Part shown: piece after piece, positions 1-64,000 of the stretch | Layout: every line of letters begins with the position of its first letter | Numbering within the stretch: position 1 is the first letter of the stretch | Origin: a virus | Direction: 5' to 3' (one strand) | Length of the DNA stretch: 64,000 nucleotides | Virus record (IMG/VR): IMGVR_UViG_3300045988_134824 | Span: 72,744-136,743 of that record | Made by a program: the position numbers and the translations under genes | The notes under the pieces: model-generated | Seen by the model: only the letters and a program-made list of their open reading frames with translations | The model's database searches: none | What the model was told of the DNA's origin: nothing

Positions 1-235
1 AATAACTATACAAGTGCATATAATAGTATAACATACAATTATACACGACATACACCTATGACATAACATATAGATATACTACATATACATAACATTATAT
101 AATAGTACACCTACGGCATAGACAATCATTATATACCAAACTATATCACATATACTCATATATTATATTAATAATACTGTTATATACGTATTCCTTCTAT
201 ATAATACAAATGATCCTTGCATACGTTCATTCTAA
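1..235. repeat. G-depleted AT-rich low-complexity tract (degenerate ACATA/TATAC words), non-coding
   Basis: Almost no G on + strand, reiterated acata/catata/tatac words, no ORF; lies beside repressor gene. Confidence 0.4.
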
Positions 236-290
236 AGCATTTAAACGACTGTATAAGTACTTATAGGTGCATACGGCAGAGTAAACAGCA

Positions 291-545
291 TTATTGATCT
301 TTGCTGGTATTGTCTGTATTATCTTTCTTATTTAAAGATACAGATAGATTACAATCTAAAGCATTTAAAAGCATAAAAAAAGTGTCTAGCGTCATGTTTT
401 TACTCCTACCGTTTAACAGATTGCTTATAGTTTGTTTAGATAGTCCAGTACGGGCAACTATGTCTTTTTGCTTTAACTTATTATCTAACATATAGTGCTT
501 TATTTGTAAGATAAGATCATCTTGATTTTTTACAATATTATACAT
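291..545 (-). CDS. XRE-family HTH transcriptional regulator (CI/Cro-like repressor)
   Basis: 84 aa; DIVARTGLSKQTISNLLNGRS HTH_XRE-like motif; AGGAG RBS upstream on minus strand; divergent from tandem promoters. Confidence 0.6.
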   Translation of the reverse strand: MYNIVKNQDDLILQIKHYMLDNKLKQKDIVARTGLSKQTISNLLNGRSKNMTLDTFFMLLNALDCNLSVSLNKKDNTDNTSKDQ

Positions 546-578
546 ATAAAATTACTCCTAAATTTATTTAAAAAAGTA

Positions 579-607
579 TTGACATAGCAATACTAGTATT
601 GTATAAT
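579..607 (+). promoter_or_regulatory. sigma-70-like promoter P1: TTGACA-17-TATAAT with embedded 14-bp perfect palindrome CAATACTAGTATTG (588-601), candidate operator
   Basis: Consensus hexamers with 17-nt spacer read directly; palindrome sits in the spacer. Confidence 0.55.
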
Positions 608-705
608 TATAACTGTCAAAAGGATAAGACATACAAGTCCAATCCGATTGGTATTATTATATCACGATTTACTCAAAAAAGTAAATCAAAAAATTGAAAA
701 AAGTA

Positions 706-735
706 TCGACATAACAATACTAGTCATGGTATAAT
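706..735 (+). promoter_or_regulatory. Second tandem promoter P2 (TCGACA-18-TATAAT), near-duplicate of P1 with imperfect palindrome CAATACTAGTCATG
   Basis: ~40-nt block aaaaagtat[t/c]gacata[g/a]caatactagt repeated 127 nt apart. Confidence 0.45.
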
Positions 736-779
736 AAAGACAAGTTAAGAGAGAGATAAAAAACAAAAGTCATCTTGAT

Positions 780-1480
780 TGATCGACTAAGTTTTAAAAT
801 CTCAATTAACTTAATACCAGTTAAGATGCTGGTTACAAAAATTAAATAAAAAAAGATGATAAAGGCGTTCAGCCTTAATCAAAAAAGGCTTTCTGCCCAT
901 ATCATCTTTGGGATTTCGGTATCCCTGAACCTAGACAATTCTAGGATACCATATCTTTTCTAAAAAGTCAATTCAGACTTTTTAAATCCCTATTTAAAAC
1001 GGTTAAACACAACCGAATAAAAGAAGAAAAGAATACTTCTATAAAAACTCATGGTAACGCCATAACCCATGTAAAAAAGATGATAGGGTAGAGTGTCGCC
1101 CGATGCAATAAGTGACATTAAGGTTATTTAGCTAATAACCCATTAGTTAGTATGTATGGCTAATGTCGGGAGACACCAGCAACGCAGAACACTATACATT
1201 ACATTGAACGGTATAACTTAAGTGTGTTTTATAAACACTCTGAAAAATCTTTTTTGAATTAAAACATCAAAACCCAAAGATTAACAATGATTCAACCAGT
1301 TATAAAGCTGGTTAAGATTTCATAATTCTTTTATAGGTCGATGATGGGGTACAAATTAACGCCTTGCATGGTATGCACTCGAAAGACAAGCCACTGTCCA
1401 TGACACTGTTATTTGTATCCATTCATGAACTTATAAAAAATCCAGCCTTGAAAAGCTGGTCGTAGTGTTAGGAGGTAAAC
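780..1480 (+). other. ~700-nt non-coding, hairpin-rich leader between switch region and first early gene; candidate structured RNA
   Basis: No ORF >60 aa. Nested stems include aaagatgata...tatcatcttt (853-910), gggat..atccc, cctaga..tctagg, gtgtcgcccga...tcgggagacac (1093-1168) enclosing ggttatt..aataacc. Recurrent ccagNNN..NNNctgg and catgg..ccatg hairpins. Confidence 0.3.
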
Positions 1481-1484
1481 AACT

Positions 1485-1670
1485 ATGAAAAGAATGAAGT
1501 ACTATATTGACTATGTCGATAAAAAAACAAATATGGAACATTCAACTAGTTTTGAAACAAAAATTGAATGTTGGGCTTTTATTCGAAAGAATGAAAAGGA
1601 TATTCATTTAACTAAAAAACCATATACGAGTGATTTTCTTGATTGGTTTTTTAGTGAAGGAATAGCGTAA
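1485..1670 (+). CDS. hypothetical small protein (61 aa)
   Basis: ORF with GGAGG RBS (taggaggtaaacaactATG). Confidence 0.45.
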   Translation: MKRMKYYIDYVDKKTNMEHSTSFETKIECWAFIRKNEKDIHLTKKPYTSDFLDWFFSEGIA

Positions 1671-1778
1671 ACCATAAAGGCACGATCTAAAAAAGATTGT
1701 GTCTTTTTTATTGTAACTATTTAAAATCCCGCTTTTATAGAAATGTAAGTCGGGTATTTCAAGAAAGAAGGTATTATC

Positions 1779-2327
1779 ATGAACACGAACACAAATAAAG
1801 ATGGTTTTACAGCATGGGTTACAAACTTAGGGAAATACAATGAAGGAGAAATCATTGATAAAGCTGTAAATTTCCCACTTGCTGATGAAGATGAAATCAA
1901 GAACATCTTAAAAGAAATCGGTATCAATGCAAAATATGAAGAATACTTTGTTGCTGATTATGATGCAGAGTTTGATACAACGGACTTAGGAGAATACACA
2001 CCACTTTCAAGACTCCAGGAAATTGGAGAACGGTATTCAGAACTTTCAGATGAAGAAAGAACGGTATTTAATGAAATTAGTTCAGAAACATCAACTTTAG
2101 ATGAAGCCTTTGACATTGTAGAAGATGGCAATTATATCATTTATTCAGATTGTGACAGCATGAAAGACGTTGCTTATCGTTATGTTGATGATACTGGACT
2201 ACTCGAAAACATTTCAACGAGTGTATCAAATTATTTTGATTATGAAAAATACGGTCGTGAAATGGATATTCGTGGTTGGTATGTTGATTCTAAAGCATTT
2301 AACGGCTACATTTCAATTTTAAATTAA
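1779..2327 (+). CDS. ardA: ArdA-family antirestriction protein
   Basis: 182 aa; NLGKYNEGEI, IIYSDCDSMKDVAYRYVDDTGLL and NYFDYEKYGREMDIRGWYV blocks match the ArdA family signature; acidic protein. Confidence 0.8.
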   Translation: MNTNTNKDGFTAWVTNLGKYNEGEIIDKAVNFPLADEDEIKNILKEIGINAKYEEYFVADYDAEFDTTDLGEYTPLSRLQEIGERYSELSDEERTVFNEISSETSTLDEAFDIVEDGNYIIYSDCDSMKDVAYRYVDDTGLLENISTSVSNYFDYEKYGREMDIRGWYVDSKAFNGYISILN

Positions 2328-2338
2328 GGAGGTATATT

Positions 2339-2851
2339 ATGTACTATTATGATTTAGATGGAATTCAGACAGAAATCAAAAAACAGATCGAAAGAACAAA
2401 GTGCTTAATTGAAAAATGGGAGAAAGTTACATATCCAACCAAAAAAGATGGTGCACCATTCAAAAATATGTCAAAGAATTTTGACGGAGCTACATATACG
2501 GCAAAAGATAATAGTGCAGAATTATCAATCTGTGGATGGTCTGAGTTCAGCGGTTATGAACACGACTCTATTTTTTGCCACGAAACAAAATACGAGAATA
2601 GGCAATATATACCTATTCTTTATGACGTAAATCAGATTAAAGAAAAGATCAATAATAGGATTGACGATTTAAAAGACAATCTTGTTTCATTAGAAAAACA
2701 GTTAGAAGTATCTAAAAAAGCATATACAGAATTCCAGGAAGTATATGAAAATATGAGAAATCAGCTAAAAAAATTAAGTGGTTGTGAAAATGAAAAGTAT
2801 GAAAATACTTTGTTCCATGCAATCTATGGAACTATTGTTAAGCCATATTAG
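2339..2851 (+). CDS. hypothetical protein (170 aa)
   Basis: ORF with RBS aaggaggtatattATG; coiled-coil-like C-terminus. Confidence 0.5.
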   Translation: MYYYDLDGIQTEIKKQIERTKCLIEKWEKVTYPTKKDGAPFKNMSKNFDGATYTAKDNSAELSICGWSEFSGYEHDSIFCHETKYENRQYIPILYDVNQIKEKINNRIDDLKDNLVSLEKQLEVSKKAYTEFQEVYENMRNQLKKLSGCENEKYENTLFHAIYGTIVKPY

Positions 2852-2875
2852 AGAAATAAAAGGAGTGTTTGAATT

Positions 2876-3238
2876 ATGGAACAATATTTATATGCTGATG
2901 AATATGATGACAATGAGATTAAAATTCTAACAGTTGTCCAACTGTTAGAATTTTTTAATAAATCGGATGATAAAAAGAACGGTTCAAGTTTAGATGATTA
3001 TATTAAAGACAATATAAGAATGGATCTTATTGAACCGTTTTGTCCACATAAAGAAGCAGAAACGGTTGTTTGTGATTTACAGCCATTAGCAAAACAGTAT
3101 ATCTTGCAAGAAGCTGAGAAGGTTTTTAATGGTATGCCGTGGGTAGATACTCAAGAAGAACTGGATAATGTATATCATGAGAAAATCAAGAACTTATATG
3201 ATACGGTTGATTTTTCAGAGTTTGTGGCGTATTTATAG
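2876..3238 (+). CDS. hypothetical acidic protein (120 aa)
   Basis: ORF with RBS. Confidence 0.5.
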   Translation: MEQYLYADEYDDNEIKILTVVQLLEFFNKSDDKKNGSSLDDYIKDNIRMDLIEPFCPHKEAETVVCDLQPLAKQYILQEAEKVFNGMPWVDTQEELDNVYHEKIKNLYDTVDFSEFVAYL

Positions 3239-3331
3239 ATTGAATATTATAGACAAGTCAAAACACGACTTGTCTATTTTGTTGAACCTATAAAGCAATA
3301 AAGTCCCGTAAAGGGCAGAAAGAAGGATATT

Positions 3332-3583
3332 ATGACAAAATATAGAGTGATTTTCGGTTACTTTAGCGAACTTGTAGAAGTTGAAGAACCTACAACGGAT
3401 TATGGTGCAATCCTAGATCTTGCGATCGATCAACTAGAATCTGATGGAAATATGGGTGTATTTATTACAGATGAAGATATAGAACGTGATGGGATCACTG
3501 ATGATGCATATATCACTGGTGGAAATCACGGACTCAACTTATATCATGGTGGTAACTTCATGATAGAAAGAGTTGACGAGTAA
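3332..3583 (+). CDS. hypothetical protein (83 aa)
   Basis: ORF with RBS agaaggatattATG. Confidence 0.45.
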   Translation: MTKYRVIFGYFSELVEVEEPTTDYGAILDLAIDQLESDGNMGVFITDEDIERDGITDDAYITGGNHGLNLYHGGNFMIERVDE

Positions 3584-3604
3584 AGAAAGAAGGAAGGAAG
3601 AACA

Positions 3605-3796
3605 ATGGAAAAAACACAATTACATAAACCAACTATAACAGATATAGCCGTTGCGATTGTAGGAATTGCAATGGCTATTATTACATTTATCAAGATCCCG
3701 CAAGCTTTTATATTAGAAGCGTTGTTGGTAATGATTACCGCTGTCTATATGCTTGCTTGCGTTGGATTTTTTGATGATGATACAGATACAGAATAA
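3605..3796 (+). CDS. small membrane protein (63 aa, 2 predicted TM helices)
   Basis: hydrophobic stretches IAVAIVGIAMAIITFI and LLVMITAVYMLACVGFF. Confidence 0.45.
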   Translation: MEKTQLHKPTITDIAVAIVGIAMAIITFIKIPQAFILEALLVMITAVYMLACVGFFDDDTDTE

Positions 3797-3808
3797 GAAA
3801 GAAGGTAA

Positions 3809-4210
3809 ATGATTATGAATTTTGAAAAATATAGAGAACTTGACACAATTAAATTACATGGGATTTCTGCTGACATATTTCAAGAGAATGAACACGGAGA
3901 ACTTATTGATCCTTTACGTGGAAAAGATGCAGACTGGTTAACGGGAAAATCCACATTGGCAAAAGCGGAAAATTTCAATTTTGAACAATTTGTTCTTAAT
4001 GAAATCAATCAGCATTTTATTAACAATTTAGAAGCAAAAGATATTTGTATTTGTGGTAGTTGCTTTTCTTTTTGGAAACAAGAAGATGATGATGGTTTAG
4101 AAGATGATAATGGAAAATATTTTGTATCCTATGCCGTTAGTATCACAATTAATGGAAAATACATAGATGAAGAAGATTTATACGAACTATTTCCGAATTT
4201 TGAATATTAG
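3809..4210 (+). CDS. hypothetical protein (133 aa)
   Basis: ORF with RBS. Confidence 0.45.
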   Translation: MIMNFEKYRELDTIKLHGISADIFQENEHGELIDPLRGKDADWLTGKSTLAKAENFNFEQFVLNEINQHFINNLEAKDICICGSCFSFWKQEDDDGLEDDNGKYFVSYAVSITINGKYIDEEDLYELFPNFEY

Positions 4211-4838
4211 GAAAGAAGGTAAACACACAATGAGAACAAAACAGAACAAAACAATCAAGATCCTATTAGCCGTAGCACTCATATTTACGGCTTTTTTAAT
4301 CTTTGGAAATACTGTACACGCAAAGACAAAAAGAAGCACGTACAGAACGATAAACGGTATTTATAACAGTGACGGCACAATAGATACGGCAGATGGTTAT
4401 TGTTGGAAAGTTCGCAAGGAATCGTATGCCTATCCAGGGACTACACTCGCAACTATAAAATTTAACACACACGGCACTAGAAACAAGCTCGATGATTCTA
4501 TTGTAAAGATCACGGCAAAGAACAGAAATATTCAGCTTGTAAACGATTATATACGACATGAGTACGATCTAAATGCCTATAAGGTAAAGTATATCAGCAC
4601 TGGAAAATTAACCGATAGAATGATCCGTGAACGTGCTACACGACATACTATTTACGTGGAAATTATTAAAAGTGTTTCTGCCGGTGGTAGACATGGAACG
4701 TATGGAAAAAACTATTACCTTGCGTATAACAAACGTGTAAGAAAAGGAAAGCACGTGACAAGTTATTGTGTATGGAATCCTTGCAACGCCTATTGTGATG
4801 ATGTAGAAGCCGTGGCAGATAATGAAAAAATCAGATAG
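4167..4838 (+). CDS. secreted Cys-containing protein with N-terminal signal peptide (likely true start ATG ~4230)
   Basis: MRTKQNKTIKILLAVALIFTAFLIFGNTVHA signal-peptide-like N-terminus; RBS gaaagaaggtaaacacacaATG. Confidence 0.5.
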   Translation: MKKIYTNYFRILNIRKEGKHTMRTKQNKTIKILLAVALIFTAFLIFGNTVHAKTKRSTYRTINGIYNSDGTIDTADGYCWKVRKESYAYPGTTLATIKFNTHGTRNKLDDSIVKITAKNRNIQLVNDYIRHEYDLNAYKVKYISTGKLTDRMIRERATRHTIYVEIIKSVSAGGRHGTYGKNYYLAYNKRVRKGKHVTSYCVWNPCNAYCDDVEAVADNEKIR

Positions 4839-5139
4839 AAAGAAGGTTAGAACTATGAGAAAAGAAAATACAATGTACACTGGATTTTATGATATTCCTT
4901 GTCTTACTGGAAGAAAGAGTTTTTACGGTAAAGCAAAAGAAAGAGTTATCGACAATGGTTACGAGCTTAAATCATATGAAACTATTGTCTGTAAGTTAGT
5001 CAATGGAAAACTTATCCGATTGTGGAACGATTACAGCCCAACAACTATGAACCATGTAAACGGCTTCTTAGTGTTCCACGGTATGGAAAAGATCAAGAAA
5101 GCTGATTGGATGGCAATGGAAGTTAAGGAAGGAGCGTAA
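4822..5139 (+). CDS. hypothetical protein (likely start ~4856)
   Basis: ORF; RBS gaaagaaggttagaactATG. Confidence 0.45.
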   Translation: MKKSDRKKVRTMRKENTMYTGFYDIPCLTGRKSFYGKAKERVIDNGYELKSYETIVCKLVNGKLIRLWNDYSPTTMNHVNGFLVFHGMEKIKKADWMAMEVKEGA

Positions 5140-5143
5140 AACT

Positions 5144-5377
5144 ATGACAACGATTACTATATACAGAAACAAAAGGAACAAAAATAAATATATAGAAGTC
5201 CATAATGATGGACACTATCATAACTCAGTAAAACAGTTTATGCAATGGAAGAAAGATCACAATGGAAATCAGCTTGCCAAACCGATTAGAAATGAAATGG
5301 GTGATCGAGTGTTACATAGATGGAAAAAAGCAAACCTGATGACGTTACTGGAAGATTATGAACTGATTACAGCATAG
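5144..5377 (+). CDS. hypothetical basic protein (77 aa)
   Basis: ORF. Confidence 0.4.
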   Translation: MTTITIYRNKRNKNKYIEVHNDGHYHNSVKQFMQWKKDHNGNQLAKPIRNEMGDRVLHRWKKANLMTLLEDYELITA

Positions 5378-5391
5378 GAGGATGGAAGATT

Positions 5392-5703
5392 ATGAAAGAT
5401 GTAACAATGATTATTGAATCAGAAACAGTTGATAAATTTTTTGAAATCTTTTCTGATAGTTGGGATGATACTTTTGCTGGTTGTCTATTAGACAATCATT
5501 TTTTTGACATTGGAAAGAACAATTATAAGATAGGTAGGAAAAAGATTAGATCCTACGTTGTTATACGTGAAAAATACTTGAACGAATGGAGTAGTTGTTA
5601 CGAACTGTACATGACAGACAGTGAAAAGAAGTATAGAGAACTGTTGGGTATGTACTATAAGGATCGTGAAGAGTATGAAAAAGAAGAACTAAAAACGGCA
5701 TAG
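5392..5703 (+). CDS. hypothetical protein (103 aa)
   Basis: ORF with AGGAGG RBS. Confidence 0.45.
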   Translation: MKDVTMIIESETVDKFFEIFSDSWDDTFAGCLLDNHFFDIGKNNYKIGRKKIRSYVVIREKYLNEWSSCYELYMTDSEKKYRELLGMYYKDREEYEKEELKTA

Positions 5704-5710
5704 GAAGAAG

Positions 5711-6058
5711 GTGGAAATCATGAAAGAAAGAGAATTAAGAACAGCAAAGAAGTTTAACATTTTAGATAAATGTAAATCGTTGGAAAGAGAGCTTCTGCAA
5801 ATTAATAGAGTTGAAGCGATAGAATTTGATCTTAATGGATTTTACAGTGATATATATCAAGTAATTATCTTAGCAAGATATGATATTCCAATAACTTTAG
5901 AAAACTACTTTGAAACACGGAAGGAAGTTGTGAAAAATATCATCAAGGTTGCTGGAAATTATGGATTAACAAGAACAGAAGATCGTATTGAGGACTATGG
6001 AACGACATTTTATTTTGTATTTCGTTGTTCTAAAGAATGGAAAAATAAAGAAAACTAA
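5711..6058 (+). CDS. hypothetical protein (ATG likely at 5720)
   Basis: ORF; stereotyped RBS aaggtggaaatcATG. Confidence 0.45.
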   Translation: MEIMKERELRTAKKFNILDKCKSLERELLQINRVEAIEFDLNGFYSDIYQVIILARYDIPITLENYFETRKEVVKNIIKVAGNYGLTRTEDRIEDYGTTFYFVFRCSKEWKNKEN

Positions 6059-6071
6059 AAGGTAAAGGAAG

Positions 6072-6353
6072 GTGTATAGAATGGAAATTTTAAAGATGAC
6101 AAGAACAAACATGGTAGTGATTCAGACAGTAGAAAAGGAACAACAAAACACTTTTGATATTGGAAAAATCAAAGTCGCAGCCTTGCCACCGATCGCAAAG
6201 AAAGATCTTATCGCAGAACTTAAAAGCAAAGGCTTCTGCGATGGAATGATCCATACGGCTATGCAATGTAGGTTGGAAGATCTGAACGGCTACGTGAACG
6301 TGTGGAAGTATGTAGCGTATATCTTAGCGGTAGAATTGATGGAAAGATTATAA
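6072..6353 (+). CDS. hypothetical protein (93 aa)
   Basis: ORF with RBS. Confidence 0.45.
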   Translation: MYRMEILKMTRTNMVVIQTVEKEQQNTFDIGKIKVAALPPIAKKDLIAELKSKGFCDGMIHTAMQCRLEDLNGYVNVWKYVAYILAVELMERL

Positions 6354-6506
6354 AAGGGAGCTGGAAATATGGAAACTTCTTTTAAATTTGTAGATAGTGT
6401 AGGCAATATTTATTGGTATAAATTTAATTCAGTTGACGAAGCTCGTCATTTTGCATATGTTCATGGCTTATGTTTCTTAGGTAGTTAGCAATGGCATAGA
6501 AGGAAG

Positions 6507-6692
6507 GTGGAAATTATGATAACAAGAAATACATATCCCGATGGTAGAACGGAAATTTTCTGTAACACGCCTGATGAGTATAACGACTTATGCTGTGAGT
6601 ACGATCTTGAAGATTGCGGTAACAGTGGAAAATACGTTGGATTTAGTTGGTCGCACGATGATAAGAACAATGTAGATGTCTATTATAAGTAG
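6507..6692 (+). CDS. hypothetical Cys-containing small protein
   Basis: ORF; RBS aaggtggaaattATG. Confidence 0.4.
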   Translation: MEIMITRNTYPDGRTEIFCNTPDEYNDLCCEYDLEDCGNSGKYVGFSWSHDDKNNVDVYYK

Positions 6693-6699
6693 AAAGTAG

Positions 6700-6963
6700 G
6701 TGGAAAGAATGAGTCGCAGAACGACAATGACAGCATTAGCGTGCCACGTAGAACGAAAGTATAATACTTTATACTTCACAGAAAATCCTCCGAACGCTGG
6801 AATTGATGATAGCTTGCATGGATATAGATATTTCTTATTATATAAGAATACGTTCGGAATTTTTCGGAAATATAGAACGCAAGAAGAAGCAATTAACGGC
6901 ATGACGGAAATTTTAAGAGAAGATCCAACTAATCTATTCAATTTCTCTATGTGTCGTGCATAG
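6700..6963 (+). CDS. hypothetical protein (87 aa)
   Basis: ORF; RBS aggtggaaagaATG. Confidence 0.4.
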   Translation: MERMSRRTTMTALACHVERKYNTLYFTENPPNAGIDDSLHGYRYFLLYKNTFGIFRKYRTQEEAINGMTEILREDPTNLFNFSMCRA

Positions 6964-7151
6964 CTTATTACATAGCCAATTAAAGGCTTTTACTGTCTGT
7001 AATGAAGCAGACTACACCTTAACGGAAATACTGGACTATTGAAGCTAATAGTTACTTTAAATGAACGGAATGACTGTACTACTGATTGCTAGTAGTGACG
7101 TATTGGAACGGAAAAACGGTGGCGTATGGTAGATAAAAGAGTGCTTTTATC

Positions 7152-7206
7152 GGTGGGTTCAATGCCCACCTCGTTACTTCACACGATTGAAATTATCGTG
7201 TATAAT
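7152..7206 (+). promoter_or_regulatory. GC hairpin (ggtgggttcaatgcccacc) followed by promoter TTCACA-17-TATAAT whose spacer carries palindrome CACGATTGAAATTATCGTG
   Basis: Read directly at 7152-7170 (hairpin) and 7178-7206 (promoter/operator). Confidence 0.45.
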
Positions 7207-7260
7207 ATAAGAGAACAGTTAATATTTTAAAGTCCTAAATAGGCAGAAAGGCTGGAAATT

Positions 7261-7980
7261 ATGTACGAATTTAAAGAAATGATCTTGCCAGAACATTTTA
7301 ACCATGCTTCATACGCTGGATTTTGCGTGAAGCCTGGAATGTTTTATGGAGTAGAAAAAGAAAGTGGAAAATTAGTTGCTACAACGGGCTGGAATATAAA
7401 TGGATCAACAAACATTTACATACAGCATGAACCAAAATCAAAATGGAATAACGACTTATGGGAAGATCTTTATGATGATTATGGAAAACCTTTGATCACA
7501 ATTGAAAAAAATGACTTGCAACGAATTAGTGACAAGGTAAAAGAATTCCAGAGAACAGCAATGGATTTTGAAACGTGGGCAAATGTAAACGGATATACCG
7601 ACGAATACTATGAAGATCTCACTAGAGAAGAAATGGATCAGATAGAATCAGCTTATGAATGGTATTACTTTATGGAATATCCAGAATTTGTGATCCAGCT
7701 TTTAAAAGAACTCTGGGCTATGGAAAAAAATGTTGAAATTTTAATGGAAGATGGCTGTACTAGAAAAGAAGCAGAAAAGCATTTAAACAATGGCACAGTT
7801 GTTTATACATTAGAAGATTTTACAGAAAATTTTGAATTTATGAAAAATTTTCATGAAGATGCAGATGAAATTGAAGCTGATAAGAAAATTAAGAAGATGT
7901 TGGAAACAAAAATTCCAATGGATGGGTATAGTTTTGTAAAGTACGATGGAAGAGAATGGTTAATTAGTTATTGTTTATAG
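7261..7980 (+). CDS. hypothetical protein (239 aa)
   Basis: ORF; RBS aaggctggaaattATG. Confidence 0.5.
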   Translation: MYEFKEMILPEHFNHASYAGFCVKPGMFYGVEKESGKLVATTGWNINGSTNIYIQHEPKSKWNNDLWEDLYDDYGKPLITIEKNDLQRISDKVKEFQRTAMDFETWANVNGYTDEYYEDLTREEMDQIESAYEWYYFMEYPEFVIQLLKELWAMEKNVEILMEDGCTRKEAEKHLNNGTVVYTLEDFTENFEFMKNFHEDADEIEADKKIKKMLETKIPMDGYSFVKYDGREWLISYCL

Positions 7981-7986
7981 AATAAG

Positions 7987-8331
7987 GTGGTGGAAATTAT
8001 GAAATCATATAAAGAGTACGAAAGAGAGTTTATTGGAGATAGTGATATTGCGGCTTTAATTTTTGTAGGCACAACAAAAGACGGATTGAAGGCGAATATC
8101 TTAAATTTTGGTTGTGATGGAAGATATAATGCTTATATTGTGGATGAGAATGCAAAGATCGGAGATCACTATACCTTAGAGATGGAATTTGAAACATCAT
8201 CAGGATTCAGGGCATGGCTCAAAATCTATGACGATATAGGATTGATGGCAGATTATAAGGCAGACAAAATTAGAGTATATCGTGCTGGAGATTTTGGTTA
8301 CATTATTCAGCTTATCGGGGAAAAAGAATAA
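7987..8331 (+). CDS. hypothetical protein (114 aa)
   Basis: ORF; RBS ggtggtggaaattATG. Confidence 0.45.
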   Translation: MVEIMKSYKEYEREFIGDSDIAALIFVGTTKDGLKANILNFGCDGRYNAYIVDENAKIGDHYTLEMEFETSSGFRAWLKIYDDIGLMADYKADKIRVYRAGDFGYIIQLIGEKE

Positions 8332-8376
8332 CGGAAAATTTAATACAAGAACAAAGTAATCTAGGAAGATGCAGAA

Positions 8377-8709
8377 ATGTATCTTCCTTTTTTAATGGAA
8401 AGAAATGAGGTAAGAACGATATTAGAAATGAGTAGAAAAGATTTTGAAGAGAAAAGTTTTAAAGAAGTAATGGAAATGGCAATGGATAATTGCCCGATAT
8501 GTACAGAAGATGATTTGAGGTTGTATGTAATCGAAAGTGTTAATGATGAAAGTTATTATCTTGCGTCACATATCCTTGATGTGTTGTTAGCAGGATATTT
8601 GACAGAATTTTATGATTATGATCGTACAATGGGTACATTAGATACGCCAGAACCAATTAGAACAAAAGAAGATCTTATTGAGTATGGTGATATAGAGTTG
8701 ATTGATTAA
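8377..8709 (+). CDS. hypothetical acidic protein, paralog of next gene
   Basis: C-terminal EPIRTKEDLIEYGDIELID resembles next ORF QPLSQKEDLVKAGYLELVG; similar upstream gaggtaaga(a/g)cg. Confidence 0.45.
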   Translation: MYLPFLMERNEVRTILEMSRKDFEEKSFKEVMEMAMDNCPICTEDDLRLYVIESVNDESYYLASHILDVLLAGYLTEFYDYDRTMGTLDTPEPIRTKEDLIEYGDIELID

Positions 8710-8729
8710 AGGAAACGAGGTAAGAGCGA

Positions 8730-9017
8730 ATGAAAGTTAGTAAAGAAGAGTACGAAAGATTAGATTTTGAAGATTTTGTGGAAAAATTAAAACCACAATG
8801 CAGTACATTGTGTAGCTTAGAAGATATGAAGAACGCTTGCGTTGATGCAGTTAACGTGATGGAAGTTAGCCTTGCAATTCATATACTGGAACCGATTGAA
8901 GAGTACGGAGTGTGGTATTACGACTATGATCGAGAAAAGGGTATGCAGTATGTACCGCAACCACTATCACAAAAAGAAGATCTTGTGAAAGCTGGATACT
9001 TAGAACTGGTCGGATAA
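8730..9017 (+). CDS. hypothetical acidic protein, paralog of previous gene
   Basis: see above. Confidence 0.45.
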   Translation: MKVSKEEYERLDFEDFVEKLKPQCSTLCSLEDMKNACVDAVNVMEVSLAIHILEPIEEYGVWYYDYDREKGMQYVPQPLSQKEDLVKAGYLELVG

Positions 9018-9059
9018 TAAAATGCAGATTTAATTACTTTAAAATAATTAAAAAAGTGA

Positions 9060-9088
9060 TTGACGAGTAATTGAAAAAGTGATATTAT
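9060..9088 (+). promoter_or_regulatory. promoter TTGACG-17-TATTAT
   Basis: hexamers and spacing read directly. Confidence 0.5.
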
Positions 9089-9101
9089 ATCATTGTAAGG
9101 A

Positions 9102-9293
9102 GTGAGAGAAATGGCAAGAAAACCAATGTCGATCCAAATCGAAGAAACCTTACAAGAAAGTTTTAAGCTAAAATGCAAGTGTAATTCATTAAAATATAGT
9201 GATGTTGCAGAAGCATTATTGCAGTCGTATGTTGATGGAAAAATTGACGTTCGAGTAGAAATGAAATACACTGTAACGCCTAAAACCTTGTAA
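9102..9293 (+). CDS. ribbon-helix-helix (Arc/CopG-like) DNA-binding protein (ATG likely 9111)
   Basis: KPMSIQIEETLQESFKLKC beta-strand then helix SDVAEALLQSYV pattern typical of RHH regulators. Confidence 0.45.
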   Translation: MREMARKPMSIQIEETLQESFKLKCKCNSLKYSDVAEALLQSYVDGKIDVRVEMKYTVTPKTL

Positions 9294-9302
9294 AACAAAA
9301 AA

Positions 9303-9326
9303 GGTGGTAAGCTGGAACTTACCACC
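9303..9326. terminator. GC-rich hairpin GGTGGTAAG-ctggaa-CTTACCACC; U-tract lies on the minus-strand side
   Basis: perfect 9-bp stem; flanked by aaaacaaaaaa upstream. Confidence 0.4.
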
Positions 9327-9590
9327 AAAGAATGTGTAAAATATCTTCCACGAATGGAAAGATATATACCCAATCCGAACAAATTGAGTATATATCAAAT
9401 TATCAATTCTTTCAAGTGGAAATATTCATTTTCACATATTCCAATTTGTTTTAATAGCACATTGAGAATTGAATATCTTGTATTTAGTAGGTACCTGAGA
9501 ACGGAAGCTACGAAAAGCCGAAACATCTAAAAGCTGTGAAGTATACAAGAGTGATGGAAATTATATTTTTACAGAAAGGACTTAGATAAG

Positions 9591-10307
9591 ATGGAAACAA
9601 ACAGTATTAAGATCGGAGAAAATGATTTACAAGTCAAAGAATGGAATGGGCAGAGAGTTGTTACATTCAAAGATATTGACAGAGTTCATCAAAGACCTGA
9701 CGGAACGGCACGAAAAAGATTTAATGATAATAAACAACACTTGTTGGAAAATGTTGATTATTTTAATCTTAAAAAATCAGAAGTTCTAATGTCCGAAAAA
9801 CGGACATTAGGATTTGATGTGCCAAATCGTGGACTTACTGTGTTGACAGAAAGCGGTTATCTGTTAATCGTGAAATCATTTACTGATGATCTTGCATGGG
9901 ATGTGCAACGGAAATTAGTTAATACATATTTTAAGTTCAAAGAAACAATGGAAAACTTACAACCTGTTGAGAATGGAATGGTTTTATCAACTGGAAAATT
10001 TGAAGAAGCTGTAGAAAGCATTGTATCTTGTGCAGACACATTTAAATCTATGATTGATTATTCAACGATCAATTATAAACAACAGCAGATTTTACTTAAG
10101 ACAGCCAGAATGAGAGTTGCGGATCTTTTAGGTGGTGCTAAATCACCTGAGTATAAGGAAAAGAGCCGAACATATTTTAAAAACTTATGGCAGAACTTTT
10201 GTTATAAGTTTGGATGTGGTTCTTATAAAGACCTTAATCCGCAATATATGGTTGGTGGAATTGCAGAGTTATGGATTTTACAATGGGAATATAAAGAACA
10301 TAAGTAG
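9591..10307 (+). CDS. phage antirepressor-like protein (KilA-N/ORF6N-type N-terminal domain)
   Basis: LQVKEWNGQRVVTFKDIDRVHQRPDGTARKRFNDNKQHLLENVDYF resembles ORF6N/Ant N-domain. Confidence 0.5.
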   Translation: METNSIKIGENDLQVKEWNGQRVVTFKDIDRVHQRPDGTARKRFNDNKQHLLENVDYFNLKKSEVLMSEKRTLGFDVPNRGLTVLTESGYLLIVKSFTDDLAWDVQRKLVNTYFKFKETMENLQPVENGMVLSTGKFEEAVESIVSCADTFKSMIDYSTINYKQQQILLKTARMRVADLLGGAKSPEYKEKSRTYFKNLWQNFCYKFGCGSYKDLNPQYMVGGIAELWILQWEYKEHK

Positions 10308-10410
10308 AATCGGAAACAATTAAATAAAAATACTTAGAAAGCGGTATCTATTATAGGTATCGCTTTTTGAGTTAAAAGAAAAGTTTTATCGCAGAATAGG
10401 AGCGGAAATT

Positions 10411-10605
10411 ATGAATACAGAAACAAAGCAGGAAATTATCGGAATTGTTATGTGTCACGGAGAGAATGATTATGGATACTGGGGAGGCTTTTCCTTGACA
10501 GAGGAAGAGGAAGAACAGATTTATGAGATCCTGATGCGACATGATACAGAAGGATGTTCTATTAGAGGGACAAGAAATGACATTGCAAACGAGATTAGAG
10601 AATAG
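10411..10605 (+). CDS. hypothetical small acidic protein
   Basis: ORF; RBS aggagcggaaattATG. Confidence 0.4.
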   Translation: MNTETKQEIIGIVMCHGENDYGYWGGFSLTEEEEEQIYEILMRHDTEGCSIRGTRNDIANEIRE

Positions 10606-10619
10606 GAGAGTGATTAGTT

Positions 10620-10850
10620 ATGGGAAACAATGAAGTAAAAAGAATCGCAAACATCTTATTCAATATGTCTTTAGACATGGGCTATGACACGTTTGTAGAT
10701 GATTATAAAGAAGATATGGAAATGTTGACTGAAAGCATTGGAAAATTATCTAAGGCAAATGATCCACTGTTTTATGTATTGCAGAATATTGCAGATAACA
10801 ACGCAGATATGGAAAATAGATTGGTCAATGCAGATGGATCTATTAATTAA
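10620..10850 (+). CDS. hypothetical protein (76 aa)
   Basis: ORF. Confidence 0.4.
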   Translation: MGNNEVKRIANILFNMSLDMGYDTFVDDYKEDMEMLTESIGKLSKANDPLFYVLQNIADNNADMENRLVNADGSIN

Positions 10851-10877
10851 TAGAATGTCAATTTTATCGTAGGAAGG

Positions 10878-11231
10878 ATGGAAATAATCATGAGAGTTTT
10901 AGTAGAATCAAATTATGGAACAACGACCAAACCAGATGGTCTTGGTGTAGTATGTAAATTGGTATGCAGCCCAGACTCAAAAAGAAATTTCTATTGGTAT
11001 GGAAATGATATGGAATTAAATAGTAGCTTAGGTCCCGACATCCGACAATGTGGAACACGAGAAGAATTGTTGGAAAAATTAAATAGACGAAAGAAAAATT
11101 ATGAAATACGATTACAAAATCTTTCTTCTGATTTATTTCTTAATCAAAAAGGCAAAGTGGTCTTTGAGAACTGTCTTAAGCAAGATATTCTTATGTATAA
11201 GACTTTTATTGAAGCACTAGAAAAACAATAG
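10878..11231 (+). CDS. hypothetical protein (ATG likely 10890)
   Basis: ORF; RBS ggaaggatggaaataatcATG. Confidence 0.45.
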   Translation: MEIIMRVLVESNYGTTTKPDGLGVVCKLVCSPDSKRNFYWYGNDMELNSSLGPDIRQCGTREELLEKLNRRKKNYEIRLQNLSSDLFLNQKGKVVFENCLKQDILMYKTFIEALEKQ

Positions 11232-11236
11232 GAAGG

Positions 11237-11443
11237 ATGGAAATTTACATGAAAAAATATATAATAGATGTTGTAGAAACATATAAGAGATCAGTTGAAA
11301 TTAAAGCAGAAACAGAGGATGAAGCAAGAAATATTGTAGCGGAAAAGATTAATACAGGAGATATTGATATTCCTTGTGATGGCGGTGGTTACGACTATGA
11401 GTACGAGTTATTTGCAAGTGAGGTAGAGGAAAGCGAAGTGTAA
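11237..11443 (+). CDS. hypothetical small acidic protein
   Basis: ORF; RBS ggaaggatggaaatttacATG. Confidence 0.4.
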   Translation: MEIYMKKYIIDVVETYKRSVEIKAETEDEARNIVAEKINTGDIDIPCDGGGYDYEYELFASEVEESEV

Positions 11444-11549
11444 TTTTTATGGACTGTTTACTACAGTCAGAGAAGATGATAATATATACATATTAGTTGA
11501 GATACAAGACAAACAAAAAACTTAAAGAACAGAGCAAAGGAGAGTAAAT

Positions 11550-11720
11550 TATGCCATTGGTTTTATTATTAATAATTATATTTATCGTTCCAGAGGACAC
11601 TTTGGAATATATGTTAGGAGCTATTTTAGGTGGTGGTTATGGAATTTTAATGGTTATAGCATTTGTTGCTATTCTGTATGGTATTTATAAGTTCTTTTCC
11701 GATCTTTGGAATGGAAGATA
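11550..11720 (+). CDS. small hydrophobic membrane peptide (56 aa), not in supplied ORF track
   Basis: ATG at 11550 with RBS aaggagagtaaattATG; MPLVLLLIIIFIVPE...MVIAFVAILYGIY two TM segments. Confidence 0.35.
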
Positions 11721-11755
11721 GAATGGAAAATATTATTTGATAAAGCAGATTATAT

Positions 11756-12295
11756 ATGGAAGGAGTTATGAATATGAATAAATTCAAGCATTATGGGAAA
11801 GATGTATGGGTTCAGACATTTACAGAAACAAACTGGGTAGATGGACTAAAGAAAAACGGATTAGAATATGTAGCACTTCCAGATCTTGAACATGAAGTAT
11901 ATAAATATGTTAAGAATGGAAAAGAGAGGTATGCTCTAATTCATTATCCTGATGTACCAGAGGAAGCTTTACAGGAAGTGTATATAATAGAAAAGATCCC
12001 TGATGATCTTAGTTGGGATAACATAATAGAAGATTACAGACAGCAGAGTAGAGGATATGAACCGATGAAACTGCCAACACGAGCAAGGCTATTGTACGAT
12101 AAAGCCGATCACATAGCATATGAATTGGAAAAAGAAGATCCAGATTTTGCTAAAAATTTTTGGCATAGACCTACAGGATATATTGATCCGAACCGATTTA
12201 AGTCGGCTCTTACTTTGCTTGGAACAAGTATCGAAGGGTTAATGGAAATGGAACATTCTGATACGCCAGAAATTGATGAACTAGAATTAGAATGA
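11756..12295 (+). CDS. hypothetical protein (179 aa)
   Basis: ORF. Confidence 0.45.
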   Translation: MEGVMNMNKFKHYGKDVWVQTFTETNWVDGLKKNGLEYVALPDLEHEVYKYVKNGKERYALIHYPDVPEEALQEVYIIEKIPDDLSWDNIIEDYRQQSRGYEPMKLPTRARLLYDKADHIAYELEKEDPDFAKNFWHRPTGYIDPNRFKSALTLLGTSIEGLMEMEHSDTPEIDELELE

Positions 12296-12316
12296 ATACA
12301 AATTAATATAGGTAAC

Positions 12317-12352
12317 TAGGACACTTATGGGAAATTCCAGAGTGTCTTTTTT
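12317..12352 (+). terminator. hairpin gacact..agtgtc followed by TTTTTT
   Basis: read directly after stop of previous gene. Confidence 0.35.
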
Positions 12353-12376
12353 AATACAAATTTTTACATAAGAAAG

Positions 12377-13741
12377 GTGGAATTAATTATGAATCTAAAC
12401 GAAATGGAAATCCCTTGCGATCCAATTTTGGATAAAGCAAAGAGGGATGAGTTAGTGCAGAACACAGAACTTTTAAAACAGGTTACAATCAAGCCGATCC
12501 CGTGGCTTCCTGGACGAGATTATATCACTACAGAACAGGTAGCACGATTCTTTGACGGGGATGTTGATGAAGTCAAGAGGTTGTGTACGAAGTATCGTAA
12601 AGAGTTTTTAGCAGATGGAATGGAAGTTAAGACAGTGCAGGAGATCATTGATGGTCAGAACGCAACAGCGGAAAAACAGAAGGGAAGAATCATGGTAACG
12701 TATCCGAACGGATTGAATATCTCATTCGGTTACAAGGGTGCTAAGGTGTTTACTCTTAAATGCTTGATCAGATTGTCTTTACTAATGGAAACTTCAAAAC
12801 TTGCCGAGAGCGTGAGGTATTATGTTTTCATTAATGATTATATCACGATAGAAGAGCAGAGAGAACAAGAGCAGGTAGAGGCAGGTGTGCAGCTTGTAGA
12901 CACAACGGAAATTTTAGGTAGAAGAATTGACTTATACAGAAGCATTGAAGATCCGTTATTCTTGGCAAGAGATGTTGCAGAATGGATTGATTATAGTAAA
13001 CGTCCTGATGGAAGTTATAAAACAGATATGATGTTACAGGTGATTGATTCAGAGGAAAAATATAAGACCAAAATCTTAACCGCCAATAATGTTGGCGGGT
13101 CAAATTTAGGTCAGATTGATTCTACGGGAAAGACTATTAATCCATTTTGGTTTCTGACAGAAGATGGACTCTATGAAGTGTGTATGCAGTCACGCAAGCC
13201 GATTGCAAAACAGATGAAGAAACAGATCAAAGAATACCTTAGAAACATCCGTAAGACAGGCGGTGCAGTTGACTTTGGAAAAGAATCACAGTTTATTGAA
13301 CACTATTTTCCATCATTCTCTGAAGATGTCAAGCTTGCAATGGTAACGGATCTGAGAACACAAAACAAGGAACTCAAAGAAGAAAATCAGAAGCTACAGA
13401 ATGATAATAAGCTATTAGCAGCGGAAATTTTGACGTGGGATGATCGCAATAAGATGAACGCTGGTATTAGGAAATTAGCTGCGGTTACAGGAACACAGTT
13501 CTCTGTTATGTGGAACGAGCTGTATAAGAACTTACAGTATAAATATCAGATTGATGTTAAGAAACGTGGCAAGAAACCATTTCTACAGTGGATTCAAGAA
13601 CATGAATGGGATAAGGTACTGAAAGTCTTTTGTGCAATGTGTGAAGCTAGAAACCTATCTCCAACAGATATGTTCCAACAGACGGCACCTGTGGAAAATT
13701 TATATGATAATGAAGATGAGGATGATGAAGTATGGAATTAG
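12377..13741 (+). CDS. Bro-N domain phage antirepressor-family protein
   Basis: FLARDVAEWIDYS...FLTEDGLYEVCMQSRKPIAKQMKKQI matches Bro-N signature; 454 aa. Confidence 0.55.
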   Translation: MELIMNLNEMEIPCDPILDKAKRDELVQNTELLKQVTIKPIPWLPGRDYITTEQVARFFDGDVDEVKRLCTKYRKEFLADGMEVKTVQEIIDGQNATAEKQKGRIMVTYPNGLNISFGYKGAKVFTLKCLIRLSLLMETSKLAESVRYYVFINDYITIEEQREQEQVEAGVQLVDTTEILGRRIDLYRSIEDPLFLARDVAEWIDYSKRPDGSYKTDMMLQVIDSEEKYKTKILTANNVGGSNLGQIDSTGKTINPFWFLTEDGLYEVCMQSRKPIAKQMKKQIKEYLRNIRKTGGAVDFGKESQFIEHYFPSFSEDVKLAMVTDLRTQNKELKEENQKLQNDNKLLAAEILTWDDRNKMNAGIRKLAAVTGTQFSVMWNELYKNLQYKYQIDVKKRGKKPFLQWIQEHEWDKVLKVFCAMCEARNLSPTDMFQQTAPVENLYDNEDEDDEVWN

Positions 13742-13977
13742 AACAGATTATTCATGTCTTTGAACAGTTCTGCGGAATATCTTTTGTGTTATATGTGATT
13801 GTTTTCCTAGCTTGGTTATCGCTAAGAAAAATTGATCGTGAACATAATAAGGTATATTTAAGCAAATATATAGACGTATTAGAGGAAATATTAGAAGCTA
13901 TTATGAAGCCTATGAAAGTAATTACGACATTATGGGTTATCGTAGCTTTCGGAATGCTTATTTATCAGCTGATTTAA
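13732..13977 (+). CDS. small two-TM membrane protein (81 aa)
   Basis: hydrophobic ISFVLYVIVFLAWLSL and VITTLWVIVAFGMLIY. Confidence 0.4.
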   Translation: MELEQIIHVFEQFCGISFVLYVIVFLAWLSLRKIDREHNKVYLSKYIDVLEEILEAIMKPMKVITTLWVIVAFGMLIYQLI

Positions 13978-13997
13978 TTCCATATAATAATTTTGGC

Positions 13998-14030
13998 AAA
14001 GAACCGAGTGGAAGGTTCTTTTTATTTTAC
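13998..14030 (+). terminator. rho-independent terminator (AAGAACC-gagtggaa-GGTTCTT + TTTTATTTT); second similar hairpin at 14045-14075
   Basis: stem-loop plus U-run read directly. Confidence 0.6.
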
Positions 14031-14299
14031 GGGAATATTTGACGAGAACCGATTTGGCAGGTCGGTTCTTTGTCAAATTTATTATACACAAACTAATGAT
14101 TCACTAAGCATATAATTGTTAATGGAAAGGGTGTTGATTACATAGAGAGCTAATAGGAATAGAATAGGTTTCGATTAGGATTGGCACACTAATAGTTGGA
14201 ATTAAATGTTGATTTTATTCCTATTGGTTTACGGAATACAGTTATACAAAAATAATGAGTGTAGAGAAAAATAAGACAGTTTAGAAAGGAAGATGAAGA

Positions 14300-15394
14300 A
14301 TGAACCTACAGTTAGTAAAAACGGAAAATTTTAATGATATAGCGTGTGATTTTTATAGTGCCGAGGACGATATTTGGATGACAAGAAAGCAGATCGGAGA
14401 GGCACTGGAATATGGAGATCCACAGAAAGCAATTGATAATTTGCACAATAGATATAGAGATAGACTGGATAAATATTCAGTTACCCTCAAACTGGGGGCT
14501 ACTGATAACAAGAAGTATGACACTACACTCTATAATGAACGTGGCGTGATGGAAATTTGTAGATGGAGCAGACAGCCAAAGGCAAACGCCTTCATGGATT
14601 GGGTTTGGGACGTGATTTCCTCTTATCGTCATGGAAATTTAAGAACAGGAACTCCCGTAACAACAGTGGAGCAATTTCTTACAGAACAGACAGAACTTAT
14701 GAGGCAGATGGAAAGAAACAATGAACGCCTATACAATGTTACTATCAAAGGTTTCAATCAGTTGGCAGACATTGTAAAAGAGATGAAAGCCGAACGGAAA
14801 GAATTATATAAGCAGATCGGTAAACCTACGAAAGATATTCCAGTAGTAGATATTGAAAGTGTTATTGCAGAATACAAACTTAACGAATGGAAATCCAACG
14901 TATATTCTATCATTAATGATATTCTAAAAGAATCTGACGAACTAGGAACCACTACTAGAGATATTCTTAGAGAGGCATACAGGTATCTTACTAACACATA
15001 TGGGATTGTGTGGGAACAGGATCGAAAAGAATACAAAGAGAAGTATAATATTGGAGAAAGAGGTAATGTCCCAACAATTGACCTTTGCTATGATAAATAC
15101 CCTGATCTGCTAGTTAATTCATTGGAAAAACTTCTGCGACAGTTCAGAAAAGAAAATGCACAGCCTGATTGGGAAGAAATGAAGATCAAGATTACCAATT
15201 ATGCTAATCATATTGGAAATAAGTCTAAAGGTGGAACGTCTGTTTATCGGAAAATCTACACTAAGATGACAGAGAATGGAGTTAACTGGGATGAATATGC
15301 TCATGGGTTGTCTAAATCTCAGCTTATTAAAACTAATGCAACTTTGTACAACAGATTTTACGAAGCAGCGGTGGAAATTATTTCAGAAGAATAG
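14300..15394 (+). CDS. Bro-N domain phage antirepressor-family protein (second paralog)
   Basis: N-terminal FNDIACDFYSAEDDIWMTRKQIGEALEYGDPQKAI...YNERGVMEICRWSRQPKANAFMDWVWDVI is a classic Bro-N pattern. Confidence 0.6.
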   Translation: MNLQLVKTENFNDIACDFYSAEDDIWMTRKQIGEALEYGDPQKAIDNLHNRYRDRLDKYSVTLKLGATDNKKYDTTLYNERGVMEICRWSRQPKANAFMDWVWDVISSYRHGNLRTGTPVTTVEQFLTEQTELMRQMERNNERLYNVTIKGFNQLADIVKEMKAERKELYKQIGKPTKDIPVVDIESVIAEYKLNEWKSNVYSIINDILKESDELGTTTRDILREAYRYLTNTYGIVWEQDRKEYKEKYNIGERGNVPTIDLCYDKYPDLLVNSLEKLLRQFRKENAQPDWEEMKIKITNYANHIGNKSKGGTSVYRKIYTKMTENGVNWDEYAHGLSKSQLIKTNATLYNRFYEAAVEIISEE

Positions 15395-15443
15395 AGAGGT
15401 GTGATATAATTATGACACAAAACGAAAAAGGAGTTGTCTCAAA

Positions 15444-15713
15444 ATGAATAAATTAGAAAAGAGAAAAGAAGAAGCTAAAGAATATAGGAAATTAGTTGAT
15501 AAATGTTTAGCTTTAATGGATAAATACGTGGGAATTACATTTGGTATTCCTGTATGGGTAGATCGTGGCTCTCATACACTAGAGTTTAAAAAGAATGGAA
15601 CTGATGAATGGAGACTCCTAACAAAAGAAGAAGTATCTAATATTATTGAAAAATATGAGGTATTAGATTCTGTAGCAACAAAAATTACAAAAGAAACCAA
15701 TATGGGATATTGA
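15444..15713 (+). CDS. hypothetical protein (89 aa)
   Basis: ORF. Confidence 0.4.
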   Translation: MNKLEKRKEEAKEYRKLVDKCLALMDKYVGITFGIPVWVDRGSHTLEFKKNGTDEWRLLTKEEVSNIIEKYEVLDSVATKITKETNMGY

Positions 15714-15751
15714 AATAAAACAAATATTCGATCAGAAGGAGTGATAGAAAA

Positions 15752-16108
15752 ATGAATATATTAACATTAAAAGGGAACGGAAAATCTAAATTTCTCAGTG
15801 ATTTTATTGATAGTTCTCGATCAGAAAAATGTTTTGTAATCATATTTGAAGATGAAAACATTTCTCGCAGTCTGTTTTCAAGATGTGATAATTTTATTTT
15901 AGATGATTCGCAGAGCATTAAAGAGGAAATGGAAAAATATTTAGGAATTGTTGAGAATTGGAGTGACAAACTGGAATATTTAATAATATATAGTATAGAT
16001 AAATCCGAAAAAGATATGATCAATTTGGATGTATATTATTTATTAAATCAGGTTAAAGATCAACCGTTCTTTAAAGAGCTAACTTGCATTGTAGCTTGTA
16101 AGGAATAA
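15752..16108 (+). CDS. hypothetical protein (118 aa)
   Basis: ORF with RBS. Confidence 0.4.
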   Translation: MNILTLKGNGKSKFLSDFIDSSRSEKCFVIIFEDENISRSLFSRCDNFILDDSQSIKEEMEKYLGIVENWSDKLEYLIIYSIDKSEKDMINLDVYYLLNQVKDQPFFKELTCIVACKE

Positions 16109-16123
16109 AGGAATTAAAAAGGA

Positions 16124-16627
16124 GTGATTAAAATGGAAAAATCTAAAGCATATACATCAGAAAAACCATATATGTGTGTTTACGAAACAAAAGAAGATGG
16201 TATTGGCTATGCGACATTTGATAATGAACAGAGTTTATTAGAATTGTTAAATGAGTGCAGAGAAAACGGAGATAAGATTTTAGATGCCTGCAAGGTTGAG
16301 GATCGTTATGAATTCAAAGATGGAAAATTTGAGTCTAAATATCAAAGAATGTATGGATATACAATTATCAAAGCGCTTAAAGATAAGAATAAGGAATTAG
16401 GTAATAAACTAAGAAAAGTAATTGATGAAAGGATCGCCATAGAAGAAAAACTAGCAGATACAAACATGCCGTATCAAAAATATATGTATTTATTGCGTGA
16501 TAAAGAGGATATTGAAAAAACAGAAGCAAAGTTAAGTCAAAGGAAACAAATCGTAAGAGATATGTTAGATGTCTGCTATGAAGCGGTATGGGAATGTGAC
16601 GATCGTATAGATAAAATGAAACTTTGA
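16124..16627 (+). CDS. hypothetical protein (ATG likely 16133)
   Basis: ORF. Confidence 0.45.
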   Translation: MIKMEKSKAYTSEKPYMCVYETKEDGIGYATFDNEQSLLELLNECRENGDKILDACKVEDRYEFKDGKFESKYQRMYGYTIIKALKDKNKELGNKLRKVIDERIAIEEKLADTNMPYQKYMYLLRDKEDIEKTEAKLSQRKQIVRDMLDVCYEAVWECDDRIDKMKL

Positions 16628-16647
16628 TAGAAAGGAAACGGAAATAA

Positions 16648-17376
16648 ATGGAAGAAAATATCAAAAAAGAAGGAGATTATGAAATCTCAGAAAATGCACT
16701 TGGAACATCATATAAACACCCATCATTTGGCATGTTGTCATTTAGGCGTACTCATGGTGGACACAGTAATTTGTTTGGTAGTAGTATTCAACATAATGAT
16801 ACCATCCACATGGTATTAAGAGAAGGAAAAGTTACTAGAGGATTAAATGAAGACTGGTATGTTGGTGGACATGAAATTATTGAAGTTGCAATGTCTCAGT
16901 CTCAATTTGCAGAAGTTATTACCTCAATGAATGTAGATGCTGGTGTACCTTGTACTATTAAATATATACAAGGCAAAGGACACATTGATGAAGCGGATTT
17001 TATTAATAAAAGACAGCAGATTACTAATGAATTTAAAGATTCTATGAATGATCATATGAACGACGCACAGGAATTTTATGATGAAGTAAAGGAGCTTTTT
17101 AGCACAAAGAAATCTATTAGTAAGGGTGACAAAGAAATGATTCTTAAAAAATTAGGAAGGATCACCAAATCAATGGAATCTGAATCAAAATTTATTTTCG
17201 ATCAGTTTCAAGAACAAATGGATAAAACAATTACAGAAGCTAAAGGCGAAATAGAAGCTTTTGCACAGAATAAAATTAATGCGATTGCTCAACAGGCTTT
17301 AGTAGAACAGAAAGAAGATATTCTCAAATTAGAGAACCCTGTTGATGTAAATCATATGGAGATTAATGAAGAATAA
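16648..17376 (+). CDS. hypothetical protein (242 aa)
   Basis: ORF. Confidence 0.45.
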   Translation: MEENIKKEGDYEISENALGTSYKHPSFGMLSFRRTHGGHSNLFGSSIQHNDTIHMVLREGKVTRGLNEDWYVGGHEIIEVAMSQSQFAEVITSMNVDAGVPCTIKYIQGKGHIDEADFINKRQQITNEFKDSMNDHMNDAQEFYDEVKELFSTKKSISKGDKEMILKKLGRITKSMESESKFIFDQFQEQMDKTITEAKGEIEAFAQNKINAIAQQALVEQKEDILKLENPVDVNHMEINEE

Positions 17377-17392
17377 AACGAAAATTTGATAG

Positions 17393-17779
17393 GTGGTGGT
17401 ACGAATGGTGGATTTGAATGATCACAAATGTACGTTTGAATATACAGATGATGAACTGTTGGAGCAGGGAAAGTTAGACATTCAGGTAAGATCACATGGA
17501 ATAAGAGACGATAGAACTTTTTTAGAACAATATATAGTCTTGGAAGAAATCGGCAAGCGATGGATTCGAGAACATGAAAATATGAAGAAAGAAAATATCG
17601 TGAGTAATCAGTTCAAAAGCTGGAGCGATGATAAGTTGTTGAAATTTTATAAGGAACGAAAAGAAATTTATAATGGAAATTTCCCTATCTCGTATATTAA
17701 TATGTTAGCGGAAATTTCTGATCGTTGGATTAAACAGAATGAAATTAAAGAGATAGAATTAGAAGAAGGTGCTAAATGA
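17393..17779 (+). CDS. hypothetical protein (ATG likely 17405)
   Basis: ORF. Confidence 0.45.
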   Translation: MVVRMVDLNDHKCTFEYTDDELLEQGKLDIQVRSHGIRDDRTFLEQYIVLEEIGKRWIREHENMKKENIVSNQFKSWSDDKLLKFYKERKEIYNGNFPISYINMLAEISDRWIKQNEIKEIELEEGAK

Positions 17780-18023
17780 GAAAACCAATAACAAAATGTC
17801 CGCACTGCGGAAGTGATCGTGGAATGGCTGTTAGGTTTAAAGCTACTGGAACCGATATATATATAGTTTTGATGGACATTTTCAAGATGAAGAAATTATT
17901 GAATGCTGTACATATAATAAATGTATGACATGCTGTGACTGTGGTAAACGTATAATGAGTTATGATGAATTTATGACACATTATGCAATTGATGAATTAA
18001 CAGGTAAGCATTTAAAACAGTGA
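17776..18023 (+). pseudogene. zinc-ribbon protein gene split by a frameshift at a (TA)5 run (17847-17857); not in ORF track
   Basis: Frame 1 from ATG 17776 gives MRKPITKCPHCGSDRGMAVRFKATGTDIYI.. Frame shift gives ..DGHFQDEEIIECCTYNKCMTCCDCGKRIMSYDEFMTHYAIDELTGKHLKQ* ending at 18023. Cys pairs on both sides. Confidence 0.35.
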
Positions 18024-18063
18024 AAGGAGAATTTTATCTCCACATATAGAGGGGAGCGATGCC

Positions 18064-18783
18064 ATGAGTAACACAGGATGGATTAAACTCCATCGGAAAA
18101 TTACAGATCATTGGCTATGGGAAGATAAACCATTTGCCAGAGGACAAGCAATGATTGACTTATTGATTCTCGCAGGTTATAATAATCAATCGAAATACGT
18201 TGATGGAAATTTAGAAACAGTTGGACGAGGATCGGTGGTTACTTCAATAAGAAGGCTATGTGATCGATGGGGTTGGAGTAATTCAAAAGTTGTCAAATTT
18301 TTAAAGATATTGGAAAACGACAGTATCATACATGTGAAAAGCGACACTAAAAAGACAGTCATAACAATAGTAAATTACAGTGTTTATCAAGGTTTTGTAG
18401 ATGAAAAAGCTACACAGAAACGACACCAAAACGACGCAGAAGCGACACATAAAAAGAAAGTAAAGAATAATAATAAATATAATAATAATATAAAGCGGTT
18501 CAGACCGCCTGATTACGAGCAAGTCTCCAGATATTGCCAGCAAAGAAACAATGGGATTGATCCAGAAGAGTTTGTGGATTATTACACAGCCAAAGATTGG
18601 ATGATGGGCAATAGTAAGATGCAAGACTGGAAGGCAGCAGTACGAAACTGGGAACGAAATCAGGCTAAGAAGAACGCTAAACAAAATCCAAAGGTAACGA
18701 ACCTTGCACACTTGGAATGTGATCATGATTATGATTTTGGTGCGTTGGAAAGACAGTTGTTTGAGAAGCAGATGACAGGATAA
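18064..18783 (+). CDS. phage replisome organizer / replication initiation protein (Phage_rep_org_N / DnaD-like)
   Basis: N-terminus GWIKLHRKITDHWLWEDKPFARGQAMIDLLILAGYNNQ...LCDRWGWSNSKVVKFLKILE closely resembles the phage replisome-organizer N-terminal family. Confidence 0.65.
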   Translation: MSNTGWIKLHRKITDHWLWEDKPFARGQAMIDLLILAGYNNQSKYVDGNLETVGRGSVVTSIRRLCDRWGWSNSKVVKFLKILENDSIIHVKSDTKKTVITIVNYSVYQGFVDEKATQKRHQNDAEATHKKKVKNNNKYNNNIKRFRPPDYEQVSRYCQQRNNGIDPEEFVDYYTAKDWMMGNSKMQDWKAAVRNWERNQAKKNAKQNPKVTNLAHLECDHDYDFGALERQLFEKQMTG

Positions 18784-18804
18784 GTTTGACGAAAGGATGG
18801 AAAA

Positions 18805-19269
18805 ATGTCAGAAAATATTTATATTCACTACGGAAGTGATAAGTTTGAGAAAGAGTTGTTTATGTCAATTGTGAACAGAAACATGATTAACAAACCATTT
18901 GGAGGTTTATGGGCATCGGATATAAAAGCGGATCAGCCGTGGGAGAAATGGTGTATTGATAATGATTTTAGAATTGATAAACTAGACAAAAACTTTAAAT
19001 TTACATTGGATGATTCGGCAAATATTGTTGAATGGACAGCGAAAGCCGATTTAAAGCAGGTTCCAACGCAAGATCTATCGGGATATCTCCCAGAATATTT
19101 ATTTGATACAATGGGCGTTGTGCCAGATTTTGAGAAGATGGTCGAAGATGGAGTTGATGCAATTAAGCTTAATTTATCCAAAGGTGATTATGAGTTATAT
19201 TATGAGTTTTACGGTTGGGATTGTGATAGTATTCTGATCATGAATCCTGATATTATTAGACCATTGTAG
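18805..19269 (+). CDS. hypothetical protein (154 aa)
   Basis: ORF with RBS. Confidence 0.45.
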   Translation: MSENIYIHYGSDKFEKELFMSIVNRNMINKPFGGLWASDIKADQPWEKWCIDNDFRIDKLDKNFKFTLDDSANIVEWTAKADLKQVPTQDLSGYLPEYLFDTMGVVPDFEKMVEDGVDAIKLNLSKGDYELYYEFYGWDCDSILIMNPDIIRPL

Positions 19270-19293
19270 AAATTGAATAACAGAATGAGATTG

Positions 19294-19320
19294 AGAAGCT
19301 TAGGGCTTCTTTTTATTTTG
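19294..19320 (+). terminator. rho-independent terminator (AGAAGC-ttagg-GCTTCT + TTTTATTTT)
   Basis: read directly. Confidence 0.6.
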
Positions 19321-19386
19321 CCTAAATTTAGAGAATAGGAGTAAGAATTATGGAATTAATCGAAGTAGAAATTAGACCAGAAGTAC

Positions 19387-19719
19387 GTGAACAGTGCAAT
19401 AATTAGAGAGGAGATTGGAACAATGAAATTATACGGAACAGTGAATACAGAGGTTGATGTGAGTAAATATAATATATTAATAGCTGCGGCTCAAATACTA
19501 TACGATGGACATCTATATGATAGTTGGGGAATTCATACAGAGTTATTGGAGTCAGATCATAGAGAAAATAACACTGGTAAAAGAGGATTATTTAAGGTTG
19601 AAGATATATCATATCATGGTTCCCCAGTATGGAAATATACATTAATTACTGATGATGAAAATGCAATAAATGATTTTCTGCTGGCACAGGAAATAGAAAA
19701 AGTAATTAAGAGAGTGTAA
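19387..19719 (+). CDS. hypothetical protein (110 aa)
   Basis: ORF. Confidence 0.4.
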   Translation: MNSAIIREEIGTMKLYGTVNTEVDVSKYNILIAAAQILYDGHLYDSWGIHTELLESDHRENNTGKRGLFKVEDISYHGSPVWKYTLITDDENAINDFLLAQEIEKVIKRV

Positions 19720-19745
19720 GAATAACTAAGAGAGGTGAGATTATC

Positions 19746-20696
19746 ATGGCAGCAACACAGTTTGAAGTTATTGAAACAGTAAATAATAATAACGCAGAAG
19801 AATCTGAAACAAAGATTAAAAGACGCAAGGACGGAAATCCTAAATGGACTCGATCTAATAAACAAAAAGGCGTATCATCTTTGGTTTATCCGATTAAAAA
19901 CAAAGAAAAATTTGCAGCCTTTAATGCATATTTTAGAGATCAGATTGATAAATCGTACACGGAGTACAAACGATATGTAGCTGCCAGAAATAATCTTCTG
20001 GTTGCAGTTGGAAACAATACAGCGTATCGTATTTCTGATATTGTTAGACTCAAATGGGGCGATTTATTAGACGATAAGACTCGTAAGCAGGAAAAGAAAA
20101 CAAAGAAATTCAGAACTGTATACTTTAACGATTTGGTAACTGAAGCAGTGGATATTTTCTTTGAAGCTGTTGCAGGAACTAAATATGATGTCAAGATTGA
20201 TGGCAAAGTGCCAATGGATAATTATGTTTTCGGAACATGTAAATCTGGATCAGGGCACATGACAGAAGCAAATGCTTTGGATTTTGTTAAAAAAGGTGCT
20301 AAAGCAGTTGGAATTGAGGACAATATTGGTACACATACACTACGAAAGAACTTTGTGTATTGGACACTTGTTGATCATAAAGATGATCAGAACGTATTGT
20401 ATACACTTATGAGATTATTGAATCATAGTAGCCCTGCAATGACGTTTTTATATGCTACAATTACAGAAGAGGAAACTCATGTGTTATTTGATGATATTGC
20501 TCAGACGTATAAGGATATTATCAGCGGAGCATTTAACGGATTAAAGGAAAATGTTATTAATGTGAGTTATGATAGAGTTATGGAGATTATCAAGTGTGCT
20601 TATGATACTGGCAAGGATGATGCAGATCAAGATGATAGAGTACATGAGGACAATATGCAGGCACTCAAAGAGCTGCTGGAAGGAGTTATTTTATGA
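19746..20696 (+). CDS. tyrosine site-specific recombinase (phage integrase family)
   Basis: catalytic-residue pattern: AYRISDIVRLKWGDL (Arg box I), HTLRKNFV (H-x-x-R), LNHSSPAMTFLYATI (His/Tyr box II). Confidence 0.6.
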   Translation: MAATQFEVIETVNNNNAEESETKIKRRKDGNPKWTRSNKQKGVSSLVYPIKNKEKFAAFNAYFRDQIDKSYTEYKRYVAARNNLLVAVGNNTAYRISDIVRLKWGDLLDDKTRKQEKKTKKFRTVYFNDLVTEAVDIFFEAVAGTKYDVKIDGKVPMDNYVFGTCKSGSGHMTEANALDFVKKGAKAVGIEDNIGTHTLRKNFVYWTLVDHKDDQNVLYTLMRLLNHSSPAMTFLYATITEEETHVLFDDIAQTYKDIISGAFNGLKENVINVSYDRVMEIIKCAYDTGKDDADQDDRVHEDNMQALKELLEGVIL

Positions 20697-21439
20697 TATT
20701 TGTAACAGGAGATACGCATGGTGATTGGATGACTCGATTAAACAGTCGTTCTTTTCCTGAAGGAGTAGAGTTAACTAAAGATGATTACGTGATCATCTGC
20801 GGAGATTTTGGGCTATGGCATGACACAAAAGAAGAACGATATAATCTGGAATGGTTAGATAACAAACCATTTACTACTTTGTTTGTATGTGGGAACCATG
20901 AGAATTATGATCGGCTGTACGAATATCCTGTAGAAGAATGGAATGGCGGAAAGGTTCATAAGATTCGTGATTCTATTTTTCATCTCATGCGAGGGCAGAT
21001 ATTTGATATCCAGGGAAAGAGATTCTTTACGTTTGGTGGAGCTAGTTCTCACGATGTTCAGGATGGGATTTTAGAGCAAGACGATCCAAGAATTAATGAG
21101 TGGTATCGTGATTATGACAAAATGTTTAGGATCAATCATACGTCATGGTGGAAAGAGGAGTTGCCTTCAGAAGAAGAAATGACAGAAGGTATGATGAATC
21201 TGAAGCAGAATGGATCGCAAGTGGATTATATAATTACACATAGTCCATACGCATCTGCATTACGTCAAATGGATCAAGGATCAGGAGTGTACAAAACAGA
21301 TATATTGACGGATTATTTGCAAGAGATTAAAGAATCTGTTGAATATAAAAAGTGGTTCTTTGGACATATGCATGTGAACCAGAACTTTCCAGAAGATAAT
21401 GCGATTGCAATTTATGAGCAGATTATTAGAATTTTATAG
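20693..21439 (+). CDS. calcineurin-like metallophosphoesterase (Ser/Thr phosphatase family)
   Basis: GDTHGD, ICGDFGLW, CGNHEN motifs in canonical order. Confidence 0.7.
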   Translation: MIFVTGDTHGDWMTRLNSRSFPEGVELTKDDYVIICGDFGLWHDTKEERYNLEWLDNKPFTTLFVCGNHENYDRLYEYPVEEWNGGKVHKIRDSIFHLMRGQIFDIQGKRFFTFGGASSHDVQDGILEQDDPRINEWYRDYDKMFRINHTSWWKEELPSEEEMTEGMMNLKQNGSQVDYIITHSPYASALRQMDQGSGVYKTDILTDYLQEIKESVEYKKWFFGHMHVNQNFPEDNAIAIYEQIIRIL

Positions 21440-21450
21440 GAGAATTTTGT

Positions 21451-21771
21451 ATGAAGATAAATACGATTAGACAAAATAAGGAAGAAAAGAAAGCAAACCA
21501 GAATCTTATGTGGATTTCAGCAGAGATTCCACCACTAAAACCAGATAACGCATCACGTTATATGAGATATAAAACATATCCTGTAATCGTGGATTACAAA
21601 TATAATGATGGATGTGTGGACGAAGTGCTTGATTTCTGTGACTATGATTTTGAAGAAAAGAAATGGAAACTGGATAATCCTCATCAAGTTAGACAGTATT
21701 TCCCACTTCCAAGTAAGCACAAAGTAAAGTGTTCGAACAAAAAGAGAACATCTGTTCGAAAAATATCTTGA
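21451..21771 (+). CDS. hypothetical basic protein (106 aa)
   Basis: ORF. Confidence 0.4.
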   Translation: MKINTIRQNKEEKKANQNLMWISAEIPPLKPDNASRYMRYKTYPVIVDYKYNDGCVDEVLDFCDYDFEEKKWKLDNPHQVRQYFPLPSKHKVKCSNKKRTSVRKIS

Positions 21772-21881
21772 TTTTGTTCTATGGTAGCATTATAATAAGA
21801 AATGTAGAGATTCTTTGTTCACAACAAAAATTAACTTTCTTTCTTGCACCTATTGACAGGGTGCAAAAAGTATGGTATATT
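21768..21881 (+). promoter_or_regulatory. two promoters: TTGATT-17-TATAAT (21768-21796) and TTGACA-17-TATATT (21853-21881); the latter sits in inverted repeat TTGCACC-N9-GGTGCAA (21844-21866)
   Basis: hexamers, spacers and palindrome read directly. Confidence 0.5.
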
Positions 21882-21931
21882 TAATTCATGAAAACAAAAA
21901 ATGCAACTGGGGAAAGTTGAGGGACGTAAAA

Positions 21932-22381
21932 ATGAACGGATATACTAACAAAGAAAGAAAAGGAAACGATAACAGAAAAAGAAAAGAATATGTATATGGC
22001 AAATATCAAAATCCTCAAGTTTGGGGAATATATTTTGCAGATTTGCCGAAAATTGAAGGTAGTCATATCTTGCATGGGAAAAGACCAGTCATCGTATATT
22101 CTAATAATATTTGTAATAATACGAGCACAGAGATTAACGTGTATCCAATTACAAAAAAATTAAGGAACTGGATACCGACACATGTGACCATTTATCCAAA
22201 TACCAGTAATGGATTAAAAATGGTATCACAGGTGTATTTAGAGCAAGGAAGAACAATTCCAAAGAATAATCTTTTAGAGTATTGGGGAAGAATATCTGAT
22301 CTATCTTTAATGTTAAAAATAGGACATGGCATTTTAATACAAAACGGCATGTTATCGTACATGAATGCAATGGCATCCTAG
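21932..22381 (+). CDS. MazF/PemK-family endoribonuclease toxin-like protein with basic N-terminal extension (track ORF begins 21872; ATG 21932 has a better RBS)
   Basis: GKRPVIVYSNN...VYPITKK...THVTIYPNTSNGLKMVSQVYLEQGRTIPKNNLLEYWGRIS matches PemK/MazF fold signature. Confidence 0.6.
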   Translation: MNGYTNKERKGNDNRKRKEYVYGKYQNPQVWGIYFADLPKIEGSHILHGKRPVIVYSNNICNNTSTEINVYPITKKLRNWIPTHVTIYPNTSNGLKMVSQVYLEQGRTIPKNNLLEYWGRISDLSLMLKIGHGILIQNGMLSYMNAMAS

Positions 22382-22383
22382 AA

Positions 22384-23412
22384 ATGGAGAATATTATGAA
22401 TAATAAAGAATTGATACAAAATTATATAGATTCTCACGTATCAGAATCACGTCGCCCAACATGGAATTGGTTGTTAGATTCTGATATTGCGGACGACAAT
22501 GAATCTGGGTTAACGTATGCACCAGGTACAATCCAAGAGGCTATATTATCAGATACTAGAGGTAAAAAAACCAAAAGTATGAATTCTATTAAAAAAAGAT
22601 ATGACCAGCTCGTTAAACTATATACTTATGCATATGAACAAAATTACATTAAATATAATCCATTTGTTAATGATAAATTTATAAACTTGCAATTAGCAGT
22701 TGATATATATTTTTCAAATAGAGTTAATGTTAATTATGTTACACCAGATAAAATAAATGCGTTTATTTCGAATCTGATGTCGTGCAATGCATCAGCCGAT
22801 ACCAAATTGAATACTAGATTTCATATTGTGAGTTTATATAATGGGATAAATGGAAAGGAGTTAAGAAATCTAAAATTCTCAGATATTAATCAAAATGATT
22901 TAACAATTTTTGGGAAACCAGTCTCCAAAGATTTTATCGAGACATTGAATGAATATAAATTGAAAATGGGAGATACGAATATATATGATGATTTTGTATT
23001 AATACCACGAAAAAAATGTAATAATATAGAAGAATATCAAGCAGAGCAAAAGAGGATATATAATAATGTGCAGTCTCAATTAGAATTAACTGGTAACACT
23101 TTATCTTATGAGAAATTGACAACCATTGATGTTATTAATTCTGGTTTTATACAATATTTAAAATCTAAAATGGATATCAAGGCAATTGCAGATTTATATT
23201 ATATTAAATCAAAAGAAGGAATCGCACGATCTATAATCGCACGTCAATTTAGTGAAATTGCAATTGAATTTTATTATAATTATTATATATCATATAGATT
23301 AAAAAAGAAACAATTTAGTGATCGTCAAACTGTAATTGGTAAAACTATTGGTTATTTATATAAAGATGAGGACTATAAGAATTATCGTGTACATCAAATT
23401 ATGACAGAATAA
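22384..23412 (+). CDS. hypothetical N/K/Y-rich protein; weak resemblance to integrase N-terminal SAM-like domain, no catalytic motifs seen
   Basis: KRYDQLVKLYTYAYEQNYIKYNPF; strongly AT-skewed composition. Confidence 0.4.
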   Translation: MENIMNNKELIQNYIDSHVSESRRPTWNWLLDSDIADDNESGLTYAPGTIQEAILSDTRGKKTKSMNSIKKRYDQLVKLYTYAYEQNYIKYNPFVNDKFINLQLAVDIYFSNRVNVNYVTPDKINAFISNLMSCNASADTKLNTRFHIVSLYNGINGKELRNLKFSDINQNDLTIFGKPVSKDFIETLNEYKLKMGDTNIYDDFVLIPRKKCNNIEEYQAEQKRIYNNVQSQLELTGNTLSYEKLTTIDVINSGFIQYLKSKMDIKAIADLYYIKSKEGIARSIIARQFSEIAIEFYYNYYISYRLKKKQFSDRQTVIGKTIGYLYKDEDYKNYRVHQIMTE

Positions 23413-23426
23413 AGGAAGGTATATGT

Positions 23427-23792
23427 ATGGACAATCAAATATTAAAAACATTGGTAGCGAATCAATCAAATCAAATGCATATTGATGTACTTGATTTACA
23501 CTCATCAGAAATGTCATCGTGGTTTCTGAGTGAATATAAGATTCGAGCAGATGATAGAAAGATGAAGATCTATGGCAAAGATAAAGATCTTTCATATCAT
23601 TGGATCGAATTTATTCAAGATGAGAATTTGTTCTCTCATATTAGGCAGGACGACATATTTGACATAATCAAATGCCTGCAATTTACATACAAAGAGAGAT
23701 ACAATGTTGGAATAAAAATACAGACAATAAAAAAGAAAGCAGAAGTCTTTGGTAAAACTTCTACTTTCACACAAACTAAAAATTTCAACTAA
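23427..23792 (+). CDS. hypothetical protein (121 aa)
   Basis: ORF with RBS. Confidence 0.4.
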   Translation: MDNQILKTLVANQSNQMHIDVLDLHSSEMSSWFLSEYKIRADDRKMKIYGKDKDLSYHWIEFIQDENLFSHIRQDDIFDIIKCLQFTYKERYNVGIKIQTIKKKAEVFGKTSTFTQTKNFN

Positions 23793-23867
23793 ACAAATCA
23801 TAGATAACAAAAAAAGATTTTTTGAATCTACCGTGTTGGCAGCACGATAGAAAATCGAATTAAGTAT

Positions 23868-23935
23868 TTAGAATTGTTTAATAGATAAGGATATTATTAT
23901 CCTTAAAATCATTATAACAATTCTAAACATGTTCG
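23868..23935. repeat. inverted repeat gaattgtt..aacaattc enclosing palindrome AAGGATA-ttatt-ATCCTTA
   Basis: read directly in intergenic region. Confidence 0.4.
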
Positions 23936-23985
23936 TCAACATGAAAATTTTTCCAAAAAACTACAATTAAATACAGGAGTGATGT

Positions 23986-24636
23986 ATGAAATACATAATT
24001 ACGAATGAAGAGTTCTATGTGAAAAGAGATCATGCAAGAAATAAATACGTTCGTGATAATCGTAAGTCTGAAGCTACTCAATTTACCTCCAAGCAAGCAA
24101 AGCACATTTTAGGTTTGAAGCATAAATATACGTGGATGAAAGACGGATTTCATGCCAGAGAAATTGAGCTAGGTAAAGTTGGAAAACCTATGGAATCTAG
24201 TGAAATAATGCGTAAAGGTAATGGAAATTGCTTTATGGATTGGGAATGTGATAATACATTGATCGACAATATAGAGACTGAAGAAAGAGCTATAGTAGGA
24301 CTTCTAGCATATGACTCAGATCAATTAGGAGAAAAGAAGTTTGAATTAGAGCAGGCATTATCATATGCCGATTCTGCCAGAAGTGATATTCTTCATGCGA
24401 TTGAGTTTAAAAAGATTGATGCTGCGAAACGTGCAGTGATTGTTGGGTATCTTAAAACCTTACAAGAATTGCATAGAAAAATCAAGAATTGTATTCGATA
24501 CATAGAAGTGATGCAGAATTGCATGGATAATCAGAAAGATATATGTACTTTGAAGAAAGAATTAAAAGATGCAGAACATAAGTCGTATGTCGGCAGGACA
24601 AAGTATTATGAGCTTATCCAGAATATAATTGGGTAG
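23986..24636 (+). CDS. hypothetical protein (216 aa)
   Basis: ORF with RBS caggagtgatgtATG. Confidence 0.45.
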   Translation: MKYIITNEEFYVKRDHARNKYVRDNRKSEATQFTSKQAKHILGLKHKYTWMKDGFHAREIELGKVGKPMESSEIMRKGNGNCFMDWECDNTLIDNIETEERAIVGLLAYDSDQLGEKKFELEQALSYADSARSDILHAIEFKKIDAAKRAVIVGYLKTLQELHRKIKNCIRYIEVMQNCMDNQKDICTLKKELKDAEHKSYVGRTKYYELIQNIIG

Positions 24637-24719
24637 AGTTTCTTCCTTATTATATGTAATGACTCGCACAGGCATTTGTGCAAAATTAAAATGTAAAATT
24701 ATAACTTAGGAGGTATTTA

Positions 24720-25544
24720 ATGACAGAAGAAAAGAATGGTGTAAATGAAGCATTGAATACGTTAGTGTTTAATAATGATGAGTTTGGAAATATCCGCACA
24801 GTGATTTTAGATAATAATCCGTGGTTTGTAGGGAAAGACGTAGCCAGTTGCCTTGGGTATGTAGATACGGTAAATGCATTAAAGAAACATATTGATGCCG
24901 AAGATAAGCGATTATTTCTAAGGTGTCAAATCGCCACCTTAGAAAATGTACCAAACAGAGGACTTACATTTATTAATGAATCTGGTCTATATGCTTTAAT
25001 TTTTGGAAGCAAGCTTGATAGTGCGAAAGAATTTAAACATTGGGTAACATCCGAAGTTCTTCCACAGATCCGTAAGACAGGTGGTTATATCCCAATTGAT
25101 AAAGAAGATGATGATTTAACTATCATGGCGAAAGCATTGAATATTATGCAAAACACTTTGGTACAAAAGGATGAACTATTAGCCCAGAAAGAAGAAGTTA
25201 TCAATCAGCAGAAACCACTTGTTGATTTTGCCAATACAGTCAGTGCCACAGAAACAATGGTTGACATGAAAACAATGGCAAAGCTTCTTGAGAAAGAAAA
25301 TCAAGATATTCATATGGGCAGAAACAAATTATTTGCGTGGTTAAGAAAAGAAGGGTATCTCATGTCAGATAATACCCCATATGAAAGATATGTTAAGCAG
25401 GGCATTTTCAAATTAACAGAAAGTGAAGTTGAAACTAAGAATGGAAACAAGTTGATCACCAAAACATATGTGACTGGCAAAGGGCAATTATACTTGGCAA
25501 AGAAATTAGCACAATACTTTGCCTCACAGAGTGCATCAGCTTAG
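24720..25544 (+). CDS. phage antirepressor, Bro-N N-terminal domain plus KilA-C (ANT) C-terminal domain
   Basis: N: NPWFVGKDVASCLGY...NESGLYALIFGSKLDSAKEFKHWVTSEVLPQIRKTG. C: TMAKLL...GRNKLFAWLRKEGYLM...VTGKGQLYLAKKL. Confidence 0.65.
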   Translation: MTEEKNGVNEALNTLVFNNDEFGNIRTVILDNNPWFVGKDVASCLGYVDTVNALKKHIDAEDKRLFLRCQIATLENVPNRGLTFINESGLYALIFGSKLDSAKEFKHWVTSEVLPQIRKTGGYIPIDKEDDDLTIMAKALNIMQNTLVQKDELLAQKEEVINQQKPLVDFANTVSATETMVDMKTMAKLLEKENQDIHMGRNKLFAWLRKEGYLMSDNTPYERYVKQGIFKLTESEVETKNGNKLITKTYVTGKGQLYLAKKLAQYFASQSASA

Positions 25545-25558
25545 AGAGGAGACAAAGA

Positions 25559-26848
25559 ATGGAAGAAAATAAAACGGGCGTTTGGATGCAGACTAAAGGC
25601 AGACACAGGAAGAGACTTGATAGTGATGATGAAATTCGTTTGAACATTGGAGATTATATACAAGTATTTTCCGATGTTAATAATGTACTTTTCAAGGTAG
25701 TAAGTGTCGAATATAACAGAAGTAGAGGATCGGGCTTTCAAAAACTTTTGCCTGTATGTAGTGTATTTGGGGAAGATGATAAAGCCATTGATCCAACAGC
25801 TACAGGGTTACATCGTTTAATATATACGAAAATAGATAGTAATAATAAGATGTGGTTTGATGGTGATTTATATAGGTATATTAATTGTGTTGCTCGAACT
25901 TCAGATGAACTACAGGTTGTGCTTATTCGTGGAACAATGAACGAGGATCTTGAGATTCATACAGGTGCGATTTTAGCTGACGAAATAAAAATTGGAACAT
26001 TAGCCCCACCACCACTTTCAGAAAGAAGAGTGTCTACTCTGCCACACTATCAGCAAAAACCAATTACTGCAACGTCAGAAGCAGAAAAGAATTGGTGGAA
26101 AGAATGTTGTGGAGGATCCGAAACTGAACGTGGATTACGAGCAGACGCACCAACACATATTGATTGGAATGGTGAAATGAGTGCAACTTTAACATTTGCG
26201 TCAGAAAAATTGGATGAAATCATGAGTGAACTTACAGGAAACGAAGAGGAGAAAGATATGAATACGAAGAATTTAAAAGAAATGATCAAAAAACCAATCT
26301 ATGTTGATAAGGAAATTACAATAAAAGAACCGATGTTAGATGGTAATGGTAAACAGATTGAAAAAGATGGTAAACCAGTGTTTAAAATTAAACATTATCA
26401 TGGAATGGTTAAAGTATTATGGAATTGCGGAGCAGAAACTGTTGCGTATGTAGAAGGAAATGATGTGTATGACAGAGAAAATGGCTTCAAAACCTGTGTA
26501 TTAAAATACCTTTGCGGCAACGCAGGTGCTCATGATGCAGTTGACTTCTGGACAAACAAATATGTGAAATATCCAAGCAGCTGCATTGAAGTGACAGAAA
26601 ACTTATGTAAATTAGAAAAAATTCTTGAGAAGGATGAATATAGAAAAGATGATCAGAAAGGTTTGCCTCATGCGAAGTTCTTTAGGGAAATCAAAGATGA
26701 AATGTTGTTTGACACATATGATGACGAAAGTCTTAAAAATATTAATGAATTCAAGAAACTTGCAAAAAAATATTTTCCAAAGCTTAAAGGTAAAGAAATT
26801 TACATTAATGACAACAAACAGGATGAAAAATTCGTAGCAATTAAATAA
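25559..26848 (+). CDS. hypothetical protein (429 aa)
   Basis: ORF with RBS. Confidence 0.5.
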   Translation: MEENKTGVWMQTKGRHRKRLDSDDEIRLNIGDYIQVFSDVNNVLFKVVSVEYNRSRGSGFQKLLPVCSVFGEDDKAIDPTATGLHRLIYTKIDSNNKMWFDGDLYRYINCVARTSDELQVVLIRGTMNEDLEIHTGAILADEIKIGTLAPPPLSERRVSTLPHYQQKPITATSEAEKNWWKECCGGSETERGLRADAPTHIDWNGEMSATLTFASEKLDEIMSELTGNEEEKDMNTKNLKEMIKKPIYVDKEITIKEPMLDGNGKQIEKDGKPVFKIKHYHGMVKVLWNCGAETVAYVEGNDVYDRENGFKTCVLKYLCGNAGAHDAVDFWTNKYVKYPSSCIEVTENLCKLEKILEKDEYRKDDQKGLPHAKFFREIKDEMLFDTYDDESLKNINEFKKLAKKYFPKLKGKEIYINDNKQDEKFVAIK

Positions 26849-26869
26849 TACATAAAAAGGAGATAAATT

Positions 26870-28939
26870 ATGTGCACACCAATGAATGAAAACTGGAGCA
26901 ATTTTTTAAACAAATTATCAGAGCGTTTAAATAAAATGCTCGACTATGTGGAGAAAAACAACTCTACATTGTATGAAACTGATATTGATAAAGATGTGCT
27001 GTGGGAAGTATATCTGAGCAGTTTTCCTGAAGGAACTAATAAGATGTATCGCAAGCGAAGAGAATATGACTGTGGTCATTGCCGAAACTTTATTAAAACA
27101 ATCGGTGGAGCTGTGGCAATTGTTGACGGCAAGATTCATACGATCTGGGAGATTGATACCGATGATGTAGTATTTCAGCCAGTAGTTGATGCTTTACGGA
27201 CATACGTAGAATCAAAGCCAATTAAAGATATTTGGAGACATTTTACAAATACAGTTGGAGTAAAAAGTACAAATGAGTATACAGAAGATAAGCAGATTAT
27301 CAAATGGACTCATATGTATACACCGATTCCAGAGAGATTACTAGAAAGAAAATCCGATATTCCTACAGCAAAAGCAAAAGTTAGAGATCGAAAGAATGTG
27401 TTCAAAAGATCGCTTGATGAAATCACAGAAGAAGCTGTTGATACAGTATTAGAACTGATTGCTTCAAATACTCTTTATAGAGGACAGGAATGGGAAAGAG
27501 TATTAAAAGATTTTAGAAAATATCAGCGAGAATACAACGGTTTGTCAGATGAAGAAAAAGATACATACACATGGACAAAAGCCATGACGATCGGAGATGT
27601 AATTGGTCGTATTAGAAACCATAGTATCGGTACATTACTTGTGAATATCAGCGAAGGTATGGATTTAGATAATGCAGTAAAAGCTTATGAAAATGTTGTA
27701 GCTCCTGCGAATTACAAACGACCAAAGGCAATTTTTACGAAGAAAATGCTTGAGGATGCAAAGAAAACTGTAACCGATTTAGGATATATGGATTCATTGC
27801 AGCGTAGATTTGCAAGACTTGACGATATTACGGTAAACAATATTCTGTTTTGTAATCGTGATGCAGCACCACGTATCCAGGGCGGCTTAGATATTTTTGA
27901 TGAGATGAGTAAGGAAGTCGCTGTAAATCCTAAGAAATTCTCTAAAGTAGAAGAGATCAGTGCAGAGAAATTTGTATCAGATGTTCTTCCAACCGCAAAA
28001 GAATTAGAAGTCTTGTTTGAAAATCGACATAAGAAGAACATGGTTTCACTGATCGCACCTGTAAACAAAGATGCCAAGAACATGATGAAGTGGAGCAATC
28101 CTTTCAGTTGGGCATATTCAGGAAATATGACAGATAGCGAGATGAAAGAACGAGTTAAGAACGCAGGCGGAGCAGTTGATGGTGTCTTAAGATTTTCAAT
28201 CCAGTGGAACGCAGGAAAAGATTGGAACAGAGATGACTTTGACGCACATTGTAAAACACCTTGTCAGCATATTTTCTTTAGTCATATGTTTGATTCTGGA
28301 ACACGAGGCAGACTTGATGTTGATGTGATTAATCCAGTAAAGGGGAAACCTGCTGTAGAAAATATTACATGGGCGGATAAATCCAAGATGGTTGATGGAG
28401 ATTATGAATTTTTCGTACACAATTATTGCCATAGCAACGGTACATCAGGATTTACAGCAGAGATTGAATTTGATGGTCAGATTTATGAATTTGAATACGA
28501 TCAGCCTTTGCGACAGGGACAAAACGTGCCAGTGGCTACAGTTACATTAAAAGATGGAGTATTCACAATCAAAGAGAAACTTCCATCTACAACATCTTCA
28601 AGAGAAATCTGGGGTGTCAATACAAATCAGTTTGTGCCAGTAACAGTAATGTGTTATTCGCCTAACTATTGGGATGAACAGACAGGTATTGGACACAAAC
28701 ATTATCTGTTCATGTTAAACGGATGTGTAAATGAAGATACTCCAAATGGATTCTTCAATGAGTTCTTGAAACAGGAATTAGTACAGCACAAGAGAGTATT
28801 CGAGGCTTTAGGAAGTAAGATGCATGTCGCAGATGATCAAAACCAGTTATCAGGAATTGGTTTTAGTTCTACAAAACGAGATGATGTGATCGTCAAAGTC
28901 AAGGGCGCTACTGAAAGAGTTCTTAAAATTAAATTTTAA
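26870..28939 (+). CDS. large hypothetical protein (689 aa)
   Basis: long ORF with RBS aaggagataaattATG; no family recognised. Confidence 0.5.
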   Translation: MCTPMNENWSNFLNKLSERLNKMLDYVEKNNSTLYETDIDKDVLWEVYLSSFPEGTNKMYRKRREYDCGHCRNFIKTIGGAVAIVDGKIHTIWEIDTDDVVFQPVVDALRTYVESKPIKDIWRHFTNTVGVKSTNEYTEDKQIIKWTHMYTPIPERLLERKSDIPTAKAKVRDRKNVFKRSLDEITEEAVDTVLELIASNTLYRGQEWERVLKDFRKYQREYNGLSDEEKDTYTWTKAMTIGDVIGRIRNHSIGTLLVNISEGMDLDNAVKAYENVVAPANYKRPKAIFTKKMLEDAKKTVTDLGYMDSLQRRFARLDDITVNNILFCNRDAAPRIQGGLDIFDEMSKEVAVNPKKFSKVEEISAEKFVSDVLPTAKELEVLFENRHKKNMVSLIAPVNKDAKNMMKWSNPFSWAYSGNMTDSEMKERVKNAGGAVDGVLRFSIQWNAGKDWNRDDFDAHCKTPCQHIFFSHMFDSGTRGRLDVDVINPVKGKPAVENITWADKSKMVDGDYEFFVHNYCHSNGTSGFTAEIEFDGQIYEFEYDQPLRQGQNVPVATVTLKDGVFTIKEKLPSTTSSREIWGVNTNQFVPVTVMCYSPNYWDEQTGIGHKHYLFMLNGCVNEDTPNGFFNEFLKQELVQHKRVFEALGSKMHVADDQNQLSGIGFSSTKRDDVIVKVKGATERVLKIKF

Positions 28940-28959
28940 TATAAAAAGGAGATTGAATT

Positions 28960-29349
28960 ATGACAACAGAAAATTTATTCGAAATGGCAACAAGAAGTAA
29001 ATTGAGATTCCCATCAACAAAGGGCGAATTATCCGTAGAAGATTTATGGGATTTATCTGATAAAGATTTAGACGTGGTTTATAAAAATCTGAAAGATCAG
29101 GAAGTTAAATCTTCAGAAGAAAGTCTGTTGGATGATGCAAATGTTGATCCAAAGTTAACAGCTGCGATTGGTATTGTGAAGTATATCTTTATAACAAAAC
29201 GTAATGAGAGACTTGCTGAGAAGGAACGTATTAATAAGAAACTGACACAGAGAAAATATATTGATGCTCTTTCCAAGAAACAGGATGAGGCTATTGAGAA
29301 GATGTCAGAAGCAGAATTACGTGCGATGATTGATTCTTTAGAAGATTAA
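28960..29349 (+). CDS. hypothetical coiled-coil protein (129 aa)
   Basis: ORF. Confidence 0.45.
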   Translation: MTTENLFEMATRSKLRFPSTKGELSVEDLWDLSDKDLDVVYKNLKDQEVKSSEESLLDDANVDPKLTAAIGIVKYIFITKRNERLAEKERINKKLTQRKYIDALSKKQDEAIEKMSEAELRAMIDSLED

Positions 29350-29406
29350 GATGATATACCTGCTCGTCATATTTGACGGGTGGGTGCCTAAAGAAAGGAG
29401 ACTGGA

Positions 29407-29874
29407 ATGATTTATAAATTAGAATTAGGCAACTGGTCGGAAGATGGGCATAAAATATCAGAAAGTTTTTTATTTGATTGTAACTATGATATTCATAAAA
29501 TTCGACAAGCGTATAAAGACAGCTGTAAAAAGCTAGGAGTAGGTTTTAATTGTAATGAAGATTATACGGGGCTAGGTCTTGGTTGTAGAAGTGAGAGACT
29601 GATTTGGACAGAGTATCAAGAATCAGAAATTAGCGAAACAGCATTTGAAATTTTAAATAATTCTGGGTGTTTTAAAGAGGTTGATTTCTATAAAGAAGAT
29701 GGCGTGTATTATATCGAAGAAAGGAAAGACTGTGCAAAACTTATTATGAATTTTATCGCATTGTCTATGCCTAAAGATTTTCGATATAAGCTTGTCAAAG
29801 AGCGAAAAGTTGAATCGATTAATAGTTGGAATCATGAACTGAGACAGCACTTTGGGTATGGATTATTTGATTAA
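29407..29874 (+). CDS. hypothetical protein (155 aa)
   Basis: ORF. Confidence 0.45.
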   Translation: MIYKLELGNWSEDGHKISESFLFDCNYDIHKIRQAYKDSCKKLGVGFNCNEDYTGLGLGCRSERLIWTEYQESEISETAFEILNNSGCFKEVDFYKEDGVYYIEERKDCAKLIMNFIALSMPKDFRYKLVKERKVESINSWNHELRQHFGYGLFD

Positions 29875-29904
29875 TAAAACAGTAATTTAAAGGAAGGAGA
29901 GAAA

Positions 29905-37760: not shown

Positions 37761-39368
37761 ATGGCAGCTAAGGATAACACAATGGTAATTACTAGAAAGA
37801 TTGCTTTGATTCCTGTCGTAAGTGAGCGAAAAGAATGGAAGAAAAGAATTAATGCTTTCTTAGAAAAAGATTTTCCAAGGAAAATTGAAGCAAAGAAGAA
37901 GCAGATTAAGAATACAAGCAAGCCAGAAAATAAAGATGGGTACAAGCTGCAACTCGCAGAATTAGAAAAACAATACGAAGATTTTAAAGAAAATAGAATC
38001 GAAGAATATACTCAGAAAATGGTTAACGATTATACATATGGTCTTGTGAGAGATGCAATGGAGAGTGAAGCAAGACGAAAGAATTACATTTTGTCTTACA
38101 TATACACAAAAATGGTACAGGATGGAGTTGGATATATGCCAACATTGAAAGATAAATATACATGGATTAAAGAAAATATTAATGTCGCATATAGACGAAA
38201 AGGAAGTAATAAAGGGAGTATCTTTGATGACGTTGACATTGATAATCCATTAGGTGGATACGGAACATGCTTCTCTCAGATATTAACAAGTAAGATCAAA
38301 GATTTGGTTAAGCAGGGATTGTTAGACGGCAAAGTGTCAATTCCAAGTTTTAAAATTGACTCGCCATTTACAATTGCAAAAGCATATTTTGATCTATATC
38401 ACGAATACGAAGATATAGCAGAATTAAAGAAACGTATTTATGATTCAGATTGCAAACTGTATTGTGGATTAGGTAACAAAGGTATTCCGACCATTGCAAA
38501 TTTCAAAGTAAATATCGGACACAAAGGAAATAGAGACGAGTTAATTTCTACATTGTTAAGAATATTTACTGGAGAATACGAGATTTGTGGAAGTACAATG
38601 CAGATTTCTAAAACAAAAATTATTTTAAATTTATCAATTAGAATTCCTAAAACACAGCTTGAATTAGACGAGGACACTGTAGTTGGTGTCGATCTTGGGG
38701 TTGCAATTCCAGCGGTATGTTCTTTGAATAATAACAAATATAAGAGAGAGTATATTGGTAGTAGTGACGATTTTATTAGAATGAGAACGAAATTACAGCA
38801 CGAGAAACAGCAGTTACAGAAAGCATTAAAGATGTCAAAAGGTGGACATGGAAGAAAAAGAAAGTTGTTGGCATTAGAAAGATGTAAAAAGAAAGAACAT
38901 AACTTTGTTGAAACATACTGCCACAAAGTAAGCAAGAAAGTAGTTGATTTTGCGGTCAAGAATAAAGCGAAATATATCAATGTAGAAAATCTTTCGGGAT
39001 ATGATTCAAGTAAATTCATTTTAAGAAATTGGAGTTTTTACAAACTTCAGCAATACATAGAATATAAAGCTGCGAAATATGGTATTGAAGTTAGAAAAAT
39101 AAATCCATCATTCACATCTCAGGTATGTAGTTTCTGTGGACATTGGGAAGATGGGCAGAGGAAAGATCAAGCAACATTTGTTTGTGGTAATCCTAATTGT
39201 GAAAGCCATAAATTACATATGGTAAATGCAGACTATAATGCATCAAGAAATATTGCAATGTCAACATTATTTACGAGCGATAAATTCCAATTTTGTAAAA
39301 AGACGATGCAAAATGCGGCGGAGTATTACGGTATCCAACTAGATAATGAAGATCAATTAGCAGCGTAA
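37761..39368 (+). CDS. TnpB-like / Cas12-like (type V) RuvC nuclease, 535 aa
   Basis: RuvC-I VGVDLGVAIPAVCS (D ~38691). RuvC-II KYINVENLSG (E ~38984). Zn finger CSFCGH..CGNPNC. RuvC-III HMVNADYNASRNIA (D ~39231). Immediately followed by CRISPR-like arrays. Confidence 0.85.
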   Translation: MAAKDNTMVITRKIALIPVVSERKEWKKRINAFLEKDFPRKIEAKKKQIKNTSKPENKDGYKLQLAELEKQYEDFKENRIEEYTQKMVNDYTYGLVRDAMESEARRKNYILSYIYTKMVQDGVGYMPTLKDKYTWIKENINVAYRRKGSNKGSIFDDVDIDNPLGGYGTCFSQILTSKIKDLVKQGLLDGKVSIPSFKIDSPFTIAKAYFDLYHEYEDIAELKKRIYDSDCKLYCGLGNKGIPTIANFKVNIGHKGNRDELISTLLRIFTGEYEICGSTMQISKTKIILNLSIRIPKTQLELDEDTVVGVDLGVAIPAVCSLNNNKYKREYIGSSDDFIRMRTKLQHEKQQLQKALKMSKGGHGRKRKLLALERCKKKEHNFVETYCHKVSKKVVDFAVKNKAKYINVENLSGYDSSKFILRNWSFYKLQQYIEYKAAKYGIEVRKINPSFTSQVCSFCGHWEDGQRKDQATFVCGNPNCESHKLHMVNADYNASRNIAMSTLFTSDKFQFCKKTMQNAAEYYGIQLDNEDQLAA

Positions 39369-39530
39369 ATTATATGAAAATATATGGCATGTTTTGGAGG
39401 GAGTTCGATGCTCCCTCAGCCATAAAATAATATGACTATGCCAAGAGAGAGGAAAAAAATTCACTCACTAAAATTTGTGTAATTGAGCAAAACATAAAGT
39501 TTTGTATTACATACATAATTAAGATTTGAG
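39369..39530 (+). ncRNA. conserved unit U1 (leader / tracrRNA- or omega-RNA-like candidate) preceding array A; contains strong hairpin 39384-39424
   Basis: shares ordered blocks tatggcatgttttg(g)ag .. atgaYtatgccaaRag .. actcactaaaa .. atttgag with U2 and U3; ttgtgtaatt is complementary to repeat segment aattacaca. Confidence 0.4.
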
Positions 39531-39632
39531 GTTTGAGAACTATTGAAAATTACACAGATACAAAACATCCAGATAAATATTTTATTGACGTTGTCAGTTT
39601 GAGAACTATTGAAAATTACATAAAATGTATGG
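39531..39632 (+). CRISPR. mini-array A: 36-nt repeat gtttgagaactattgaaaattacacagatacaaaac (39531-39566), 30-nt spacer (39567-39596), distal repeat degenerate after nt 25 (39597-39632)
   Basis: read directly. Confidence 0.7.
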
Positions 39633-39770
39633 CATGTTTTGAGAAATTTTATATCCAATGTAAATTTTCTGATCATAAGAAATATGATTATGCCAAAAGT
39701 GAGATTTAAAAATAATACTCACTAAAACCTATGTGATAAAGTATCAAAATTGGACAAAGATGAAATTGAG
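39633..39770 (+). ncRNA. conserved unit U2 preceding array B
   Basis: contains stem AGTGAGA-tttaaaaataa-TACTCACT; segments acctatgt and gtatcaaa are complementary to the B repeat variant (acataggt, tttgatac). Confidence 0.4.
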
Positions 39771-39938
39771 GTTTGATACCTATTAAAAATTACATAGGTA
39801 CAAAACATGTTTTGATCTTCAGCACCTGATACAAAGTTTGATACCTATTAAAAATTACATAGGTACAAAACACAATCGGCATCCGATCTTTTCGCTGCCT
39901 GAGTTTGATACCTATTAAAAATTACACAAAGTGTGTGG
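39771..39938 (+). CRISPR. mini-array B: repeat gtttgatacctattaaaaattacataggtacaaaac x2 (39771-39806, 39836-39871), spacers 29 nt (39807-39835) and 31 nt (39872-39902), third repeat degenerate after nt 24 (39903-39938)
   Basis: read directly. Confidence 0.7.
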
Positions 39939-40037
39939 TGTGTTCTGGAGATTTTATCTCGTCTATCAAATAGGTAGATACGCCAAAAGTGAGACATGAA
40001 TGTACTCACTAAAATCTATGTTAGTTGAATATTTGAG
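39939..40037 (+). ncRNA. conserved unit U3 preceding array C
   Basis: stem AGTGAGA-catgaatg-TACTCACT has the same stem as U2 with a different loop; ends ..atttgag like U1/U2. Confidence 0.35.
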
Positions 40038-40139
40038 GTTTAAGACCTATCAAATTTAACACAGGTACAGAACTCTGACGTGCTTCATTTTATTCGATCG
40101 TGCGTAAAAGACCTATCAAATTTAACAAAATCAAAAGGA
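40038..40139 (+). CRISPR. mini-array C: repeat gtttaagacctatcaaatttaacacaggtacagaac (40038-40073), 30-nt spacer (40074-40103), degenerate terminal repeat gtaaaagacctatcaaatttaacaaaatc.. (40104-40139)
   Basis: read directly. Confidence 0.6.
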
Positions 40140-40152
40140 AATTAAACGAAAA

Positions 40153-40320
40153 ATGAAATCAAGACAGCAACGTGAACAGGAAATAAAACGATTCTTTGAT
40201 CGGCTGAGTCCCAGTGAATTGGACAGGCTGTTAGAAAGAAATGGAATTAATGATAAAGAGTCTGATGAGGCTCTTGCATATAGAATTATTAAAGAAGAAA
40301 TTGAGAAAGGAGAGATATAA
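40153..40320 (+). CDS. small charged protein (55 aa), not in ORF track
   Basis: ATG 40153; MKSRQQREQEIKRFFDRLSPSELDRLLERNGINDKESDEALAYRIIKEEIEKGEI. Confidence 0.3.
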   Translation: MKSRQQREQEIKRFFDRLSPSELDRLLERNGINDKESDEALAYRIIKEEIEKGEI

Positions 40321-40625
40321 TGAACAACTTCTTATATATTGAATCACGGGAAGAAGAGAATACATCCCTCGATTCTAAACGTGTTTTATTGAATGAAGAA
40401 AATTACAAACATATTATTTCATCATTAGATCATTATCCACCGACGGCAGACGAAGTTAAGAAAGCAATTTGTATTTTGACTGGACGATTGATCTACAGAA
40501 GCGTTTGGAATATGGAATCTGATATTGATAGTTTAAATATGAGTTTATCACCGCCAAAAGAAATGACGGTTGCAGAAATTGAAAAGGAACTTGGTTATAA
40601 AGTTAAGATTGTAAAGGAGAAATAA
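40320..40625 (+). CDS. hypothetical protein (101 aa)
   Basis: ORF with RBS. Confidence 0.45.
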   Translation: MNNFLYIESREEENTSLDSKRVLLNEENYKHIISSLDHYPPTADEVKKAICILTGRLIYRSVWNMESDIDSLNMSLSPPKEMTVAEIEKELGYKVKIVKEK

Positions 40626-40936
40626 TGCCAATGGCAAAAAAGAAACAAGGAATGTCGTTTGAAATGATGATGCAAAATATGGAAATTAATCCAAGGCAAT
40701 TGTATCGTCGTAGTTCGTGGAAGAAGACACGAACAACTTATGATTATGTGTTTATGATGTGCGAAGAAGAATTAAATGAGATTATTCCATTTGATAAAAA
40801 ATATAAAATGAAACCACTCTTATGTAGAGACCAAAATGGAGTTATAACATTGGGATGGTTGCCTACACAAGAGGATATTTTCGCAAATGATTGGGTTGAG
40901 CAAGGATGGGATTTTAACAGTAAAAGGAAGAGGTGA
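40625..40936 (+). CDS. hypothetical protein (103 aa)
   Basis: ORF. Confidence 0.45.
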   Translation: MPMAKKKQGMSFEMMMQNMEINPRQLYRRSSWKKTRTTYDYVFMMCEEELNEIIPFDKKYKMKPLLCRDQNGVITLGWLPTQEDIFANDWVEQGWDFNSKRKR

Positions 40937-40944
40937 ATAATTAA

Positions 40945-41244
40945 TTGAATTTTATAAAAGCAATGATCGCAATAAAAAAAGACAAAACTACTATAAGAAG
41001 AGGCATTTGGGGAAAGGAAAAGTATTTGAAAATTTATTCGTCAGAATTAACTAATGTTTATTTTGAGTGTAATGATATGGGTGAATATAAGCCAGATTCA
41101 ATTATTTTTTTATTTGATAAAGAAAACGCAGAAGTTTGGATACCTCTTGCGGAAGATGTATATGCAGATGACTGGGAAATATATGTTGAATCGGTTAAAA
41201 AGCCAAATCAATCAAAAGCAAAGGTGAAGGAGAAAGAAGAATGA
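40945..41244 (+). CDS. hypothetical protein (99 aa)
   Basis: ORF. Confidence 0.4.
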   Translation: MNFIKAMIAIKKDKTTIRRGIWGKEKYLKIYSSELTNVYFECNDMGEYKPDSIIFLFDKENAEVWIPLAEDVYADDWEIYVESVKKPNQSKAKVKEKEE

Positions 41245-41654
41245 AAGTGTTTTTAGGCGGAACATGCTCTGGATGGAAGTGGAGAGACCAGCTACAGAAG
41301 ATGTTGGATTGTGATTATTATAATCCAATCGTAAAAAATTGGAGTGAAGAAGACCGACTGCGGGAAGTCAAGGAAAGAGAAGAATCTGACTATGTTCTGT
41401 ATGGCATTACGAATGGTATTAAAGGAGTATACAGTATTGCAGAAGTAGTTGATGATTCTCATAAGCGACCAGATAAAGTGATCTTTCTTAATCTCTATCA
41501 GGAACAAAAGAATAAAGAATCTAAGCAGATGAGCCACAGTTTAAAAGCAGTCGAAAATTTATTGAAAGAAAATCGTATTAAAGTATATTCTGGCGTACAT
41601 GCTATGCAGGATGTTGCAGATTTTCTTAACTTAATGAATAAACGAAAGGGGTAA
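41241..41654 (+). CDS. nucleoside 2-deoxyribosyltransferase-like protein (paralog 1)
   Basis: MKVFLGGTCSGWKWRDQL N-terminal pattern and overall similarity to 45890 ORF. Confidence 0.4.
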   Translation: MKVFLGGTCSGWKWRDQLQKMLDCDYYNPIVKNWSEEDRLREVKEREESDYVLYGITNGIKGVYSIAEVVDDSHKRPDKVIFLNLYQEQKNKESKQMSHSLKAVENLLKENRIKVYSGVHAMQDVADFLNLMNKRKG

Positions 41655-41660
41655 AGAAGA

Positions 41661-42614
41661 ATGAAATGTTTTTATCATGTTGATCAGGACGGCATCGTAT
41701 CTGGTTTCTATGTCAGAAAAGCTTGCGAACAGCGAGGTTTAGAGTTTAAACCAGAAGACTTCCGAAAAATTAATTACGGCATGAAATTCCCGTTTCATGA
41801 CATTGAGCAGGATGAATTTGTGTTTATTGTAGACTACAGTATTGAGCCAGAAGAGATGTGGCAGTTGCTCAGTATTACAAAGAATGTATTTTGGATCGAC
41901 CATCATCAGTCTACGATTGAAGCGTATAAAGATTTCAAGTGTGATGTAAAAGGAATCAGAATTACTGGAGCGGGTATTTCAGGAGCGAATTTGACATGGT
42001 TATATTTTAAATATATGTGTGATGAAAATTGGGAGCAAATTGAGAGGACGGATGAGAAAAATGTAAAAAGATTACTCAATATATATAAATATAAAGCAGA
42101 TTATCCAAAACTGGCAGAATATACAGCCATGTGGGATACATTTTATTTTGGTGAAACGTCAAAACAATTCGTAAAAGCATTTCACTATGCATTTGAATCG
42201 TATGATTTTGATGCGTTAAGTCCATTGCTAAACACGTTAAATAAAGATCAAGGAATTTATGAAGCAGCAAAAATTATTGGTGATATGATAGCAGATGGCT
42301 TATCAATTATTGAGTATTTAGCAGCAAATGCAGAACAATATCTTAGAGCATATGGTTTTGAAACCATATTTGAGGGACATAAAGTCTATGCAATCAACCG
42401 AGCATTAATCAATTATGATTTCTTTGAATCTATTGATGCTTCTAAATATGATATGTTCATTGGTTTTTCGTTCAATGGAAGTATGTGGGAATATCAGTTG
42501 CGATCCGCAGAACAGGATAAAGTAAATGTGTATGAGCTTGCTGTGAAATATGGTGGCGGTGGTCATCCAAATGCAGCTGGGTTCAGAAGTGATAAGTATG
42601 TGTTAGGAGTGTGA
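41661..42614 (+). CDS. DHH-DHHA1 phosphoesterase (NrnA-like nanoRNase / pAp phosphatase family)
   Basis: motif I HVDQDGIVS, motif III WIDHHQS, DHHA1 GGGGHPNAAGF. Confidence 0.7.
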   Translation: MKCFYHVDQDGIVSGFYVRKACEQRGLEFKPEDFRKINYGMKFPFHDIEQDEFVFIVDYSIEPEEMWQLLSITKNVFWIDHHQSTIEAYKDFKCDVKGIRITGAGISGANLTWLYFKYMCDENWEQIERTDEKNVKRLLNIYKYKADYPKLAEYTAMWDTFYFGETSKQFVKAFHYAFESYDFDALSPLLNTLNKDQGIYEAAKIIGDMIADGLSIIEYLAANAEQYLRAYGFETIFEGHKVYAINRALINYDFFESIDASKYDMFIGFSFNGSMWEYQLRSAEQDKVNVYELAVKYGGGGHPNAAGFRSDKYVLGV

Positions 42615-42617
42615 TGT

Positions 42618-43403
42618 ATGTCAAGGAAAAATACAAGAGAATTTGAACTTGCTTTTAGTAAAAATAGAGACCCAGATTGGGAAGCCGATGTAGAGATTTA
42701 TGGAAAAAGGGTTTTAAAAACAGTACGTGGTATTTGTCTTGGTGATGAATGGACAGAAATTAATTCATTGAGAAACAAGGATCATATTGAGTTAGCGGAG
42801 ATGTTTTGTAATTTTGACGATCATAATCCACATTTTAATCTGAGCCCTCAATATGTTTTATTGGATAAGTTTTCTATAACATCTCCTGCGATATTGTGTA
42901 GTGATGAAATAGTTATGAAAAATGGCAAAGTTTTGAATGTTGATAATATATCAGCAAATCTATCAGGCAAAAATGAAGTATACAAGATTTATTCAAATAC
43001 AAAATATGATGATTATACATATTATGATGAATCAGAAAATTTAGTATTTGAATTAGCATCAAAAGATGTTGATAAGATAATCCGATTTATGAGAGATTTT
43101 ATGGATGAATTACGTGATGCTAAATTAACAAAGTATAGAAATAGTAATTTTTTATGGAGACTATTTAACACTCTTGATATGCCACATTTTAAACAAACAT
43201 ATTCCATGAATGATTTGAAAAAATATACAAACACATTTAGATCTGAGGTTTGTGGTCAACTAAAAGAAACTATTCCTAATTTTAAATATACTGGAGTTCC
43301 AATGGGCGGGTATATTGAAAGATATTTTGAATTAAGTTATGTAGAGGAAGTACAAAAATTCATTAAAGAACAGGAGGCAAAGAGATGTGAAGAAACTAAA
43401 TGA
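42618..43403 (+). CDS. hypothetical protein (261 aa)
   Basis: ORF. Confidence 0.45.
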   Translation: MSRKNTREFELAFSKNRDPDWEADVEIYGKRVLKTVRGICLGDEWTEINSLRNKDHIELAEMFCNFDDHNPHFNLSPQYVLLDKFSITSPAILCSDEIVMKNGKVLNVDNISANLSGKNEVYKIYSNTKYDDYTYYDESENLVFELASKDVDKIIRFMRDFMDELRDAKLTKYRNSNFLWRLFNTLDMPHFKQTYSMNDLKKYTNTFRSEVCGQLKETIPNFKYTGVPMGGYIERYFELSYVEEVQKFIKEQEAKRCEETK

Positions 43404-43920
43404 TGAACAGCGAAGGCTGATTGAAGATAATTACTCTTTGATTTGGCATTTACATGAAAAATATTTTACAAAGTTTACAGATTTTGATACATATATGGAT
43501 CTTGGTCGTATGGCAATTTGTAAAGCAGCATTAAAATGGGACGAGTCTAAAGGAACTTTTGGTACATATCTCTTCTTGGTATTACGTTCAGAAGTGAATC
43601 AATATTATACAAAATGGCACAGACTAACAGAAAAAATGAATAGGAATGCTGAATCGTTAGATACACCATTGGCAGGATACGAACCAGAAGATGATATTAC
43701 AATCGGAACAACACTGATGAGTAAAGATAATGTAGAGGATGAGGTGCTTACAAAGGTACATTTTCAAAATGAGTTTGATAAATTGGCACCGAGAAATAAA
43801 AAGATTATCACGTTAAAGCAGAAAGGTTTAACACAAAGACAAATTGCAAGTCAGCTTGGAATCACTCATCAGTGGGTTAGTCAAAATATTGTACAGTTTA
43901 AGAAAGCATTATGTGGATAA
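43387..43920 (+). CDS. sigma-70 family RNA polymerase sigma factor (regions 2 and 4)
   Basis: GTYLFLVLRSEVNQYY region-2-like; C-terminal LTQRQIASQLGITHQWVSQNIVQFKKAL region-4 HTH. Confidence 0.65.
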   Translation: MKKLNDEQRRLIEDNYSLIWHLHEKYFTKFTDFDTYMDLGRMAICKAALKWDESKGTFGTYLFLVLRSEVNQYYTKWHRLTEKMNRNAESLDTPLAGYEPEDDITIGTTLMSKDNVEDEVLTKVHFQNEFDKLAPRNKKIITLKQKGLTQRQIASQLGITHQWVSQNIVQFKKALCG

Positions 43921-43933
43921 AAGAGGTGAGATC

Positions 43934-44764
43934 ATGACAATTGAAGAAGTAAAAGATTACATAAACTCGTCTCCAGAGTATGACTTTTTACGAGATTATC
44001 CTCACAAAATCGCTTTTCTCACGCTAGGTGGAAGTTATGCCTACGGAACAAATACAGAGGATTCTGATATTGATTTACGTGGTGTTTTCCTTAGTGATAA
44101 AAGAGAGATTTTGTTGAATAATAGTATGAAATTAGTAGACACAAGGAAAGATACCGATACTACAATGTATGCATTGAAGAAATATGTTGGTCTATGCGCT
44201 AAAGGAAATCCTACGGCATTAGAGTTGTTGTATAATCGTCCAGAATGCTATTTATATGTATCCGATATTGGTATGGAGTTGATTAAAAATCGAGACATGT
44301 TTTTATCAAAGAAAATTTGGTATGCATTTAACGGATATTCACAGGCTTTAGAAGAACAAACAATCAGATTGTATGACGAAACTATCTTAACAGAAGATCA
44401 GATTAATTTAGCAAAGAAGAAGGTTTGTAAGGCGATGATGCATGTAATTAGAGTAATACACAATGGAACAGCGTTATTGAAAACATCTACAATGCAAACT
44501 TACAACTTCGAGCTTCTCAGGCAAAGTTTATTATTACTGAGAGACGGAGCTTATTGTAGTAGTATGGTGATCAAAGGAAGAGCGACTGATGATATAATCA
44601 AACGATTTGTTCCATCTAATGATTTTGGGGAGCTATTTGATTGCTTTTATCAAGCTTTTGAAAACGCATTTAAAACTACAACTTTACCAGATGAACCAGA
44701 CTGGGATCGTATTAATGATTTTCTGGCAACAACAAATGAACGAATTGTGAGAGGAATGGTGTAA
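43934..44764 (+). CDS. Pol-beta-superfamily nucleotidyltransferase (track ORF starts 43844; ATG 43934 preferred)
   Basis: GGSYAYGTNTEDSDIDLRGVF = G-S-x9-D-x-D nucleotidyltransferase active-site motif. Confidence 0.55.
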   Translation: MTIEEVKDYINSSPEYDFLRDYPHKIAFLTLGGSYAYGTNTEDSDIDLRGVFLSDKREILLNNSMKLVDTRKDTDTTMYALKKYVGLCAKGNPTALELLYNRPECYLYVSDIGMELIKNRDMFLSKKIWYAFNGYSQALEEQTIRLYDETILTEDQINLAKKKVCKAMMHVIRVIHNGTALLKTSTMQTYNFELLRQSLLLLRDGAYCSSMVIKGRATDDIIKRFVPSNDFGELFDCFYQAFENAFKTTTLPDEPDWDRINDFLATTNERIVRGMV

Positions 44765-44766
44765 AA

Positions 44767-45036
44767 ATGTATGTAAAGATTGGAGACGAAATTGCTTTTC
44801 ATCCTGGCGAATGCTTAGAAGAATTTGTTGAATCTTGCAGGATGACTCCTTATCAGCTTGCGAGTAAAATTGGCATAGATGTTGATTATGTGCAAGGGCT
44901 GATTGACGGATTACAAAGTGTTACAAAAGAATTTGCGAAAACAATGGCAGACCATTATGGGTTTGCTGATGATGGTCAGTTCTGGTTAAATTTGCAAGAA
45001 ACATTTGATAAGAAAGTAGATGATAGAGATGTTTGA
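44767..45036 (+). CDS. HigA-like XRE-HTH protein (antitoxin-like)
   Basis: HPGECLEEFVESCRMTPYQLASKIGIDVDYVQGLIDGLQSVTKEFAKTMADHYGFADDGQFWLNLQETFD matches HigA antidote family pattern. Confidence 0.55.
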   Translation: MYVKIGDEIAFHPGECLEEFVESCRMTPYQLASKIGIDVDYVQGLIDGLQSVTKEFAKTMADHYGFADDGQFWLNLQETFDKKVDDRDV

Positions 45037-45562
45037 ATTAATAAAACAACCACGTTCTGATAACGATAAATGTACTAAATATGATGTTGTGCTTGATAAA
45101 GATTATACTGTAGAAGAATTTATTGATGCGATTGCAGATGGAAGAAATGGAACGCATGGTCAAATCACAATAAAAAATGATAAAGAAGCCATTGAATCAT
45201 TTGTCTATAATATCGAGAGTATTGATTATAGACATTGTAAACTTCAAAATGCTGAAGAAAAAATTAAACAAGTATGGGCAGATGGTAGCTGGTTAAAAAT
45301 TAATTATACTATCTTACTTGAAAACAAACAGGAAACACAAAAAGGTGCGCTCAGATTTATTGTTAAGAAGCCAAATGGGGAAGAATCAGTGGTGGTTATT
45401 TTTAAGAACAAATCCGATGGCACATATTCATTTGTTAATTTGACAAAAGAGCATATTTGTTCATGTAAATTTAAAACAATTGAGGAAGCCATTCAGGATA
45501 TGAATGATCGCTTAAGAAAAGGATTGATTGAGTCCTATATTGTGAAAGGAGAAAGAAAATAA
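45020..45562 (+). CDS. hypothetical protein (180 aa)
   Basis: ORF. Confidence 0.45.
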   Translation: MIEMFELIKQPRSDNDKCTKYDVVLDKDYTVEEFIDAIADGRNGTHGQITIKNDKEAIESFVYNIESIDYRHCKLQNAEEKIKQVWADGSWLKINYTILLENKQETQKGALRFIVKKPNGEESVVVIFKNKSDGTYSFVNLTKEHICSCKFKTIEEAIQDMNDRLRKGLIESYIVKGERK

Positions 45563-45900
45563 TGGATATACATATTGGAGATTTTTGGCAGAACAAATGT
45601 AATCCAAAAGTAATTCAACATGTAGTTAATTTTTCATTTAGAATGGGTGGATTTCCAAGTAGTAAAGATATGCTACTGATCTGTGAAGAATTTCATTATA
45701 CAAAGATAGGTGAGGATTCTGCCTCTGTTAAAGAAGATTCCAGATTCTTCACACATATTACAGTGGATAATTTTAAAAAGATGAATCAATGTATTCTAAG
45801 TGCTGAGAGGATTATGAAAGATACTCAGGCATTTAAAACAGATAAAGATATTTTGGATTATTTAACAAAGAAAGTGGAGGAGAAATTAAATGCAAAATAA
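45562..45900 (+). CDS. hypothetical protein (112 aa)
   Basis: ORF. Confidence 0.4.
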   Translation: MDIHIGDFWQNKCNPKVIQHVVNFSFRMGGFPSSKDMLLICEEFHYTKIGEDSASVKEDSRFFTHITVDNFKKMNQCILSAERIMKDTQAFKTDKDILDYLTKKVEEKLNAK

Positions 45901-46363
45901 TGTATTTCAGATTTATCTTGCAGGCGGTATGCAGGATTTATCATTTGAAGAGCAGAATACTTGGAGAGAAAGAATTTGCAATCAAATTATTGCTATGCGT
46001 AGAATACTTAATGTTAATATGAAAGAAGTCAACATTATTAACCCCGTTGATTATTACAATTTTCAAACAGAGTTACATGATACAGAAAAAGAAGTAATGA
46101 GATTTGATACAAATTTTGTTAGAAATAGTGATCTTGTTGTGGTAAATGCGAATGATCCGAAGAGCATTGGTACATCTATGGAGATTGCAATTGCATATGA
46201 ACGTCATATTCCTGTACTGATTTTGAATACAGAAAAGAAAAGATTGCATGCTTGGTGGGTGCAAATGTCTGACAAGATATTTGACGATGAGAAAAAATTA
46301 TGTACATATATATATGACTTTTATCTCAGGATGAATCATAGTAGTATTCGAGCATGGGTGTAA
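45890..46363 (+). CDS. nucleoside 2-deoxyribosyltransferase-like protein (paralog 2)
   Basis: IYLAGG..QNTWRE...VVVNANDPKSIGTSMEIAIAYERHIPVLIL matches Nuc_deoxyrib_tr family core. Confidence 0.55.
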   Translation: MQNNVFQIYLAGGMQDLSFEEQNTWRERICNQIIAMRRILNVNMKEVNIINPVDYYNFQTELHDTEKEVMRFDTNFVRNSDLVVVNANDPKSIGTSMEIAIAYERHIPVLILNTEKKRLHAWWVQMSDKIFDDEKKLCTYIYDFYLRMNHSSIRAWV

Positions 46364-46524
46364 ATGCAATGATATAAAATAGGAATTTGAGGCAAAATGA
46401 AAGGAGTTGAATCACTATCACGGCAGAGAAACAAGGCAAGTTTATTATTTTCCATCTGGATGATGGTAAAACTTGTAAATATGATTTATCAAATGGTGAT
46501 TGCTATGGCAAAAGTGGTAAGAAA

Positions 46525-47559
46525 GTGAAAGCTTTAAATAATATTCTGTCTGGGCATTCGGCTGATGAATTGGATAAATTATTTGTGTCCGATCCACATT
46601 ATGCAGAGTTTTTAAAATATGTAAACTGGCGAAAAAATTGTGAAATGGGAAGAACTACATGGGGCTTCATTGATTATAATTTAGGAACATTGTTTAAATA
46701 TGCAAGTAAATATTCGGTATGTGAACAGTTCTTTGCTATAGGATTTACACATAAACAAGTCACAGAAGATTTTAAATATTCAATCAATGAAGTACCAAAA
46801 TGGTTAAGAAATTATTGTCTTGGTGTGAAGAATAGACGATTGTTAAGTAATGATTTTGTTGATTTTTATAAGATGTATCCAGATTATGTACAAAAGATTT
46901 TACAGACAGAGTATATGACATTAACTAAAGAATATTTAATAAATTTCTTCGAGGATAATCATAGATATCGTTTTACGAAAATTTTGGAGGCTTTAAATCA
47001 GGATTATGGCTATAATCTTGCAGATGTGTTTGTTTATATAGATAGAATAATTACATTTGAAGCTGCTACCAATAGTATAAATTGGTTACTCGGAGAATTG
47101 CGTGATTATGCCCGTATGATGGACACAATCAGTCATAAATTTGATAGATATCCAAGACATTTCAAAACAACAATGGATATTGTCACAAGAAATTACAAAA
47201 GATTGCAAAAAGAATTTTCGGAAGAAGTCTTTAAGAACCGTATTAACAAAGAATACGAATTTACATATAAAGGACTGAGATTCTTTTATCCAGATTCTAC
47301 TCAAGACATTAAAGACGAAGCGGTGCAGCAAAATAATTGTGTGGCAAGTTACATAGATCGAGTCATTGATGGCGAATGCCATATTATGTTCTTGAGAAGA
47401 GTAAAAGAACCAAACAAATCGTTAGTGACGATTGAAATACAAAATGGACGAATCGTACAAGCACTGCAAAGATTCAATGATCCTCTAACTGCCGATCAAC
47501 AAGAAGCGGTTGATGCATGGAATAAACATTTTAGTAAGAAAGGTAAGGTGGCAGCATGA
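46525..47559 (+). CDS. PcfJ-like domain protein; N-terminus may extend upstream (in-frame ..AEKQGKFIIFHLDDGKTCKYDLSNGDCYGKSGKK lacks ATG; possible frameshift near 46397-46420)
   Basis: C-terminal NNCVASYIDRVIDGECHIMFLRRVKEPNKSLVTIEIQNGRIVQALQRFN resembles PcfJ signature. Confidence 0.5.
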   Translation: MKALNNILSGHSADELDKLFVSDPHYAEFLKYVNWRKNCEMGRTTWGFIDYNLGTLFKYASKYSVCEQFFAIGFTHKQVTEDFKYSINEVPKWLRNYCLGVKNRRLLSNDFVDFYKMYPDYVQKILQTEYMTLTKEYLINFFEDNHRYRFTKILEALNQDYGYNLADVFVYIDRIITFEAATNSINWLLGELRDYARMMDTISHKFDRYPRHFKTTMDIVTRNYKRLQKEFSEEVFKNRINKEYEFTYKGLRFFYPDSTQDIKDEAVQQNNCVASYIDRVIDGECHIMFLRRVKEPNKSLVTIEIQNGRIVQALQRFNDPLTADQQEAVDAWNKHFSKKGKVAA

Positions 47560-48095
47560 TTAATATTAATGAATTGACAACAGATCATAAGATTAAATTA
47601 AAGAAACCAATGGGATGCTTCGATAATCTTGGCGAGGTATGTGAGATTGTTAAGATTGATACAGATGAAAATGTTATTAATTTTAGATTTGGTGTAGATG
47701 GAGTACATCTTGGCGTGATGTCAGGAGATGAATTGGAAAAATATTTTGATGTTATTGAACCAACTGTTATTCCTGATGATTATGAGTGGCATCCATATGG
47801 TTTTATTGAAGATAATCAGGTTATGTATCATGCTCTTAAGAATGGTAGTATTTCGATGGAGACTACATATGATGGAGATGGAACAATTTCTGTTGTGTAT
47901 GAGCACCCTGAAAATCCTTATCGGCAAATTAAAAATGGGCAAAGAGGTAGGTTTTATTGTGAAGATTTGAAAGTAGCATTTTTTAAATTAAAGAAAACAT
48001 ACTATGACAAATTATATGAAGATATACAAGAAGAAGTCATGTTGGATTTTGTTAAAAATAAAGACAAATTAGAGCCAGTTGAAGTCAATGAATAG
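47556..48095 (+). CDS. hypothetical protein (179 aa)
   Basis: ORF. Confidence 0.45.
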   Translation: MININELTTDHKIKLKKPMGCFDNLGEVCEIVKIDTDENVINFRFGVDGVHLGVMSGDELEKYFDVIEPTVIPDDYEWHPYGFIEDNQVMYHALKNGSISMETTYDGDGTISVVYEHPENPYRQIKNGQRGRFYCEDLKVAFFKLKKTYYDKLYEDIQEEVMLDFVKNKDKLEPVEVNE

Positions 48096-48104
48096 TAGGA
48101 TGCA

Positions 48105-48308
48105 ATGATAGATAATGTTAAATTAACAATCAGAATATTTTCAATTGCTGTGTGCGTATTGTTGTATGTAGCTGCCTGGGTTTGGTTCATAATTACTGCT
48201 CGTGATGACTCGGACAATTGGGGTTCACGTGTCCATGCGGTATTTCTTTTCTGGATTATGTTACATGTAGTATTCTTAATTGAGCTAATTCTATGGGCTT
48301 GGTGCTAG
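48105..48308 (+). CDS. small two-TM membrane protein
   Basis: hydrophobic. Confidence 0.4.
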   Translation: MIDNVKLTIRIFSIAVCVLLYVAAWVWFIITARDDSDNWGSRVHAVFLFWIMLHVVFLIELILWAWC

Positions 48309-48314
48309 AAAGAG

Positions 48315-48710
48315 GTGATAAAGATGGGCGATTTCAAAGTTGGAGACGAAGTGTATTTTGCTTGGTACGATGAACCATATACTGTTAAATCTGGAATTAT
48401 TACGGAGATTAAATGTCTTGGCGATCTAATATATATAATGATACAAGACAGTATAACGCATGGTTTATATATGGTTCTTTTAGAAGAGATATATCGCACT
48501 GAATCAGAAATAAAAGCGGTTCTAAAACGAGAGTTTTATGGCAAGGTGAATGAAGTCAAGAAAGATATTCATACCTTAGAAGACTTGCTGAAATTCATGT
48601 ACAATAATGATCTTACAATTGATGAAGATGATGGATATTGTGTTTGGGAAGAGCGTGTTGCAGTAAGAGAACTAGCGAAAGAAATTTGCGGTATTGAGCT
48701 AGGAGAGTGA
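48315..48710 (+). CDS. hypothetical protein, paralog of 49119 ORF
   Basis: TLEDLLKFMYNNDLTID vs TIGDLIIFMFNNGVGYD; its C-terminus ..KEICGIELGE is duplicated as a 13-codon remnant at 49084-49122. Confidence 0.45.
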   Translation: MIKMGDFKVGDEVYFAWYDEPYTVKSGIITEIKCLGDLIYIMIQDSITHGLYMVLLEEIYRTESEIKAVLKREFYGKVNEVKKDIHTLEDLLKFMYNNDLTIDEDDGYCVWEERVAVRELAKEICGIELGE

Positions 48711-48716
48711 TGAAAT

Positions 48717-49070
48717 ATGAATGAAAGTAAAGATTATAAAAATGAAAAATACTTGGTAGTAACTGTTGGCGATAACGATTTTTATGACGATATATATGGA
48801 GTTTGTAATTTGTTATATTATCATTTTCAAAGTAGAGAAGAGTATCCAGAATCGAAAGAGGACTTAGAACTATTGAAGCCAATTATTCAGAATCTAATAT
48901 ATCAGAGCACAGAATTACGCAGATATAATAATAAAGATTATCCGTCTAGCAAATTAGAATATTTTGTGCCCGACTTATGGTTTTCTGATAAATCTGGATT
49001 AAAATGGCTTGATGATACTGAGTTTGGTGTTATTCCAATGTTCAGTGGGTCAAAAGTTTTTATGAAATAA
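48717..49070 (+). CDS. hypothetical protein (117 aa)
   Basis: ORF. Confidence 0.4.
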   Translation: MNESKDYKNEKYLVVTVGDNDFYDDIYGVCNLLYYHFQSREEYPESKEDLELLKPIIQNLIYQSTELRRYNNKDYPSSKLEYFVPDLWFSDKSGLKWLDDTEFGVIPMFSGSKVFMK

Positions 49071-49118
49071 AAGGAGAAATATAATGAAGAAAGAAATTTG
49101 TGGGATTGAGTTAGGAGA

Positions 49119-49766
49119 GTGAAATTAGTGAAAGAATTAAAAATTGGAAATCATTTCTGGGGAATTCAACGAGGAAGTGATGAGACTGATAGGACAATTG
49201 TTAATGGTAAGATTATATCTATTAACAAGATAAGAAATCACGAAGGAAAACTTGTAAAGTATATTGAATTAGATAATGGGTTTACTTCTAGTTCTTCAGT
49301 AAATATTGATGATATTTATGAGAGTGGAGATGAAGCAATGAACGCTTATCATGAAGAAAATCGCCATATGATTGATAAATATAAATCGACCATTAATACC
49401 ATAGGTGATCTTATTATATTTATGTTTAATAATGGTGTGGGATATGATAAGTATTACGAAGATTATGAAGTTTATCAAACAGTTATAGAGAAAACAACAG
49501 AGTTATTAGGAGTTGAATTAAAGAGAAAACTTCCGTGTAATTATTGCCATAAAACATCTCTGTATAAAACATGTGAAAAGCCAGTCATAAAAGAGGCGCT
49601 AGGAGTAGAGTATACTTATCTTGAAAAATACGGTGTTTGTGAGAATTGTGGATGTGAAATTTGTGTCCCAGAATATTATGAAGAAAATGTTAAAAGGATG
49701 CGTCAGGCATATAGAGATGCAGAGAGTAAAAAGAAAGGAGACAAACAGAATGAAGAAAGAAAATAA
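49119..49766 (+). CDS. hypothetical protein with C-terminal Cys cluster (CNYCHK..CEKP..CENCGCEIC)
   Basis: ORF; paralog of 48315. Confidence 0.45.
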   Translation: MKLVKELKIGNHFWGIQRGSDETDRTIVNGKIISINKIRNHEGKLVKYIELDNGFTSSSSVNIDDIYESGDEAMNAYHEENRHMIDKYKSTINTIGDLIIFMFNNGVGYDKYYEDYEVYQTVIEKTTELLGVELKRKLPCNYCHKTSLYKTCEKPVIKEALGVEYTYLEKYGVCENCGCEICVPEYYEENVKRMRQAYRDAESKKKGDKQNEERK

Positions 49767-49977
49767 GCTACATACGTCTGAAGAAATTTTAAACGCATTA
49801 CATGTAATTCAGGGTACATGTGAGTATTATCTTGTAAACGGATATGAAAATTGTAGAAAATGTCCTCTATGTACAATAGTAGAAGATTCTCCGACGTGTA
49901 CAATTGCAGATTTAGAGCCTGATAATTGGAGTATTGCAGATGATCCAGATACTACGTGGCGAGCATTTGGGAAGTAG
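49753..49977 (+). CDS. small Cys-rich protein (track ORF 49621; ATG 49753 preferred)
   Basis: CEYYLVNGYENCRKCPLCTIVEDSPTC. Confidence 0.35.
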   Translation, partial: KKENKLHTSEEILNALHVIQGTCEYYLVNGYENCRKCPLCTIVEDSPTCTIADLEPDNWSIADDPDTTWRAFGK

Positions 49978-49990
49978 GAGATGAAGGTTT

Positions 49991-50227
49991 ATGAGTGAGA
50001 AAAATTATGGAGAGTATACGGAAGAAACAGTGGCTGTTGCACTAAAAATAATTCAAGATATTTGTACTCTTAGTAAAGATGATTTTGGTTGTAGCATTAA
50101 ATGCCCATTTTTAGAGCTACAGGATGGAGGAGCGAGACAAATATGTCCTATAATCCATAATTGTCCTGCTGACTGGAGATTAAACAAATTCCCACCTAAG
50201 CAATGGGAGCCTTTTTACAATGGATAA
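49991..50227 (+). CDS. small Cys-rich protein, paralog of previous
   Basis: CSIKCPFLELQDGGARQICPIIHNCPADW. Confidence 0.4.
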   Translation: MSEKNYGEYTEETVAVALKIIQDICTLSKDDFGCSIKCPFLELQDGGARQICPIIHNCPADWRLNKFPPKQWEPFYNG

Positions 50228-50257
50228 TTACATAAACACAAGTAAATAAAGGAGTAA

Positions 50258-50797
50258 ATGTCGTTGAAATTAAATGACGAACAGAGAAAATTAGTAGAAC
50301 AAAATCATAATTTGATTTACTCTGCTATGACAAAATGCGGTATCCGCAGACAAGATTTTGATGACTATTATGGATTCGCTGCTATTGGGTTGTGTAAGGC
50401 AACAATTGATTATGATGAATCCAAAGCTAAATCATTCTCTACATATGCATATAAATGTATGCAAAAAGAAATTATAGCATATACTCGATGGAGATTTGCA
50501 GATAAAAGAGATGAACGACTTACCTTATCGTACAATCAGTTAATGAATGATTTAGATGAAGACGAAAAAGAATATTCTTTTTTGTTAGCTGATAAAAAAA
50601 ATAATGAAAAAAAATTAATTTTCTTTTTGTGTTTTGATGAGCAAATGCGAATACTAAATAATAAGGACAGGTTAATTATTAATTTAAAGGCAAAAGGGTA
50701 TACGAACGAAGAAATAGGAAATACCCTTGGTGTTACATATCAAGCAATTCAATATCAATTGAAAAAAATTAAAAATAAATTAATCCCATCCTTATAA
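50258..50797 (+). CDS. sigma-70 family sigma factor (second paralog)
   Basis: N-terminus LNDEQRKLVEQNHNLIY parallels 43387 ORF (LNDEQRRLIEDNYSLIW); C-terminal GYTNEEIGNTLGVTYQAIQYQLKKI HTH. Confidence 0.6.
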   Translation: MSLKLNDEQRKLVEQNHNLIYSAMTKCGIRRQDFDDYYGFAAIGLCKATIDYDESKAKSFSTYAYKCMQKEIIAYTRWRFADKRDERLTLSYNQLMNDLDEDEKEYSFLLADKKNNEKKLIFFLCFDEQMRILNNKDRLIINLKAKGYTNEEIGNTLGVTYQAIQYQLKKIKNKLIPSL

Positions 50798-50803
50798 TTT
50801 CAA

Positions 50804-50832
50804 AAAAGCTTTTTGCTTTTATTATTTTTTTG
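50804..50832 (+). terminator. rho-independent terminator AAAAGC-tttt-GCTTTT followed by T-run
   Basis: read directly. Confidence 0.55.
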
Positions 50833-51004
50833 ACGCATTTGTTATAAACGTACTAGAACGATTATAGCAATATAAGCCGATCAGATAAAATTATTTTTTG
50901 TTCCTGTTAGCTTTGGCAGAGTTGACAGTGGATATAAATTGATGACTTATTTACAAACTAAAAACTAACTAAACAAATTTAATAACAGAAAGAGGTAAAT
51001 TCAT

Positions 51005-52117
51005 TTGGCAGAAAACACAAAATCTAAAAGACTTTTCAACTTACCAGAAACTAAAGGTACATTTCAGTTAGAAGGATTAATCACTGATTGTGCAAAAGAC
51101 GACTTTTATAAGGAAGGTAAAACGCAGAAAGGCAAAGATAAACGAACATTATCTTTCGGAGTTAAAGTAGAACCTGACGTAAAAGTTGGATGTAAAATTC
51201 AGGCATTTGAAAAACCTACAGTATGTTTTATCAAACGAGAGAAAGATGGTACATACAAAACTAAAAAAATTCCTTGGGCGGATCGTTTTAAATCGGCTGA
51301 AGAATTAGGACTTGGCGAAGGTTGGGCAATTATTGGTTCAAGAGCAGGTCTTGAAAAAGAGACCAATGATAAAGGACAGGTTGTTAATAAGAAAATTGTC
51401 TTAGATCCATTTGATTTAACAAAATATACTTCAGAACATATGGCAGACAACCAGAGTGTATTCATCAAAGGAGATATTGAATATGGAAGTTTTACTGGGG
51501 AAGACGGTACTAAACGTCAGTGGTCAAGAATGTCTCCAACACAGATTAGTTTAACAAGTAAAGAAATTGATCTTGATGATGAAGAACGTAAAGTAAGATC
51601 TGATTTCAAACAGACAATGGTATTCACAAATATCGAACAGGAAAAAGAAAATGATGTGCCAACAGGACGTTTTATCGTTTATGGAAAGATTATTGGTTAT
51701 TCATCTGTTGATGATGCTGAATTCTATATGACAAATAAGAAATTAGCAAAAACTTTTAAGAAGAATGTTAAGCCATATTCATCTATTGAAGTTTGGGGAC
51801 ATATTAAGACAGAAATTCAGACAGAAGAAGTTGAAGTAGAAGATGATGGATGGGGAGAAGCAGATCCTACAAAGAGAGTCGTAAATTCTGCAAGAAAAGA
51901 ACTTATTATCACTGGCGCAAGCAAAAATAGTATTGATTCAGAAACATACACCAGAGAAGCAATTGATACAGCGATTGAAGCTATTAAAAAGGCAGAAGCA
52001 GCAAGAAGTGATTTTGGTGAATCTGATGATAAACAGACAAGTGGTTTTTCTACAGATGATGAATGGGGATCTGGTTTTGATGATTCTTCAGATGATACTG
52101 AAGGCGATGTTTGGTAA
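51005..52117 (+). CDS. putative single-stranded DNA-binding protein (acidic C-terminal tail DDSSDDTEGDVW); TTG start
   Basis: position at head of replication/recombination module, Gly-rich linker and acidic tail typical of SSBs; family not certain. Confidence 0.35.
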   Translation: MAENTKSKRLFNLPETKGTFQLEGLITDCAKDDFYKEGKTQKGKDKRTLSFGVKVEPDVKVGCKIQAFEKPTVCFIKREKDGTYKTKKIPWADRFKSAEELGLGEGWAIIGSRAGLEKETNDKGQVVNKKIVLDPFDLTKYTSEHMADNQSVFIKGDIEYGSFTGEDGTKRQWSRMSPTQISLTSKEIDLDDEERKVRSDFKQTMVFTNIEQEKENDVPTGRFIVYGKIIGYSSVDDAEFYMTNKKLAKTFKKNVKPYSSIEVWGHIKTEIQTEEVEVEDDGWGEADPTKRVVNSARKELIITGASKNSIDSETYTREAIDTAIEAIKKAEAARSDFGESDDKQTSGFSTDDEWGSGFDDSSDDTEGDVW

Positions 52118-52182
52118 GAACAATTCTAAATCATTTCACAAATAAATAACAAAAATAATATATACATAAAGGAGTTTTACAT

Positions 52183-53370
52183 TTGGCAAAAGCAAGAAAA
52201 GCAGCAAAAACACAGAGTAAGTTGATGACTATTATTTATGGAGAATCTTTCACTGGTAAGAGTACACTGGCAATGCAGTTAGCATATTTTAAACGACCAG
52301 ATGGAAAGCCTTTCAGAATCTTATATTTAGACTCTGAATCAGGAAGTATTGATGATTATTTACCAGAATTAGAGGCAAATGGTGTAAATCTTGAAAATAT
52401 TTATATTGTATACACTCAGAGTTTAGGAGAAGTTAGATATTATATTGATACGGTTAAAACAAATAGCGACTTCTATGAGCTTAACGAAAAAGGAGAAGAA
52501 ACTGACGATGTAGTTTTAGATGCAGATGGTCTTCCATTTAGAGCTGATGCAATTGTCGTAGATGGATCAACAATCTTAAATCTGACCACAAAACAGGGGT
52601 TAATTGAGTTCTCTAAAAAAAGAAACCGTGTAAAAGCGGATGCTGCAAATATGACAGGCGAAGCTAGACTTGTCAAAATTGAAGGATCAGGTATGGAATT
52701 AAAAGATTACCAGACTGTAAACTTTAAAGGTCAGGATTTAATTCTTGATTTATTAGCTTCTGGGGTACATTGTGTTGTAACAGCAAGAGAAAAAGATGAG
52801 ACCGAATCTAAGATGATTGATGGTAAGAGAGAAACTGTTACTACAGGTCGCAAGATTATTGATGGGTTCAAGGGCATGGATTACAATGCAAAAACAGTAA
52901 TTCGTACATTCGTTGATGATGAAACTGACATGGTTTGTGCACAGATTGTGAAAGATAGAACACATACATATAAAAAGAATGAAATTGTTGAAGATCCGCA
53001 GATGTTAGCATGGCAGAAAGTTATTGACAATTCTGTTGGTAACAAAGAGTTTACACTTGGTAATGCCCTCACAAAAGCAGTTGATGTTGAACAGAAAATC
53101 TATAAGAGAGAAATTCTTGGAGAAGCAGGTAAGCCAGTTTCCGAAGAGGAAGCAGAAAAAGAAGAATCTGGTGTAACTAATGACGGAGTTTCCAATAATG
53201 AAGATTCTGTTGAGGCAGTTAGAAAGCGAATTATTAATATGATTAAACAGATGACACCTCCAGAGAAACAGGAGATGAAAGACAAGCTTGTGAAAGAAGG
53301 ATTACCTACTACAATTACACGAATTAAAGATCTTGGACAGTTGAAAAAGATTGAGGAAGTTTTATCATAA
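52183..53370 (+). CDS. Sak4-like / AAA_24 RecA-fold ATPase (phage ssDNA annealing / recombination)
   Basis: KLMTIIYGESFTGKSTLAMQLAYF..FRILYLDSESGS matches AAA_24 (Sak4) N-terminal signature. Confidence 0.6.
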   Translation: MAKARKAAKTQSKLMTIIYGESFTGKSTLAMQLAYFKRPDGKPFRILYLDSESGSIDDYLPELEANGVNLENIYIVYTQSLGEVRYYIDTVKTNSDFYELNEKGEETDDVVLDADGLPFRADAIVVDGSTILNLTTKQGLIEFSKKRNRVKADAANMTGEARLVKIEGSGMELKDYQTVNFKGQDLILDLLASGVHCVVTAREKDETESKMIDGKRETVTTGRKIIDGFKGMDYNAKTVIRTFVDDETDMVCAQIVKDRTHTYKKNEIVEDPQMLAWQKVIDNSVGNKEFTLGNALTKAVDVEQKIYKREILGEAGKPVSEEEAEKEESGVTNDGVSNNEDSVEAVRKRIINMIKQMTPPEKQEMKDKLVKEGLPTTITRIKDLGQLKKIEEVLS

Positions 53371-53419
53371 AAGGATTTATGTGGCAGCCCTTTTGGGCTG
53401 TCTGATCCTTAGATATTAA

Positions 53420-54133
53420 GTGAGGAGTAACTGTAGTATGGCAGATGTTTTAACAGTAAAATGTGCTTATTGTAAAGAAGTAATTGAACTTGATTTAGAT
53501 AAAGTACAAGAGATTGTTAAATATGACAATAGTTATTATCACAAAGAATGTTTCCGAAAAATGTGTGAAGCAAAATTATTATCCAAAAATACTAAACATG
53601 ATAAATGGTTATCTGCATTATCTAAGATTGACGAATATAATCAGAAAGCACGATTGTTACTTGAACCAAGATTATTAGAAGACAAAGTATATCGGTTTAT
53701 TCTTGATAATTATAATTACATTGGTTCTGTACCAGCATATGTTTTTACAAAATTGAAAAGTATTTACAAAGGTACATATCGTGGTTTGGCGAAACCAATT
53801 CCACCAAGTGACCTTTTAGATATGTGGAAGCGTCAAATGAAATATCTTAAGAAAAATCGAACATTTTTAATACAAAAAGGAACGATGGATAAAGATAACC
53901 CAACACACCAGGTTAATTATGATTTAGCGGTTTTAGTGGGAAAATATGATAGTTATTTACGATGGAAAGAGAAACAGAAATTAAATGAAGTAGACAAAAA
54001 GAATAATGAAAAATTTGCAAAATCTTTTGTTGAAACAAATAATATCACAACTCAGAAAACTGTAGTAACAGCCACGCAAGACGATAACATGGATGACATT
54101 TTAAGTGATATTTTTGGTGAGGGACTTGATTGA
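53420..54133 (+). CDS. hypothetical zinc-finger protein, possible helicase loader
   Basis: CAYCKE...YHKECFRKMCE; directly precedes helicase. Confidence 0.35.
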   Translation: MRSNCSMADVLTVKCAYCKEVIELDLDKVQEIVKYDNSYYHKECFRKMCEAKLLSKNTKHDKWLSALSKIDEYNQKARLLLEPRLLEDKVYRFILDNYNYIGSVPAYVFTKLKSIYKGTYRGLAKPIPPSDLLDMWKRQMKYLKKNRTFLIQKGTMDKDNPTHQVNYDLAVLVGKYDSYLRWKEKQKLNEVDKKNNEKFAKSFVETNNITTQKTVVTATQDDNMDDILSDIFGEGLD

Positions 54134-55683
54134 CAGAAGAAACAGTGGAACGTAAAAGTGTAACTAACATTCAGAGTGAAATGATGTTTATCGGTGCTTT
54201 GTATAAACAACCAGATTTATATGTTTCTTATGGTGGATATATGAGAAGCCAGTATGATTTCAGTGATGAGGCATGTAAATTCTTCTATGATATGTTTGAG
54301 ATTATGTACAAAACATTTACTCAGACGATTGAGGAAGATAAGGTAAATATGTTCATGAGTCAATCAGATGAAAGACTTAGGACATATAAAAGATACAAAG
54401 GGTGGAAAACAATTTCATCATGGATGCAGGTTGCAGATTGTGATGATTTTAAAAAATATTATAATCTCGTTAAGAAATACTCTCTTGTAAGAGAGTATGA
54501 CAGAAATGGATATCCTGTTCAAAGAATTTTAAACCATAGATTATTTGAAAAATGGGAAGCAAAAGATATTTATAGAGTGATTCGATCTCAGGCAGATAAA
54601 ATTAATACTGTTATTAGCGCAGGCGAAGATTCTGTCTTATTGAATAGTGGTGTTGAATCACAGGTTGAATCATTTTTATCAAAACCAGATTTAGGGATTC
54701 CGTTACCTTGGGGGATTCTCAATAAGATGTTCAGAGGGTGTCGACTTGGAAAGGTAATTTTTAATGGATTCTTAAGTAATGAAGGAAAATCAAGAAATAT
54801 GATGTTGTTGATCGCATATATCGTATTGGCAATGGATGAGAAATTTTTATTACTCAGTAACGAGATGGATGAAGACGATTTGCGAAATTGTTTAGTCGTT
54901 ACAGTGATCAACAACAAATGTTTTAAAGAGCTTCATGGGGTTGATATTGAAAAGCCAGAAGAAGAAATAGTTCTTGGTATTTACAGAGACAACAATGGTA
55001 ATGTGATTGAAAGAAAAACAAATGACAATGGTGACTTTATTGAAACAGAAGAGGAGTACAGACATAGAGTAGCTACGACGTCAGATGAGTTTCAAAAAGT
55101 TATGCAAGTTGCAAAATGGGTAGATCAGAAACGTCAAGGAAAATTATATTTCAAAGATGTTGGCTCTGATTACTCAGATTCGGCATTAGAGTTTGAATTT
55201 AGAAAACATCGTATGTTATATGATGTGAAATATTGTGGTTATGACACGTTAAAAGGTTATCGTATTGATGATTGGCAAACGGTGAAACAGACAGCCACAA
55301 AAATTAAAGAGCTTATGAAAGAGATCCATATGTTTTGTTTTTCTGTATTCCAGTTAACAGATGACACAGTGTATACAGATATATTCCAACTAAGTAGTAA
55401 TAATATTGCCAATGCAAAACAGATTAAGCACGTTGCTGACATCTTAATGCTTGGTAAAAGATTACATCCTGACGAATATTACAAATATCAGTATATATCA
55501 ATTAGTGATTGGGGAGAACCACAGGCGCACGATCTAAAAAAGGACAAGACATATTTCTGTATTAAGGTTGATAAAAACCGAGGCGGTAATAAGAATGTTA
55601 TTCCAATTTTTGAAATCAATTTGGATTTAAATACTTGGGACGAAATAGGATATGTTATAAAACGAGAGAAAAACGGAGCGTAG
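54130..55683 (+). CDS. DnaB-like replicative DNA helicase
   Basis: Walker A-like NGFLSNEGKSRNMMLL, RecA-fold C-terminal region, gene order helicase-primase. Confidence 0.55.
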   Translation: MTEETVERKSVTNIQSEMMFIGALYKQPDLYVSYGGYMRSQYDFSDEACKFFYDMFEIMYKTFTQTIEEDKVNMFMSQSDERLRTYKRYKGWKTISSWMQVADCDDFKKYYNLVKKYSLVREYDRNGYPVQRILNHRLFEKWEAKDIYRVIRSQADKINTVISAGEDSVLLNSGVESQVESFLSKPDLGIPLPWGILNKMFRGCRLGKVIFNGFLSNEGKSRNMMLLIAYIVLAMDEKFLLLSNEMDEDDLRNCLVVTVINNKCFKELHGVDIEKPEEEIVLGIYRDNNGNVIERKTNDNGDFIETEEEYRHRVATTSDEFQKVMQVAKWVDQKRQGKLYFKDVGSDYSDSALEFEFRKHRMLYDVKYCGYDTLKGYRIDDWQTVKQTATKIKELMKEIHMFCFSVFQLTDDTVYTDIFQLSSNNIANAKQIKHVADILMLGKRLHPDEYYKYQYISISDWGEPQAHDLKKDKTYFCIKVDKNRGGNKNVIPIFEINLDLNTWDEIGYVIKREKNGA

Positions 55684-55686
55684 GTT

Positions 55687-56715
55687 ATGGATGTAGCACA
55701 GCTAAAAGAATATATATACGACAATAATTATGTAGAAAATATTCTGAAAGATATAGGCTGTCATCATATTAAATATCATTCGTCTGGATATTGGAGCTGT
55801 GCAAATAAAGATGGGGATAATGAATCCGCAGTTATTACATATAACAACGAAAACCTAAATTGCACAAATTATACAAGAAAAATGACAGCAAAAGAAAGAC
55901 AGACGGATTTAATTGACTTGGTATGCTTTACAAAAAGTCTGTCTTTCCCAGACGGTTTAAAATATCTAGCCAATTTGATCGGCATAGATTATTATCATGA
56001 TTTTAATGAGCAACTGCCAGAAAGTTTGCAGATCACCCAATTGATTCATGATATGAAAGAACATATAGAAACTGAAGAAGATAAACCAGTCAAACCAATT
56101 TCAAAACGAATTCTTTCTTATTATAAGGACTATGTTAATGATCTGTTTTATGAAGATCATATTAGTTATTTAACGCAGAAGGAATTTAATATTGGCTATG
56201 ACGAAGATACAAATAGAATTACAATACCTATTTTTTCTGAAATTGGTGATTTGGTAGGTGTTAAAGGACGATTGTTTAAGAAAGAGTTAGATAAACATGA
56301 TTTGAAATATTTATATATTGAGCCATGCGCTAGACAAAGAATCTTATATGGATTAAATAAAACTCTACCTTATATAGAAAGGGTTGGAAGAGTATATGTT
56401 GCTGAAGCAGAAAAAGCTGTCATGCAGCTATGGTCATATGGATATCAAAATGTTGTGGCGACTGGCGGCAAGCAAGTTTCAAGACAGCAAATTGACATGT
56501 TAACAAGACTCGGAGTTGAAGTAGTATTTATTTTTGACAAAGATGTTGAGTTAGAAGAGATTCAAAAGCTTGGCGATCGTTTTATTGATGGAGTTCCGAT
56601 TTCATACATTATGGATAACTCAAAAGAAGGAATCCTTGATGAAAAAGAATCACCTACTGATGACCCTAAAAAATGGGAACTATTGTTAAATAACTATTTG
56701 TATACACTTAAATAA
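55687..56715 (+). CDS. DnaG-type DNA primase (zinc-binding N-terminus + TOPRIM)
   Basis: CHHIKYHSSGYWSC zinc motif; TOPRIM YVAEAEKAVMQLWSYGYQNVVATGG...FIFDKD. Confidence 0.65.
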   Translation: MDVAQLKEYIYDNNYVENILKDIGCHHIKYHSSGYWSCANKDGDNESAVITYNNENLNCTNYTRKMTAKERQTDLIDLVCFTKSLSFPDGLKYLANLIGIDYYHDFNEQLPESLQITQLIHDMKEHIETEEDKPVKPISKRILSYYKDYVNDLFYEDHISYLTQKEFNIGYDEDTNRITIPIFSEIGDLVGVKGRLFKKELDKHDLKYLYIEPCARQRILYGLNKTLPYIERVGRVYVAEAEKAVMQLWSYGYQNVVATGGKQVSRQQIDMLTRLGVEVVFIFDKDVELEEIQKLGDRFIDGVPISYIMDNSKEGILDEKESPTDDPKKWELLLNNYLYTLK

Positions 56716-56782
56716 GAACAGGCAGGTTATACATATAAAATACAAATTATATGAAGGTGGCACAAATGATACCTCTAATGTT

Positions 56783-58531
56783 GTGCCAGAAATTTTAAGA
56801 AATAGAGGGATTGATGATTATGAAACGTATTTGAACCTTGATGATAGCGTAATTCAAGATTATGCCGATTTAGAGGGTATCAAAAATGCAGTAAATACAA
56901 CGATTTTTGCACTTAAAAATGGACATAAAATCGGTATTTTAATTGACGAGGACGTAGACGGATTTTGCTCAGCTTCAATGGTATATATGTACTTAAATCG
57001 CATTAATAATGAACTTTATGACAGCAAGAGTAACATTTGTTACTTATTGCATAAAAAAGCAAAAGCTCACGGATTAAGTGAAGATATTACTATACCTGAA
57101 GACGTAAAACTTTTAATAATTCCAGATGCAGGCACCAACGATGTAACACAGTGTACTGAACTTGTAAGTCGTGGCGTACAGATTGTAATTCTTGATCACC
57201 ATGAAAAAGAAGAATCTGAAATTAAAATGCCAGAGGAAGTTGTAATTGTAAATAACCAGTGCAGTCCACACTATAAGAACAAAGACTTATGTGGGGCAGG
57301 CGTTGTTTATAGATTTTTGCAAGCAATGGATGACGAATTATGGATCAATTATGCTGATGATTATTTAGATTTATGTGCATTAGCGAATATCGGTGATGTC
57401 ATGGATATGAGATCATTTGAGACACGTCGTTTAGTGGATAAAGGGATTCAGAATCTTCAGAATAAATGCTTCAAAGCGCTGATCAATGCACAAGACTATT
57501 CAATGCACAGTATTGTTAATATCCATAATGTTCAGTGGTATATCGTTCCAATTATCAATGGTATGGTACGATTTGGTTCTTTGAAAGATAAAGAATTAGT
57601 TTTTAGAGCATTTATTGAAGACTATGAGGTATTTGACTATAAGAAAAGAGCAACAAAAAACAACCCTGCGGAAGTAATCAAAGAGAATATTTACGATCGT
57701 GCCGCTCGATTATGCAAAAATGCTAAAGGCAAACAGGATCGTCAAAAGAAAAAGATGGTTCCGATTATTATGAAAGAGGCAGAAAAAGATAAAGATAGTA
57801 AGATTACTATTCTTGATGTTACAGAAACATTAGATAGCAGTTTGACAGGATTGGTTGCCATTAAGATTGCTGAAGATATGAACAGACCATGTTTGTTATT
57901 ACGAAAACATATTAATCCAGAAACAGGATTAGTAGAAATGAGTGGTAGTGCAAGAAATGTAGACCATAGCCCGATTGATAGTTTGAAAGATGTGATATCC
58001 GAAACAAATTCATTTTTATGGGCAAAAGGTCACGCCAATGCATTTGGATGTTCGACAGATAATATCTCTGGAGCACTCACAGAATTAAACGACAAGCTGA
58101 AAGATATTAAATATGATTCAACTTATAGAGTTGATTTCATTGTAGATGCTTGTAGATTAGAGTTTGAACTACTACAGGAAATGTCTAAATTGGATGATAT
58201 TCGCGGGCAGGGCATTGATGATCCGATGATTGCTGTCGAGAATATCACATTAAATAAGGAAGAAATTAATGTTGTTGGTAAGAAAATGGATACAATGCAA
58301 TTCAAGATTAATGATATTCCATGCGTGATGTTTAGATGTAATGAAAAAAATAAGATTTATGATTGGATTATGAATGATTTTTCTGACGAAGGCACAGTTA
58401 CATTTGAATTAGTAGGAACTGCACAGACTAATATCTTTAACGGAATTAGACAATATCAAATTGCGGTTGATGATATTAATGTTCTGAGCATTACAACAGA
58501 TGAAGAATTAGACGAAGATATTTGGGATTGA
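56783..58531 (+). CDS. RecJ-like DHH-family single-strand DNA exonuclease (GTG start)
   Basis: DEDVDGFCS (motif I), IILDHHE (DHH), GHANAFG (DHHA1); 582 aa. Confidence 0.65.
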   Translation: MPEILRNRGIDDYETYLNLDDSVIQDYADLEGIKNAVNTTIFALKNGHKIGILIDEDVDGFCSASMVYMYLNRINNELYDSKSNICYLLHKKAKAHGLSEDITIPEDVKLLIIPDAGTNDVTQCTELVSRGVQIVILDHHEKEESEIKMPEEVVIVNNQCSPHYKNKDLCGAGVVYRFLQAMDDELWINYADDYLDLCALANIGDVMDMRSFETRRLVDKGIQNLQNKCFKALINAQDYSMHSIVNIHNVQWYIVPIINGMVRFGSLKDKELVFRAFIEDYEVFDYKKRATKNNPAEVIKENIYDRAARLCKNAKGKQDRQKKKMVPIIMKEAEKDKDSKITILDVTETLDSSLTGLVAIKIAEDMNRPCLLLRKHINPETGLVEMSGSARNVDHSPIDSLKDVISETNSFLWAKGHANAFGCSTDNISGALTELNDKLKDIKYDSTYRVDFIVDACRLEFELLQEMSKLDDIRGQGIDDPMIAVENITLNKEEINVVGKKMDTMQFKINDIPCVMFRCNEKNKIYDWIMNDFSDEGTVTFELVGTAQTNIFNGIRQYQIAVDDINVLSITTDEELDEDIWD

Positions 58532-58542
58532 GGTGAAAGTTA

Positions 58543-61500
58543 GTGAGCAGTTCATTACATACACATTCGCATTATTCATTGTTAGATGGATATGCATTAC
58601 CTGAAGAAAACTTACAAAGAGCAGAAGAGATAGGACTAAAAGCCCTGGCTATCACAGAACATGGCAATGAGTATAGTTGGTGCTATTATGATAAGCTTCA
58701 TGAGAAATATCCAAGTGTTAAATTGATTTTTGGAGTTGAATTTTATGAATGCTTTGATATGACAGAACAGAATAAGGATAGCAAATATTTCCATTTAATT
58801 GTATTGGCAAAGAATGAGAATGGTAGAAAAGCAATTAATCAATTGGTAACTGATTCAAATTTTCATGGATTTTACTACAAGCCACGAATTGATCTGAATG
58901 CGTTGAAACCATATGCTAAGGATCTGGTTGTGAGTAGTGCTTGTTTAGCATCTAAACTTGCCAGAGAGCCAGATTATCAGAAATGTGTTGAATATGTTCT
59001 TGAATACAAAGAGATTTTTCCACATTTTTATTTAGAAATGCAGTCACATTCACATCAGGATCAAATGGTATATAATCAGAAAATCTTACGGCTTTCAGTA
59101 GACACTAATACACCATACATTATCACAACTGATAGTCACGCTGCTAGAAAAGAAGATCTGTATTATCAGAACTGGCATGTAAAGCTTGCTCACGATACTG
59201 AAACCGCAGCAGAAATTTATGAAGGATGTTATTTACAATCTGACGATGAAATTCATGCAATTATGGATAACCAAATTGGAGAAGACGCAGTAACTAAAGG
59301 ACTTGAAGAAACTGATAGGATTGCAGATTTAATTGATGAAATTCACATGCCATTTCAGGCACCTCAGTTACCATCTTTCCCATTACCAGAAGGATTTGAA
59401 GATAATTATTCTTATTTAAAGTATCTGATTGATACAGGGTGGGTAAAACGAGGATTCGATAAATTACCAGAAGATGAGCAGAAACTCAGAAAAGAAAGAA
59501 TTGATTATGAGTTAGATATTATTCATTCAATGGGATTCGATGGATACTTCTTGATCGTTTGGGATTTTATCAATTTTGCAAGAGAAAATGGTATTCCAAT
59601 TGGTGCTGGTCGAGGTAGTTGTGCAGGTAGTTTGGTGTGTTACACGATTACAATTACAGACTTAGATCCTATCAAATATGGACTGATTTTTGAAAGATTT
59701 TTAAATCCAGAACGAATTTCAATGCCAGATACAGATACAGATGTTGGTACACGAGATGAGATTATCCAATATTTGATCGATAAGTATGGCGAAAACAGAG
59801 TATGCCAGATTATCAATTTCAGTTTTATTACTCCAATTGTGGCAATCAAAGATGTTGGCAAGGTTTTAGGGTTCAATTATCACGAGATGGACAAACTAAG
59901 TAAAAAATTTGTATATGACACGATTGAAGAATCTTTATGGAATAACAGAGATTTAGCAGAGAATCCAAGATATGAAGAGCTTTTTGACGTTGCATCTCAT
60001 CTTGCAGGTAGAGTAAAAACAGTATCTTCTCATGCAGGTGGTGTTGGAATTGTAGATACAGATATTAGCGATTATATGGCAATGAAACTTGGAACTGATG
60101 GAGAACACGTCATCCAAGTAGATAAACGTATCGTTGAAGAGATTGGGATTATTAAATTTGATATTTTGGGTGTTGCTACATTGAACACTGTAAAAGAAGC
60201 CGAAATTGACGCAGGGTTAACTGAGTTTGATGTAAATATTAACAATCCAAAGTTTGAAATGGATAAAGGATCATATGAATTATTGCGTAGTGCAATGACG
60301 AATGGTGTTTTCCAGGTCGAAAGTGCTGGTATGAAGGATTTGCTGGTTAGGTTACAAGTCTCAAACATGGAAGAGTTGGCAGCTGTATTAGCACTGTATA
60401 GACCAGATGCAATGGATGTCTTAGAAGAATTCATTGAGTATAAACATCATCCAGAGAAAATTGCATATATCCATCCAGATATGGAGCCAATCTTAAAGGA
60501 AACGTATGGATGTATGATTTATCAGGAGCAATTACTTGATATTGTTCGTAAATTTGGTGGTCGAAGTTATGGAGGAGCTGACTTATTCCGTAAGGCGATT
60601 GGTAAGAAGAATATTGAACTTGTAAAGTCTGAATCTAAAAAGCTTTATTACGAGATTATTGAGAATGGATACCCCGAAGAAATTGCAAAACAGATTAGCG
60701 AGACATTATCCCAAAAAGGGGGATACTTATTCAACAAAAGTCATGCGTACTCCTACGCTGTATTATGCTTACAAACAGCGTTTTTAAAGAAACATTATGC
60801 GTTGTGTTTTTTTAAGGCATTATTGAATCGCAATAAAGATAAGGCAGGAATGGTAAATAAATATATTCTTGATGCTAAGGCGTTTAAGATTCAAGTGTTA
60901 CCACCAAACTTAAACAAATCAATGATGAATTTCAGTATTGACGATGTGTATATATTGTTTGGATTATCGGCTATCAGTGGCATTGGAGAAAAAATTGCAA
61001 AGGTAATTCTTGAAGACCGTGATAAAAATGGTAAATTCATAGGATTTGAAAACTTTTGCGAACGTATTAATCCAAGTAAATCACAGGTTATTCAGTTGAT
61101 CAAAGCAGGTGCAATTCCAACAAAGAATAAGCGTAAAACTTTAATTCAGTATTTGAAATCTATGTATCAGCCAACAACATTCAAGCCAGTTGCAAAAGCA
61201 CCGAGTTACAAACAATTACTTATTAAATGGGATATTGACGCTGAAGATTACCGTATAGGTGAGAAGAAATATGATTACGACAAAGATGCAATATTGAAAG
61301 TTTATAACGATAAAAAGTATGAATTGTACAAAGATAAGGAAAAAGAACGATTTCAGAAATTTATCGCACAGAATCAAAAATATCTTGAGAATGAAGATTT
61401 TTGGGAATTTGAAGCATTGCAAATCTTTATCAACGATAACCCATTTGATCAGGCATACAAGTATATGTCAAAACAATTTCAAGATGTTGAAAATGGAGAT

Positions 61501-61776
61501 GATTGTACTGTGGTTGCAGTGATCGCTAAAGTTGATAAAAAGAAAGACAAAAATAAAAAGACATTTGCGTATGTGAATTTATATTCTAGTTTTGGATTGA
61601 CTGAGGCAATCGTCTGGCATTCGCAATTAAAAGAATATGAAGATATGATTACCAAAGGAAATCAGATTGCGATGTTATGCAGAAAAGATTCAGAAGAGAA
61701 GGTTATCGCAAAGAAAATTAAACCATATAAACAATGGCTAGAAGATATTAAGAAAGTGAAGGGGGTTGTCGCCTAA
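58543..61776 (+). CDS. DNA polymerase III alpha subunit (DnaE/PolC-type, N-terminal PHP domain), GTG start
   Basis: LHTHSHYSLLDGYALPEE PHP motif; central GSCAGSLVCYTITITDLDP..PDTDTDV polymerase core; 1077 aa. Confidence 0.85.
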   Translation: MSSSLHTHSHYSLLDGYALPEENLQRAEEIGLKALAITEHGNEYSWCYYDKLHEKYPSVKLIFGVEFYECFDMTEQNKDSKYFHLIVLAKNENGRKAINQLVTDSNFHGFYYKPRIDLNALKPYAKDLVVSSACLASKLAREPDYQKCVEYVLEYKEIFPHFYLEMQSHSHQDQMVYNQKILRLSVDTNTPYIITTDSHAARKEDLYYQNWHVKLAHDTETAAEIYEGCYLQSDDEIHAIMDNQIGEDAVTKGLEETDRIADLIDEIHMPFQAPQLPSFPLPEGFEDNYSYLKYLIDTGWVKRGFDKLPEDEQKLRKERIDYELDIIHSMGFDGYFLIVWDFINFARENGIPIGAGRGSCAGSLVCYTITITDLDPIKYGLIFERFLNPERISMPDTDTDVGTRDEIIQYLIDKYGENRVCQIINFSFITPIVAIKDVGKVLGFNYHEMDKLSKKFVYDTIEESLWNNRDLAENPRYEELFDVASHLAGRVKTVSSHAGGVGIVDTDISDYMAMKLGTDGEHVIQVDKRIVEEIGIIKFDILGVATLNTVKEAEIDAGLTEFDVNINNPKFEMDKGSYELLRSAMTNGVFQVESAGMKDLLVRLQVSNMEELAAVLALYRPDAMDVLEEFIEYKHHPEKIAYIHPDMEPILKETYGCMIYQEQLLDIVRKFGGRSYGGADLFRKAIGKKNIELVKSESKKLYYEIIENGYPEEIAKQISETLSQKGGYLFNKSHAYSYAVLCLQTAFLKKHYALCFFKALLNRNKDKAGMVNKYILDAKAFKIQVLPPNLNKSMMNFSIDDVYILFGLSAISGIGEKIAKVILEDRDKNGKFIGFENFCERINPSKSQVIQLIKAGAIPTKNKRKTLIQYLKSMYQPTTFKPVAKAPSYKQLLIKWDIDAEDYRIGEKKYDYDKDAILKVYNDKKYELYKDKEKERFQKFIAQNQKYLENEDFWEFEALQIFINDNPFDQAYKYMSKQFQDVENGDDCTVVAVIAKVDKKKDKNKKTFAYVNLYSSFGLTEAIVWHSQLKEYEDMITKGNQIAMLCRKDSEEKVIAKKIKPYKQWLEDIKKVKGVVA

Positions 61777-61777
61777 A

Positions 61778-64000
61778 GTGGTGGATAGTACAAAAGAATA
61801 TGAGTTTGAGATTGTCCCATTATATCAGATTTATTATAATGAAGAATCTTTATTTGGGATTTACACATTCTGTACAGCAGAAGATTTACCAGAATGTAAA
61901 CCATATAATAATAATGATTTTGATGACTTATCCGATAAAAAAATGAATAAATGTGGCAAATTGGTTGGTAATATGCAGGAGTTGTATTTAGGAACGAAAT
62001 ATAAGGTTAAAGCCAATATGACATATTCTAAGAAATACAATGAATACCAATATAAACCACTTTCTATAGTTGCTGAAGTTCCTAAAACTTTTGAAGCACA
62101 AAAGGTATTTTTAAAAACACAGACGAACGCAGTGATCGCAGATCAGTTAATTGCGAAATATCCTAATGTTGTTGAAGATGTAATGAATGGTCAGTTAGAG
62201 ATGATTGACCATTCAGAAATCAAAGGACTAGGAGATAAAACTTGGAAGAAGCTTAGAGATAAAATTATTAAAAACTATGTGATTTCTGATATTGTTGTAA
62301 TGTTGCAACCATATGGGGTTACGTTACCAACGATTGAAAGATTATTGAAATCCGAACCTAATCCAAGTGTTTTAAAAAAACAGATTGAACAAAATCCATA
62401 TATACTAACTAGGGTAAAGGGCATGGGCTTTAAACGAGTTGATGATATTGCGCTCAAATTAAAACCAGAATTGCGATGCTCAAATCAACGGTTAAACGCA
62501 TTTATTTCCTACGACTTGCATCAAGTTGGTGATAATGATGGACATACATATGTGTATATCAAAAATTTAAGAAGCAATATTAGTAATGCAGCGTCTGAAT
62601 GCTTACCTATATTTGACGAATGGTTTGATGAAGAATCAGATAAAAAATTACCAAATTATTTATATACATCTGGAGATAAAATTGGTCTGAAATCGTATTA
62701 TAAAATTGAAATGGATATTTACGAATTTATTAAAGATATGGAGAAATATTCATTTGGAAATACAACAGATTACGAACCAATAACAGATAGTGAGATTAGT
62801 CAGACGATTTCTGAAGTTGAAGATGAAGAAGGGTTTATGTTTTCAGAAGAACAAATTACAGGAGTTAACAAAGCATTAAATTGCCAAGTTGTGTTTATTT
62901 CTGGAGAAGCTGGAACTGGTAAAACAACAATTCTGAAACCAATTATTAAATGCTACCAAAAAAGAAATAATAGCATTGTTGCGTGTGCTTTATCTGCAAA
63001 AGCAGCCCAAAGAATTAAAGAAGCAACAGGCTTAGACTCACGGACTATTCATAGGTTACTTGTAGCAGAAGGTATTGATAGTTTTTGTTATAACCAAGAT
63101 AACCCATTACCTGCTGATGTAGTAATCATGGATGAAAGTAGCATGACAAATGCGAGCCTTTTCTATAATTTTTTATTGGCAATTCGACCAGGAACACGAT
63201 TAATTTTTTGTGGTGACTATATGCAGTTGCCACCGATTGGATTTGGTAATATTTTCTCGGATCTGTTGAAAAAGAAAGGTTTAAATAGTGTACAGCTTAC
63301 CAAACCGATGAGACAAGCAGAAAAATCTGGTATTTTAACGGATGCAAGAAAGATTCGCAGAGGGATTAATCCATTGGATAGCCCACAATTAAAAATTGTT
63401 CATGGTGAACTAAATGATATGTTTTATTTGTTCAGGAAGAATAGAGAATCATTGTTCAATATGGCAGTAAAGCAGTATATCAAATCTGTCAAAGAGGAAG
63501 GGCTTGACAATGTTGTGATTATTTCTCCACGAAGAAGTAATTGTACGAACAGCACAGATGAATTGAACAAAGCAGTACAGAAAGAATTATTTGCTAGTAG
63601 TAACAAACCATTTGTTGAATTCAAAGATCGTAAATACTATTTAGGAGATAAGGTATTACAGACTTCAAATGATTACGAGCGAGATGTATTCAATGGTGAT
63701 ATTGGATACATTACAGAGATTGACAAAGAAAAAGAAATATGTTTGGTGTCTATGAATGCAAATATTGAAGAAAAGCTGATTGAATATTCTTTCGCTCAGT
63801 TAGGACAACTGCAATTAGCATATGCATTAACCACGCATAAACTTCAAGGATCAGCTGCGCAAACTGTGATCGGTATTATTGACAATACACATTACAAATT
63901 GCTTGATAACTGTATGTTATATACAATGTTGACACGAGCTAAGAAAAGATTTGCACTCCTTGCAGAGCCAGAAGCGTTTAAGAGATGTATTATGACAAAT
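61778..64000 (+). CDS. RecD-like SF1 DNA helicase (partial, runs off window end; not in ORF track)
   Basis: helix-hairpin-helix (VKGMGFKRVDDIALKL), Walker A VFISGEAGTGKTT, DE in VVIMDESSM, C-terminal helicase motifs TTHKLQGS. Confidence 0.65.
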   Translation, partial: MVDSTKEYEFEIVPLYQIYYNEESLFGIYTFCTAEDLPECKPYNNNDFDDLSDKKMNKCGKLVGNMQELYLGTKYKVKANMTYSKKYNEYQYKPLSIVAEVPKTFEAQKVFLKTQTNAVIADQLIAKYPNVVEDVMNGQLEMIDHSEIKGLGDKTWKKLRDKIIKNYVISDIVVMLQPYGVTLPTIERLLKSEPNPSVLKKQIEQNPYILTRVKGMGFKRVDDIALKLKPELRCSNQRLNAFISYDLHQVGDNDGHTYVYIKNLRSNISNAASECLPIFDEWFDEESDKKLPNYLYTSGDKIGLKSYYKIEMDIYEFIKDMEKYSFGNTTDYEPITDSEISQTISEVEDEEGFMFSEEQITGVNKALNCQVVFISGEAGTGKTTILKPIIKCYQKRNNSIVACALSAKAAQRIKEATGLDSRTIHRLLVAEGIDSFCYNQDNPLPADVVIMDESSMTNASLFYNFLLAIRPGTRLIFCGDYMQLPPIGFGNIFSDLLKKKGLNSVQLTKPMRQAEKSGILTDARKIRRGINPLDSPQLKIVHGELNDMFYLFRKNRESLFNMAVKQYIKSVKEEGLDNVVIISPRRSNCTNSTDELNKAVQKELFASSNKPFVEFKDRKYYLGDKVLQTSNDYERDVFNGDIGYITEIDKEKEICLVSMNANIEEKLIEYSFAQLGQLQLAYALTTHKLQGSAAQTVIGIIDNTHYKLLDNCMLYTMLTRAKKRFALLAEPEAFKRCIMTN

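Follow-up and report, generated by a model that had tools for sequence, protein, structure and literature searches.

A repressor-operator switch and a modular, highly structured leader RNA predicted at the head of the early genes of a large human-gut phage

Phage early operons contain elements just after repressor-controlled promoters, such as HK022 put, lambda N/nut and Q/qut, which make RNA polymerase resistant to terminators. In the early region of T7, the tandem promoters A1-A3 are followed by a leader of about 400 nt, the RNase III site R0.3 and gene 0.3/ocr. Related arrangements are described for Gram-positive conjugative elements. The control region of pLS20 comprises the Rco repressor, the Pc promoter, a 456-nt leader with the cATT zipper attenuator and the conAn1/conAn2 processive antitermination system (PMC13401043, PMC8191782). 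In Tn916, canT, a 452-nt cis-acting RNA antiterminator, is located downstream of Porf7 (PMC11658703). Cis-acting RNAs of 260-600 nt that follow the main promoter serve as antiterminators in mobile elements of Firmicutes, and Tn916, which carries one of them, also carries ardA (PMC8191782, PMC11658703, PMC13401043).

The locus described here is the early-gene control region of a human-gut phage of about 160 kb, the host of which is probably a low-GC, Bacillota-type gut bacterium. The window, that is the whole stretch of 64,000 nt that was analysed, belongs to a dsDNA phage as judged by its PHROG gene content. The control region heads a co-directional early array of 60 kb, in which plus-strand terminators are scattered, and its features are listed in Table 1. 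Cultured relatives were not found, as megablast and blastn searches with the region gave no match among the INPHARED phages or the PLSDB plasmids.

Table 1. Positions of the observed and predicted features within the window
Feature	Position	Strand	Description and basis
Repressor gene	291-545	minus	XRE/Cro-CI-type HTH, 84 aa, HTH domain only; Pfam and PHROG repressor families
Repressor Shine-Dalgarno	554-559	minus	AGGAGT
Early promoter P1	579-607	plus	TTGACA-17-TATAAT, 12/12; consensus scan
Operator O1	588-601		Perfect palindrome CAATACTAGTATTG in the P1 spacer
Candidate leftward promoter	619 to 590	minus	TTGACA-18-TAGTAT, overlaps O1, putatively for the repressor gene; consensus scan
Candidate leftward promoter	685 to 656	minus	TTTACT-18-TATAAT, extended -10 TGATATAAT, between P1 and P2, putative; scan
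Early promoter P2	706-735	plus	TCGACA-18-TATAAT, 11/12, TG before -10; consensus scan
Operator O2	715-728		Imperfect palindrome CAATACTAGTCATG in P2, between -35 and -10
R1 structured leader/ncRNA unit	~740-1260	plus	W type, ~520 nt
R1 5' closing helix	744-748 with 806-810	plus	GUUAA with UUAAC
R1 hairpin	818-835	plus	
R1 central domain	845-986	plus	Includes hairpins Hz (918-950) and H5 (962-983)
R1 conserved 3' motif	1201-1211	plus	ACATTGAACGG
R1 3' hairpin	1221-1241	plus	U-run 1250-1255
R2 structured unit	1245-1440	plus	~190 nt; covariation
R2 5' hairpin domain	1277-1332	plus	
R2 long imperfect hairpin	1329-1442	plus	~40 bp, -42.9 kcal/mol
Small hairpin	1443-1459	plus	CCAGC..GCUGG
Shine-Dalgarno before first ORF	1470-1475	plus	AGGAGG
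Optional ORF cassette	1485-1670	plus	61 aa; no family match; absent or replaced in many relatives
Strong intrinsic terminator	1676-1712	plus	13-bp stem and U-run; 5' end of the ArdA cassette
ArdA anti-restriction gene	1779-2327	plus	Pfam ArdA E 5e-30; PHROG 2059

Within the first 20 kb, no other site matches the sigma-70-type consensus as well as P1 and P2, and the promoter block forms a direct repeat (566-597 and 693-724) with 91% identity. A sequence-only reading of the region had described tandem, near-identical promoters of the TTGACA-17-TATAAT type, and all of the elements it described were found where it had placed them; P2 has a TCGACA -35 element and a spacer of 18 nt. In the relatives, the -35 element of P2 reads TTGACA. 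The perfect 14-bp palindrome and the second operator of the same reading were both found, with their centres 127 bp or about 12 helical turns apart, and no further copy with two or fewer mismatches is present in a promoter context in the 64 kb. Perfect 14-bp palindromes are not rare per se, as the window holds eight of them, and we base the significance of the operator on its location and duplication and on the comparative evidence rather than on its perfection alone.

The divergent XRE repressor that had been proposed is likewise present, and its product matches HTH_26, HTH_37 and HTH_3 in Pfam with E values of 1e-10, 6e-9 and 2e-7, respectively. HTH families are its sole matches and a C-terminal S24 peptidase (autocleavage) domain is lacking, which sets it apart from the LexA/CI-type repressors of the SOS response. 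In 32 related loci we found five repressor families, each of which is paired one-to-one with its own palindrome in both promoters, and three loci (L038, L040 and L042) are natural hybrids in which two repressor genes are accompanied by one operator of either type. This pairing across relatives argues strongly, on comparative grounds, for the genetic switch that the initial reading had suspected. It is therefore very likely that the 84-aa repressor recognises a palindrome specific to its allele, located between the -35 and -10 elements of P1 and P2, and that its binding to O1 and O2 would shut off rightward early transcription. The repressor probably also autoregulates its own gene because O1 overlaps a candidate leftward promoter; the ATTATATCAC motif of the leftward promoter region is kept in W- and D-type relatives. 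As the repressor contains neither a cleavage nor a sensor domain, its release would more likely occur via Ant/BRO-type anti-repressors encoded downstream, or by dilution upon infection. ORFs of the Ant/BRO type are found at 12377-13741 and 14300-15394 and suggest anti-repressor control.

The switch resembles that of CI and Cro in lambdoid phages, where a small HTH repressor and palindromic operators over divergent promoters are also found, as are several immunity types in which the specificities of repressor and operator match, and mosaic exchange between phages. Instead of the tripartite OR and OL of lambdoid phages, the locus has a single operator in each of its two tandem rightward promoters, and the repressor consists of an HTH only, without the S24 peptidase domain. 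The beginning of the rightward transcript revealed no second, Cro-like regulator. A repressor-operator switch is in itself ordinary and teaches little new; here it represents a clean case of immunity-type diversification in uncultured gut phages, natural two-repressor hybrids included.

The sequence that follows P2 (736-1484) contains no ORF longer than 42 aa and none that is conserved in relatives. As an RNA it has a minimum free energy of -200.5 kcal/mol, with z = -7.8 for the plus and -7.2 for the minus strand relative to dinucleotide shuffles, and none of 169 other 749-nt windows of the phage reaches this stability (mean -155.7, sd 13.8). The hairpin-rich, ORF-free stretch of some 700 nt that had been noticed earlier is thus present, and so are its recurring CCAG..CTGG stems (818-835, 1296-1313 and 1443-1459) and CATGG..CCATG stems (1031-1052 and 1368-1404). 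A leader of similar length lies directly downstream of P2 in every relative found. It does not form one block but is built from two modular units, R1 and R2, which precede exchangeable gene cassettes. It had been called unusually long for a phage leader, which is a relative statement, since pLS20 and Tn916 are documented to have leaders or cis-acting RNAs of 380-450 nt after their main promoters (PMC13401043, PMC8191782, PMC11658703).

ArdA is the first gene that can be recognised as an early or anti-defence gene. In all relatives a strong terminator lies ahead of it, with no promoter in between, and in L002 this terminator comes directly after R2. The consensus scan revealed no promoter-like sites between this terminator and ArdA in the window, and the BLAST blocks shared with relatives start at 1667-1697. 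On the grounds of the covariation described below, we are confident that P1 and P2 would transcribe a modular, highly structured plus-strand leader made up of R1 and R2, followed by exchangeable cassettes, each with a strong intrinsic terminator before or after it.

An Rfam scan and a search for covariation in relatives had been suggested as checks of the structured-RNA reading. The scan matched no family: with Rfam 15, which includes ROOL, GOLLD, riboswitches, T-box, c4 and 6S, there was no gathering-score match in the window or in L001, L003 and L010, and the E-value mode returned only noise (E >= 1.3) for W-, A- and C-type leaders. Covariation was found, with compensatory changes in R2 and in the central domain of R1. 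In an alignment of 19 distinct R2 sequences with 48 pairs, 99.2% of the cells are paired compared to 34-46% in slid controls, and six pairs show compensatory changes. The alifold energy of R2 is -38.7 for the plus and -20.9 for the minus strand, and 49 G-U cells stand against three A-C cells, so that the plus strand is preferred.

R1 occurs in four sequence types (A, C, E and W), which are about 520-610 nt long and 48-66% identical to each other, and which share hairpins with many compensatory changes. A MAFFT alignment of all types, analysed with RNAalifold, yielded the 5' closing helix and no other, as MAFFT puts the helices of different types out of register. Folds of each type and of each hairpin and a covariance model were used in its place. 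A model built from the A type alone detects the copies of the E, W and C types at the corresponding position. In the alignment fitted to this model, 89.4% of the cells of the central domain are paired (38-46% in slid controls) and 32 of 42 pairs show double changes (7-12 in slid controls). Independent folds of the individual types gave the same hairpins from different sequences, and the conserved 3' motif is single-stranded. Based on sequence comparison and Rfam, the leader RNA family appears to be previously undescribed. It is well delimited, with a size of 0.5-0.75 kb, covariation support and four recombining alleles, and it would be the very first part of this large phage to be transcribed, upstream of an anti-restriction locus.

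Strand preference is less clear for R1, for which the two strands have similar MFE and alifold energies and the model-fitted alignment contains 17 G-U and 18 A-C cells. The cleanly aligned parts, namely the 5' helix, H5 and the 3' hairpin, contain G-U without A-C pairs. Plus-strand support is therefore weaker for R1 than for R2, and one might ask whether the hairpins act as DNA, for example as a replication origin, a packaging or injection signal or cruciform sites, or encode minus-strand antisense RNAs. The nearly equal folding of both strands would fit this idea, as would four minus-strand terminator-like hairpins with T-runs (876, 1015, 1315 and 1459), where 0.6 are expected on both strands together, and a non-coding, skew-switching region of about 3 kb that adjoins the locus in relatives. 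However, the R2 helices are maintained through G-U pairs, which would turn into A-C mismatches on the opposite strand or as DNA, and compensatory changes keep helices while the sequence differs, which DNA-binding sites do not need. In addition, neither iterons nor tandem repeats were found in the region, the T-runs of the minus strand are the conserved A-rich linkers of the plus-strand RNA, and there are no leftward genes downstream. We consider a function as DNA or antisense RNA most improbable, and the antisense-regulator and decoy roles floated in the sequence-only reading are not supported.

Two further ideas were rejected. ArdA brought to mind an ssDNA promoter as in the leading regions of plasmids (Frpo-like). 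We dismissed this idea, since the phage is a dsDNA phage by its PHROG content and G-U pairs are tolerated in R2. Small ORFs do not explain the leader either, as no ORF is common to all types and a 7-codon mini-ORF, present in most types, is absent from subtype A1.

We tentatively propose that the leader may act in cis on RNA polymerase or the nascent transcript, by RNA-based processive antitermination or by attenuation. Polymerases started at P1 and P2 would read through the terminator of R1 itself, the terminator before ArdA and further terminators of the early array, while R2 might additionally serve as a processing or stabilising hairpin. The layout is that of the class of RNA-based processive antiterminators (put, EAR, conAn2 and canT), in that a structured RNA follows the main promoter of a long operon and precedes its first terminators; at least five more intergenic plus-strand terminators are present in the first 20 kb, where our scan detected few sigma-70-type promoters. 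The A and E types of R1 end in a canonical intrinsic terminator (GGGUGUCAAUUUUUGAUACUC and UGUUUUUUUG, -12.3 kcal/mol), which also fits the proposal. On the other hand, read-through might simply reflect leaky terminators, or the genes downstream might have phage-specific promoters to which the scan is blind. The weak 3' hairpin of the W-type R1 in the window also counts against antitermination, as its stem contains a mismatch (-5.2 kcal/mol, z +0.7) and 8 nt separate it from the U-run. Furthermore, an element that contacts a conserved polymerase is not obviously in need of diversification into four divergent alleles, although the conAn2 regions are also only 30-40% identical (PMC8191782). The combination of switch, leader RNA and cis function is our best explanation overall, and a tentative one.

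The layout of pLS20, which we checked, is similar in several respects. A divergent XRE-type repressor acts there as well with two operators at a strong main promoter, the leader spans several hundred nucleotides with a long imperfect stem-loop, and the very long co-directional operon contains intrinsic terminators. Both also have an RNA element of 260-600 nt, which in pLS20 acts after initiation (PMC13401043, PMC8191782). In contrast, pLS20 is a plasmid, its repressor has 161 aa compared to 84 aa and is unrelated beyond the HTH, and its structured RNA follows the first gene, while that of the phage directly follows the promoter. A tblastn search with ConAn1 of pLS20 found no homologue in the window (best E 2.7), nor was there similarity in RNA. 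The R1 covariance model had no match in pLS20, and blastn against the pLS20 leader and conAn2 gave only matches of 23 nt or less with E >= 0.07, which together make a weak test given the 30-40% identity between conAn2 regions (PMC8191782).

The long stem of R2 also invites comparison with cATT, in that R2 and the downstream terminator might form a zipper-type attenuator. A weak upstream stem-loop (1287-1324), the long imperfect stem (1329-1442) and, in relatives without the 61-aa ORF such as L002, a downstream terminator are all present, and AUUCUU, which lies 5' of the long stem and can also pair in the upstream hairpin, is complementary to AAGAAU in the 3' flank, so that the stem can zip further, as described for cATT (PMC13401043). 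Yet this extension ends 12 nt short of the terminator in L002, where both the MFE and the centroid structure retain the terminator, so that terminator and antiterminator do not overlap as they do in cATT. In the window, R2 is moreover followed by an ORF instead of a terminator, which makes a zipper very improbable.

With regard to antitermination in cis, canT is by its description comparable as a large RNA right after the main promoter, without a known dedicated protein partner, and upstream of a strong terminator and an ardA-containing operon (PMC11658703). The phage elements put, nut and qut share the early-operon position just 3' of repressor-controlled promoters, but HK022 put comprises only about 70 nt with two stem-loops as compared to 520 and 190 nt for R1 and R2, and no boxA- or boxB-like motifs were recognised in the leader. 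Unlike for R1, divergent allelic types are, to our knowledge, not known for canT. If the leader is a cis antiterminator, the large RNA antiterminators that were recently recognised in Gram-positive conjugative elements (conAn2 and canT) would have a counterpart in phages, and one that works without a protein partner.

The canonical terminator of the A and E types also suggests a different function, as a defined RNA of 0.5-0.6 kb would accumulate. R1, alone or with R2, could then be a discrete, abundant and trans-acting early ncRNA and the first product of infection, an idea that we regard as unlikely but nonetheless as a serious alternative. Such an RNA might act as a decoy for, or an inhibitor of, a host defence that senses nucleic acids or a host factor that binds RNA; it might also be a large, ornate, self-assembling RNA with a structural or assembly role. 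Two consensus promoters would drive R1, which heads an anti-defence locus of ArdA and swappable cassettes, and it exists in several strongly divergent, recombining alleles that are typical of anti-defence loci and that would, for an RNA acting in trans, be the product of an arms race, like the adjoining anti-restriction cassettes. In L024, the leader is more conserved than the neighbouring protein gene, as R2 is 96% identical and the ArdA protein only 53%. ROOL and GOLLD are likewise phage-borne multi-hairpin RNAs of 500-600 nt with A-rich linkers, and their function is unknown (PMC5737381, PMC12286853). In contrast to them, the RNA described here is part of an mRNA leader and not tRNA-associated, and their Rfam models do not match the leader even at E values up to 10, nor is there similarity to other Rfam families. 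The W and C types, moreover, lack a canonical terminator between R1 and R2 or the mRNA, no target or partner could be identified, and each genome has a single R1, which is joined to the early operon in every case, without extra copies of its 5' or 3' motif in the window. That R1 represents a new class of large (0.5-0.6 kb), modular phage RNA, released as a discrete early transcript and acting in trans, seems to us rather unlikely; it would amount to a new early phage RNA effector.

The position of R2, an imperfect duplex of about 40 bp immediately 5' of the first ribosome-binding site, is also compatible with a leader that is mainly a device for RNA processing or stability. The long hairpin could be an RNase III-type site that parts the leader from the mRNA, like R0.3 upstream of gene 0.3 in T7, and the 5' hairpins and SD-like AAAGGAG boxes could shield the early mRNA from 5' exonuclease, like the STAB-SD and SP82-type stabilisers of Bacillus. 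In all three cassette-junction variants, whose sequences were read beside the L002 fold, the base of R2 is lengthened by complementary flanks, and the AAAGGAG box is found without an ORF in the A, C and E types of R1. The T7 early region has a similar layout, with tandem strong host-type promoters, a long untranslated leader that ends in a long hairpin, and an anti-restriction gene in first place. In contrast to the phage described here, it has neither a repressor nor operators, and we know of no conserved multi-hairpin domain in its leader. The upkeep of a 500-nt R1 with conserved loops and a single-stranded 3' motif would be left unexplained by processing or stability, the W type lacks the SD-like box, and RNase III specificity is not predictable from sequence. 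We therefore regard this as an improbable main function, albeit one to be taken seriously.

Searches with the conserved 3' motif of R1 in IMG/VR, metagenomes and GTDB genomes, the last without a match, revealed neither a new R1 type nor a prophage copy. Two candidate R1 loci (L063 and L064) were chance matches in coding DNA, and more distant ArdA loci (L025 to L029) lie in an ordinary coding context without a comparable leader. The motif identified 35 true loci in IMG/VR and, in the metagenome scan, 15 contigs from the human gut.

All elements that the sequence-only reading had described at this locus were found in the window (see table). The divergent XRE repressor is an 84-aa HTH_3/HTH_26 protein without a cleavage domain, and the Ant/BRO genes further downstream are candidate anti-repressors. 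The tandem, near-identical rightward promoters P1 and P2 lie in blocks that form a direct repeat (91% identical) and are the top two promoter matches within 20 kb. Their spacers are occupied by operator palindromes, O1 and O2, 127 bp apart; O1 is the perfect 14-bp palindrome, CAATACTAGTATTG, and O2 a copy with two mismatches. As the window contains eight perfect 14-bp palindromes, the palindrome by itself is not significant. Autoregulation of the repressor is likely, since O1 is overlapped by a leftward promoter-like site and a leftward extended -10 sequence, conserved in two types, is located between P1 and P2.

Positions of the switch, leader and array features in the window
Feature	Position	Strand	Detail
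G-poor tract	1-290		
XRE repressor	291-545	-	
P1	579-607	+	TTGACA-17-TATAAT, 12/12 match
O1	588-601		
Leftward promoter-like site	overlaps O1	-	TTGACA-18-TAGTAT
Leftward extended -10	664-656	-	TGATATAAT
P2	706-735	+	11/12 match, TG extension
O2	715-728		
R1 start (P2 transcription start)	740	+	conserved ACAAGTTAAGAG
Mini-ORF	829-852	+	AUG CUG GUU ACA AAA AUU AAA UAA
R1 model match	845-986		
Direct repeat	849-861, 1073-1085		AAAAAAGATGATA
Repeat complement	900-909		TATCATCTTT
R1 end motif	1201-1211	+	ACATTGAACGG
R2	1245-1440	+	
Cassette exchange region	1430-1780		junction ..GAACTTATA
61-aa ORF	1485-1670	+	
ArdA-cassette terminator	1676-1712		13-bp stem
ArdA	1779-2327	+	
Intergenic terminators	3249, 8363, 13998, 19293	+	
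Inverted repeat	13983-14086		25-nt arms, 54 nt apart
Tyrosine-recombinase ORFs	19746-20696, 22384-23412		integrase-like
Hairpin	33549-33620		27-nt arms
Rfam tRNA match	33626-33764	+	43.8 bits
TnpB/Cas12f-like ORF	37761-39368		OrfB_IS605 + TNB domain

Tabulating the repressor N-termini of 32 related, oriented loci against the promoter spacers revealed a one-to-one correspondence between repressor and operator. Repressors starting with MYNIVKNQ.. are paired with CAATAC(T/A)AGTATTG, MIINTQDD.. with CCTAACAAATATGTTA, MIVKNQ(S/N)D.. with ATATCAAATATGATAT, MIYIDNTQ.. with ATCAAGTAAA(A/T)AC(T/A)TGAT and MVVNNIND../..KINNINDL.. with CATAAAAG(T/A)TATG, and within each repressor type P1 and P2 bear the same palindrome type. 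Three uncultured phage contigs, L038, L040 and L042, possess a tandem pair of repressor genes, one of the MYNIVKNQ and one of the MIYIDNTQ type, within 700 nt of the left anchor, and exactly these three have hybrid promoters, with the first type of operator at P1 and the second at P2. They are natural double-immunity phages, and comparative data can hardly come nearer to an experiment on specificity. The matching in all 32 loci, hybrids included, strongly supports the proposal that the region is a genetic switch, which is a further case of a very familiar kind. In two types, the palindrome is perfect at P1 but imperfect, and conserved as such, at P2, suggesting that the two sites might differ in affinity in a graded manner.

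The 749 nt following the promoters contain no ORF of more than 42 aa, in line with the previously noted ~0.7 kb of non-coding sequence, and fold with an energy of -200.5 kcal/mol (z = -7.8), below that of every one of 169 other 749-nt windows of the same phage (mean -155.7, sd 13.8). BLAST maps resolve this region into exchangeable blocks arranged as a mosaic. The first structured unit, R1, ends 460-520 nt past its start with a single-stranded conserved motif followed by a hairpin and U-run. Among its 38 distinct copies, four types can be told apart, W (the window), A, C and E, with identities of 91-97% inside and 48-66% across types; recombination across types involves sub-modules, the apical part of the 5' hairpin among them. 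As the R1 type does not follow the repressor type, R1 is not an immunity determinant. The second unit, R2, is common to W, C and some A and E loci, and most A-type loci carry another block of similar size in its place. Cassettes are exchanged after R2 at a fixed junction in the window and its relatives; they encode ORFs of 61 aa (window), 84, 112 or 229/260 aa or consist directly of the terminator plus the anti-restriction gene ArdA, and several relatives lack both ArdA and the following gene. The locus thus behaves like an anti-defence cassette site. In the distantly related contig L024 (440-1351), an A-type R1 plus R2 block is ~90-96% identical to the window clade and ArdA just 53%, reflecting either stronger constraint on the RNA modules than on the neighbouring gene or recent exchange.

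The suggestion that the leader encodes a structured RNA is supported by covariation in R2, for which RNAalifold predicts five helices from 19 distinct sequences. Paired cells make up 99.2% of 912, with compensatory changes in six pairs (for instance A-U/U-A/G-C at one position and G-U versus C-G at another), compared with 34-46% and 0-2 pairs in slid controls. G-U is used at nine pair positions, A-C in just three single sequences, and the alignment energy is -38.7 kcal/mol for the plus versus -20.9 for the minus strand. Due to this use of G-U over A-C and the stronger plus-strand fold, R2 is most probably a plus-strand RNA element; that the hairpins act at the DNA level or as antisense is highly improbable, as the G-U and compensatory patterns speak against it. 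The 3' two-thirds of R2 form a ~40-bp imperfect hairpin (-42.9 kcal/mol). This long duplex immediately precedes the first ribosome-binding site and would suit a role of the leader in RNA processing and stability, as would the ORF-less, SD-like AAAGGAG boxes of R1 types A, C and E and a layout like the A1-A3/R0.3/0.3 arrangement of T7; we consider such a role unlikely.

For R1, a global alignment was rejected as the basis of a consensus structure because it was not structure-consistent. The order of elements is the same in per-type consensus folds and per-sequence folds. It begins with a 5' hairpin, in which an invariant GUUAA/UUAAC closes around a GA/AA internal loop; after an A-rich linker come two hairpins, then one whose ..ACAAU loop is conserved, and finally one with a conserved GUCAA in the 5' strand and a co-varying 3' strand. 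The stem below the ACAAU loop varies by type (W, GGUAUCC/GGAUACC; A, AUACUUAG/CUAAGUAU; C and E, GAUAUAC.UUUA/UAAAGUAUAUC). A covariance model of the central domain, built from ten A-type sequences only (159 positions, 42 pairs), matches E-type copies (E about 1e-4 to 2e-3), W-type copies including the window's (E 0.002-0.14) and one C-type copy (E 0.4), all at the homologous position. In the alignment fitted to this model, a fit that biases the figures towards the structure, 89.4% of cells are paired versus 38-46% in slid controls, both-sided changes are seen in 32 of 42 pairs versus 7-12, and covariation scores 0.47 versus 0.07-0.12; independent folds agree with these figures. The three approaches support the structured-RNA reading for R1 too, with a fold shared across types. 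Evidence for the strand is weaker than for R2: energies are alike on both strands, and A-C cells are as many as G-U in the fitted alignment. The A-C cells are located where the helix register differs among types. The G-U-only use in cleanly aligned helices, the orientation of P1/P2 and the plus-strand terminator argue for the plus strand. A 7-codon mini-ORF occupies the same place in types W, A2, C and E, with differing peptides, and is missing from subtype A1. Both copies of a direct repeat are complementary to the same single segment, and the resulting local and long-range pairings would be mutually exclusive in W-type RNA.

P1 and P2, two repressor-controlled consensus promoters, feed straight into R1, the 3' end of which is a canonical terminator in types A and E (GGGUGUCAAUUUUUGAUACUC then UGUUUUUUUG). 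Another terminator belongs, in all relatives, to the ArdA cassette; in the contig L002 it directly follows R2, and no promoter-like site was found between it and ArdA. Further intergenic terminators interrupt the gene array, which has few sigma-70-type promoters. Polymerases starting at P1/P2 would have to pass these terminators, and the structured leader would be the most obvious element to allow or modulate read-through, a proposal we make tentatively and rate at somewhat less than an even chance. One terminator-like site on the plus strand, in the gap separating two Ant/BRO-type ORFs, is overlapped by an inverted repeat with 92% complementary arms.

pLS20 combines a divergent XRE repressor with a 456-nt leader, which contains a long-stem attenuator, and with the 383-nt conAn2 RNA (PMC13401043, PMC8191782); related conAn2 regions measure 260-600 bp and are just 30-40% identical (PMC8191782). 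Tn916 contains ardA and the 452-nt cis-acting canT RNA (PMC11658703). Both are close, recent precedents for the proposed leader mechanism. The likeness to the pLS20 conAn/attenuator families is functional and architectural and not one of membership, because the window contains no ConAn1 homologue, its leader shows neither nucleotide similarity nor a model match to the pLS20 leader or conAn2, and a zipper-type attenuator failed on terminator/antiterminator overlap in L002, where the long stem is extended by AUUCUU/AAGAAU, yet the terminator still forms. No Rfam family matches any leader type. The leader represents a new family of structured RNA with no described relative, so far confined to a single clade of phages from the human gut; large RNA elements that follow a mobile element's main promoter are, as a kind, already known. 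It would be of greater interest if the RNA acts in trans.

The window contains ~80 ORFs of at least 100 aa, nearly all on the plus strand, with phage-like PHROG and Pfam matches to ArdA, Ant/BRO anti-repressors, two tyrosine recombinases, a Sak4-like protein, a DnaB-like helicase, DNA polymerase III alpha and a TnpB-like ORF. No DNA-level match to a cultured phage or plasmid was found; large Bacillota phages are nearest at the protein level, and the close relatives, uncultured contigs measuring 80-166 kb, come from IMG/VR and human-gut metagenomes. The R1 3' motif was found in none of 185,579 species-representative bacterial genomes, despite the two integrase-like ORFs, so lysogeny as an integrated prophage is at most putative. 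The switch/leader locus sits at the left-hand edge of the co-directional gene array and is preceded by a G-poor tract (GC skew -0.5), 75-95% conserved in all relatives. There, it closes off on the right a stretch of ~3 kb that lacks convincing ORFs (1500-4400 in the contig L003) and in which strand composition switches from G/T-rich to C/A-rich. Possible explanations are a genome end, an origin or a Rho-type insulator. The TnpB/Cas12f-like ORF lies within the phage early region. ARAGORN called no tRNA in the entire window; the Rfam tRNA match has a 76-nt insertion in the anticodon-arm region and is directly preceded by a hairpin.

Follow-up and report, generated by a model that had tools for sequence, protein, structure and literature searches.

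The lytic Vibrio phage ICP1 reportedly uses a type I-F CRISPR-Cas system of its own to destroy PLE, a chromosomally integrated element that parasitises phages. This system is said to be a complete multi-subunit one, with adaptation genes and longer arrays. PLE is depicted in Figure 1 of PMC11656645, an article that also describes viral mini-arrays; these contain one or two spacers, reside in viral genomes, target other mobile elements, and have repeats identical to those of the host and no effector of their own. Type V systems are found in phages as well. As described in a preprint, the phage type V system Cas12r-CRISPR of the Thermus Lalka phages carries spacers directed mostly against integrative mobile elements of the host; a role in mobile-element conflict has been proposed, and the structure of the crRNA has been determined (bioRxiv 10.64898/2026.04.20.719267). 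Cas12p ('Cas12 hacker'), a phage-borne miniature Cas12 with twelve members, recognises a GTN PAM and depends on thioredoxin (bioRxiv 10.1101/2025.01.20.633832).

Here we analyze a window of 64,000 nt from the IMG/VR record IMGVR_UViG_3300045988_134824 (record positions 72,744 to 136,743; all feature coordinates below are those of the window), which most probably carries a phage-borne type V-F system involved in mobile-element conflict, with no adaptation module found in positions 1-50.8 kb of the window. In the proposed system, a single nuclease gene is accompanied by three guide cassettes in tandem, with all parts on the + strand. Every cassette would combine a tracrRNA gene of its own with a short linker and a mini-array, in which one or two spacers are followed by a truncated repeat at the end.

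Genomic setting and the predicted Cas12f effector

The genes in the window are phage-like, encoding DnaB, RecJ, DNA polymerase, and anti-repressors. The large ORFs all lie on one strand, the GC content is 33%, and the four largest ORFs at 52.2-61.8 kb yield replication-type PHROG matches. Together with the relatives of the Cas12f protein encoded on IMG/VR contigs of 140-215 kb, these genes bear out the placement of the locus inside a phage genome by an earlier, sequence-only reading of this DNA. That reading had seen no cas1/cas2 and no TnpA, in agreement with a Pfam sweep of the non-overlapping + strand ORFs of at least 60 aa in positions 1-50.8 kb of the window, which detected no Cas1, Cas2, or Cas4 and no Y1_Tnp/TnpA domain; among the neighbor genes of the homologues, no Y1_Tnp domain is on record. 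A megablast search of GenBank phages with positions 36.5-41.5 kb of the window produced no match. The phage genome is about 166 kb long, and its anti-defence genes in the window include ArdA, near the window start, and two Tad2-like genes directly after the arrays.

The effector gene is the following:

37761..39368, + strand: cas12f gene, 535 aa, predicted type V-F effector (PDB, Pfam, and NCBIfam searches)

In a phmmer search of PDB, the closest entries are 8hr5_A (E=4.3e-66) and 9nzo_B, Al3Cas12f (E=1.3e-64), with Un1Cas12f (E=1e-28) and ISDra2 TnpB (E=7e-07) more distant; Cas12f structures span E=4e-66 to 1e-24. The entry 8hr5 (497-aa chain 8hr5_A) is one that we take to be Clostridium novyi CnCas12f1, of type V-F1. 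The Pfam family PF07282 (Cas12f1-like_TNB) matches residues 426-498 with E=3.5e-19. The RuvC triad, D311 (VGVDLG), E409 (NVENL), and D491 (NADYNA), aligns with the corresponding motifs in 8hr5 and 9nzo, and both the triad and the four zinc ribbon cysteines (C456, C459, C475, and C480) are unchanged in all 16 homologues compared (52-67% identity). The RuvC/Zn-finger nuclease architecture noticed in the sequence-only reading is thus present as an intact triad and zinc ribbon, and the comparison across families places the protein with Cas12f (E=4e-66) rather than with ISDra2 TnpB (7e-07).

By these matches and motifs, the 535-aa protein is an intact Cas12f-type effector of type V-F, of a size within the Cas12f miniature range (about 400-700 aa). 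Because it scores 120 bits against the NCBIfam Cas12f2 model NF049972, below the cut-off of 450, it is not a Cas12f2 orthologue; judging from sequence similarity, it belongs with the CnCas12f1/Al3Cas12f (V-F1-like) branch. Membership in the Cas12p group was considered and rejected, given that this group has only twelve members and a GTN PAM, and shows no sequence match to the 535-aa protein. In GenBank phages, tblastn with the protein retrieved only matches of less than 60% identity and at most 59% query coverage, annotated as transposases. The homologue records that come from NCBI are metagenome assemblies.

Repeats and mini-arrays

Seven repeat copies, four full (36 nt) and three truncated (24 nt, terminal), form three mini-arrays that span positions 39531-40127, at distances of 163-760 nt downstream of cas12f:

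39531..39620, + strand: mini-array 1 (repeat 39531-39566, spacer 1, truncated repeat 39597-39620)
39567-39596, + strand: spacer 1, 30 nt
39771..39926, + strand: mini-array 2 (repeat 39771-39806, spacer 2, repeat 39836-39871, spacer 3, truncated repeat 39903-39926)
39807-39835, + strand: spacer 2, 29 nt
39872-39902, + strand: spacer 3, 31 nt
40038..40127, + strand: mini-array 3 (repeat 40038-40073, spacer 4, truncated repeat 40104-40127)
40074-40103, + strand: spacer 4, 30 nt
39487..39505, + strand: small hairpin GCAAAAC-ATAAA-GTTTTGT, between tracrRNA 1 and array 1

The coordinates of the three arrays, with their 36-nt repeats and 29-31-nt spacers, are exactly those given in the sequence-only reading, and the degenerate distal repeat reported there is real, in the form of a clean truncation: the first 24 nt are kept, and the remaining 12 nt, which would base-pair with the tracrRNA, are gone. 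Neither of the two objections foreseen in that reading holds: in the part of the window covered by the Pfam sweep, the protein lies in no IS200/IS605 setting, nor do the repeats form a family that is general among phages. A search of both strands of the 64-kb window with a degenerate pattern, allowing up to 3 mismatches, revealed no further repeat copies. Two ORFs that overlap the cassettes, 39461-39676 (-) and 39533-39709 (+), were rejected as genes; they consist of repeat, spacer, and tracrRNA sequence. The hairpin at 39487-39505 is replaced by CAGAAC...GTTCTG in sister phages L001 and L003, a compensatory change; it may serve in processing or as a partial terminator.

A predicted tracrRNA gene for each mini-array

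Each mini-array is preceded by its own predicted tracrRNA gene of about 90-108 nt, and putative -10 boxes were located upstream of the first two of these genes:

39376..39381, + strand: putative -10 box GAAAAT, cassette 1 (conservation; presumed function)
39385..39484, + strand: predicted tracrRNA gene 1 (likeness to Al3Cas12f sgRNA, covariation, fold z=-6.6)
39385-39390 with 39438-39443, + strand: stem S1 of tracrRNA 1
39391-39396, + strand: pseudoknot element GTTTTG of tracrRNA 1
39473-39484, + strand: anti-repeat ATTTGTGTAATT of tracrRNA 1
39621-39626, + strand: putative -10 box TAAAAT, cassette 2 (conservation; presumed function)
39630..39737, + strand: predicted tracrRNA gene 2 (homology, covariation, fold)
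39636-39641, + strand: pseudoknot element GTTTTG of tracrRNA 2
39727-39737, + strand: anti-repeat ACCTATGTGAT of tracrRNA 2
39936..40024, + strand: predicted tracrRNA gene 3 (homology, covariation, fold)
39942-39947, + strand: pseudoknot element GTTCTG of tracrRNA 3
40014-40024, + strand: anti-repeat ATCTATGTTAG of tracrRNA 3

Besides the listed elements, tracrRNA 1 contains two internal hairpins and hairpin S3. The modules end at the 3′ side in ...CACUCACUAAAA followed by the anti-repeat. The validated sgRNA of Al3Cas12f has an ending of the same kind, ...ACACUCAAAAAAUUCACUUGA paired with UCAAGUGAAUAUCCAAC, and contains an internal GUUGGA that is complementary to the crRNA end UCCAAC. Constructs of the sgRNA type built from the phage modules fold with z=-6.6 and -7.5. 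At the gathering threshold, Rfam yields only a tRNA-like match elsewhere in the window, and the tracrRNA modules have no family.

Covariation was evaluated for 30 proposed base pairs across 36 cassettes. In 94.2% of the cells, the bases are paired, and 14 of the 30 pairs are compensatory, that is, changed on both sides, including 8 of the 12 in the anti-repeat:repeat duplex and 2 of the 6 in the pseudoknot. The observed pairing and covariation values were matched in 0 of 500 shuffles, a statistic inflated by the kinship of the cassettes; the slid controls, which pair at 29-51%, and the independent compensatory pairs argue against an artefact. In the pseudoknot, U-A changes to C-G exactly where the repeat of the cassette ends in CAGAAC or CGGAAC, as in cassette 3, where GTTCTG in the tracrRNA compensates for the CAGAAC end of the repeat. 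In all four loci tested, the cognate combination of tracrRNA and repeat forms the most Watson-Crick pairs; the non-cognate combinations lose only 1-5 pairs, so that the cassettes may not be functionally separate.

Most of the 43 cassettes with an aligned upstream flank (of 47 collected) carry a TAAAAT-like box, which precedes stem S1 by 4-10 nt. A promoter scan returned TTGAGA-16-TAAAAT at 39599-39626, with the number of sites not above chance (3 vs 5.2 in shuffles). Conservation of the TAAAAT box is the one ground on which promoters are proposed here. The existence of a separate, co-evolving tracrRNA gene for each array had escaped the sequence-only reading.

Spacer turnover, target elements, and probable hosts

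In three sister phages with 97% identical Cas12f, the repeats and tracrRNA modules are retained and the spacers are different. Spacer 1 matches six IMG/VR contigs of about 18 kb over 30 of its 30 nt and three more over 29, each time with the 5′ flank TTTT, and spacer 3 matches the plasmid-like contigs L102 and L103 (30/31; 5′ flank TTCG). For spacers 2 and 4, no target was found in GenBank phages, IMG/VR, or PLSDB. Ten concatenated spacers had no match in GenBank phages and PLSDB; exact 24-mers of spacers 2, 3, and 4 were recovered from IMG/VR only in the arrays of a sister phage, and a spacer of the L031 lineage only in array-bearing contigs. In seven further phage lineages, the spacers of array 1 match the same element family as spacer 1, at different sites. 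Altogether, eight distinct spacers match this integrative element, all of them located in cassette 1, and eight, including spacer 3, match the plasmid-like element, all located in cassettes 2 or 3.

The protospacers share a 5′ flank with T at position -4 (14 of 15) and a pyrimidine at -3 (13 of 15), and no constraint at -2 and -1. In a distant lineage, two sites on viral contigs of 42-49 kb show the same pattern (TTCA/TCCA). The 5′ side and the composition agree with a type V-F PAM, which is T- or C-rich. Known Cas12f PAMs include TTTR, NTTR, and CCN; compared to these, a constraint at -4/-3 is unusual, on a basis of only 15-17 sites. Several of the spacer-target matches contain 2-4 mismatches and may not be cleavable.

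The first target family, about 18.5 kb in size, encodes an integrase, portal, TerL, major capsid protein, scaffold, helicase, and an XRE-type regulator/repressor; no tape-measure or tail module was found among its ORFs, many of which are unannotated. Because capsid and packaging genes are present and no tail is recognizable, this family appears to be satellite-like, resembling the capsid-forming phage satellites (cf-PICI-like). One of its ORFs has a weak 'tail protein' match (E=1e-05). A copy of the element is integrated in Anaerostipes sp. MSJ-23; from this one insertion in a single isolate, human-gut Lachnospiraceae are the probable hosts. The second family (L102/L103) encodes Rep, ParA, an Arc-like protein, a resolvase, an HNH endonuclease, and a radical-SAM protein, and has no relative in PLSDB.

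The suggestion of the sequence-only reading that the arrays are true CRISPR arrays is thus upheld by spacers that turn over and match mobile elements beside a conserved flank. Its conjecture that the spacers target host defences or competing mobile elements holds in the second part (satellite-like and plasmid-like elements), whereas host defences were not hit; of the four spacers that it proposed to search, 1 and 3 found matches, and 2 and 4 did not.

Could a genuine Cas12f be aimed mainly at competing phages or host defence genes, with the small-element matches as a database side effect? Such a possibility is suggested by a spacer of the distant lineage that matches the 42-49-kb viral contigs, probably ordinary phages, over 30/30 nt, by the two window spacers without an identified target, and by published phage mini-arrays, which mostly target related viruses (PMC11656645). 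However, all 16 distinct spacers with identifiable targets in the clade of the window match one or the other of the two small elements, and none matches a large phage or a chromosomal gene; nor do the spacers match the window outside the arrays. We consider this explanation unlikely.

Far less probable still is a nuclease repurposed as an RNA-guided repressor or regulator, which would silence without cutting, in the manner of TldR or Cas12m. Regulators exapted from TnpB and Cas12 do exist (bioRxiv 10.1101/2023.11.30.569447), Cas12m is described in PMC11656645, and tiny arrays are typical of regulatory guides, but D311/E409/D491 are invariant across the family and coincide in the alignments with catalytic motifs in CnCas12f1 and Al3Cas12f, and the protospacers fall within coding sequence of the target elements rather than at promoters.

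Hardly credible is the reading of the ORF as an IS200/IS605-type TnpB within a transposon, with an omega/reRNA downstream and 'arrays' that are incidental transposon-end repeats: although the ORF matches Pfam OrfB_IS605 (E=1.2e-07) and passes the NCBIfam guided_TnpB cut-off (161 bits vs 100), some homologues are named 'IS605 OrfB family transposase' by their sources, and phages do carry TnpB-bearing insertions, neither IS200_TnpB (59.8 vs a cut-off of 425) nor IS607_TnpB (30.8 vs 350) is passed, Cas12f structures are about 60 orders of magnitude ahead of ISDra2 TnpB, the Pfam sweep of positions 1-50.8 kb shows no Y1 transposase, and, in place of a single reRNA guide fixed by the transposon end, there are three repeat-spacer arrays with exchangeable spacers, which vary among near-identical phages and match other elements beside a conserved flank, in a module-and-array architecture that recurs next to the gene in most of the viral loci examined.

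Proposed mechanism

As a phage-borne type V-F system in mobile-element conflict, the locus would function as follows. Cas12f and the cassettes would be expressed by the phage early in infection. Each tracrRNA would bind the 3′ portion of its cognate repeat, through an anti-repeat duplex of 11-12 bp and through a pseudoknot of 6 bp between a tracrRNA element and the six bases that end the repeat. Duplex and pseudoknot together would make up the guide scaffold of Cas12f, and the spacer would follow at its 3′ end. The nuclease, probably a dimer by analogy with solved Cas12f complexes, would cut matching protospacer DNA that adjoins a 5′ T-Y-N-N flank. The targets would be other mobile elements in the same host, with cassette 1 directed against the integrative element of about 18.5 kb, and cassettes 2 and 3 against the Rep/ParA plasmid-like element.

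More tentatively, and with doubts outweighing our confidence, the cassettes could be viewed as natural single-guide RNA genes, an intermediate between TnpB and CRISPR, that serve as target-dedicated, exchangeable modules renewed by recombination. One TAAAAT-box promoter would then drive a transcript comprising the tracrRNA scaffold, linker, repeat, and spacer, and the anti-repeat of this transcript would fold back in cis onto the repeat. The truncated distal copy would serve both as the 3′ boundary and as the -35 element of the next cassette. Each module would be dedicated to one parasite family, the satellite in the case of cassette 1 and the plasmid in that of cassettes 2 and 3, and the modules would be renewed via phage-phage recombination, not by Cas1-Cas2. 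If so, these cassettes would still show today a stage halfway between the omega RNA of TnpB, made in one piece, and the separate tracrRNA and crRNA of CRISPR.

A large family of viral Cas12f loci

Relatives of the phage protein are encoded in at least 191 IMG/VR loci, and at E<=1e-20 the family comprises over 1,300 proteins. Of 80 loci examined, about 70 contain between one and five mini-arrays, almost always with a separate module upstream of each array. The tracrRNA and mini-array cassette is the normal layout of a large viral Cas12f family and not a one-off. A search of the Cas12f literature found no arrangement in which the tracrRNA of each cassette co-evolves with its own repeat, and gut-phage Cas12f loci built of repeated cassettes appear to be a large family so far undescribed.

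For applications, dozens of tracrRNA/repeat pairs that co-vary in nature are available in this family for one compact nuclease, as useful material for the design of multiplexed or partly orthogonal Cas12f guides. After ICP1 and PLE, the locus would be the second natural case of a phage that apparently directs CRISPR against an element parasitising phages, and the phage, the Anaerostipes isolate that carries the element, and the plasmid form a candidate trio. The strict partition of targets by cassette and the replacement of spacers with no visible adaptation genes raise the question of how viruses update their guides.

Comparison with known systems

The effector shares fold and motifs with Al3Cas12f/Cas12f-MG119, with 37% identity to Al3Cas12f over residues 172-429; the N-terminal ~170 residues of the phage protein are not alignable with it by BLASTP. 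The 3′ end of the tracrRNA is of the same type in Al3Cas12f (CACUCA...AAAA plus anti-repeat), and the pairing between the tracrRNA element and the last six bases of the repeat, supported by covariation in the phages, is possible by sequence in Al3Cas12f. The flank conserved in the phage targets would be a PAM on the same side (5′, pyrimidine-rich) as in the Al3Cas12f and 8hr5 systems, but it lies at -4/-3 and does not directly adjoin the protospacer. These systems come from bacterial contigs, with a single tracrRNA described, whereas the phage locus contains three tracrRNA and mini-array cassettes, with only 1-2 spacers per array and a truncated terminal repeat.

Like Cas12p, the phage protein is phage-borne, within 500-700 aa, tracrRNA-dependent by prediction, and encoded near phage genes; Cas12p is a separate family, absent among the PDB sequence matches of the 535-aa protein. 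Cas12r belongs to another Cas12 family, host phylum, and environment, and the abstract of its report does not mention several tracrRNA cassettes; that system has experimental support, whereas the phage Cas12f locus is known from sequence analysis alone. The likeness to ICP1 lies in a phage-owned CRISPR system that would be turned against an integrated phage-parasitising element, the satellite status of which is presumed here; in contrast to ICP1, the locus employs a single miniature type V effector, no adaptation genes were found in positions 1-50.8 kb of the window, and the arrays, of 1-2 spacers apiece, have a predicted tracrRNA each. Finally, unlike the viral mini-arrays that borrow host Cas proteins, here the phage itself supplies the effector and the tracrRNAs.

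Cas12f effector

The 535-aa ORF recognized in the sequence-only reading is present at 37761-39368 on the + strand, as was claimed there, and contains two domains detected by Pfam, Cas12f1-like TNB (E=3.5e-19) and OrfB_IS605. That reading left the protein between TnpB and Cas12; comparison with models and structures of both groups placed it with Cas12f. Among all PDB sequences, the top match is 8hr5_A (497-aa chain, E=4.3e-66), which we take to be CnCas12f1. Next to it, 9nzo and 9nzr, both deposited as Cas12f effector/nuclease, match at 1.3e-64, and 11 more Cas12f chains, including Un1Cas12f/Cas14a (7l48, 7c7l), score between 1.5e-51 and 6e-24, whereas ISDra2 TnpB reaches merely 7e-07. Of the NCBIfam models, the broad 'guided_TnpB' scores above its cut-off, and the protein is far under each of the specific cut-offs for IS200_TnpB, IS607_TnpB and Cas12f2. 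All 16 homologues compared (52-67% identity) retain the catalytic D311, E409 and D491 and the full set of four zinc-binding Cys. The aligned 9nzo/9nzr chain agrees with the Al3Cas12f sequence in the PMC13186708 supplement, and Al3Cas12f is 37% identical to the window protein across residues 172-429. Given the PDB and NCBIfam scores and the invariant catalytic and zinc residues, the protein is a Cas12f, apparently active, of the CnCas12f1/Al3Cas12f branch.

Cassettes of tracrRNA gene and mini-array

Three mini-arrays lie downstream of the gene, with repeat positions exactly as previously reported. Seven repeat copies, all on the + strand, bound four spacers of 29-31 nt, and a degenerate pattern with up to 3 mismatches detected no further copies in the 64-kb window. 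The distal repeat formerly described as degenerate does occur in each array, but it is a truncation, with the 5' 24 nt kept and the 3' 12 nt gone. The arrays themselves were correctly identified from the sequence, but the predicted tracrRNA gene that accompanies each of them was missed. The stretches from the stop codon to array 1, from array 1 to array 2, and from array 2 to array 3 are mutually homologous.

Features of the Cas12f locus (window coordinates)
37761-39368, + strand, cas12f gene
39385-39484, + strand, tracrRNA gene of cassette 1
39531-39566, + strand, full 36-nt repeat, array 1
39597-39620, + strand, 24-nt terminal repeat copy, array 1
39630-39737, + strand, tracrRNA gene of cassette 2
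39771-39806, + strand, full 36-nt repeat, array 2
39836-39871, + strand, full 36-nt repeat, array 2
39903-39926, + strand, 24-nt terminal repeat copy, array 2
39936-40024, + strand, tracrRNA gene of cassette 3
40038-40073, + strand, full 36-nt repeat, array 3
40104-40127, + strand, 24-nt terminal repeat copy, array 3

Each of the three modules consists, in this order, of a TAAAAT-like box; stem S1 (TGGCAT...ATGCCA), within which lie the element GTTTTG and a pair of variable hairpins; the hairpin GTGAG/CTCAC followed by AAAA; and 11-12 nt whose complement is in the 3' half of the repeat downstream. The 3' part of the Al3Cas12f guide, which has been validated experimentally, is organized likewise (PMC13186708 supplement): ...ACACUCAAAAAAUUCACUUGA is paired with the crRNA UCAAGUGAAUAUCCAAC, and the crRNA end UCCAAC has its complement in an internal GUUGGA. 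No Rfam family corresponds to the tracrRNA-like modules.

From related viral loci, 47 distinct cassettes were gathered, 36 were aligned, and 30 pairs in a structure that we specified were counted. Across these 36 cassettes and 30 pairs, 94.2% of the cells are paired and 14 of the 30 pairs show changes on both sides; none of 500 shuffles reached the observed pairing values, and sliding the partners by 1-3 columns left pairing at only 29-51%. Compensatory pairs make up 8 of the 12 in the anti-repeat:repeat duplex. In the 6-bp pseudoknot, the tracrRNA has GTTCTG in just those cassettes whose repeat ends in CAGAAC or CGGAAC, and GTTTTG in those with the end CAAAAC. In the four loci tested, Watson-Crick pairs were always most numerous for the cognate tracrRNA:repeat combination, with non-cognate combinations losing just 1-5. 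A candidate sgRNA layout for the window Cas12f is tracrRNA (39385-39484) - GAAA - AATTACACAGATACAAAAC - spacer, and sgRNA-like constructs adopt the expected fold (z=-6.6 and -7.5).

The TAAAAT-like box is located 4-10 nt 5' of S1 in most of the 43 cassettes with an alignable upstream flank. A promoter scan of the window, in which sites overall were not enriched compared with shuffles, identified a putative TTGAGA -35 element within the truncated repeat of array 1, 16 nt 5' of the TAAAAT box of cassette 2.

Repeats and tracrRNA modules are common to the window and three sister phages, among which the array 1 spacer differs in 4 of 4 and arrays 2 and 3 occur in two versions. In the wider clade, spacers are nearly all unique and arrays keep to 1-3 spacers. 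Judged by these differences between phages, the arrays act like CRISPR arrays.

Targets of the spacers

The earlier suggestion that the spacers may be aimed at host defences or competing mobile elements holds, in its second part, for spacers 1 and 3; for spacers 2 and 4, no targets were found in the collections searched. Spacer 1 (39567-39596) matches six IMG/VR contigs of 12-19 kb at 30/30 positions and three others at 29/30, and the same family is matched, at other positions, by array-1 spacers of seven other lineages (Cas12f 62-97% identical). These elements encode an integrase, an XRE-type regulator, scaffold protein, major capsid protein, portal, TerL and a helicase, with no tape-measure or tail module detected; a copy in Anaerostipes sp. 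MSJ-23 (TerL 98% identical) occupies ~18.5 kb of a 403-kb contig. With this gene set, the family resembles a capsid-forming phage satellite, and, given the integrated copy, the phage host is probably Anaerostipes or a relative.

Spacer 3 (39872-39902) matches, at 30/31 positions, two gut-metagenome contigs of 13-16 kb (OLQG01001700.1 and OGPR01001839.1). Their genes, encoding Rep, ParA, an Arc-like protein, a resolvase, an HNH endonuclease and a radical-SAM protein, identify the element as plasmid-like; no relative was found in PLSDB. Seven more spacers match this second family, every one from cassette 2 or 3 of other lineages. Thus, all 8 distinct spacers against the satellite-like family reside in cassette 1, and all 8 against the plasmid-like family in cassettes 2 or 3 (2x2 Fisher, about 1.6e-4 by our calculation), a partition that we treat as descriptive because cassettes are inherited and the cases are not independent.

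One spacer is present in two related loci, L002 and L003, as versions with three differing positions. In a third locus, L026, two cassettes (about 4544-4635 and 4787-4879) carry related, non-identical spacers, ACATGGTACCAAGTCAGAATGCAAGTCTGC and AACAGGTGCTATGTCGCTATGCAAGTCTGCA; AACAGGTGCTATGTCGCTATGCAAGTCTGCA has a match in the plasmid-like element (four mismatches), and ACATGGTACCAAGTCAGAATGCAAGTCTGC appears to be a variant directed at that site, as though the two served against escape variants. The L002/L003 versions and the L026 pair suggest tracking of target variants.

In the 5' flanks of 15 distinct protospacers, T occupies position -4 in 14 (binomial probability near 5e-7 at ~30% background T, our calculation) and C or T position -3 in 13, with -2 and -1 free. 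A spacer of a distant lineage (Cas12f about 50% identical) matches viral contigs at 30/30 positions in two cases (42 and 49 kb) and at 26/30 in a third, and the flanks at these matches are TTCA and TCCA. A 5' location of the conserved flank is consistent with a type V effector and with transcription from the + strand; its offset of two bases from the protospacer is unusual.

Phage and targets also share sequence outside the spacers. Within a Bro-N/Ant-like ORF (12377-13741), window positions 13069-13114 are identical over 46/46 nt to 5962-6007 of L007, a contig of the satellite-like family, where the stretch forms one of roughly nine palindromic hairpin units of ~31 nt, repeated in tandem between genes (about 5830-6100) and possibly serving as an origin or as an array for protein binding. 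Within a sigma-70-like gene (50258-50797), positions 50608-50670 are identical over 62/63 nt to 6471-6533 of L102, a contig of the plasmid-like element, in a 1.4-kb intergenic region; this stretch could be part of a 42-aa ORF copying a sigma-factor segment, and may represent a decoy or a recombination scar. Together, the two stretches suggest DNA exchange between the phage and both elements.

Genomic setting and the wider family

The window belongs to a phage with all large ORFs on one strand, GC of 33%, and genes for DnaB, RecJ, DNA polymerase and anti-repressors. A Pfam sweep of a non-overlapping set of + strand ORFs (60 aa or longer, 1-50.8 kb) identified ArdA, Bro-N/ANT, a PemK toxin, a tyrosine recombinase, an SPFH protein, a sigma-70-like protein and two Tad2-like domains. 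In the same sweep, no Cas1, Cas2, Cas4 or Y1 transposase was detected, in line with the lack of cas1/cas2 and TnpA noted before. With ArdA and the Tad2-like domains, the window thus has several counter-defence genes, two of which adjoin the CRISPR locus.

Counter-defence genes (window coordinates)
1779-2327, ArdA anti-restriction gene near the window start
40625-40936, Tad2-like (anti-Thoeris) domain directly 3' of the arrays
40945-41244, Tad2-like (anti-Thoeris) domain directly 3' of the arrays

The recombinase, of the phage integrase family, and the PemK/MazF-like toxin (19746-20696 and 21872-22381, respectively) occur in an otherwise lytic-looking large phage. An Rfam tRNA match at 33626-33764 (43.8 bits) spans 139 nt and could represent a tRNA-like sequence with an interruption or an intron; ARAGORN, run on the window, predicted no tRNA.

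Near-identical loci (97% protein identity) are found on 166-kb IMG/VR contigs, with ~166-kb genomes in the records IMGVR_UViG_3300045988_117852 and _128818, and no close relative was found among GenBank phages. A protein search at E<=1e-20 retrieved 1,312 relatives of the Cas12f, many of them carried by contigs 140-230 kb long; relatives are encoded at 191 IMG/VR loci. About 70 of 80 fetched loci have, on one or both sides of the gene, between one and five mini-arrays whose period is 66 nt, and a tracrRNA-like module stands immediately 5' of nearly every array; thus, the cassette is the building block of this viral Cas12f family.

In three distant loci, long tandem arrays with a 54-nt period, unrelated to the CRISPR period, are located ~0.9-1 kb 3' of cas12f (L074 4731-5109, L075 4625-4922, L076 4676-4907). 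Other members have a HipA_C kinase-like or GmrSD_N gene next to cas12f (L097 5045-6253; L100 181-1815), so that conflict-related genes are often near cas12f.

Proposed mechanism and comparison with known systems

The locus is located between anti-defence genes and the replication module. In the proposed mechanism, the phage would produce Cas12f and the cassette RNAs early, with tracrRNA and crRNA made either as separate transcripts or as one precursor; tracrRNAs would anneal to their own repeats, and the Cas12f-guide complex would then attack and cut two resident elements, the satellite-like one and the plasmid. ICP1 against PLE is the textbook example of a satellite targeted by a phage. Viral mini-arrays and phage CRISPR systems without adaptation genes are established (PMC11656645), and, in the literature searched, we found neither Cas12f loci in which each mini-array has its own tracrRNA nor the present gut-phage family described; therefore, the layout is probably new and the kind of system known. 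The Cas12p 'hacker' is also a phage-borne miniature Cas12, with a GTN PAM (bioRxiv 10.1101/2025.01.20.633832). The nearest functional analogue in the literature searched is Cas12r of the Thermus Lalka phages, the spacers of which, according to that report, are aimed at integrative elements (bioRxiv 10.64898/2026.04.20.719267).

Follow-up and report, generated by a model that had tools for sequence, protein, structure and literature searches.

The window examined here is a 64,000-nt stretch of a viral genome in the IMG/VR collection. At 39369-40139, directly 3' of a cas12f gene on the replicon of a large gut phage, reading of the sequence reveals three tandem units, each composed of a conserved U block followed by repeats and spacers (Table 1). 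The U blocks are approximately 100-150 nt long, the repeats 36 nt and the spacers 29-31 nt, while the final repeat of each unit is 24 nt. The original prediction described three consecutive U-plus-repeat-spacer units instead of one array, and every element of that layout was recovered in place. These elements include the ordered motifs common to U1-U3 (TGGYRTGTTYTG, AYGCCAARAG and ACTCACTAAAA), an AGTGAG/CTCACT stem with differing loops, repeat variants specific to each array, and the tracts of complementarity between U1 (TGTGTAATT) and its repeat (AATTACACA) and between U2 (ACCTATGT and GTATCAAA) and its repeat (ACATAGGT and TTTGATAC). Two features did not figure in that prediction, namely the identity of the upstream gene as Cas12f and a second U-repeat contact, between a hexamer of the U block and the 3' end of the repeat. 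The module 1 linker hairpin reads CAAAAC-ATAAA-GTTTTG, and a CAGAAC/GTTCTG version occurs in the related loci L001 and L003. An ORF on the - strand (39461-39676) was rejected as a gene because it spans S1, which differs in every related phage.

Table 1. Features of the cas12f locus and its three cassettes (positions in the window).
Feature	Position	Strand	Remarks
cas12f-family effector gene, 535 aa	37761-39368	+	profile, sequence and fold matches
U1 block	39381-39530	+	tracrRNA-like unit + linker
tracrRNA-like unit U1, helices P1-P4	39381-39489	+	covariance model 103.6 bits
U1 hexamer GTTTTG	39391-39396	+	
U1 anti-repeat TTTGTGTAAT	39474-39483	+	
Module 1 linker	39490-39530	+	conserved small hairpin + leader-end motif
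Leader end ATTTGAG, module 1	39524-39530	+	abuts R1
Repeat R1, 36 nt, GTTTGAGAACTATTGAAAATTACACAGATACAAAAC	39531-39566	+	
Spacer S1	39567-39596	+	matches ~18-kb viral contigs 30/30, 5' flank TTTT
Truncated R1' (repeat nt 1-24)	39597-39620	+	tracrRNA-pairing part absent
U2 block	39626-39770	+	
tracrRNA-like unit U2	39626-39743	+	covariance model 87.8 bits
U2 hexamer GTTTTG	39636-39641	+	
U2 anti-repeat CCTATGTGAT	39728-39737	+	
U2 second complementary tract GTATCAAA	39741-39748	+	
Leader end AATTGAG, module 2	39764-39770	+	
Mini-array 2, whole	39771-39926	+	
R2, first copy	39771-39806	+	
Spacer S2a	39807-39835	+	
R2, second copy	39836-39871	+	
Spacer S2b	39872-39902	+	
Truncated R2'	39903-39926	+	
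U3 block	39932-40037	+	
tracrRNA-like unit U3	39932-40030	+	covariance model 89.6 bits
U3 hexamer GTTCTG	39942-39947	+	complementary to R3 3' end CAGAAC
U3 anti-repeat TCTATGTTAG	40015-40024	+	
Leader end ATTTGAG, module 3	40031-40037	+	
Mini-array 3, whole	40038-40127	+	
R3	40038-40073	+	
Spacer S3	40074-40103	+	
Truncated R3'	40104-40127	+	

The effector protein belongs to the Cas12f family and is nearer to Cas12f than to TnpB. Its Pfam matches are Cas12f1-like_TNB and OrfB_IS605, and its NCBIfam match is guided_TnpB, with Cas12f2 falling below its cut-off. By sequence against the PDB, it matches CnCas12f1 (8hr5, 4e-66) and Al3Cas12f (9nzo, 1e-64), whereas the match to ISDra2 TnpB is weaker (7e-07); the N-terminal half has no PDB sequence match. 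The AF2 model (pLDDT 85.8) has Cas12f structures as its best Foldseek matches, over the full length. In all 21 homologues compared, the RuvC residues D311, E409 and D491 are unchanged, as are the zinc-finger cysteines. INPHARED contained no DNA match to the locus, and the protein relatives found there are distant TnpB-like genes only. The host is suggested to lie within the Lachnospiraceae or Clostridia.

Conserved structure of the U blocks and covariation with their own repeats

In the U fold, helix P1 encloses a free hexamer and helices P2 and P3, and is followed by P4, an A-run and a 3' anti-repeat. Single-sequence minimum free energy folds of U1, U2 and U3 have the same shape (z -2.2, -3.4 and -2.4, respectively), and RNAalifold on 28 U units gave 27 pairs, 16 of them compensatory. 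For covariation, the window was combined with 10 related phage loci, which together gave 31 distinct U-plus-repeat pairs. In this set 98.9% of cells were paired, compared with 34-53% when the partners were slid by 1-3 columns. Changes on both sides were seen at 22 of the 44 pairs, both U-repeat helices among them, and none of 500 shuffles reached this; the sequences behind these counts are related and the structure is partly derived from them, with the slid controls arguing against an artefact. Among 87 more distant units, 95.5% of cells were paired (33-43% when slid) and 26 of 27 pairs were compensatory. The G-U pairs place the putative RNAs on the + strand. Comparison across the phages shows a conserved four-helix structure with covariation, which the U blocks would adopt as + strand RNAs; the expectation that U units at homologous loci are conserved and covary was thus borne out in both the 31 pairs and the 87 distant units. 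No Rfam family matched the U units, either with the window at gathering scores or with 39300-40200 at E-value thresholds, where chance-level matches only were seen.

Two contacts join each U block to its repeat. The 10-nt anti-repeat, which lies 3' of CTCACTAAAA, pairs with repeat nt 19-28, and across the 31 pairs 98.7% of the cells of this helix are paired, with both-side changes at 4 of its 10 positions. The hexamer that follows the 5' strand of P1 (GTTTTG/GTTCTG) pairs with repeat nt 31-36 (CAAAAC/CAGAAC), adjacent to the spacer. Here 98.9% of cells are paired and UA->CG changes occur at two positions, with the same contact present in distant loci. The hexamer partners observed are GTTTTG with CAAAAC, GTTCTG with CAGAAC or CGGAAC, and GTTTCG with CGAAAC, while L034 has the pairs TTTCA/TGAAA and CTTTG/CAAAG. 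In unit 2 of L014 the hexamer contact is mismatched, and this unit is recombinant-like.

Duplex energies between U tails and repeats were scored against 1000 dinucleotide shuffles. The U2-R2 duplex (-18.9 kcal/mol) was equalled in 0-1 of the 1000 shuffles and U1-R1 (-14.1 kcal/mol) in 27-43, while U3-R3 (-8.9 kcal/mol) was equalled in 182-192 and is not significant. Complementarity above shuffled controls, as originally anticipated, is thus convincing in the window alone for U2 only; the case for cognate pairing comes from the related loci. Once both contacts are summed, the cognate repeat is the top-scoring partner for each U block of the window. U1 can also pair with R2 through G-U pairs, so strict orthogonality of the cassettes does not hold. 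In 50 distant modules, cognate pairs scored a mean of 14.2/16 versus 12.2/16 for non-cognate pairs (median rank 0.16), a contrast that is blurred by orthologous modules of sister phages and is supportive rather than clean.

Covariation over the related loci shows that each predicted tracrRNA changes together with its own repeat, as a cognate pair. The U blocks are best read as putative tracrRNAs, because their two-duplex logic matches that of solved Cas12f guide RNAs. The proposal that each array is equipped with its own tracrRNA-like cognate scaffold is supported by the conserved fold, the co-variation of the anti-repeat with its own repeat, and the adjacent Cas12f, whose family is known to depend on a tracrRNA.

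Spacers, leader ends and spread of the cassettes

Four phages that are 97% identical carry four different module-1 spacers, with their U units unchanged. S1 matches nine viral contigs (30/30 in six and 29/30 in three), and the match lies in an ~18-kb integrase/capsid element with a T-rich 5' flank. In a set of nine protospacers, T is found at -4 in eight and a pyrimidine at -3 in all nine; the predicted PAM is 5'-TY(NN). The ~18-kb element, integrative and encoding a capsid, is possibly a satellite and is matched solely by module-1 spacers, and spacer targets also include the cas12f gene of a rival phage. Exact 22-mers of S2a, S2b and S3 found no target in IMG/VR, only other copies of the same arrays; the same was seen for exact 22-mers of S3 in the metagenome collection and for a module-2 spacer of L005/L006, searched as a degenerate pattern. 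Searching INPHARED with 34 near-clade spacers as one joined query gave no match. Overall, the arrays have the attributes of CRISPR arrays, i.e., repeats of constant length, unique spacers that vary between strains, and foreign matches with a consistent flank, and the turnover of spacers between strains together with the natural protospacers indicates that they are live.

The type II-A Group 1 leader-end motif, ATTTGAG abutting a GTTT repeat start, was defined in PMC5382924. It is exact in 21 of the 36 near-clade modules and, in the window, in modules 1 and 3. The cassettes resemble type II-A loci in that (A)TTTGAG directly precedes GTTT, and in their 36-nt repeats ending in AAAC and ~30-nt spacers, but the effector is Cas12f and not Cas9, and the protospacer flank is 5' and not 3'. 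Neither csn2 nor Pfam matches to Cas1, Cas2 or Cas4 were found among the ten ORFs flanking the locus, and the tested ORFs adjoining it include no cas9-cas1-cas2-csn2 operon; the neighbourhood contains counter-defence genes, with two Tad2-like ORFs. A functional link to the type II-A leader is a hypothesis. In a wider picture, which we consider rather unlikely, the cassettes would be self-contained guide modules exchangeable between phages, in which the tracrRNA would double as leader. Given the leader-anchoring motif, the repeat length and the repeat termini, a phage without cas1/cas2 could then obtain spacers through the type II-A adaptation machinery of its host, or by recombination, and each transcript would take the form of a natural single-guide RNA for the phage Cas12f. 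Each cassette would be specific for an enemy, in the case of module 1 the ~18-kb integrative element.

Of the 181 matches that the covariance model gave, drawn from 81 sources, every one shares the strand of cas12f, and no checked match falls within the gene. Homologous loci number ~1300. At least two units are present in 39 of 50 distant loci, and 2-5 cassettes per locus are found across a large family of phage cas12f loci. Cassettes and the cas12f gene occur together in all related loci, and in relatives the cassettes may precede or follow the gene. Most modules have a single spacer, while module 2 of L009 has three, and between L014 and L036 cassettes have been gained or lost. U paralogues are 48-58% identical and positional orthologues 70-81%, though the Cas12f proteins of those phages are only 62-70% identical. 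In TnpB/Cas12f-like loci of Bacteroidales and Flavobacteriia, covariance model R1 gave no matches except one at E = 0.07, so the profile does not link the U units to the validated Alistipes tracrRNAs.

Predicted transcription and proposed function

The anti-repeat ends 13-47 nt before the first repeat in the window, and this gap can be ~5 nt in distant loci. When folded with its first repeat, each U block gives a hairpin resembling a single guide (z -4.5, -4.2 and -2.5). A terminator scan found none between U and repeat, its sole matches being a hairpin inside S2b. A sigma-70 scan found 5 promoter-like sites versus 6.5 expected in shuffles, i.e., no excess. One weak site, TTGAGA-16-TAAAAT at 39599-39626, was not relied upon as a promoter, given the lack of any excess over shuffles and a distance to P1 that is too small. 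Only 3-4 nt separate the conserved TAAAAT box from P1, and a start site retaining P1 is hard to reconcile with this. It is plausible that scaffold and guide lie on one RNA for the first spacer of each module. In module 3 the 13-nt gap could not accommodate both a terminator and a promoter. Spacer S2b, the second one in module 2, would have to use a tracrRNA in trans, as the downstream repeat is full length and keeps both pairing sites.

We consider it likely that these three tandem cassettes, each a tracrRNA plus a mini-array, make up the guide-RNA locus of a type V-F-like Cas12f system carried by the phage. In each cassette the putative tracrRNA (U) comes first; after it, on the same strand, lies a mini-array with one or two spacers and a 3'-truncated final repeat. 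The tracrRNA would bind its own crRNA through two duplexes, anti-repeat with repeat nt 19-28 and hexamer with repeat nt 31-36, which would position the 3' spacer as guide for one shared Cas12f, and the guided nuclease would cut DNA that bears a T-rich 5' flank. The U RNAs are presumed to be expressed, U and the first repeat-spacer may form one precursor that has a natural single-guide-RNA-like fold and is trimmed by host RNases, and additional spacers would be served by the tracrRNA in trans. The likely targets are rival mobile elements encountered during infection.

Several of these observations could also be read differently. If the cassettes worked in cis only, as unsplit omega-RNA-like single guides whose U never acts in trans, one would expect the common strand, the short gaps of 13-47 nt (~5 nt in distant loci) with no predicted terminator between, the stable cis folds (z down to -4.5) and the prevalence of single-spacer modules. 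But two spacers are present in module 2 of the window and three in module 2 of L009, with full-length downstream repeats that keep both pairing sites, and validated relatives use separate tracrRNA and crRNA; we therefore regard a cis-only system as rather unlikely. It is very improbable that the U blocks are leaders at the DNA level only, providing promoter and integration signals for the three arrays and having no RNA function. Their position, the ATTTGAG-GTTT end of type II-A character and an A/T-rich -10-like box before each U agree with such a role, but neither the maintenance of four helices by compensatory, G-U-tolerant substitutions on a single strand nor the co-variation with two distinct parts of the repeat would come from a DNA signal. 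Leader and RNA roles are mutually compatible, and U may serve as both.

Phages carry repeat-like RNA anti-CRISPRs, and two Tad2-like ORFs lie near the cassettes, so one may ask if the latter are decoys, i.e., RNA anti-CRISPRs or solitary repeat units that titrate a host Cas12f or another host Cas protein. The intact phage cas12f adjoining the cassettes, the co-occurrence of gene and cassettes in all related loci, and spacers that are replaced between strains and have matches in real foreign elements beside a consistent 5' flank make this extremely improbable. We give equally little credence to the idea that the three cassettes arose by recent, neutral tandem duplication of an ordinary tracrRNA-array locus and have no selective meaning. 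Tandem repeats duplicate readily, and L014 and L036 differ in just this way, yet the paralogues have diverged to 48-58% identity with their structure kept, positional orthologues persist, and most loci of distant clades also have several cassettes. Moreover, the repeats have co-evolved with their own tracrRNAs, and the ~18-kb element is hit by module-1 spacers alone.

A guide-RNA locus of several cassettes would mean that one Cas12f nuclease can be served by several diverged, co-evolved tracrRNA/repeat pairs, each a compact cassette. It would provide a natural experiment on how much change the tracrRNA:repeat interface tolerates before it no longer suits one protein, and would show how a virus can hold several short guide sets that evolve independently. 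Spacer gain without cas1/cas2 given the type II-A-like leader ends, the possible natural single-guide RNA and the specialization of cassettes by target are now testable. For engineering, the loci offer dozens of natural scaffold variants, short (~67 nt) and long (~105 nt), for a nuclease of ~535 aa, as well as natural multiplex layouts for Cas12f guides.

Comparison with known systems

Short virus-borne arrays take part in conflicts between mobile elements, as with the mini-arrays of archaeal viruses and the CRISPR of Vibrio phage ICP1 directed against the PLE satellite. The arrays described here are likewise short, have no adaptation genes nearby and carry spacers aimed at other mobile elements. 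The archaeal virus mini-arrays and the ICP1 CRISPR are type I or have no effector, and a tracrRNA is not needed. Neither of them is reported to have a repeated scaffold-plus-array cassette.

The suggestion that the cassettes bridge TnpB omega-RNAs and CRISPR-tracrRNA systems holds as a functional analogy, while the defining omega-RNA features (overlap with the 3' end of the nuclease ORF, a scaffold ending at the transposon right end, and a guide taken from flanking DNA without repeats) are absent. As with the omega-RNA (reRNA) of IS200/IS605 elements, the nuclease fold is related, the scaffold lies 5' of the guide on one strand and directly 3' of the nuclease gene, and scaffold and first guide are possibly one transcript. 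In contrast to omega-RNA, U1 starts 13 nt past the stop codon with no ORF overlap, and U2 and U3 lie 260-560 nt further on. There are no transposon ends and no tnpA, the guides are strain-variable spacers bounded by repeats, and the contact between scaffold and guide consists of repeat:anti-repeat duplexes.

With type V-F Cas12f loci the region shares a miniature RuvC/TNB effector and a tracrRNA, here a putative one, placed 3' of the nuclease gene and before the array on the same strand. As in Un1Cas12f1 (Cas14a1), AsCas12f, CnCas12f1 and Al3Cas12f (uCas), the repeats are 36 nt and the 5' protospacer flank is T-rich. The predicted crRNA contact is bipartite as in Cas12f guides, where the 3' end of the repeat is bound by a loop or junction and a 3' anti-repeat binds the repeat as AR:R duplex 2. 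In Un1Cas12f1, AR:R duplex 1 is built from the stem 3 loop and the crRNA repeat (PMC8053092). In the validated Al3Cas12f sgRNA, GUUGGA faces UCCAAC and, past an A-run, a 10-nt anti-repeat faces UCAAGUGAAU (PMC13186708 supplement); the likeness of our units to this sgRNA is one of order and geometry of elements only, architectural and with no profile homology. The clade of the window differs from known Cas12f tracrRNAs by two helices (P2 and P3) inserted in P1, and the cassettes differ from described Cas12f loci in residing on large phages with no adaptation genes nearby. Described Cas12f loci have one tracrRNA and one array, whereas here one nuclease gene is accompanied by 2-5 putative tracrRNA genes. 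Each of these belongs to one mini-array and co-varies with the repeat variant of that array. The literature searched contained no description of a natural locus with several tracrRNAs laid out in this way, which is not proof of absence. What is new here is the provision of one putative tracrRNA per mini-array, with 2-5 cassettes per locus, in a large family of phage cas12f loci.

Layout of the locus and its nuclease gene

Three consecutive units occupy window positions 39369-40139, directly 3' of a 535-aa ORF (37761-39368, + strand). Each is built of a conserved block (U) followed by 36-nt repeats (R) with 29-31-nt spacers (S), the final repeat (R') ending after nt 24. This layout had been predicted together with shared motifs and short tracts complementary to the repeats, all of which were found in the window sequence.

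Coordinates of the cassette elements, leader-end motifs and an example target of spacer S1 (window positions unless a locus is named)
Feature	Position	Strand
Module 1, U1	39381-39530	+
Module 1, R1	39531-39566	+
Module 1, S1	39567-39596	+
Module 1, R1'	39597-39620	+
Module 2, U2	39626-39770	+
Module 2, first R2	39771-39806	+
Module 2, S2a	39807-39835	+
Module 2, second R2	39836-39871	+
Module 2, S2b	39872-39902	+
Module 2, R2'	39903-39926	+
Module 3, U3	39932-40037	+
Module 3, R3	40038-40073	+
Module 3, S3	40074-40103	+
Module 3, R3'	40104-40127	+
Leader-end motif	39524-39530 ATTTGAG; 39764-39770 AATTGAG; 40031-40037 ATTTGAG	+
S1 target example	L084 6432-6461	-

The ORF product is a Cas12f-family nuclease. 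It matches Cas12f1-like_TNB and OrfB_IS605 in Pfam and guided_TnpB in NCBIfam, with a Cas12f2 match below threshold. Among solved structures, its sequence is closest to CnCas12f1 (8hr5, E 4e-66) and Al3Cas12f (9nzo and 9nzr, 1e-64), ISDra2 TnpB reaching only 7e-07. An AlphaFold2 model (pLDDT 85.8) matches Cas12f structures over the full length, with TnpB ranked behind. Neither the RuvC residues (D311, E409, D491) nor the zinc-finger cysteines vary among 21 homologues. The family counts 1312 database proteins at E <= 1e-20, many of them on 140-230-kb contigs.

The window itself is phage DNA, coding for a PolC-like DNA polymerase, a DnaB-like helicase, a RecJ-like exonuclease and an anti-repressor. 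Just 3' of the cassettes lie two tandem + strand ORFs (40625-40936 and 40945-41244) with Tad2-like domains (Thoeris anti-defence 2, PF11195), and the region may be a counter-defence or conflict island. An Rfam tRNA match at 33626-33764 (+, 43.8 bits) covers 139 nt, roughly double the size of a tRNA; ARAGORN found no tRNA anywhere in the window, and this may be an interrupted or intron-containing tRNA.

Structure of the U blocks and pairing with their repeats

All three modules are kept in L001-L003, near-identical phages (97% protein identity), and ten further loci at 62-70% identity have 2-4 modules each. In the RNAalifold consensus of 28 distinct, well-aligned U units, helix P1 encloses a free hexamer and helices P2 and P3, and is followed by P4, an A-run and a single-stranded tail. 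The original prediction saw conserved, covarying structured RNAs in these blocks, and the homologous loci bear this out with compensatory changes in 16 of the 27 pairs; U1, U2 and U3 each fold alone into the consensus shape (z = -2.2, -3.4 and -2.4, respectively). Some pair positions are rich in G-U (e.g., 20/31 at one P3 pair), and because these would be A-C mismatches on the opposite strand, the RNA is read from the + strand. The proposed covariance model of U could be built from these loci (model R1, distinct from repeat R1); it has exactly three matches in the window (39381-39489, 39626-39743 and 39932-40030) and 181 when 80 related viral loci are added to it, every one on the strand that carries cas12f.

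For the pairing, each U was joined to its own first repeat in an alignment of 31 distinct pairs (A3), to which two intermolecular helices were added. In helix A, the 10 nt after CTCACTAAAA pair with repeat nt 19-28, and in helix B the final six bases of the repeat before the spacer (nt 31-36) pair with the hexamer that lies 3' of the P1 5' strand. With this structure 98.9% of cells are paired, compared with 34-53% in controls whose partners were slid by 1-3 columns; both sides have changed in 22 of 44 pairs, and none of 500 shuffles reached the A3 values. A-U, U-A and G-C interchange at helix A positions 112/147, 114/145, 118/141 and 120/139. In helix B, the hexamer GTTTTG of U1 and U2 is matched by CAAAAC, GTTCTG of U3 and its orthologues by CAGAAC or CGGAAC, and GTTTCG of L036 unit 2 by CGAAAC, while the four cassettes of the distant locus L034 have TTTCG/CGAAA, CTTTG/CAAAG, TTTCG/CGAAA and TTTCA/TGAAA. 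This two-site covariation supports the reading of each unit as a scaffold or anti-repeat RNA matched to its own array. That the complementarity exceeds that of shuffled sequences holds for the comparative data on 31 pairs, but from the window alone it is convincing only for U2 (-18.9 kcal/mol, with 0-1 of 1000 shuffles as good), the corresponding counts being 27-43 for U1 and 182-192 for U3. When contacts A and B are summed, its own repeat is the top score for each window U; U1 could also pair with R2 via G-U pairs, so the window cassettes are not strictly orthogonal.

Cas12f, probably dimeric like its relatives, would bind the tracrRNA:crRNA pair, with helices A and B clamping the repeat-derived handle so that the 3' spacer is presented. 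The anti-repeat ends only 13-47 nt from the first repeat on the same strand, no terminator is predicted between U and first repeat, and the two fold jointly into a single-guide-like hairpin (z -4.5, -4.2 and -2.5); from this we infer that a single precursor covers each cassette or the operon as a whole. The first guide may work while still joined to U or once trimmed, and further guides (S2b, or those of L009, which has three spacers) would have to use the tracrRNA in trans. The truncated final repeat cannot form a guide handle because both pairing sites are absent. An A/T-rich box lies 5' of nearly every U, too near P1, and promoter-like sites showed no enrichment; promoter assignments are uncertain.

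Evolution of the cassettes, spacers and targets

The cassette layout is a family trait. At least 2 units are present in 39 of the 50 more distant loci, some with 5 (L034 and L026 have five cassettes each), located upstream and/or downstream of cas12f and never within the gene. A set of 87 distinct distant units is 95.5% paired versus 33-43% when slid, with the caveat that their alignment was fitted to the model. In the distant relatives L039-L059, L034, L026 and L033, U is only ~67 nt long and comprises P1 (a simple hairpin), P4 and the anti-repeat; in the window's clade, P2 and P3 are inserted into the P1 loop of this short form. The same relatives also carry cassettes 5' of cas12f, where the truncated final repeat abuts the ribosome-binding site of the gene. 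The cassette layout recurs outside the viral loci, in Clostridium, Roseburia and Butyrivibrio (isolate genomes and MAGs with these assignments) and in one genome assigned to Treponema. U identity is 48-58% between window paralogues and 70-81% between positional orthologues of phages whose Cas12f proteins are 62-70% identical. The cassettes are old, and a comparison of L014 with modules 2 and 4 of L036 indicates that they have been gained, lost and recombined between phages. In unit 2 of L014 (~4996-5190), the 5' portion is that of L036 unit 2 (hexamer GTTTCG) and the array is of the type found in L036 unit 4 (repeat end CAGAAC), so that the hexamer contact has one mismatch.

Each U ends in (A)TTTGAG directly 5' of a repeat starting with GTTT. 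This is the leader-repeat junction of type II-A Group 1, reported to be essential for spacer integration (PMC5382924). Of 36 near-clade modules, 21 have the exact motif, and 34 of 106 distant modules have the form ATTTGAGG[TC]T; the background for TTGAGG is 0.028 per 110 nt. Since the repeats of 36 nt and spacers of ~30 nt also resemble type II-A, and no cas1/cas2 was found among ten ORFs next to the locus, U may also serve as the leader for a type II-A adaptation module borrowed from the host. Against borrowed adaptation, the chimeric mini-array of L003/L006 suggests spacer exchange between phages by recombination: module 1 (L003 5770-5865) combines a first repeat of the window/L001 type (GTTTGAGAATTATTG...) with a truncated terminal repeat of the L002 type (GTTTAAGAACCATTA...).

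The arrays appear to be in use, judging by the spacer sequences. Four 97%-identical phages have four different module-1 spacers next to nearly unchanged U units. S1 matches nine ~18-19-kb IMG/VR contigs (L084-L092) at 30/30 or 29/30 with a 5' flank of TTTT, and 8 of 10 distinct module-1 spacers of related phages match this element family at other sites (0-3 mismatches). Of nine module-2 or module-3 spacers, none matched that family. The element codes for an integrase, large terminase (TerL), portal, major head protein, scaffold protein and ResIII helicase. The 14 kb examined lack a tail gene, and the element may be either a temperate phage of small size or a satellite that forms capsids. The module-2 spacer of L036 (~5176-5205) matches the cas12f of a rival phage (L009 4190-4219, - strand, 29/30, 5' flank TTTG) and those of L007, L008, L011 and L064 at 28/30, which looks like phage-versus-phage targeting of a competitor's CRISPR nuclease. 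Among nine protospacers, position -4 is T in eight and -3 is a pyrimidine in all, and these flanks fit a Cas12f-type 5' PAM. A spacer of L048 (~2593-2622) is the reverse complement of 25 nt overlapping the L040-L043 spacer (2646-2681); the two seem to be overlapping spacers taken from one target region on opposite strands.

Comparison with known guide RNAs

The original prediction placed the units between omega-RNAs and CRISPR-tracrRNA systems. Omega-RNA identity is ruled out because the U units neither overlap the nuclease ORF nor lie at a transposon end, and their guides are bounded by repeats. The U blocks and repeats instead follow the scheme known from Cas12f guides. The Un1Cas12f1 structure shows a 5-bp stem whose loop pairs with the repeat-derived crRNA (anti-repeat:repeat duplex 1) and sets the guide in place (PMC8053092). 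In the experimentally validated Al3Cas12f single guide, the hairpin loop GUUGGA lies across from UCCAAC at the 3' end of the crRNA, a stem UUUGAGG...CACUCAAAAAA is formed, the 10-nt anti-repeat AUUCACUUGA stands opposite UCAAGUGAAU, and the two paired crRNA segments are merely 1-2 nt apart (PMC13186708 supplement). The window U contains these same elements, arranged in that order. Model R1 did not reach the Bacteroidales loci, Rfam has no family matching U, and because no profile-level homology to validated RNAs was found, type V-F membership rests on architecture, position and covariation.

Cas12f effectors are known to require a tracrRNA. In the closest characterised loci it lies between the nuclease gene and the array, with no other cas genes, so a tracrRNA at the U1 position is expected, whereas the three in the window, one per mini-array, are not. 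In the literature searched, whose coverage is incomplete, we found no description of tandem cassettes with one tracrRNA per mini-array, co-varying repeats and a single nuclease gene. Overall, the system works like type V-F, and on testable criteria it is type V-F.

Follow-up and report, generated by a model that had tools for sequence, protein, structure and literature searches.

A 64 kb stretch of DNA (the window) from a phage of about 160 kb infecting gut Bacillota contains, ahead of the replication genes, an accessory region that we read as a run of independent cassettes rather than one pathway. In this reading, to which, with the roles proposed below for ORF A, ORF B, the DHH protein and RlaP, we give a probability of about one half, ORF B would edit the dNMP pool and ORF A would be a counter-defence enzyme linked to NAD or ADPR. 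From the folds, motifs, gene contexts, domain fusions and presence/absence patterns established here we infer all substrates and all biological roles in this block. A previous sequence-only reading had described ORF A and ORF B as paralogous nucleoside 2-deoxyribosyltransferase (NDT)-like genes bracketing a set of nucleotide-metabolising enzymes; its observation was partly confirmed and its interpretation is partly supported.

Organization of the region

Between positions 40153 and 46363 the genes are tightly packed and co-directional, with intergenic gaps of -17 to +10 nt, and no enrichment of promoters or terminators was found across this interval. The following features were annotated (window coordinates, strand, description):

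40625..40936, +, Tad2-like gene a, 103 aa (PF11195 Tad2-like, 34.2 bits, cut-off 25)
40945..41244, +, Tad2-like gene b, 99 aa (PF11195, 45.3 bits, cut-off 25)
41241..41654, +, ORF A, 137 aa, NDT/TIR-like ("DrHyd"-type) fold, accessory
41661..42614, +, stand-alone DHH-DHHA1 phosphoesterase, 317 aa, NrnA/NrnB/TmPDE-like (phrog_4771, motifs)
42618..43403, +, 261-aa protein without family match, highly allelic position
43387..43920, +, phage sigma-70-family factor, 177 aa (Sigma70_r4, phrog_351)
43931..44764, +, RlaP-family Pol-beta nucleotidyltransferase, 277 aa from the ATG at 43931 (PF10127, phrog_388)
44767..45036, +, small HTH protein, 89 aa, antitoxin/HigA-like (phrog_1381, 4e-11; HTH_31, 22 bits, below cut-off)
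45020..45562, +, 180-aa protein (sub-threshold Pfam/PHROG matches only)
45562..45900, +, 112-aa protein (no family matches; missing in part of the relatives)
45890..46363, +, ORF B, 157 aa, core NDT-family enzyme

The stop of Tad2-like gene b overlaps the start of ORF A (gap -4 nt), and ORF A lies about 4 kb from ORF B, with 4.2 kb of other genes between them. Downstream, the replication module begins with helicase-like and primase-like genes (both below the Pfam cut-offs), followed by RecJ and DnaE. Both NDT-type ORFs are real and carry the motifs quoted for them before (VFLGG at aa 3 of ORF A; IYLAGG at aa 8 and GTSMEIAIAYERHIPVLIL at aa 94 of ORF B). The description of the two genes as flanking a block is correct as to layout, but the block is not a single module: the sigma factor, the HTH protein and three genes without a family assignment also lie inside it, and about half of the otherwise syntenic relatives lack ORF A.

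Independent assortment of the cassettes

The interval from the 101-aa gene to the DHH gene was treated as a slot and compared in 47 relatives anchored on ORF B, of which 44 were evaluable. The slot held the Tad2 pair only in 13 relatives, the pair together with A in 9 and with a frameshifted A in 1, only an A allele of 64% identity in 8, A only in 4 and a different 209-aa gene in 4; it was empty in 5. Tad2-like genes a and b were jointly present in 23/44 evaluable relatives. Simple arithmetic from the slot counts gives about 11 co-occurrences of A with the pair if the two were independent, and 9 were observed; A and the Tad2-like genes do not co-vary. The 261-aa gene occurred in alleles of approximately 100, 94, 49 or 33% identity, or no homologue was found, and RlaP fell into two allele classes (~52% and 88-99% identity). 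A close homologue of the DHH gene (at least 79% identity) was present in all family contigs spanning the gene except one (L012/L113). Among the relatives, ORF A, the pair of Tad2-like genes, the 261-aa gene and the alleles of RlaP and of the sigma factor assort independently of one another. This assortment, together with the predicted RNA 3'-end repair function of RlaP (see below), does not favor the earlier notion that the concentration of nucleotide enzymes represents one functional unit.

Relationship between ORF A and ORF B

The designation of the two genes as paralogs was not confirmed. BLASTP aligned them with E=11, and profile comparison by hhalign gave a probability of 5.8% with the first alignments and, with broad alignments, E=3e-4, a probability of 39% and 19% identity. 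In the latter, a single low-probability (39%) profile alignment, F4, E42 and E68 of A map onto Y9, D73 and E98 of B. The best match of ORF B in the PDB sequence search had E=0.0034, ORF A had no such match, and its fold match was barely above generic Rossmann-like folds. Judged by these comparisons, A and B are remote homologues within one superfamily that have separate histories and did not arise by duplication.

ORF B, a candidate enzyme of deoxynucleoside monophosphates

ORF B is a core gene of the ~160-kb gut-phage group and was found in all A-anchored family loci whose contig reaches that far. Its key residues are Y9, P52, E68, D73, S92, G94-T95, E98, H120 and W122. Among 95 sequences P52, S92, E98 and H120 were invariant (95/95 each), Y9 and W122 were kept in 94/95, and D73 in 89/95, with Glu in five others. 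The predicted catalytic triad (Tyr9, Asp73 and the nucleophile Glu98) is complete. Ser92 stands six residues before Glu98, at the site of the 5'-OH-binding Asp of nucleoside transferases, and is aligned with the Asp of 7m5h in "DAGVASE". The rule that the residue of the 5' pocket precedes the catalytic Glu by six positions comes from the published numbering of LlNDT and rat Rcl, which we take to be D92/E98 and S87/E93, respectively. Whereas classical NDTs (PF05014; Lactobacillus NDT/PDT, 7m5h, 7o62, 6evs) use Asp to hold the 5'-OH, the ORF B family has Ser in 95/95 sequences, which argues against free deoxynucleosides as its substrates.

DNPH1/Rcl is a 2'-deoxynucleoside 5'-phosphate N-hydrolase. 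Both this enzyme and DmtZ resemble ORF B in the NDT-superfamily fold, in the Tyr/Asp/Glu triad and in having a small uncharged residue in place of the 5'-OH-binding Asp; in DNPH1/Rcl the position matching Ser92 is a phosphate-binding Ser. The second phosphate-binding Ser of Rcl did not map onto ORF B, in which the invariant His120, lying nearby, is a possible substitute. HMMER detects no sequence similarity between ORF B and Rcl. DmtZ, a phage dAMP hydrolase/phosphodeoxyribosyltransferase (PMC12884076), has, like ORF B, a Pro of the transferase type (P52 in ORF B) and, close to the active-site lid position, a conserved Trp (W122 in ORF B), and both are phage-encoded, ORF B relatives being located with nucleotide-metabolism genes. 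According to the same paper, Asp or Asn occupies the 5' pocket in NDTs, whereas small uncharged residues do so in the hydrolases (PMC12884076). In contrast to the DmtZ system, the part of the window ORFs that was searched did not include PurZ, DutZ or any further gene of the Z pathway.

Of the 33 loci of ORF B relatives that do not belong to the phage group, 21 have a guanylate-kinase-like gene no more than three genes away, in 19 of them directly upstream, and NrdD, NrdG, ThyX and FolD were also encountered nearby. ORF B is predicted to be a dNMP N-glycosidase or phosphodeoxyribosyltransferase. It would cut the N-glycosidic bond of 2'-deoxynucleoside 5'-monophosphates and then either hydrolyse, or transfer the deoxyribose-5-phosphate to another base, editing the dNMP pool upstream of an NMP kinase. 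Manipulation of the nucleotide pool, one of the functions suggested earlier for the whole block, finds support for ORF B in its triad, its DNPH1/DmtZ-like 5'-phosphate pocket and the guanylate-kinase-like, NrdD, NrdG and ThyX neighbours of its relatives.

ORF A, a candidate enzyme of NAD-based conflict

ORF A belongs to a family of more than 850 clusters at 50% identity with the signature F4, W14-R15, N28-P29, E42, G62..S65..E68, D71-D72; F4 was conserved in 133/139, E42 in 138/139 and E68 in 137/139 sequences. With DrHyd-type domains it shares the five-stranded Rossmannoid fold, conserved residues that follow strand 1 and others in the helix behind strand 3. Only ARC-type DrHyd domains were reported in viruses by a 2022 survey, a picture outside which the stand-alone phage family falls; its members also occur in Lak megaphages, jumbo phages and phiCD418.

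In 14 of the top 150 cluster representatives the A domain was fused to one to five TIR domains. All 14 copies retain F4, E42 and E68, and those scanned with Pfam also contained WD40, LRR or FGE-sulfatase regions; the N-terminus of these multi-TIR proteins is the A domain, with ~45% identity and the same signature. One TIR-fused cluster has members from Bacteroidales MAGs. Two representatives, apparently from phiKZ-like phages, are fusions with the phiKZ internal head protein, and in one other a NUDIX domain precedes A. L041 is the only lineage with A inside an NAD cluster; the genes, which abut or overlap, are in the order Macro, isochorismatase/PncA-like, Prs-like, Nampt (E 1e-123 to 9w5x), A and NadE. 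Directly downstream of A, L002-L005 have an NAD-dependent ligase gene; in L021-L028 a PncA-like gene is located 1.7 kb upstream. Outside the phage group, A is mostly surrounded by common genes of DNA and RNA metabolism (RNR, ThyX, methylases, RNA ligase, DNA polymerase), none of which predominates as a partner. Phages closely related to that of the window have PncA-Prs-Nampt or Nampt-NadE-Macro cassettes 7-10 kb upstream, and NAD counter-defence genes therefore accumulate in this region; reconstituting NAD is an established way for phages to counter host defence. Taken together, an uncharacterised domain family keeps turning up beside genes of NAD/TIR immune conflict.

Several known systems invite comparison. 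The Tad2-like slot and the L041 cluster recall the Tad2 sponges and the NARP1/NARP2 pathways of NAD+ reconstitution, respectively, and the cADPR glycosidase RyDEP (PMC13232231) would be similar in its glycosidase-type chemistry on a ribosyl linkage; Tad2 and RyR-domain proteins, however, have an unrelated fold. ORF A has Phe in place of the triad Tyr, as does the ribonucleotide enzyme MilB. Compared with the CMP N-glycosidases MilB/BlsM, its second triad residue is Glu (E42) and not Asp, the sequences do not match, and the genomic contexts differ entirely, being antibiotic biosynthesis as opposed to a phage accessory region. From its residues ORF A is predicted to be an N-glycosidase or transglycosidase with a ribonucleotide or an NAD/ADPR-type ligand. 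On a nucleotide of the NAD/ADPR type it may cleave or transfer a ribosyl linkage and so counter TIR/NAD-based immunity, together with the Tad2-like (anti-Thoeris) sponges encoded next to it. Since the TIR-fused copies would act as effectors of the host, a phage protein with the same chemistry is not necessarily "anti-defence". An action on signalling or immune nucleotides, also envisaged by the sequence-only reading, is favored for ORF A by the Tad2-like slot, the TIR fusions found elsewhere and the L041 NAD cluster.

Genes between ORF A and ORF B

The DHH-DHHA1 protein, whose earlier assignment holds, is a backbone gene product of the phage group. It matched phrog_4771 (1.2e-34), has DxD (aa 8-10), DHH (aa 80-82) and GGGH (aa 299-302) motifs, and gave DHH and DHHA1 Pfam matches that were both below cut-off. 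It resembles NrnA/NrnB/TmPDE in size and in the DHH and GGGH motifs, its PDB matches (TmPDE, NrnA, PggH) being weak; JGI labels its homologues "oligoribonuclease NrnB/cAMP/cGMP phosphodiesterase". It is probably an NrnA/NrnB-like phosphodiesterase of short oligonucleotides or dinucleotides. That A directly adjoins a DHH gene in three lineages may speak for plain nucleotide recycling rather than for a counter-defence role of A.

The Pol-beta-type nucleotidyltransferase, likewise correctly recognized before, belongs to the RlaP family (PF10127, 76.5 bits, cut-off 23; phrog_388, 3e-42). Characterised RlaP enzymes add one or two NMPs at damaged RNA 3' ends (PMC12776372), and the gene product is predicted to be an RNA 3'-end repair enzyme and no nucleotide-pool enzyme. 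RlaP genes usually accompany ligases, though no RNA ligase partner was recognised in this block. The sigma factor matched Sigma70_r4 with 25.4 bits (above cut-off), r2 with 18.9 bits and phrog_351 with 1.5e-24. The 261-aa protein matched nothing in Pfam, PHROG, NCBIfam, PADLOC or the PDB.

Alternative interpretations

The whole block could serve nucleotide recycling that rebalances the pools for an AT-rich genome, A being a housekeeping pool enzyme rather than a counter-defence factor. The DHH nanoRNase-like enzyme would convert host oligonucleotides to (d)NMPs, from which A (ribo) and B (deoxy) would free bases and (deoxy)ribose-5-phosphate, or swap bases. This fits the 33% G+C of the window, the guanylate-kinase-like, NrdD and ThyX genes adjoining B relatives, the presence of A relatives among ThyX, NT5C, NrdD, RNR, dUTPase and ligase genes, and the A-DHH adjacency (this phage group, L038-L040 and L061/L067, in the last beside a family-B DNA polymerase). 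However, half of the near-identical relatives dispense with A but keep B and the DHH gene, A shares its slot with Tad2-like sponge genes, and at more than 50 of the 66 outgroup loci a DHH gene is lacking within 10 kb of A. Fusions to TIR, internal head protein and NUDIX, and a place inside a Macro-PncA-Prs-Nampt-NadE cluster, are unexpected for a bulk recycling enzyme. We consider recycling unlikely, yet deserving of serious attention.

That the block is an anti-signalling battery, in which the DHH enzyme would degrade cyclic oligonucleotide or dinucleotide signals (CBASS, type III CRISPR) while the NDT-fold proteins bind or destroy nucleotide messengers, is improbable. A role against SMODS/CRISPR signals has been predicted for DHH phosphodiesterases of phages (PMC7824862), the Tad2-like sponges are adjacent, the region is mosaic like anti-defence islands, and the TIR-DrHyd-SLOG class includes non-catalytic nucleotide sensors. 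Against this, B and DHH are core genes with conserved catalytic residues, B relatives lie in dNTP-synthesis contexts, the closest solved DHH relatives (weak matches) are linear-dinucleotide/nanoRNA enzymes, and PADLOC models gave no meaningful match for ORF A, ORF B or the DHH protein. Still less probable is the DNA base modification or exchange proposed before, with both NDT-fold enzymes, the phosphoesterase and the nucleotidyltransferase forming one non-canonical base pathway (base exchange or hypermodification). Phage NDT-family enzymes are known in such pathways: DmtZ converts dAMP and Z base to dZMP (PMC12884076), and an NDT associated with dZ phages prefers dA. ORF B resembles DmtZ in its triad, in Pro52 and Trp122, and in lacking Asp at the 5' pocket. 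But the assortment of A, of the 261-aa gene and of the RlaP alleles is independent of B, the two NDT-fold genes show no co-variation, the substrates of RlaP enzymes are RNA ends, and B relatives are found in ordinary dNTP-synthesis neighbourhoods. A Pfam search of this block and 20 larger ORFs elsewhere in the window, i.e. of part of the ORFs in 64 kb of a ~160-kb genome, revealed no PurZ, DatZ, DpdA, thymidylate-synthase-like or glycosyltransferase gene, and the conserved context contained no modification genes either.

Genomic setting of the block

The window derives from a gut Bacillota phage, or phage-plasmid, of large size, since the same block is carried by dozens of ~160-kb viral contigs in IMG/VR and close homologues of its proteins are found in assemblies of Lachnospiraceae, Anaerostipes, Romboutsia and Faecalibacillus. 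It has a G+C content of ~33% and a strongly positive GC skew, and its long ORFs lie nearly all on the + strand. The gene content includes BRO-N/ANT antirepressors, a tyrosine recombinase, an SPFH/flotillin protein, two sigma factors and a TnpB/Cas12f-like protein; in the replication module helicase-like and primase-like genes (both below Pfam cut-offs) are followed by RecJ and DnaE. When the 6.6 kb between 41000 and 47600 were compared with isolated phages, phiCD211-like C. difficile phages matched in the PcfJ gene only (65% DNA identity). The features referred to below are:

12377-13741, 14300-15394 and 24720-25544, three BRO-N-domain proteins, one with KilAC/ANT (upstream accessory region)
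31286-32746, SPFH/flotillin-like protein, Band_7 85 bits, Flot 29 bits (upstream accessory region)
40625-40936, Tad2-like gene, PF11195, 34.2 bits (cut-off 25)
40945-41244, Tad2-like gene, PF11195, 45.3 bits (cut-off 25)
41241-41654, + strand, ORF A, 137 aa
41661-42614, DHH protein
42618-43403, 261-aa protein without family match
43387-43920, sigma-70-family phage factor
43931-44764, RlaP, a Pol-beta-type nucleotidyltransferase
45020-45562 and 45562-45900, two further proteins without family match
45890-46363, + strand, ORF B, 157 aa
46525-47559, PcfJ-like protein, PF14284, 70 bits
50258-50797, second sigma-70-family phage factor, ~33% identical to the other as judged by cross-hits of relatives

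Throughout 40153-46363 the genes overlap or are separated by gaps of at most 10 nt. Promoter and terminator scans of the region gave signals no better than those of shuffled sequence, and an Rfam search for structured RNAs or riboswitches in it gave no match. A PADLOC search for defence-system membership returned noise-level matches only, NCBIfam added nothing except weak RecJ/NrnA and MntA matches, and a sequence search of solved structures yielded almost nothing for ORF A, ORF B, the DHH protein, the 261-aa protein or a 209-aa protein of relatives (see below). The matches in BFVD were NDT-like (nucleoside 2'-deoxyribosyltransferase-like) viral proteins, all unnamed or generically named.

Relation between ORF A and ORF B

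The sequence-only reading had described ORF A and ORF B as NDT-like paralogues bracketing a DHH phosphoesterase and a nucleotidyltransferase. Both ORFs exist and carry the motifs quoted for them, and the superfamily had been named correctly. The gene after ORF A does encode a stand-alone DHH-DHHA1 protein, complete in its motifs (DxD at aa 8-10, D58, DHH at aa 80-82 and GGGH at aa 299-302), and the nucleotidyltransferase is a clear member of the RlaP family (PF10127, 76.5 bits, cut-off 23, profile positions 14-247 of 249).

Paralogy was not borne out. BLASTP of A against B gave E=11, and hhalign with the first alignments joined only the N-terminal FLGG...WR stretch, at a probability of 5.8%; on these values a recent duplication was rejected. 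With broad alignments (98 and 95 sequences) hhalign gave E=3e-4 and a probability of 39% over 118 columns with 19% identity, pairing F4, E42 and E68 of A with Y9, D73 and E98 of B. Iterated family HMMs of A and of B had no hits in common. As judged from these comparisons, A and B are distant members of one superfamily, linked only remotely, and not a duplicated pair.

A variable slot in a mosaic block

For comparison within the phage group the window proteins were mapped onto 165 loci. The backbone order is a 55-aa gene, a 101-aa gene, the variable slot, the DHH gene, the 261-aa gene, sigma, RlaP, an HTH gene, a 180-aa gene, (in some cases) a 112-aa gene, ORF B and PcfJ. Slot content was recorded in 47 distinct contigs, which were picked through ORF B, so that the census is unbiased for ORF A.

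Table. Content of the slot between the 101-aa gene and the DHH gene
Tad2-like pair alone: 13 contigs
Tad2-like pair and ORF A: 9 contigs, plus 1 with ORF A frameshifted in an A6 run
64%-identity allele of ORF A alone: 8 contigs
ORF A alone: 4 contigs
Unrelated 209-aa gene: 4 contigs
Empty: 5 contigs
Could not be evaluated: 3 contigs

The tandem Tad2-like pair, directly upstream of ORF A, is gained and lost as a pair among the relatives and independently of A: in the B-anchored contigs the two occur together 9 times against ~11 expected, which is near chance. By their PF11195 matches, the Tad2-like genes are putative anti-Thoeris sponges. ORF B is present in all A-anchored loci whose contig reaches its position, and the DHH gene in all but one of those reaching its own; being near-universal, both were treated as backbone genes. 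Other genes vary by allele: the sigma factor at 43387-43920 falls into two classes (~62% and 91-99% identity), RlaP also into two, and the position of the 261-aa protein is the most allelic of the block (~100, 94, 49 or 33% identity, or no homologue found). On this mosaic of presence, absence and alleles a single operon-like functional module was rejected. Taken with the backbone status of B and DHH, the mosaic of the slot reduces the supposed bracketed nucleotide module to a matter of layout, and a sigma factor, an HTH protein and three proteins without family match also lie inside it.

In one relative ORF A is frameshifted by a 1-nt deletion in the A6 run (L109, ~5790, corresponding to window 41332-41337); either the gene is dispensable and decaying there, or the assembly is wrong at this point. 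In the four relatives with the 209-aa protein (5070-5699 in L093, also L103, L104 and L127) it fills the place of A and Tad2. This protein has a Pol-beta-like 'GG..R....DiD' motif and gave neither a Pfam nor a PDB match; in L034, a phage unrelated to these, a homologue (10416-11123) comes directly after the A gene.

ORF B and its probable role in the deoxynucleotide pool

ORF B matched PF05014 with 32.1 bits (cut-off 28.8) over residues 8-119. It has the five-stranded alpha/beta fold of NDTs and their catalytic triad of Tyr on strand 1, Asp/Asn and the Glu nucleophile. Over 95 family sequences (32-99% identity) the triad is Y9 (94/95), D73 (89/95, with Glu in 5) and E98 (95/95); P52, E68, S92 and H120 are kept in all 95, G94 and W122 in 94 each and T95 in 86. 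In an HMM alignment with 7m5h, D73, E98 and P52 fall on Asp, Glu and Pro, and S92 on the Asp of 'DAGVASE'.

The residue six positions ahead of the nucleophile separates known enzymes. In classical NDTs (type I/II) it is the Asp that binds the 5'-OH, as is Asp92 before Glu98 in the Lactobacillus enzyme LlNDT, whereas ORF B has the invariant Ser92. In DNPH1/Rcl it is a small uncharged Ser of the 5'-phosphate pocket (Ser87 before Glu93 in the rat protein), and ORF B is alike in this respect with S92/E98. The second phosphate-binding Ser of Rcl (S117) has no reliable alignment in B, where the invariant H120 is nearby. In contrast to Rcl-type hydrolases, which lack the water-excluding Pro, ORF B has the transferase trait P52, invariant and aligned with the Pro of 7m5h. 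The study of DmtZ applies the same 5'-pocket rule, with a small uncharged residue there in hydrolases, and regards the Pro after strand 2 as a mark of transferases (PMC12884076). From Ser92 at E-6 together with P52, ORF B is predicted to combine a phosphate-type pocket with transferase traits, like DmtZ. Compared by description only with DmtZ, whose features include the triad, the Pro, a lid Trp and a 5' pocket free of Asp/Asn, ORF B has the analogous residues Y9, D73, E98, P52, W122 and S92.

DmtZ genes accompany PurZ0 and DutZ, but no such association was found for ORF B: an adenylosuccinate-synthetase-like or Dut-like gene was seen neither among the Pfam-scanned proteins (those of the block and its flanks, and 20 from among the larger ORFs of the window) nor within three positions of B relatives in other phages (dereplicated genes). 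Outside the phage group a guanylate-kinase-like gene lies within three genes of B in 21 of 33 loci, directly upstream in 19, and NrdD, ATP-cone, NrdG, ThyX and FolD are frequent neighbours, a setting that fits action at the dNMP level. B relatives in isolated phages are weak ones only. ORF B is probably a dNMP-directed N-glycosidase or phosphodeoxyribosyltransferase shaping the deoxynucleotide pool. If it is dNMP-specific, it represents a second, unrelated lineage beside the recently described DmtZ type, and NDT-fold editing of the dNMP pool extends beyond Z-genome phages.

The family of ORF A

ORF A reached 28 bits against PF15891 (Nuc_deoxyri_tr2; cut-off 30), over residues 2-66 only; members of its family scored 31-51 bits, and many close homologues have a precomputed PF15891 assignment. 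It has the fold of the NDT/DrHyd superfamily and carries the acidic nucleophile on the helix that follows strand 3. It lacks the triad Tyr on strand 1: Phe4, aligned with Y9 of ORF B, is found in 133 of 139 representatives. The CMP enzyme MilB likewise has Phe at the Tyr position, and by this analogy a 2'-OH-bearing substrate would be compatible with ORF A. There was no match of ORF A to TIR profiles. Nothing specific on PF15891 and no functional study of YtoQ was found in the literature.

Close homologues formed 630 clusters at 90% identity; identity to the query was 70-99% among the 120 matches listed. When 1.84 billion cluster representatives were searched with a profile, 1319 reached E<=1e-3, of which 852 reached E<=1e-10. 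With >850 clusters at 50% identity the family extends over gut phages and, among isolated phages, C. difficile phage phiCD418 (48%), Lak megaphages (~40%) and jumbo phages such as Psa21. In 139 representatives with pairwise identities below 50%, F4, G6-G7-T8, W14-R15, P29, E42, Y54, G62, E68 and D72 are near-invariant, which points to a predicted precise active or binding site.

Fourteen of the best 150 representatives carry one to five TIR domains after the A domain, and F4, E42 and E68 are kept in all 14. The ones put through a Pfam scan usually also had WD40, LRR, TPR or FGE-sulfatase regions, and one cluster includes proteins of Bacteroidales MAGs. Other fusions are to a phiKZ-type internal head protein (two representatives), to a preceding NUDIX domain (one) and to a preceding Rv2179c-like exoribonuclease (one).

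Neighbourhoods of ORF A relatives

The neighbours of A relatives are varied and include RNR, ThyX, dUTPase, DNA methylases, RNA ligase, Thg1 and family-B DNA polymerase; several are NAD-linked. At 6703-11114 of locus L041 six abutting or overlapping genes encode Macro, isochorismatase/PncA-like, Prs-like (E 8e-19 to PRPP synthetases), Nampt (E 1e-123 to 9w5x), the A-family protein and NadE. The Prs/Nampt genes are either Adps/Namat (NARP1) or ordinary Prs/NadV, and no NMN adenylyltransferase was recognised in the cluster. An NAD-dependent ligase directly follows A in L002-L005, and a PncA-like gene lies 1.7 kb upstream of A in L021-L028. In near-identical relatives of the window (L033, 1833-4740, also L007, L013 and L018) cassettes 7-10 kb upstream of A consist of isochorismatase/PncA-like, Prs-like and Nampt genes or of Nampt-NadE-Macro, and resemble NARP-type genes for rebuilding NAD+. 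The window itself has none of these PncA-Prs-Nampt or Nampt-NadE-Macro genes, and other genes occupy the cassette position.

Near an A homologue of another phage group (L021, 13553-15786) there are an AAA_33 kinase-HD fusion, a HAD_SAK_2 protein, that is, a 'Swiss Army Knife' RNA repair protein, and a DHH gene. Considered along with Thg1 and RNA ligase, which are neighbours of A relatives elsewhere, these genes suggest that the A family repeatedly lies among RNA-repair genes.

Possible role of ORF A

The enzymes of the TIR-DrHyd-SLOG class act on the N-glycosidic bonds of nucleotides by hydrolysis or transglycosylation, and the inactive members of the class are nucleotide sensors; DrHyd domains of conflict systems are predicted NADase-type effectors, and the viral ones in the 2022 survey were of the ARC type only (PMC9503650). 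On the phage side, Tad2 sponges bind away TIR-made signals and NAD+ is rebuilt by NARP1, NARP2 and NARP3. RyDEP, of a fold unrelated to A, is according to its authors the first enzyme found to cleave 2'/3'cADPR, and feeds NAD+ synthesis (PMC13232231). We infer that A is an optional enzyme acting on the ribosyl linkage of an NAD/ADPR-type molecule and used against TIR/NAD-based immunity. The probability that its family forms a new class of enzymes countering such immunity, with the NDT/DrHyd fold, is put at about one in five.

With Glu68 as the ribosyl-accepting nucleophile, A would break ADPR-derived signals (2'/3'cADPR-type) at their ribosyl linkage or, alternatively, move the ADP-ribosyl group onto nicotinamide or nicotinate. 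It could thereby silence Thoeris-like signalling and feed the rebuilding of NAD+, which would account for the position of A between Nampt and NadE in L041. In bacterial multi-TIR proteins the N-terminal A domain would represent the same chemistry on the side of the host, and the A protein fused to head protein, apparently in phiKZ-like phages, might enter with the DNA at injection.

The main rival takes A as a plain nucleotide-recycling enzyme as well, partnered with the DHH protein. A abuts a DHH-DHHA1 gene in three lineages; coupling as a rule was rejected, as adjacency is confined to these and most A loci have no nearby DHH gene. Base modification, which the sequence-only reading had offered along with pool and signalling roles, lacks any supporting gene: no PurZ-type or other base-synthesis gene occurs among the Pfam-scanned proteins of the window, which covers 64 kb of a ~160-kb genome. 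The more interesting result lies in the associations of the A family, namely the slot shared with Tad2, the NAD cluster and the fusions to TIR domains, head proteins and NUDIX, which make action against TIR/NAD-based immunity a concrete, testable hypothesis.

If A does act on NAD/ADPR-type molecules, a widespread family annotated as NDT-like and of unknown function becomes a candidate anti-Thoeris/anti-NADase factor, its fold differs from those of Tad1, Tad2 and RyDEP, and there is a direct connection between phage counter-defence and a domain of effector type in bacterial multi-TIR proteins. Within the phage group, ready isogenic comparisons are provided by the natural series of slots (A only, Tad2 pair only, both, neither).

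The DHH protein, RlaP and their neighbours

The DHH protein matched phrog_4771 at 1e-34 and the Pfam families DHH and DHHA1 with 20.7 and 21.5 bits, both below the cut-offs. Its closest solved relatives, all weak matches, are enzymes acting on linear dinucleotides and nanoRNA, and it is probably an NrnA/NrnB-like phosphodiesterase with such a substrate. Degradation of cyclic nucleotide signals has been proposed for DHH phosphodiesterases of phages (PMC7824862); a literature search on phage DHH enzymes found nothing specific.

RlaP enzymes extend damaged 3' ends of RNA by one or two NMPs (PMC12776372), and the RlaP of the window is a predicted RNA-end repair enzyme. No RNA ligase was recognised near it among the genes of 40153-47559, three proteins there being without family match. 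One of these, the 261-aa protein, sits where the RNA-repair partner of RlaP might be expected.

The TnpB/Cas12f-like locus

A TnpB/Cas12f-like protein of 535 aa (PF07282 69 bits, PF01385 32 bits) is encoded within 37761-40130. Its gene is followed by three tandem units of ~250-290 nt, each with two direct repeats of ~36-43 nt, 65-66 nt apart (GTTTGAGAACTATTGAAAATTACA...), and a common upstream box. They gave no Rfam match and have the look of phage-borne guide modules in reiterated form, or of three mini-CRISPR arrays with one spacer each. The TnpB/Cas12f-like gene is present in some relatives only, in alleles of 97% or 62-70% identity.
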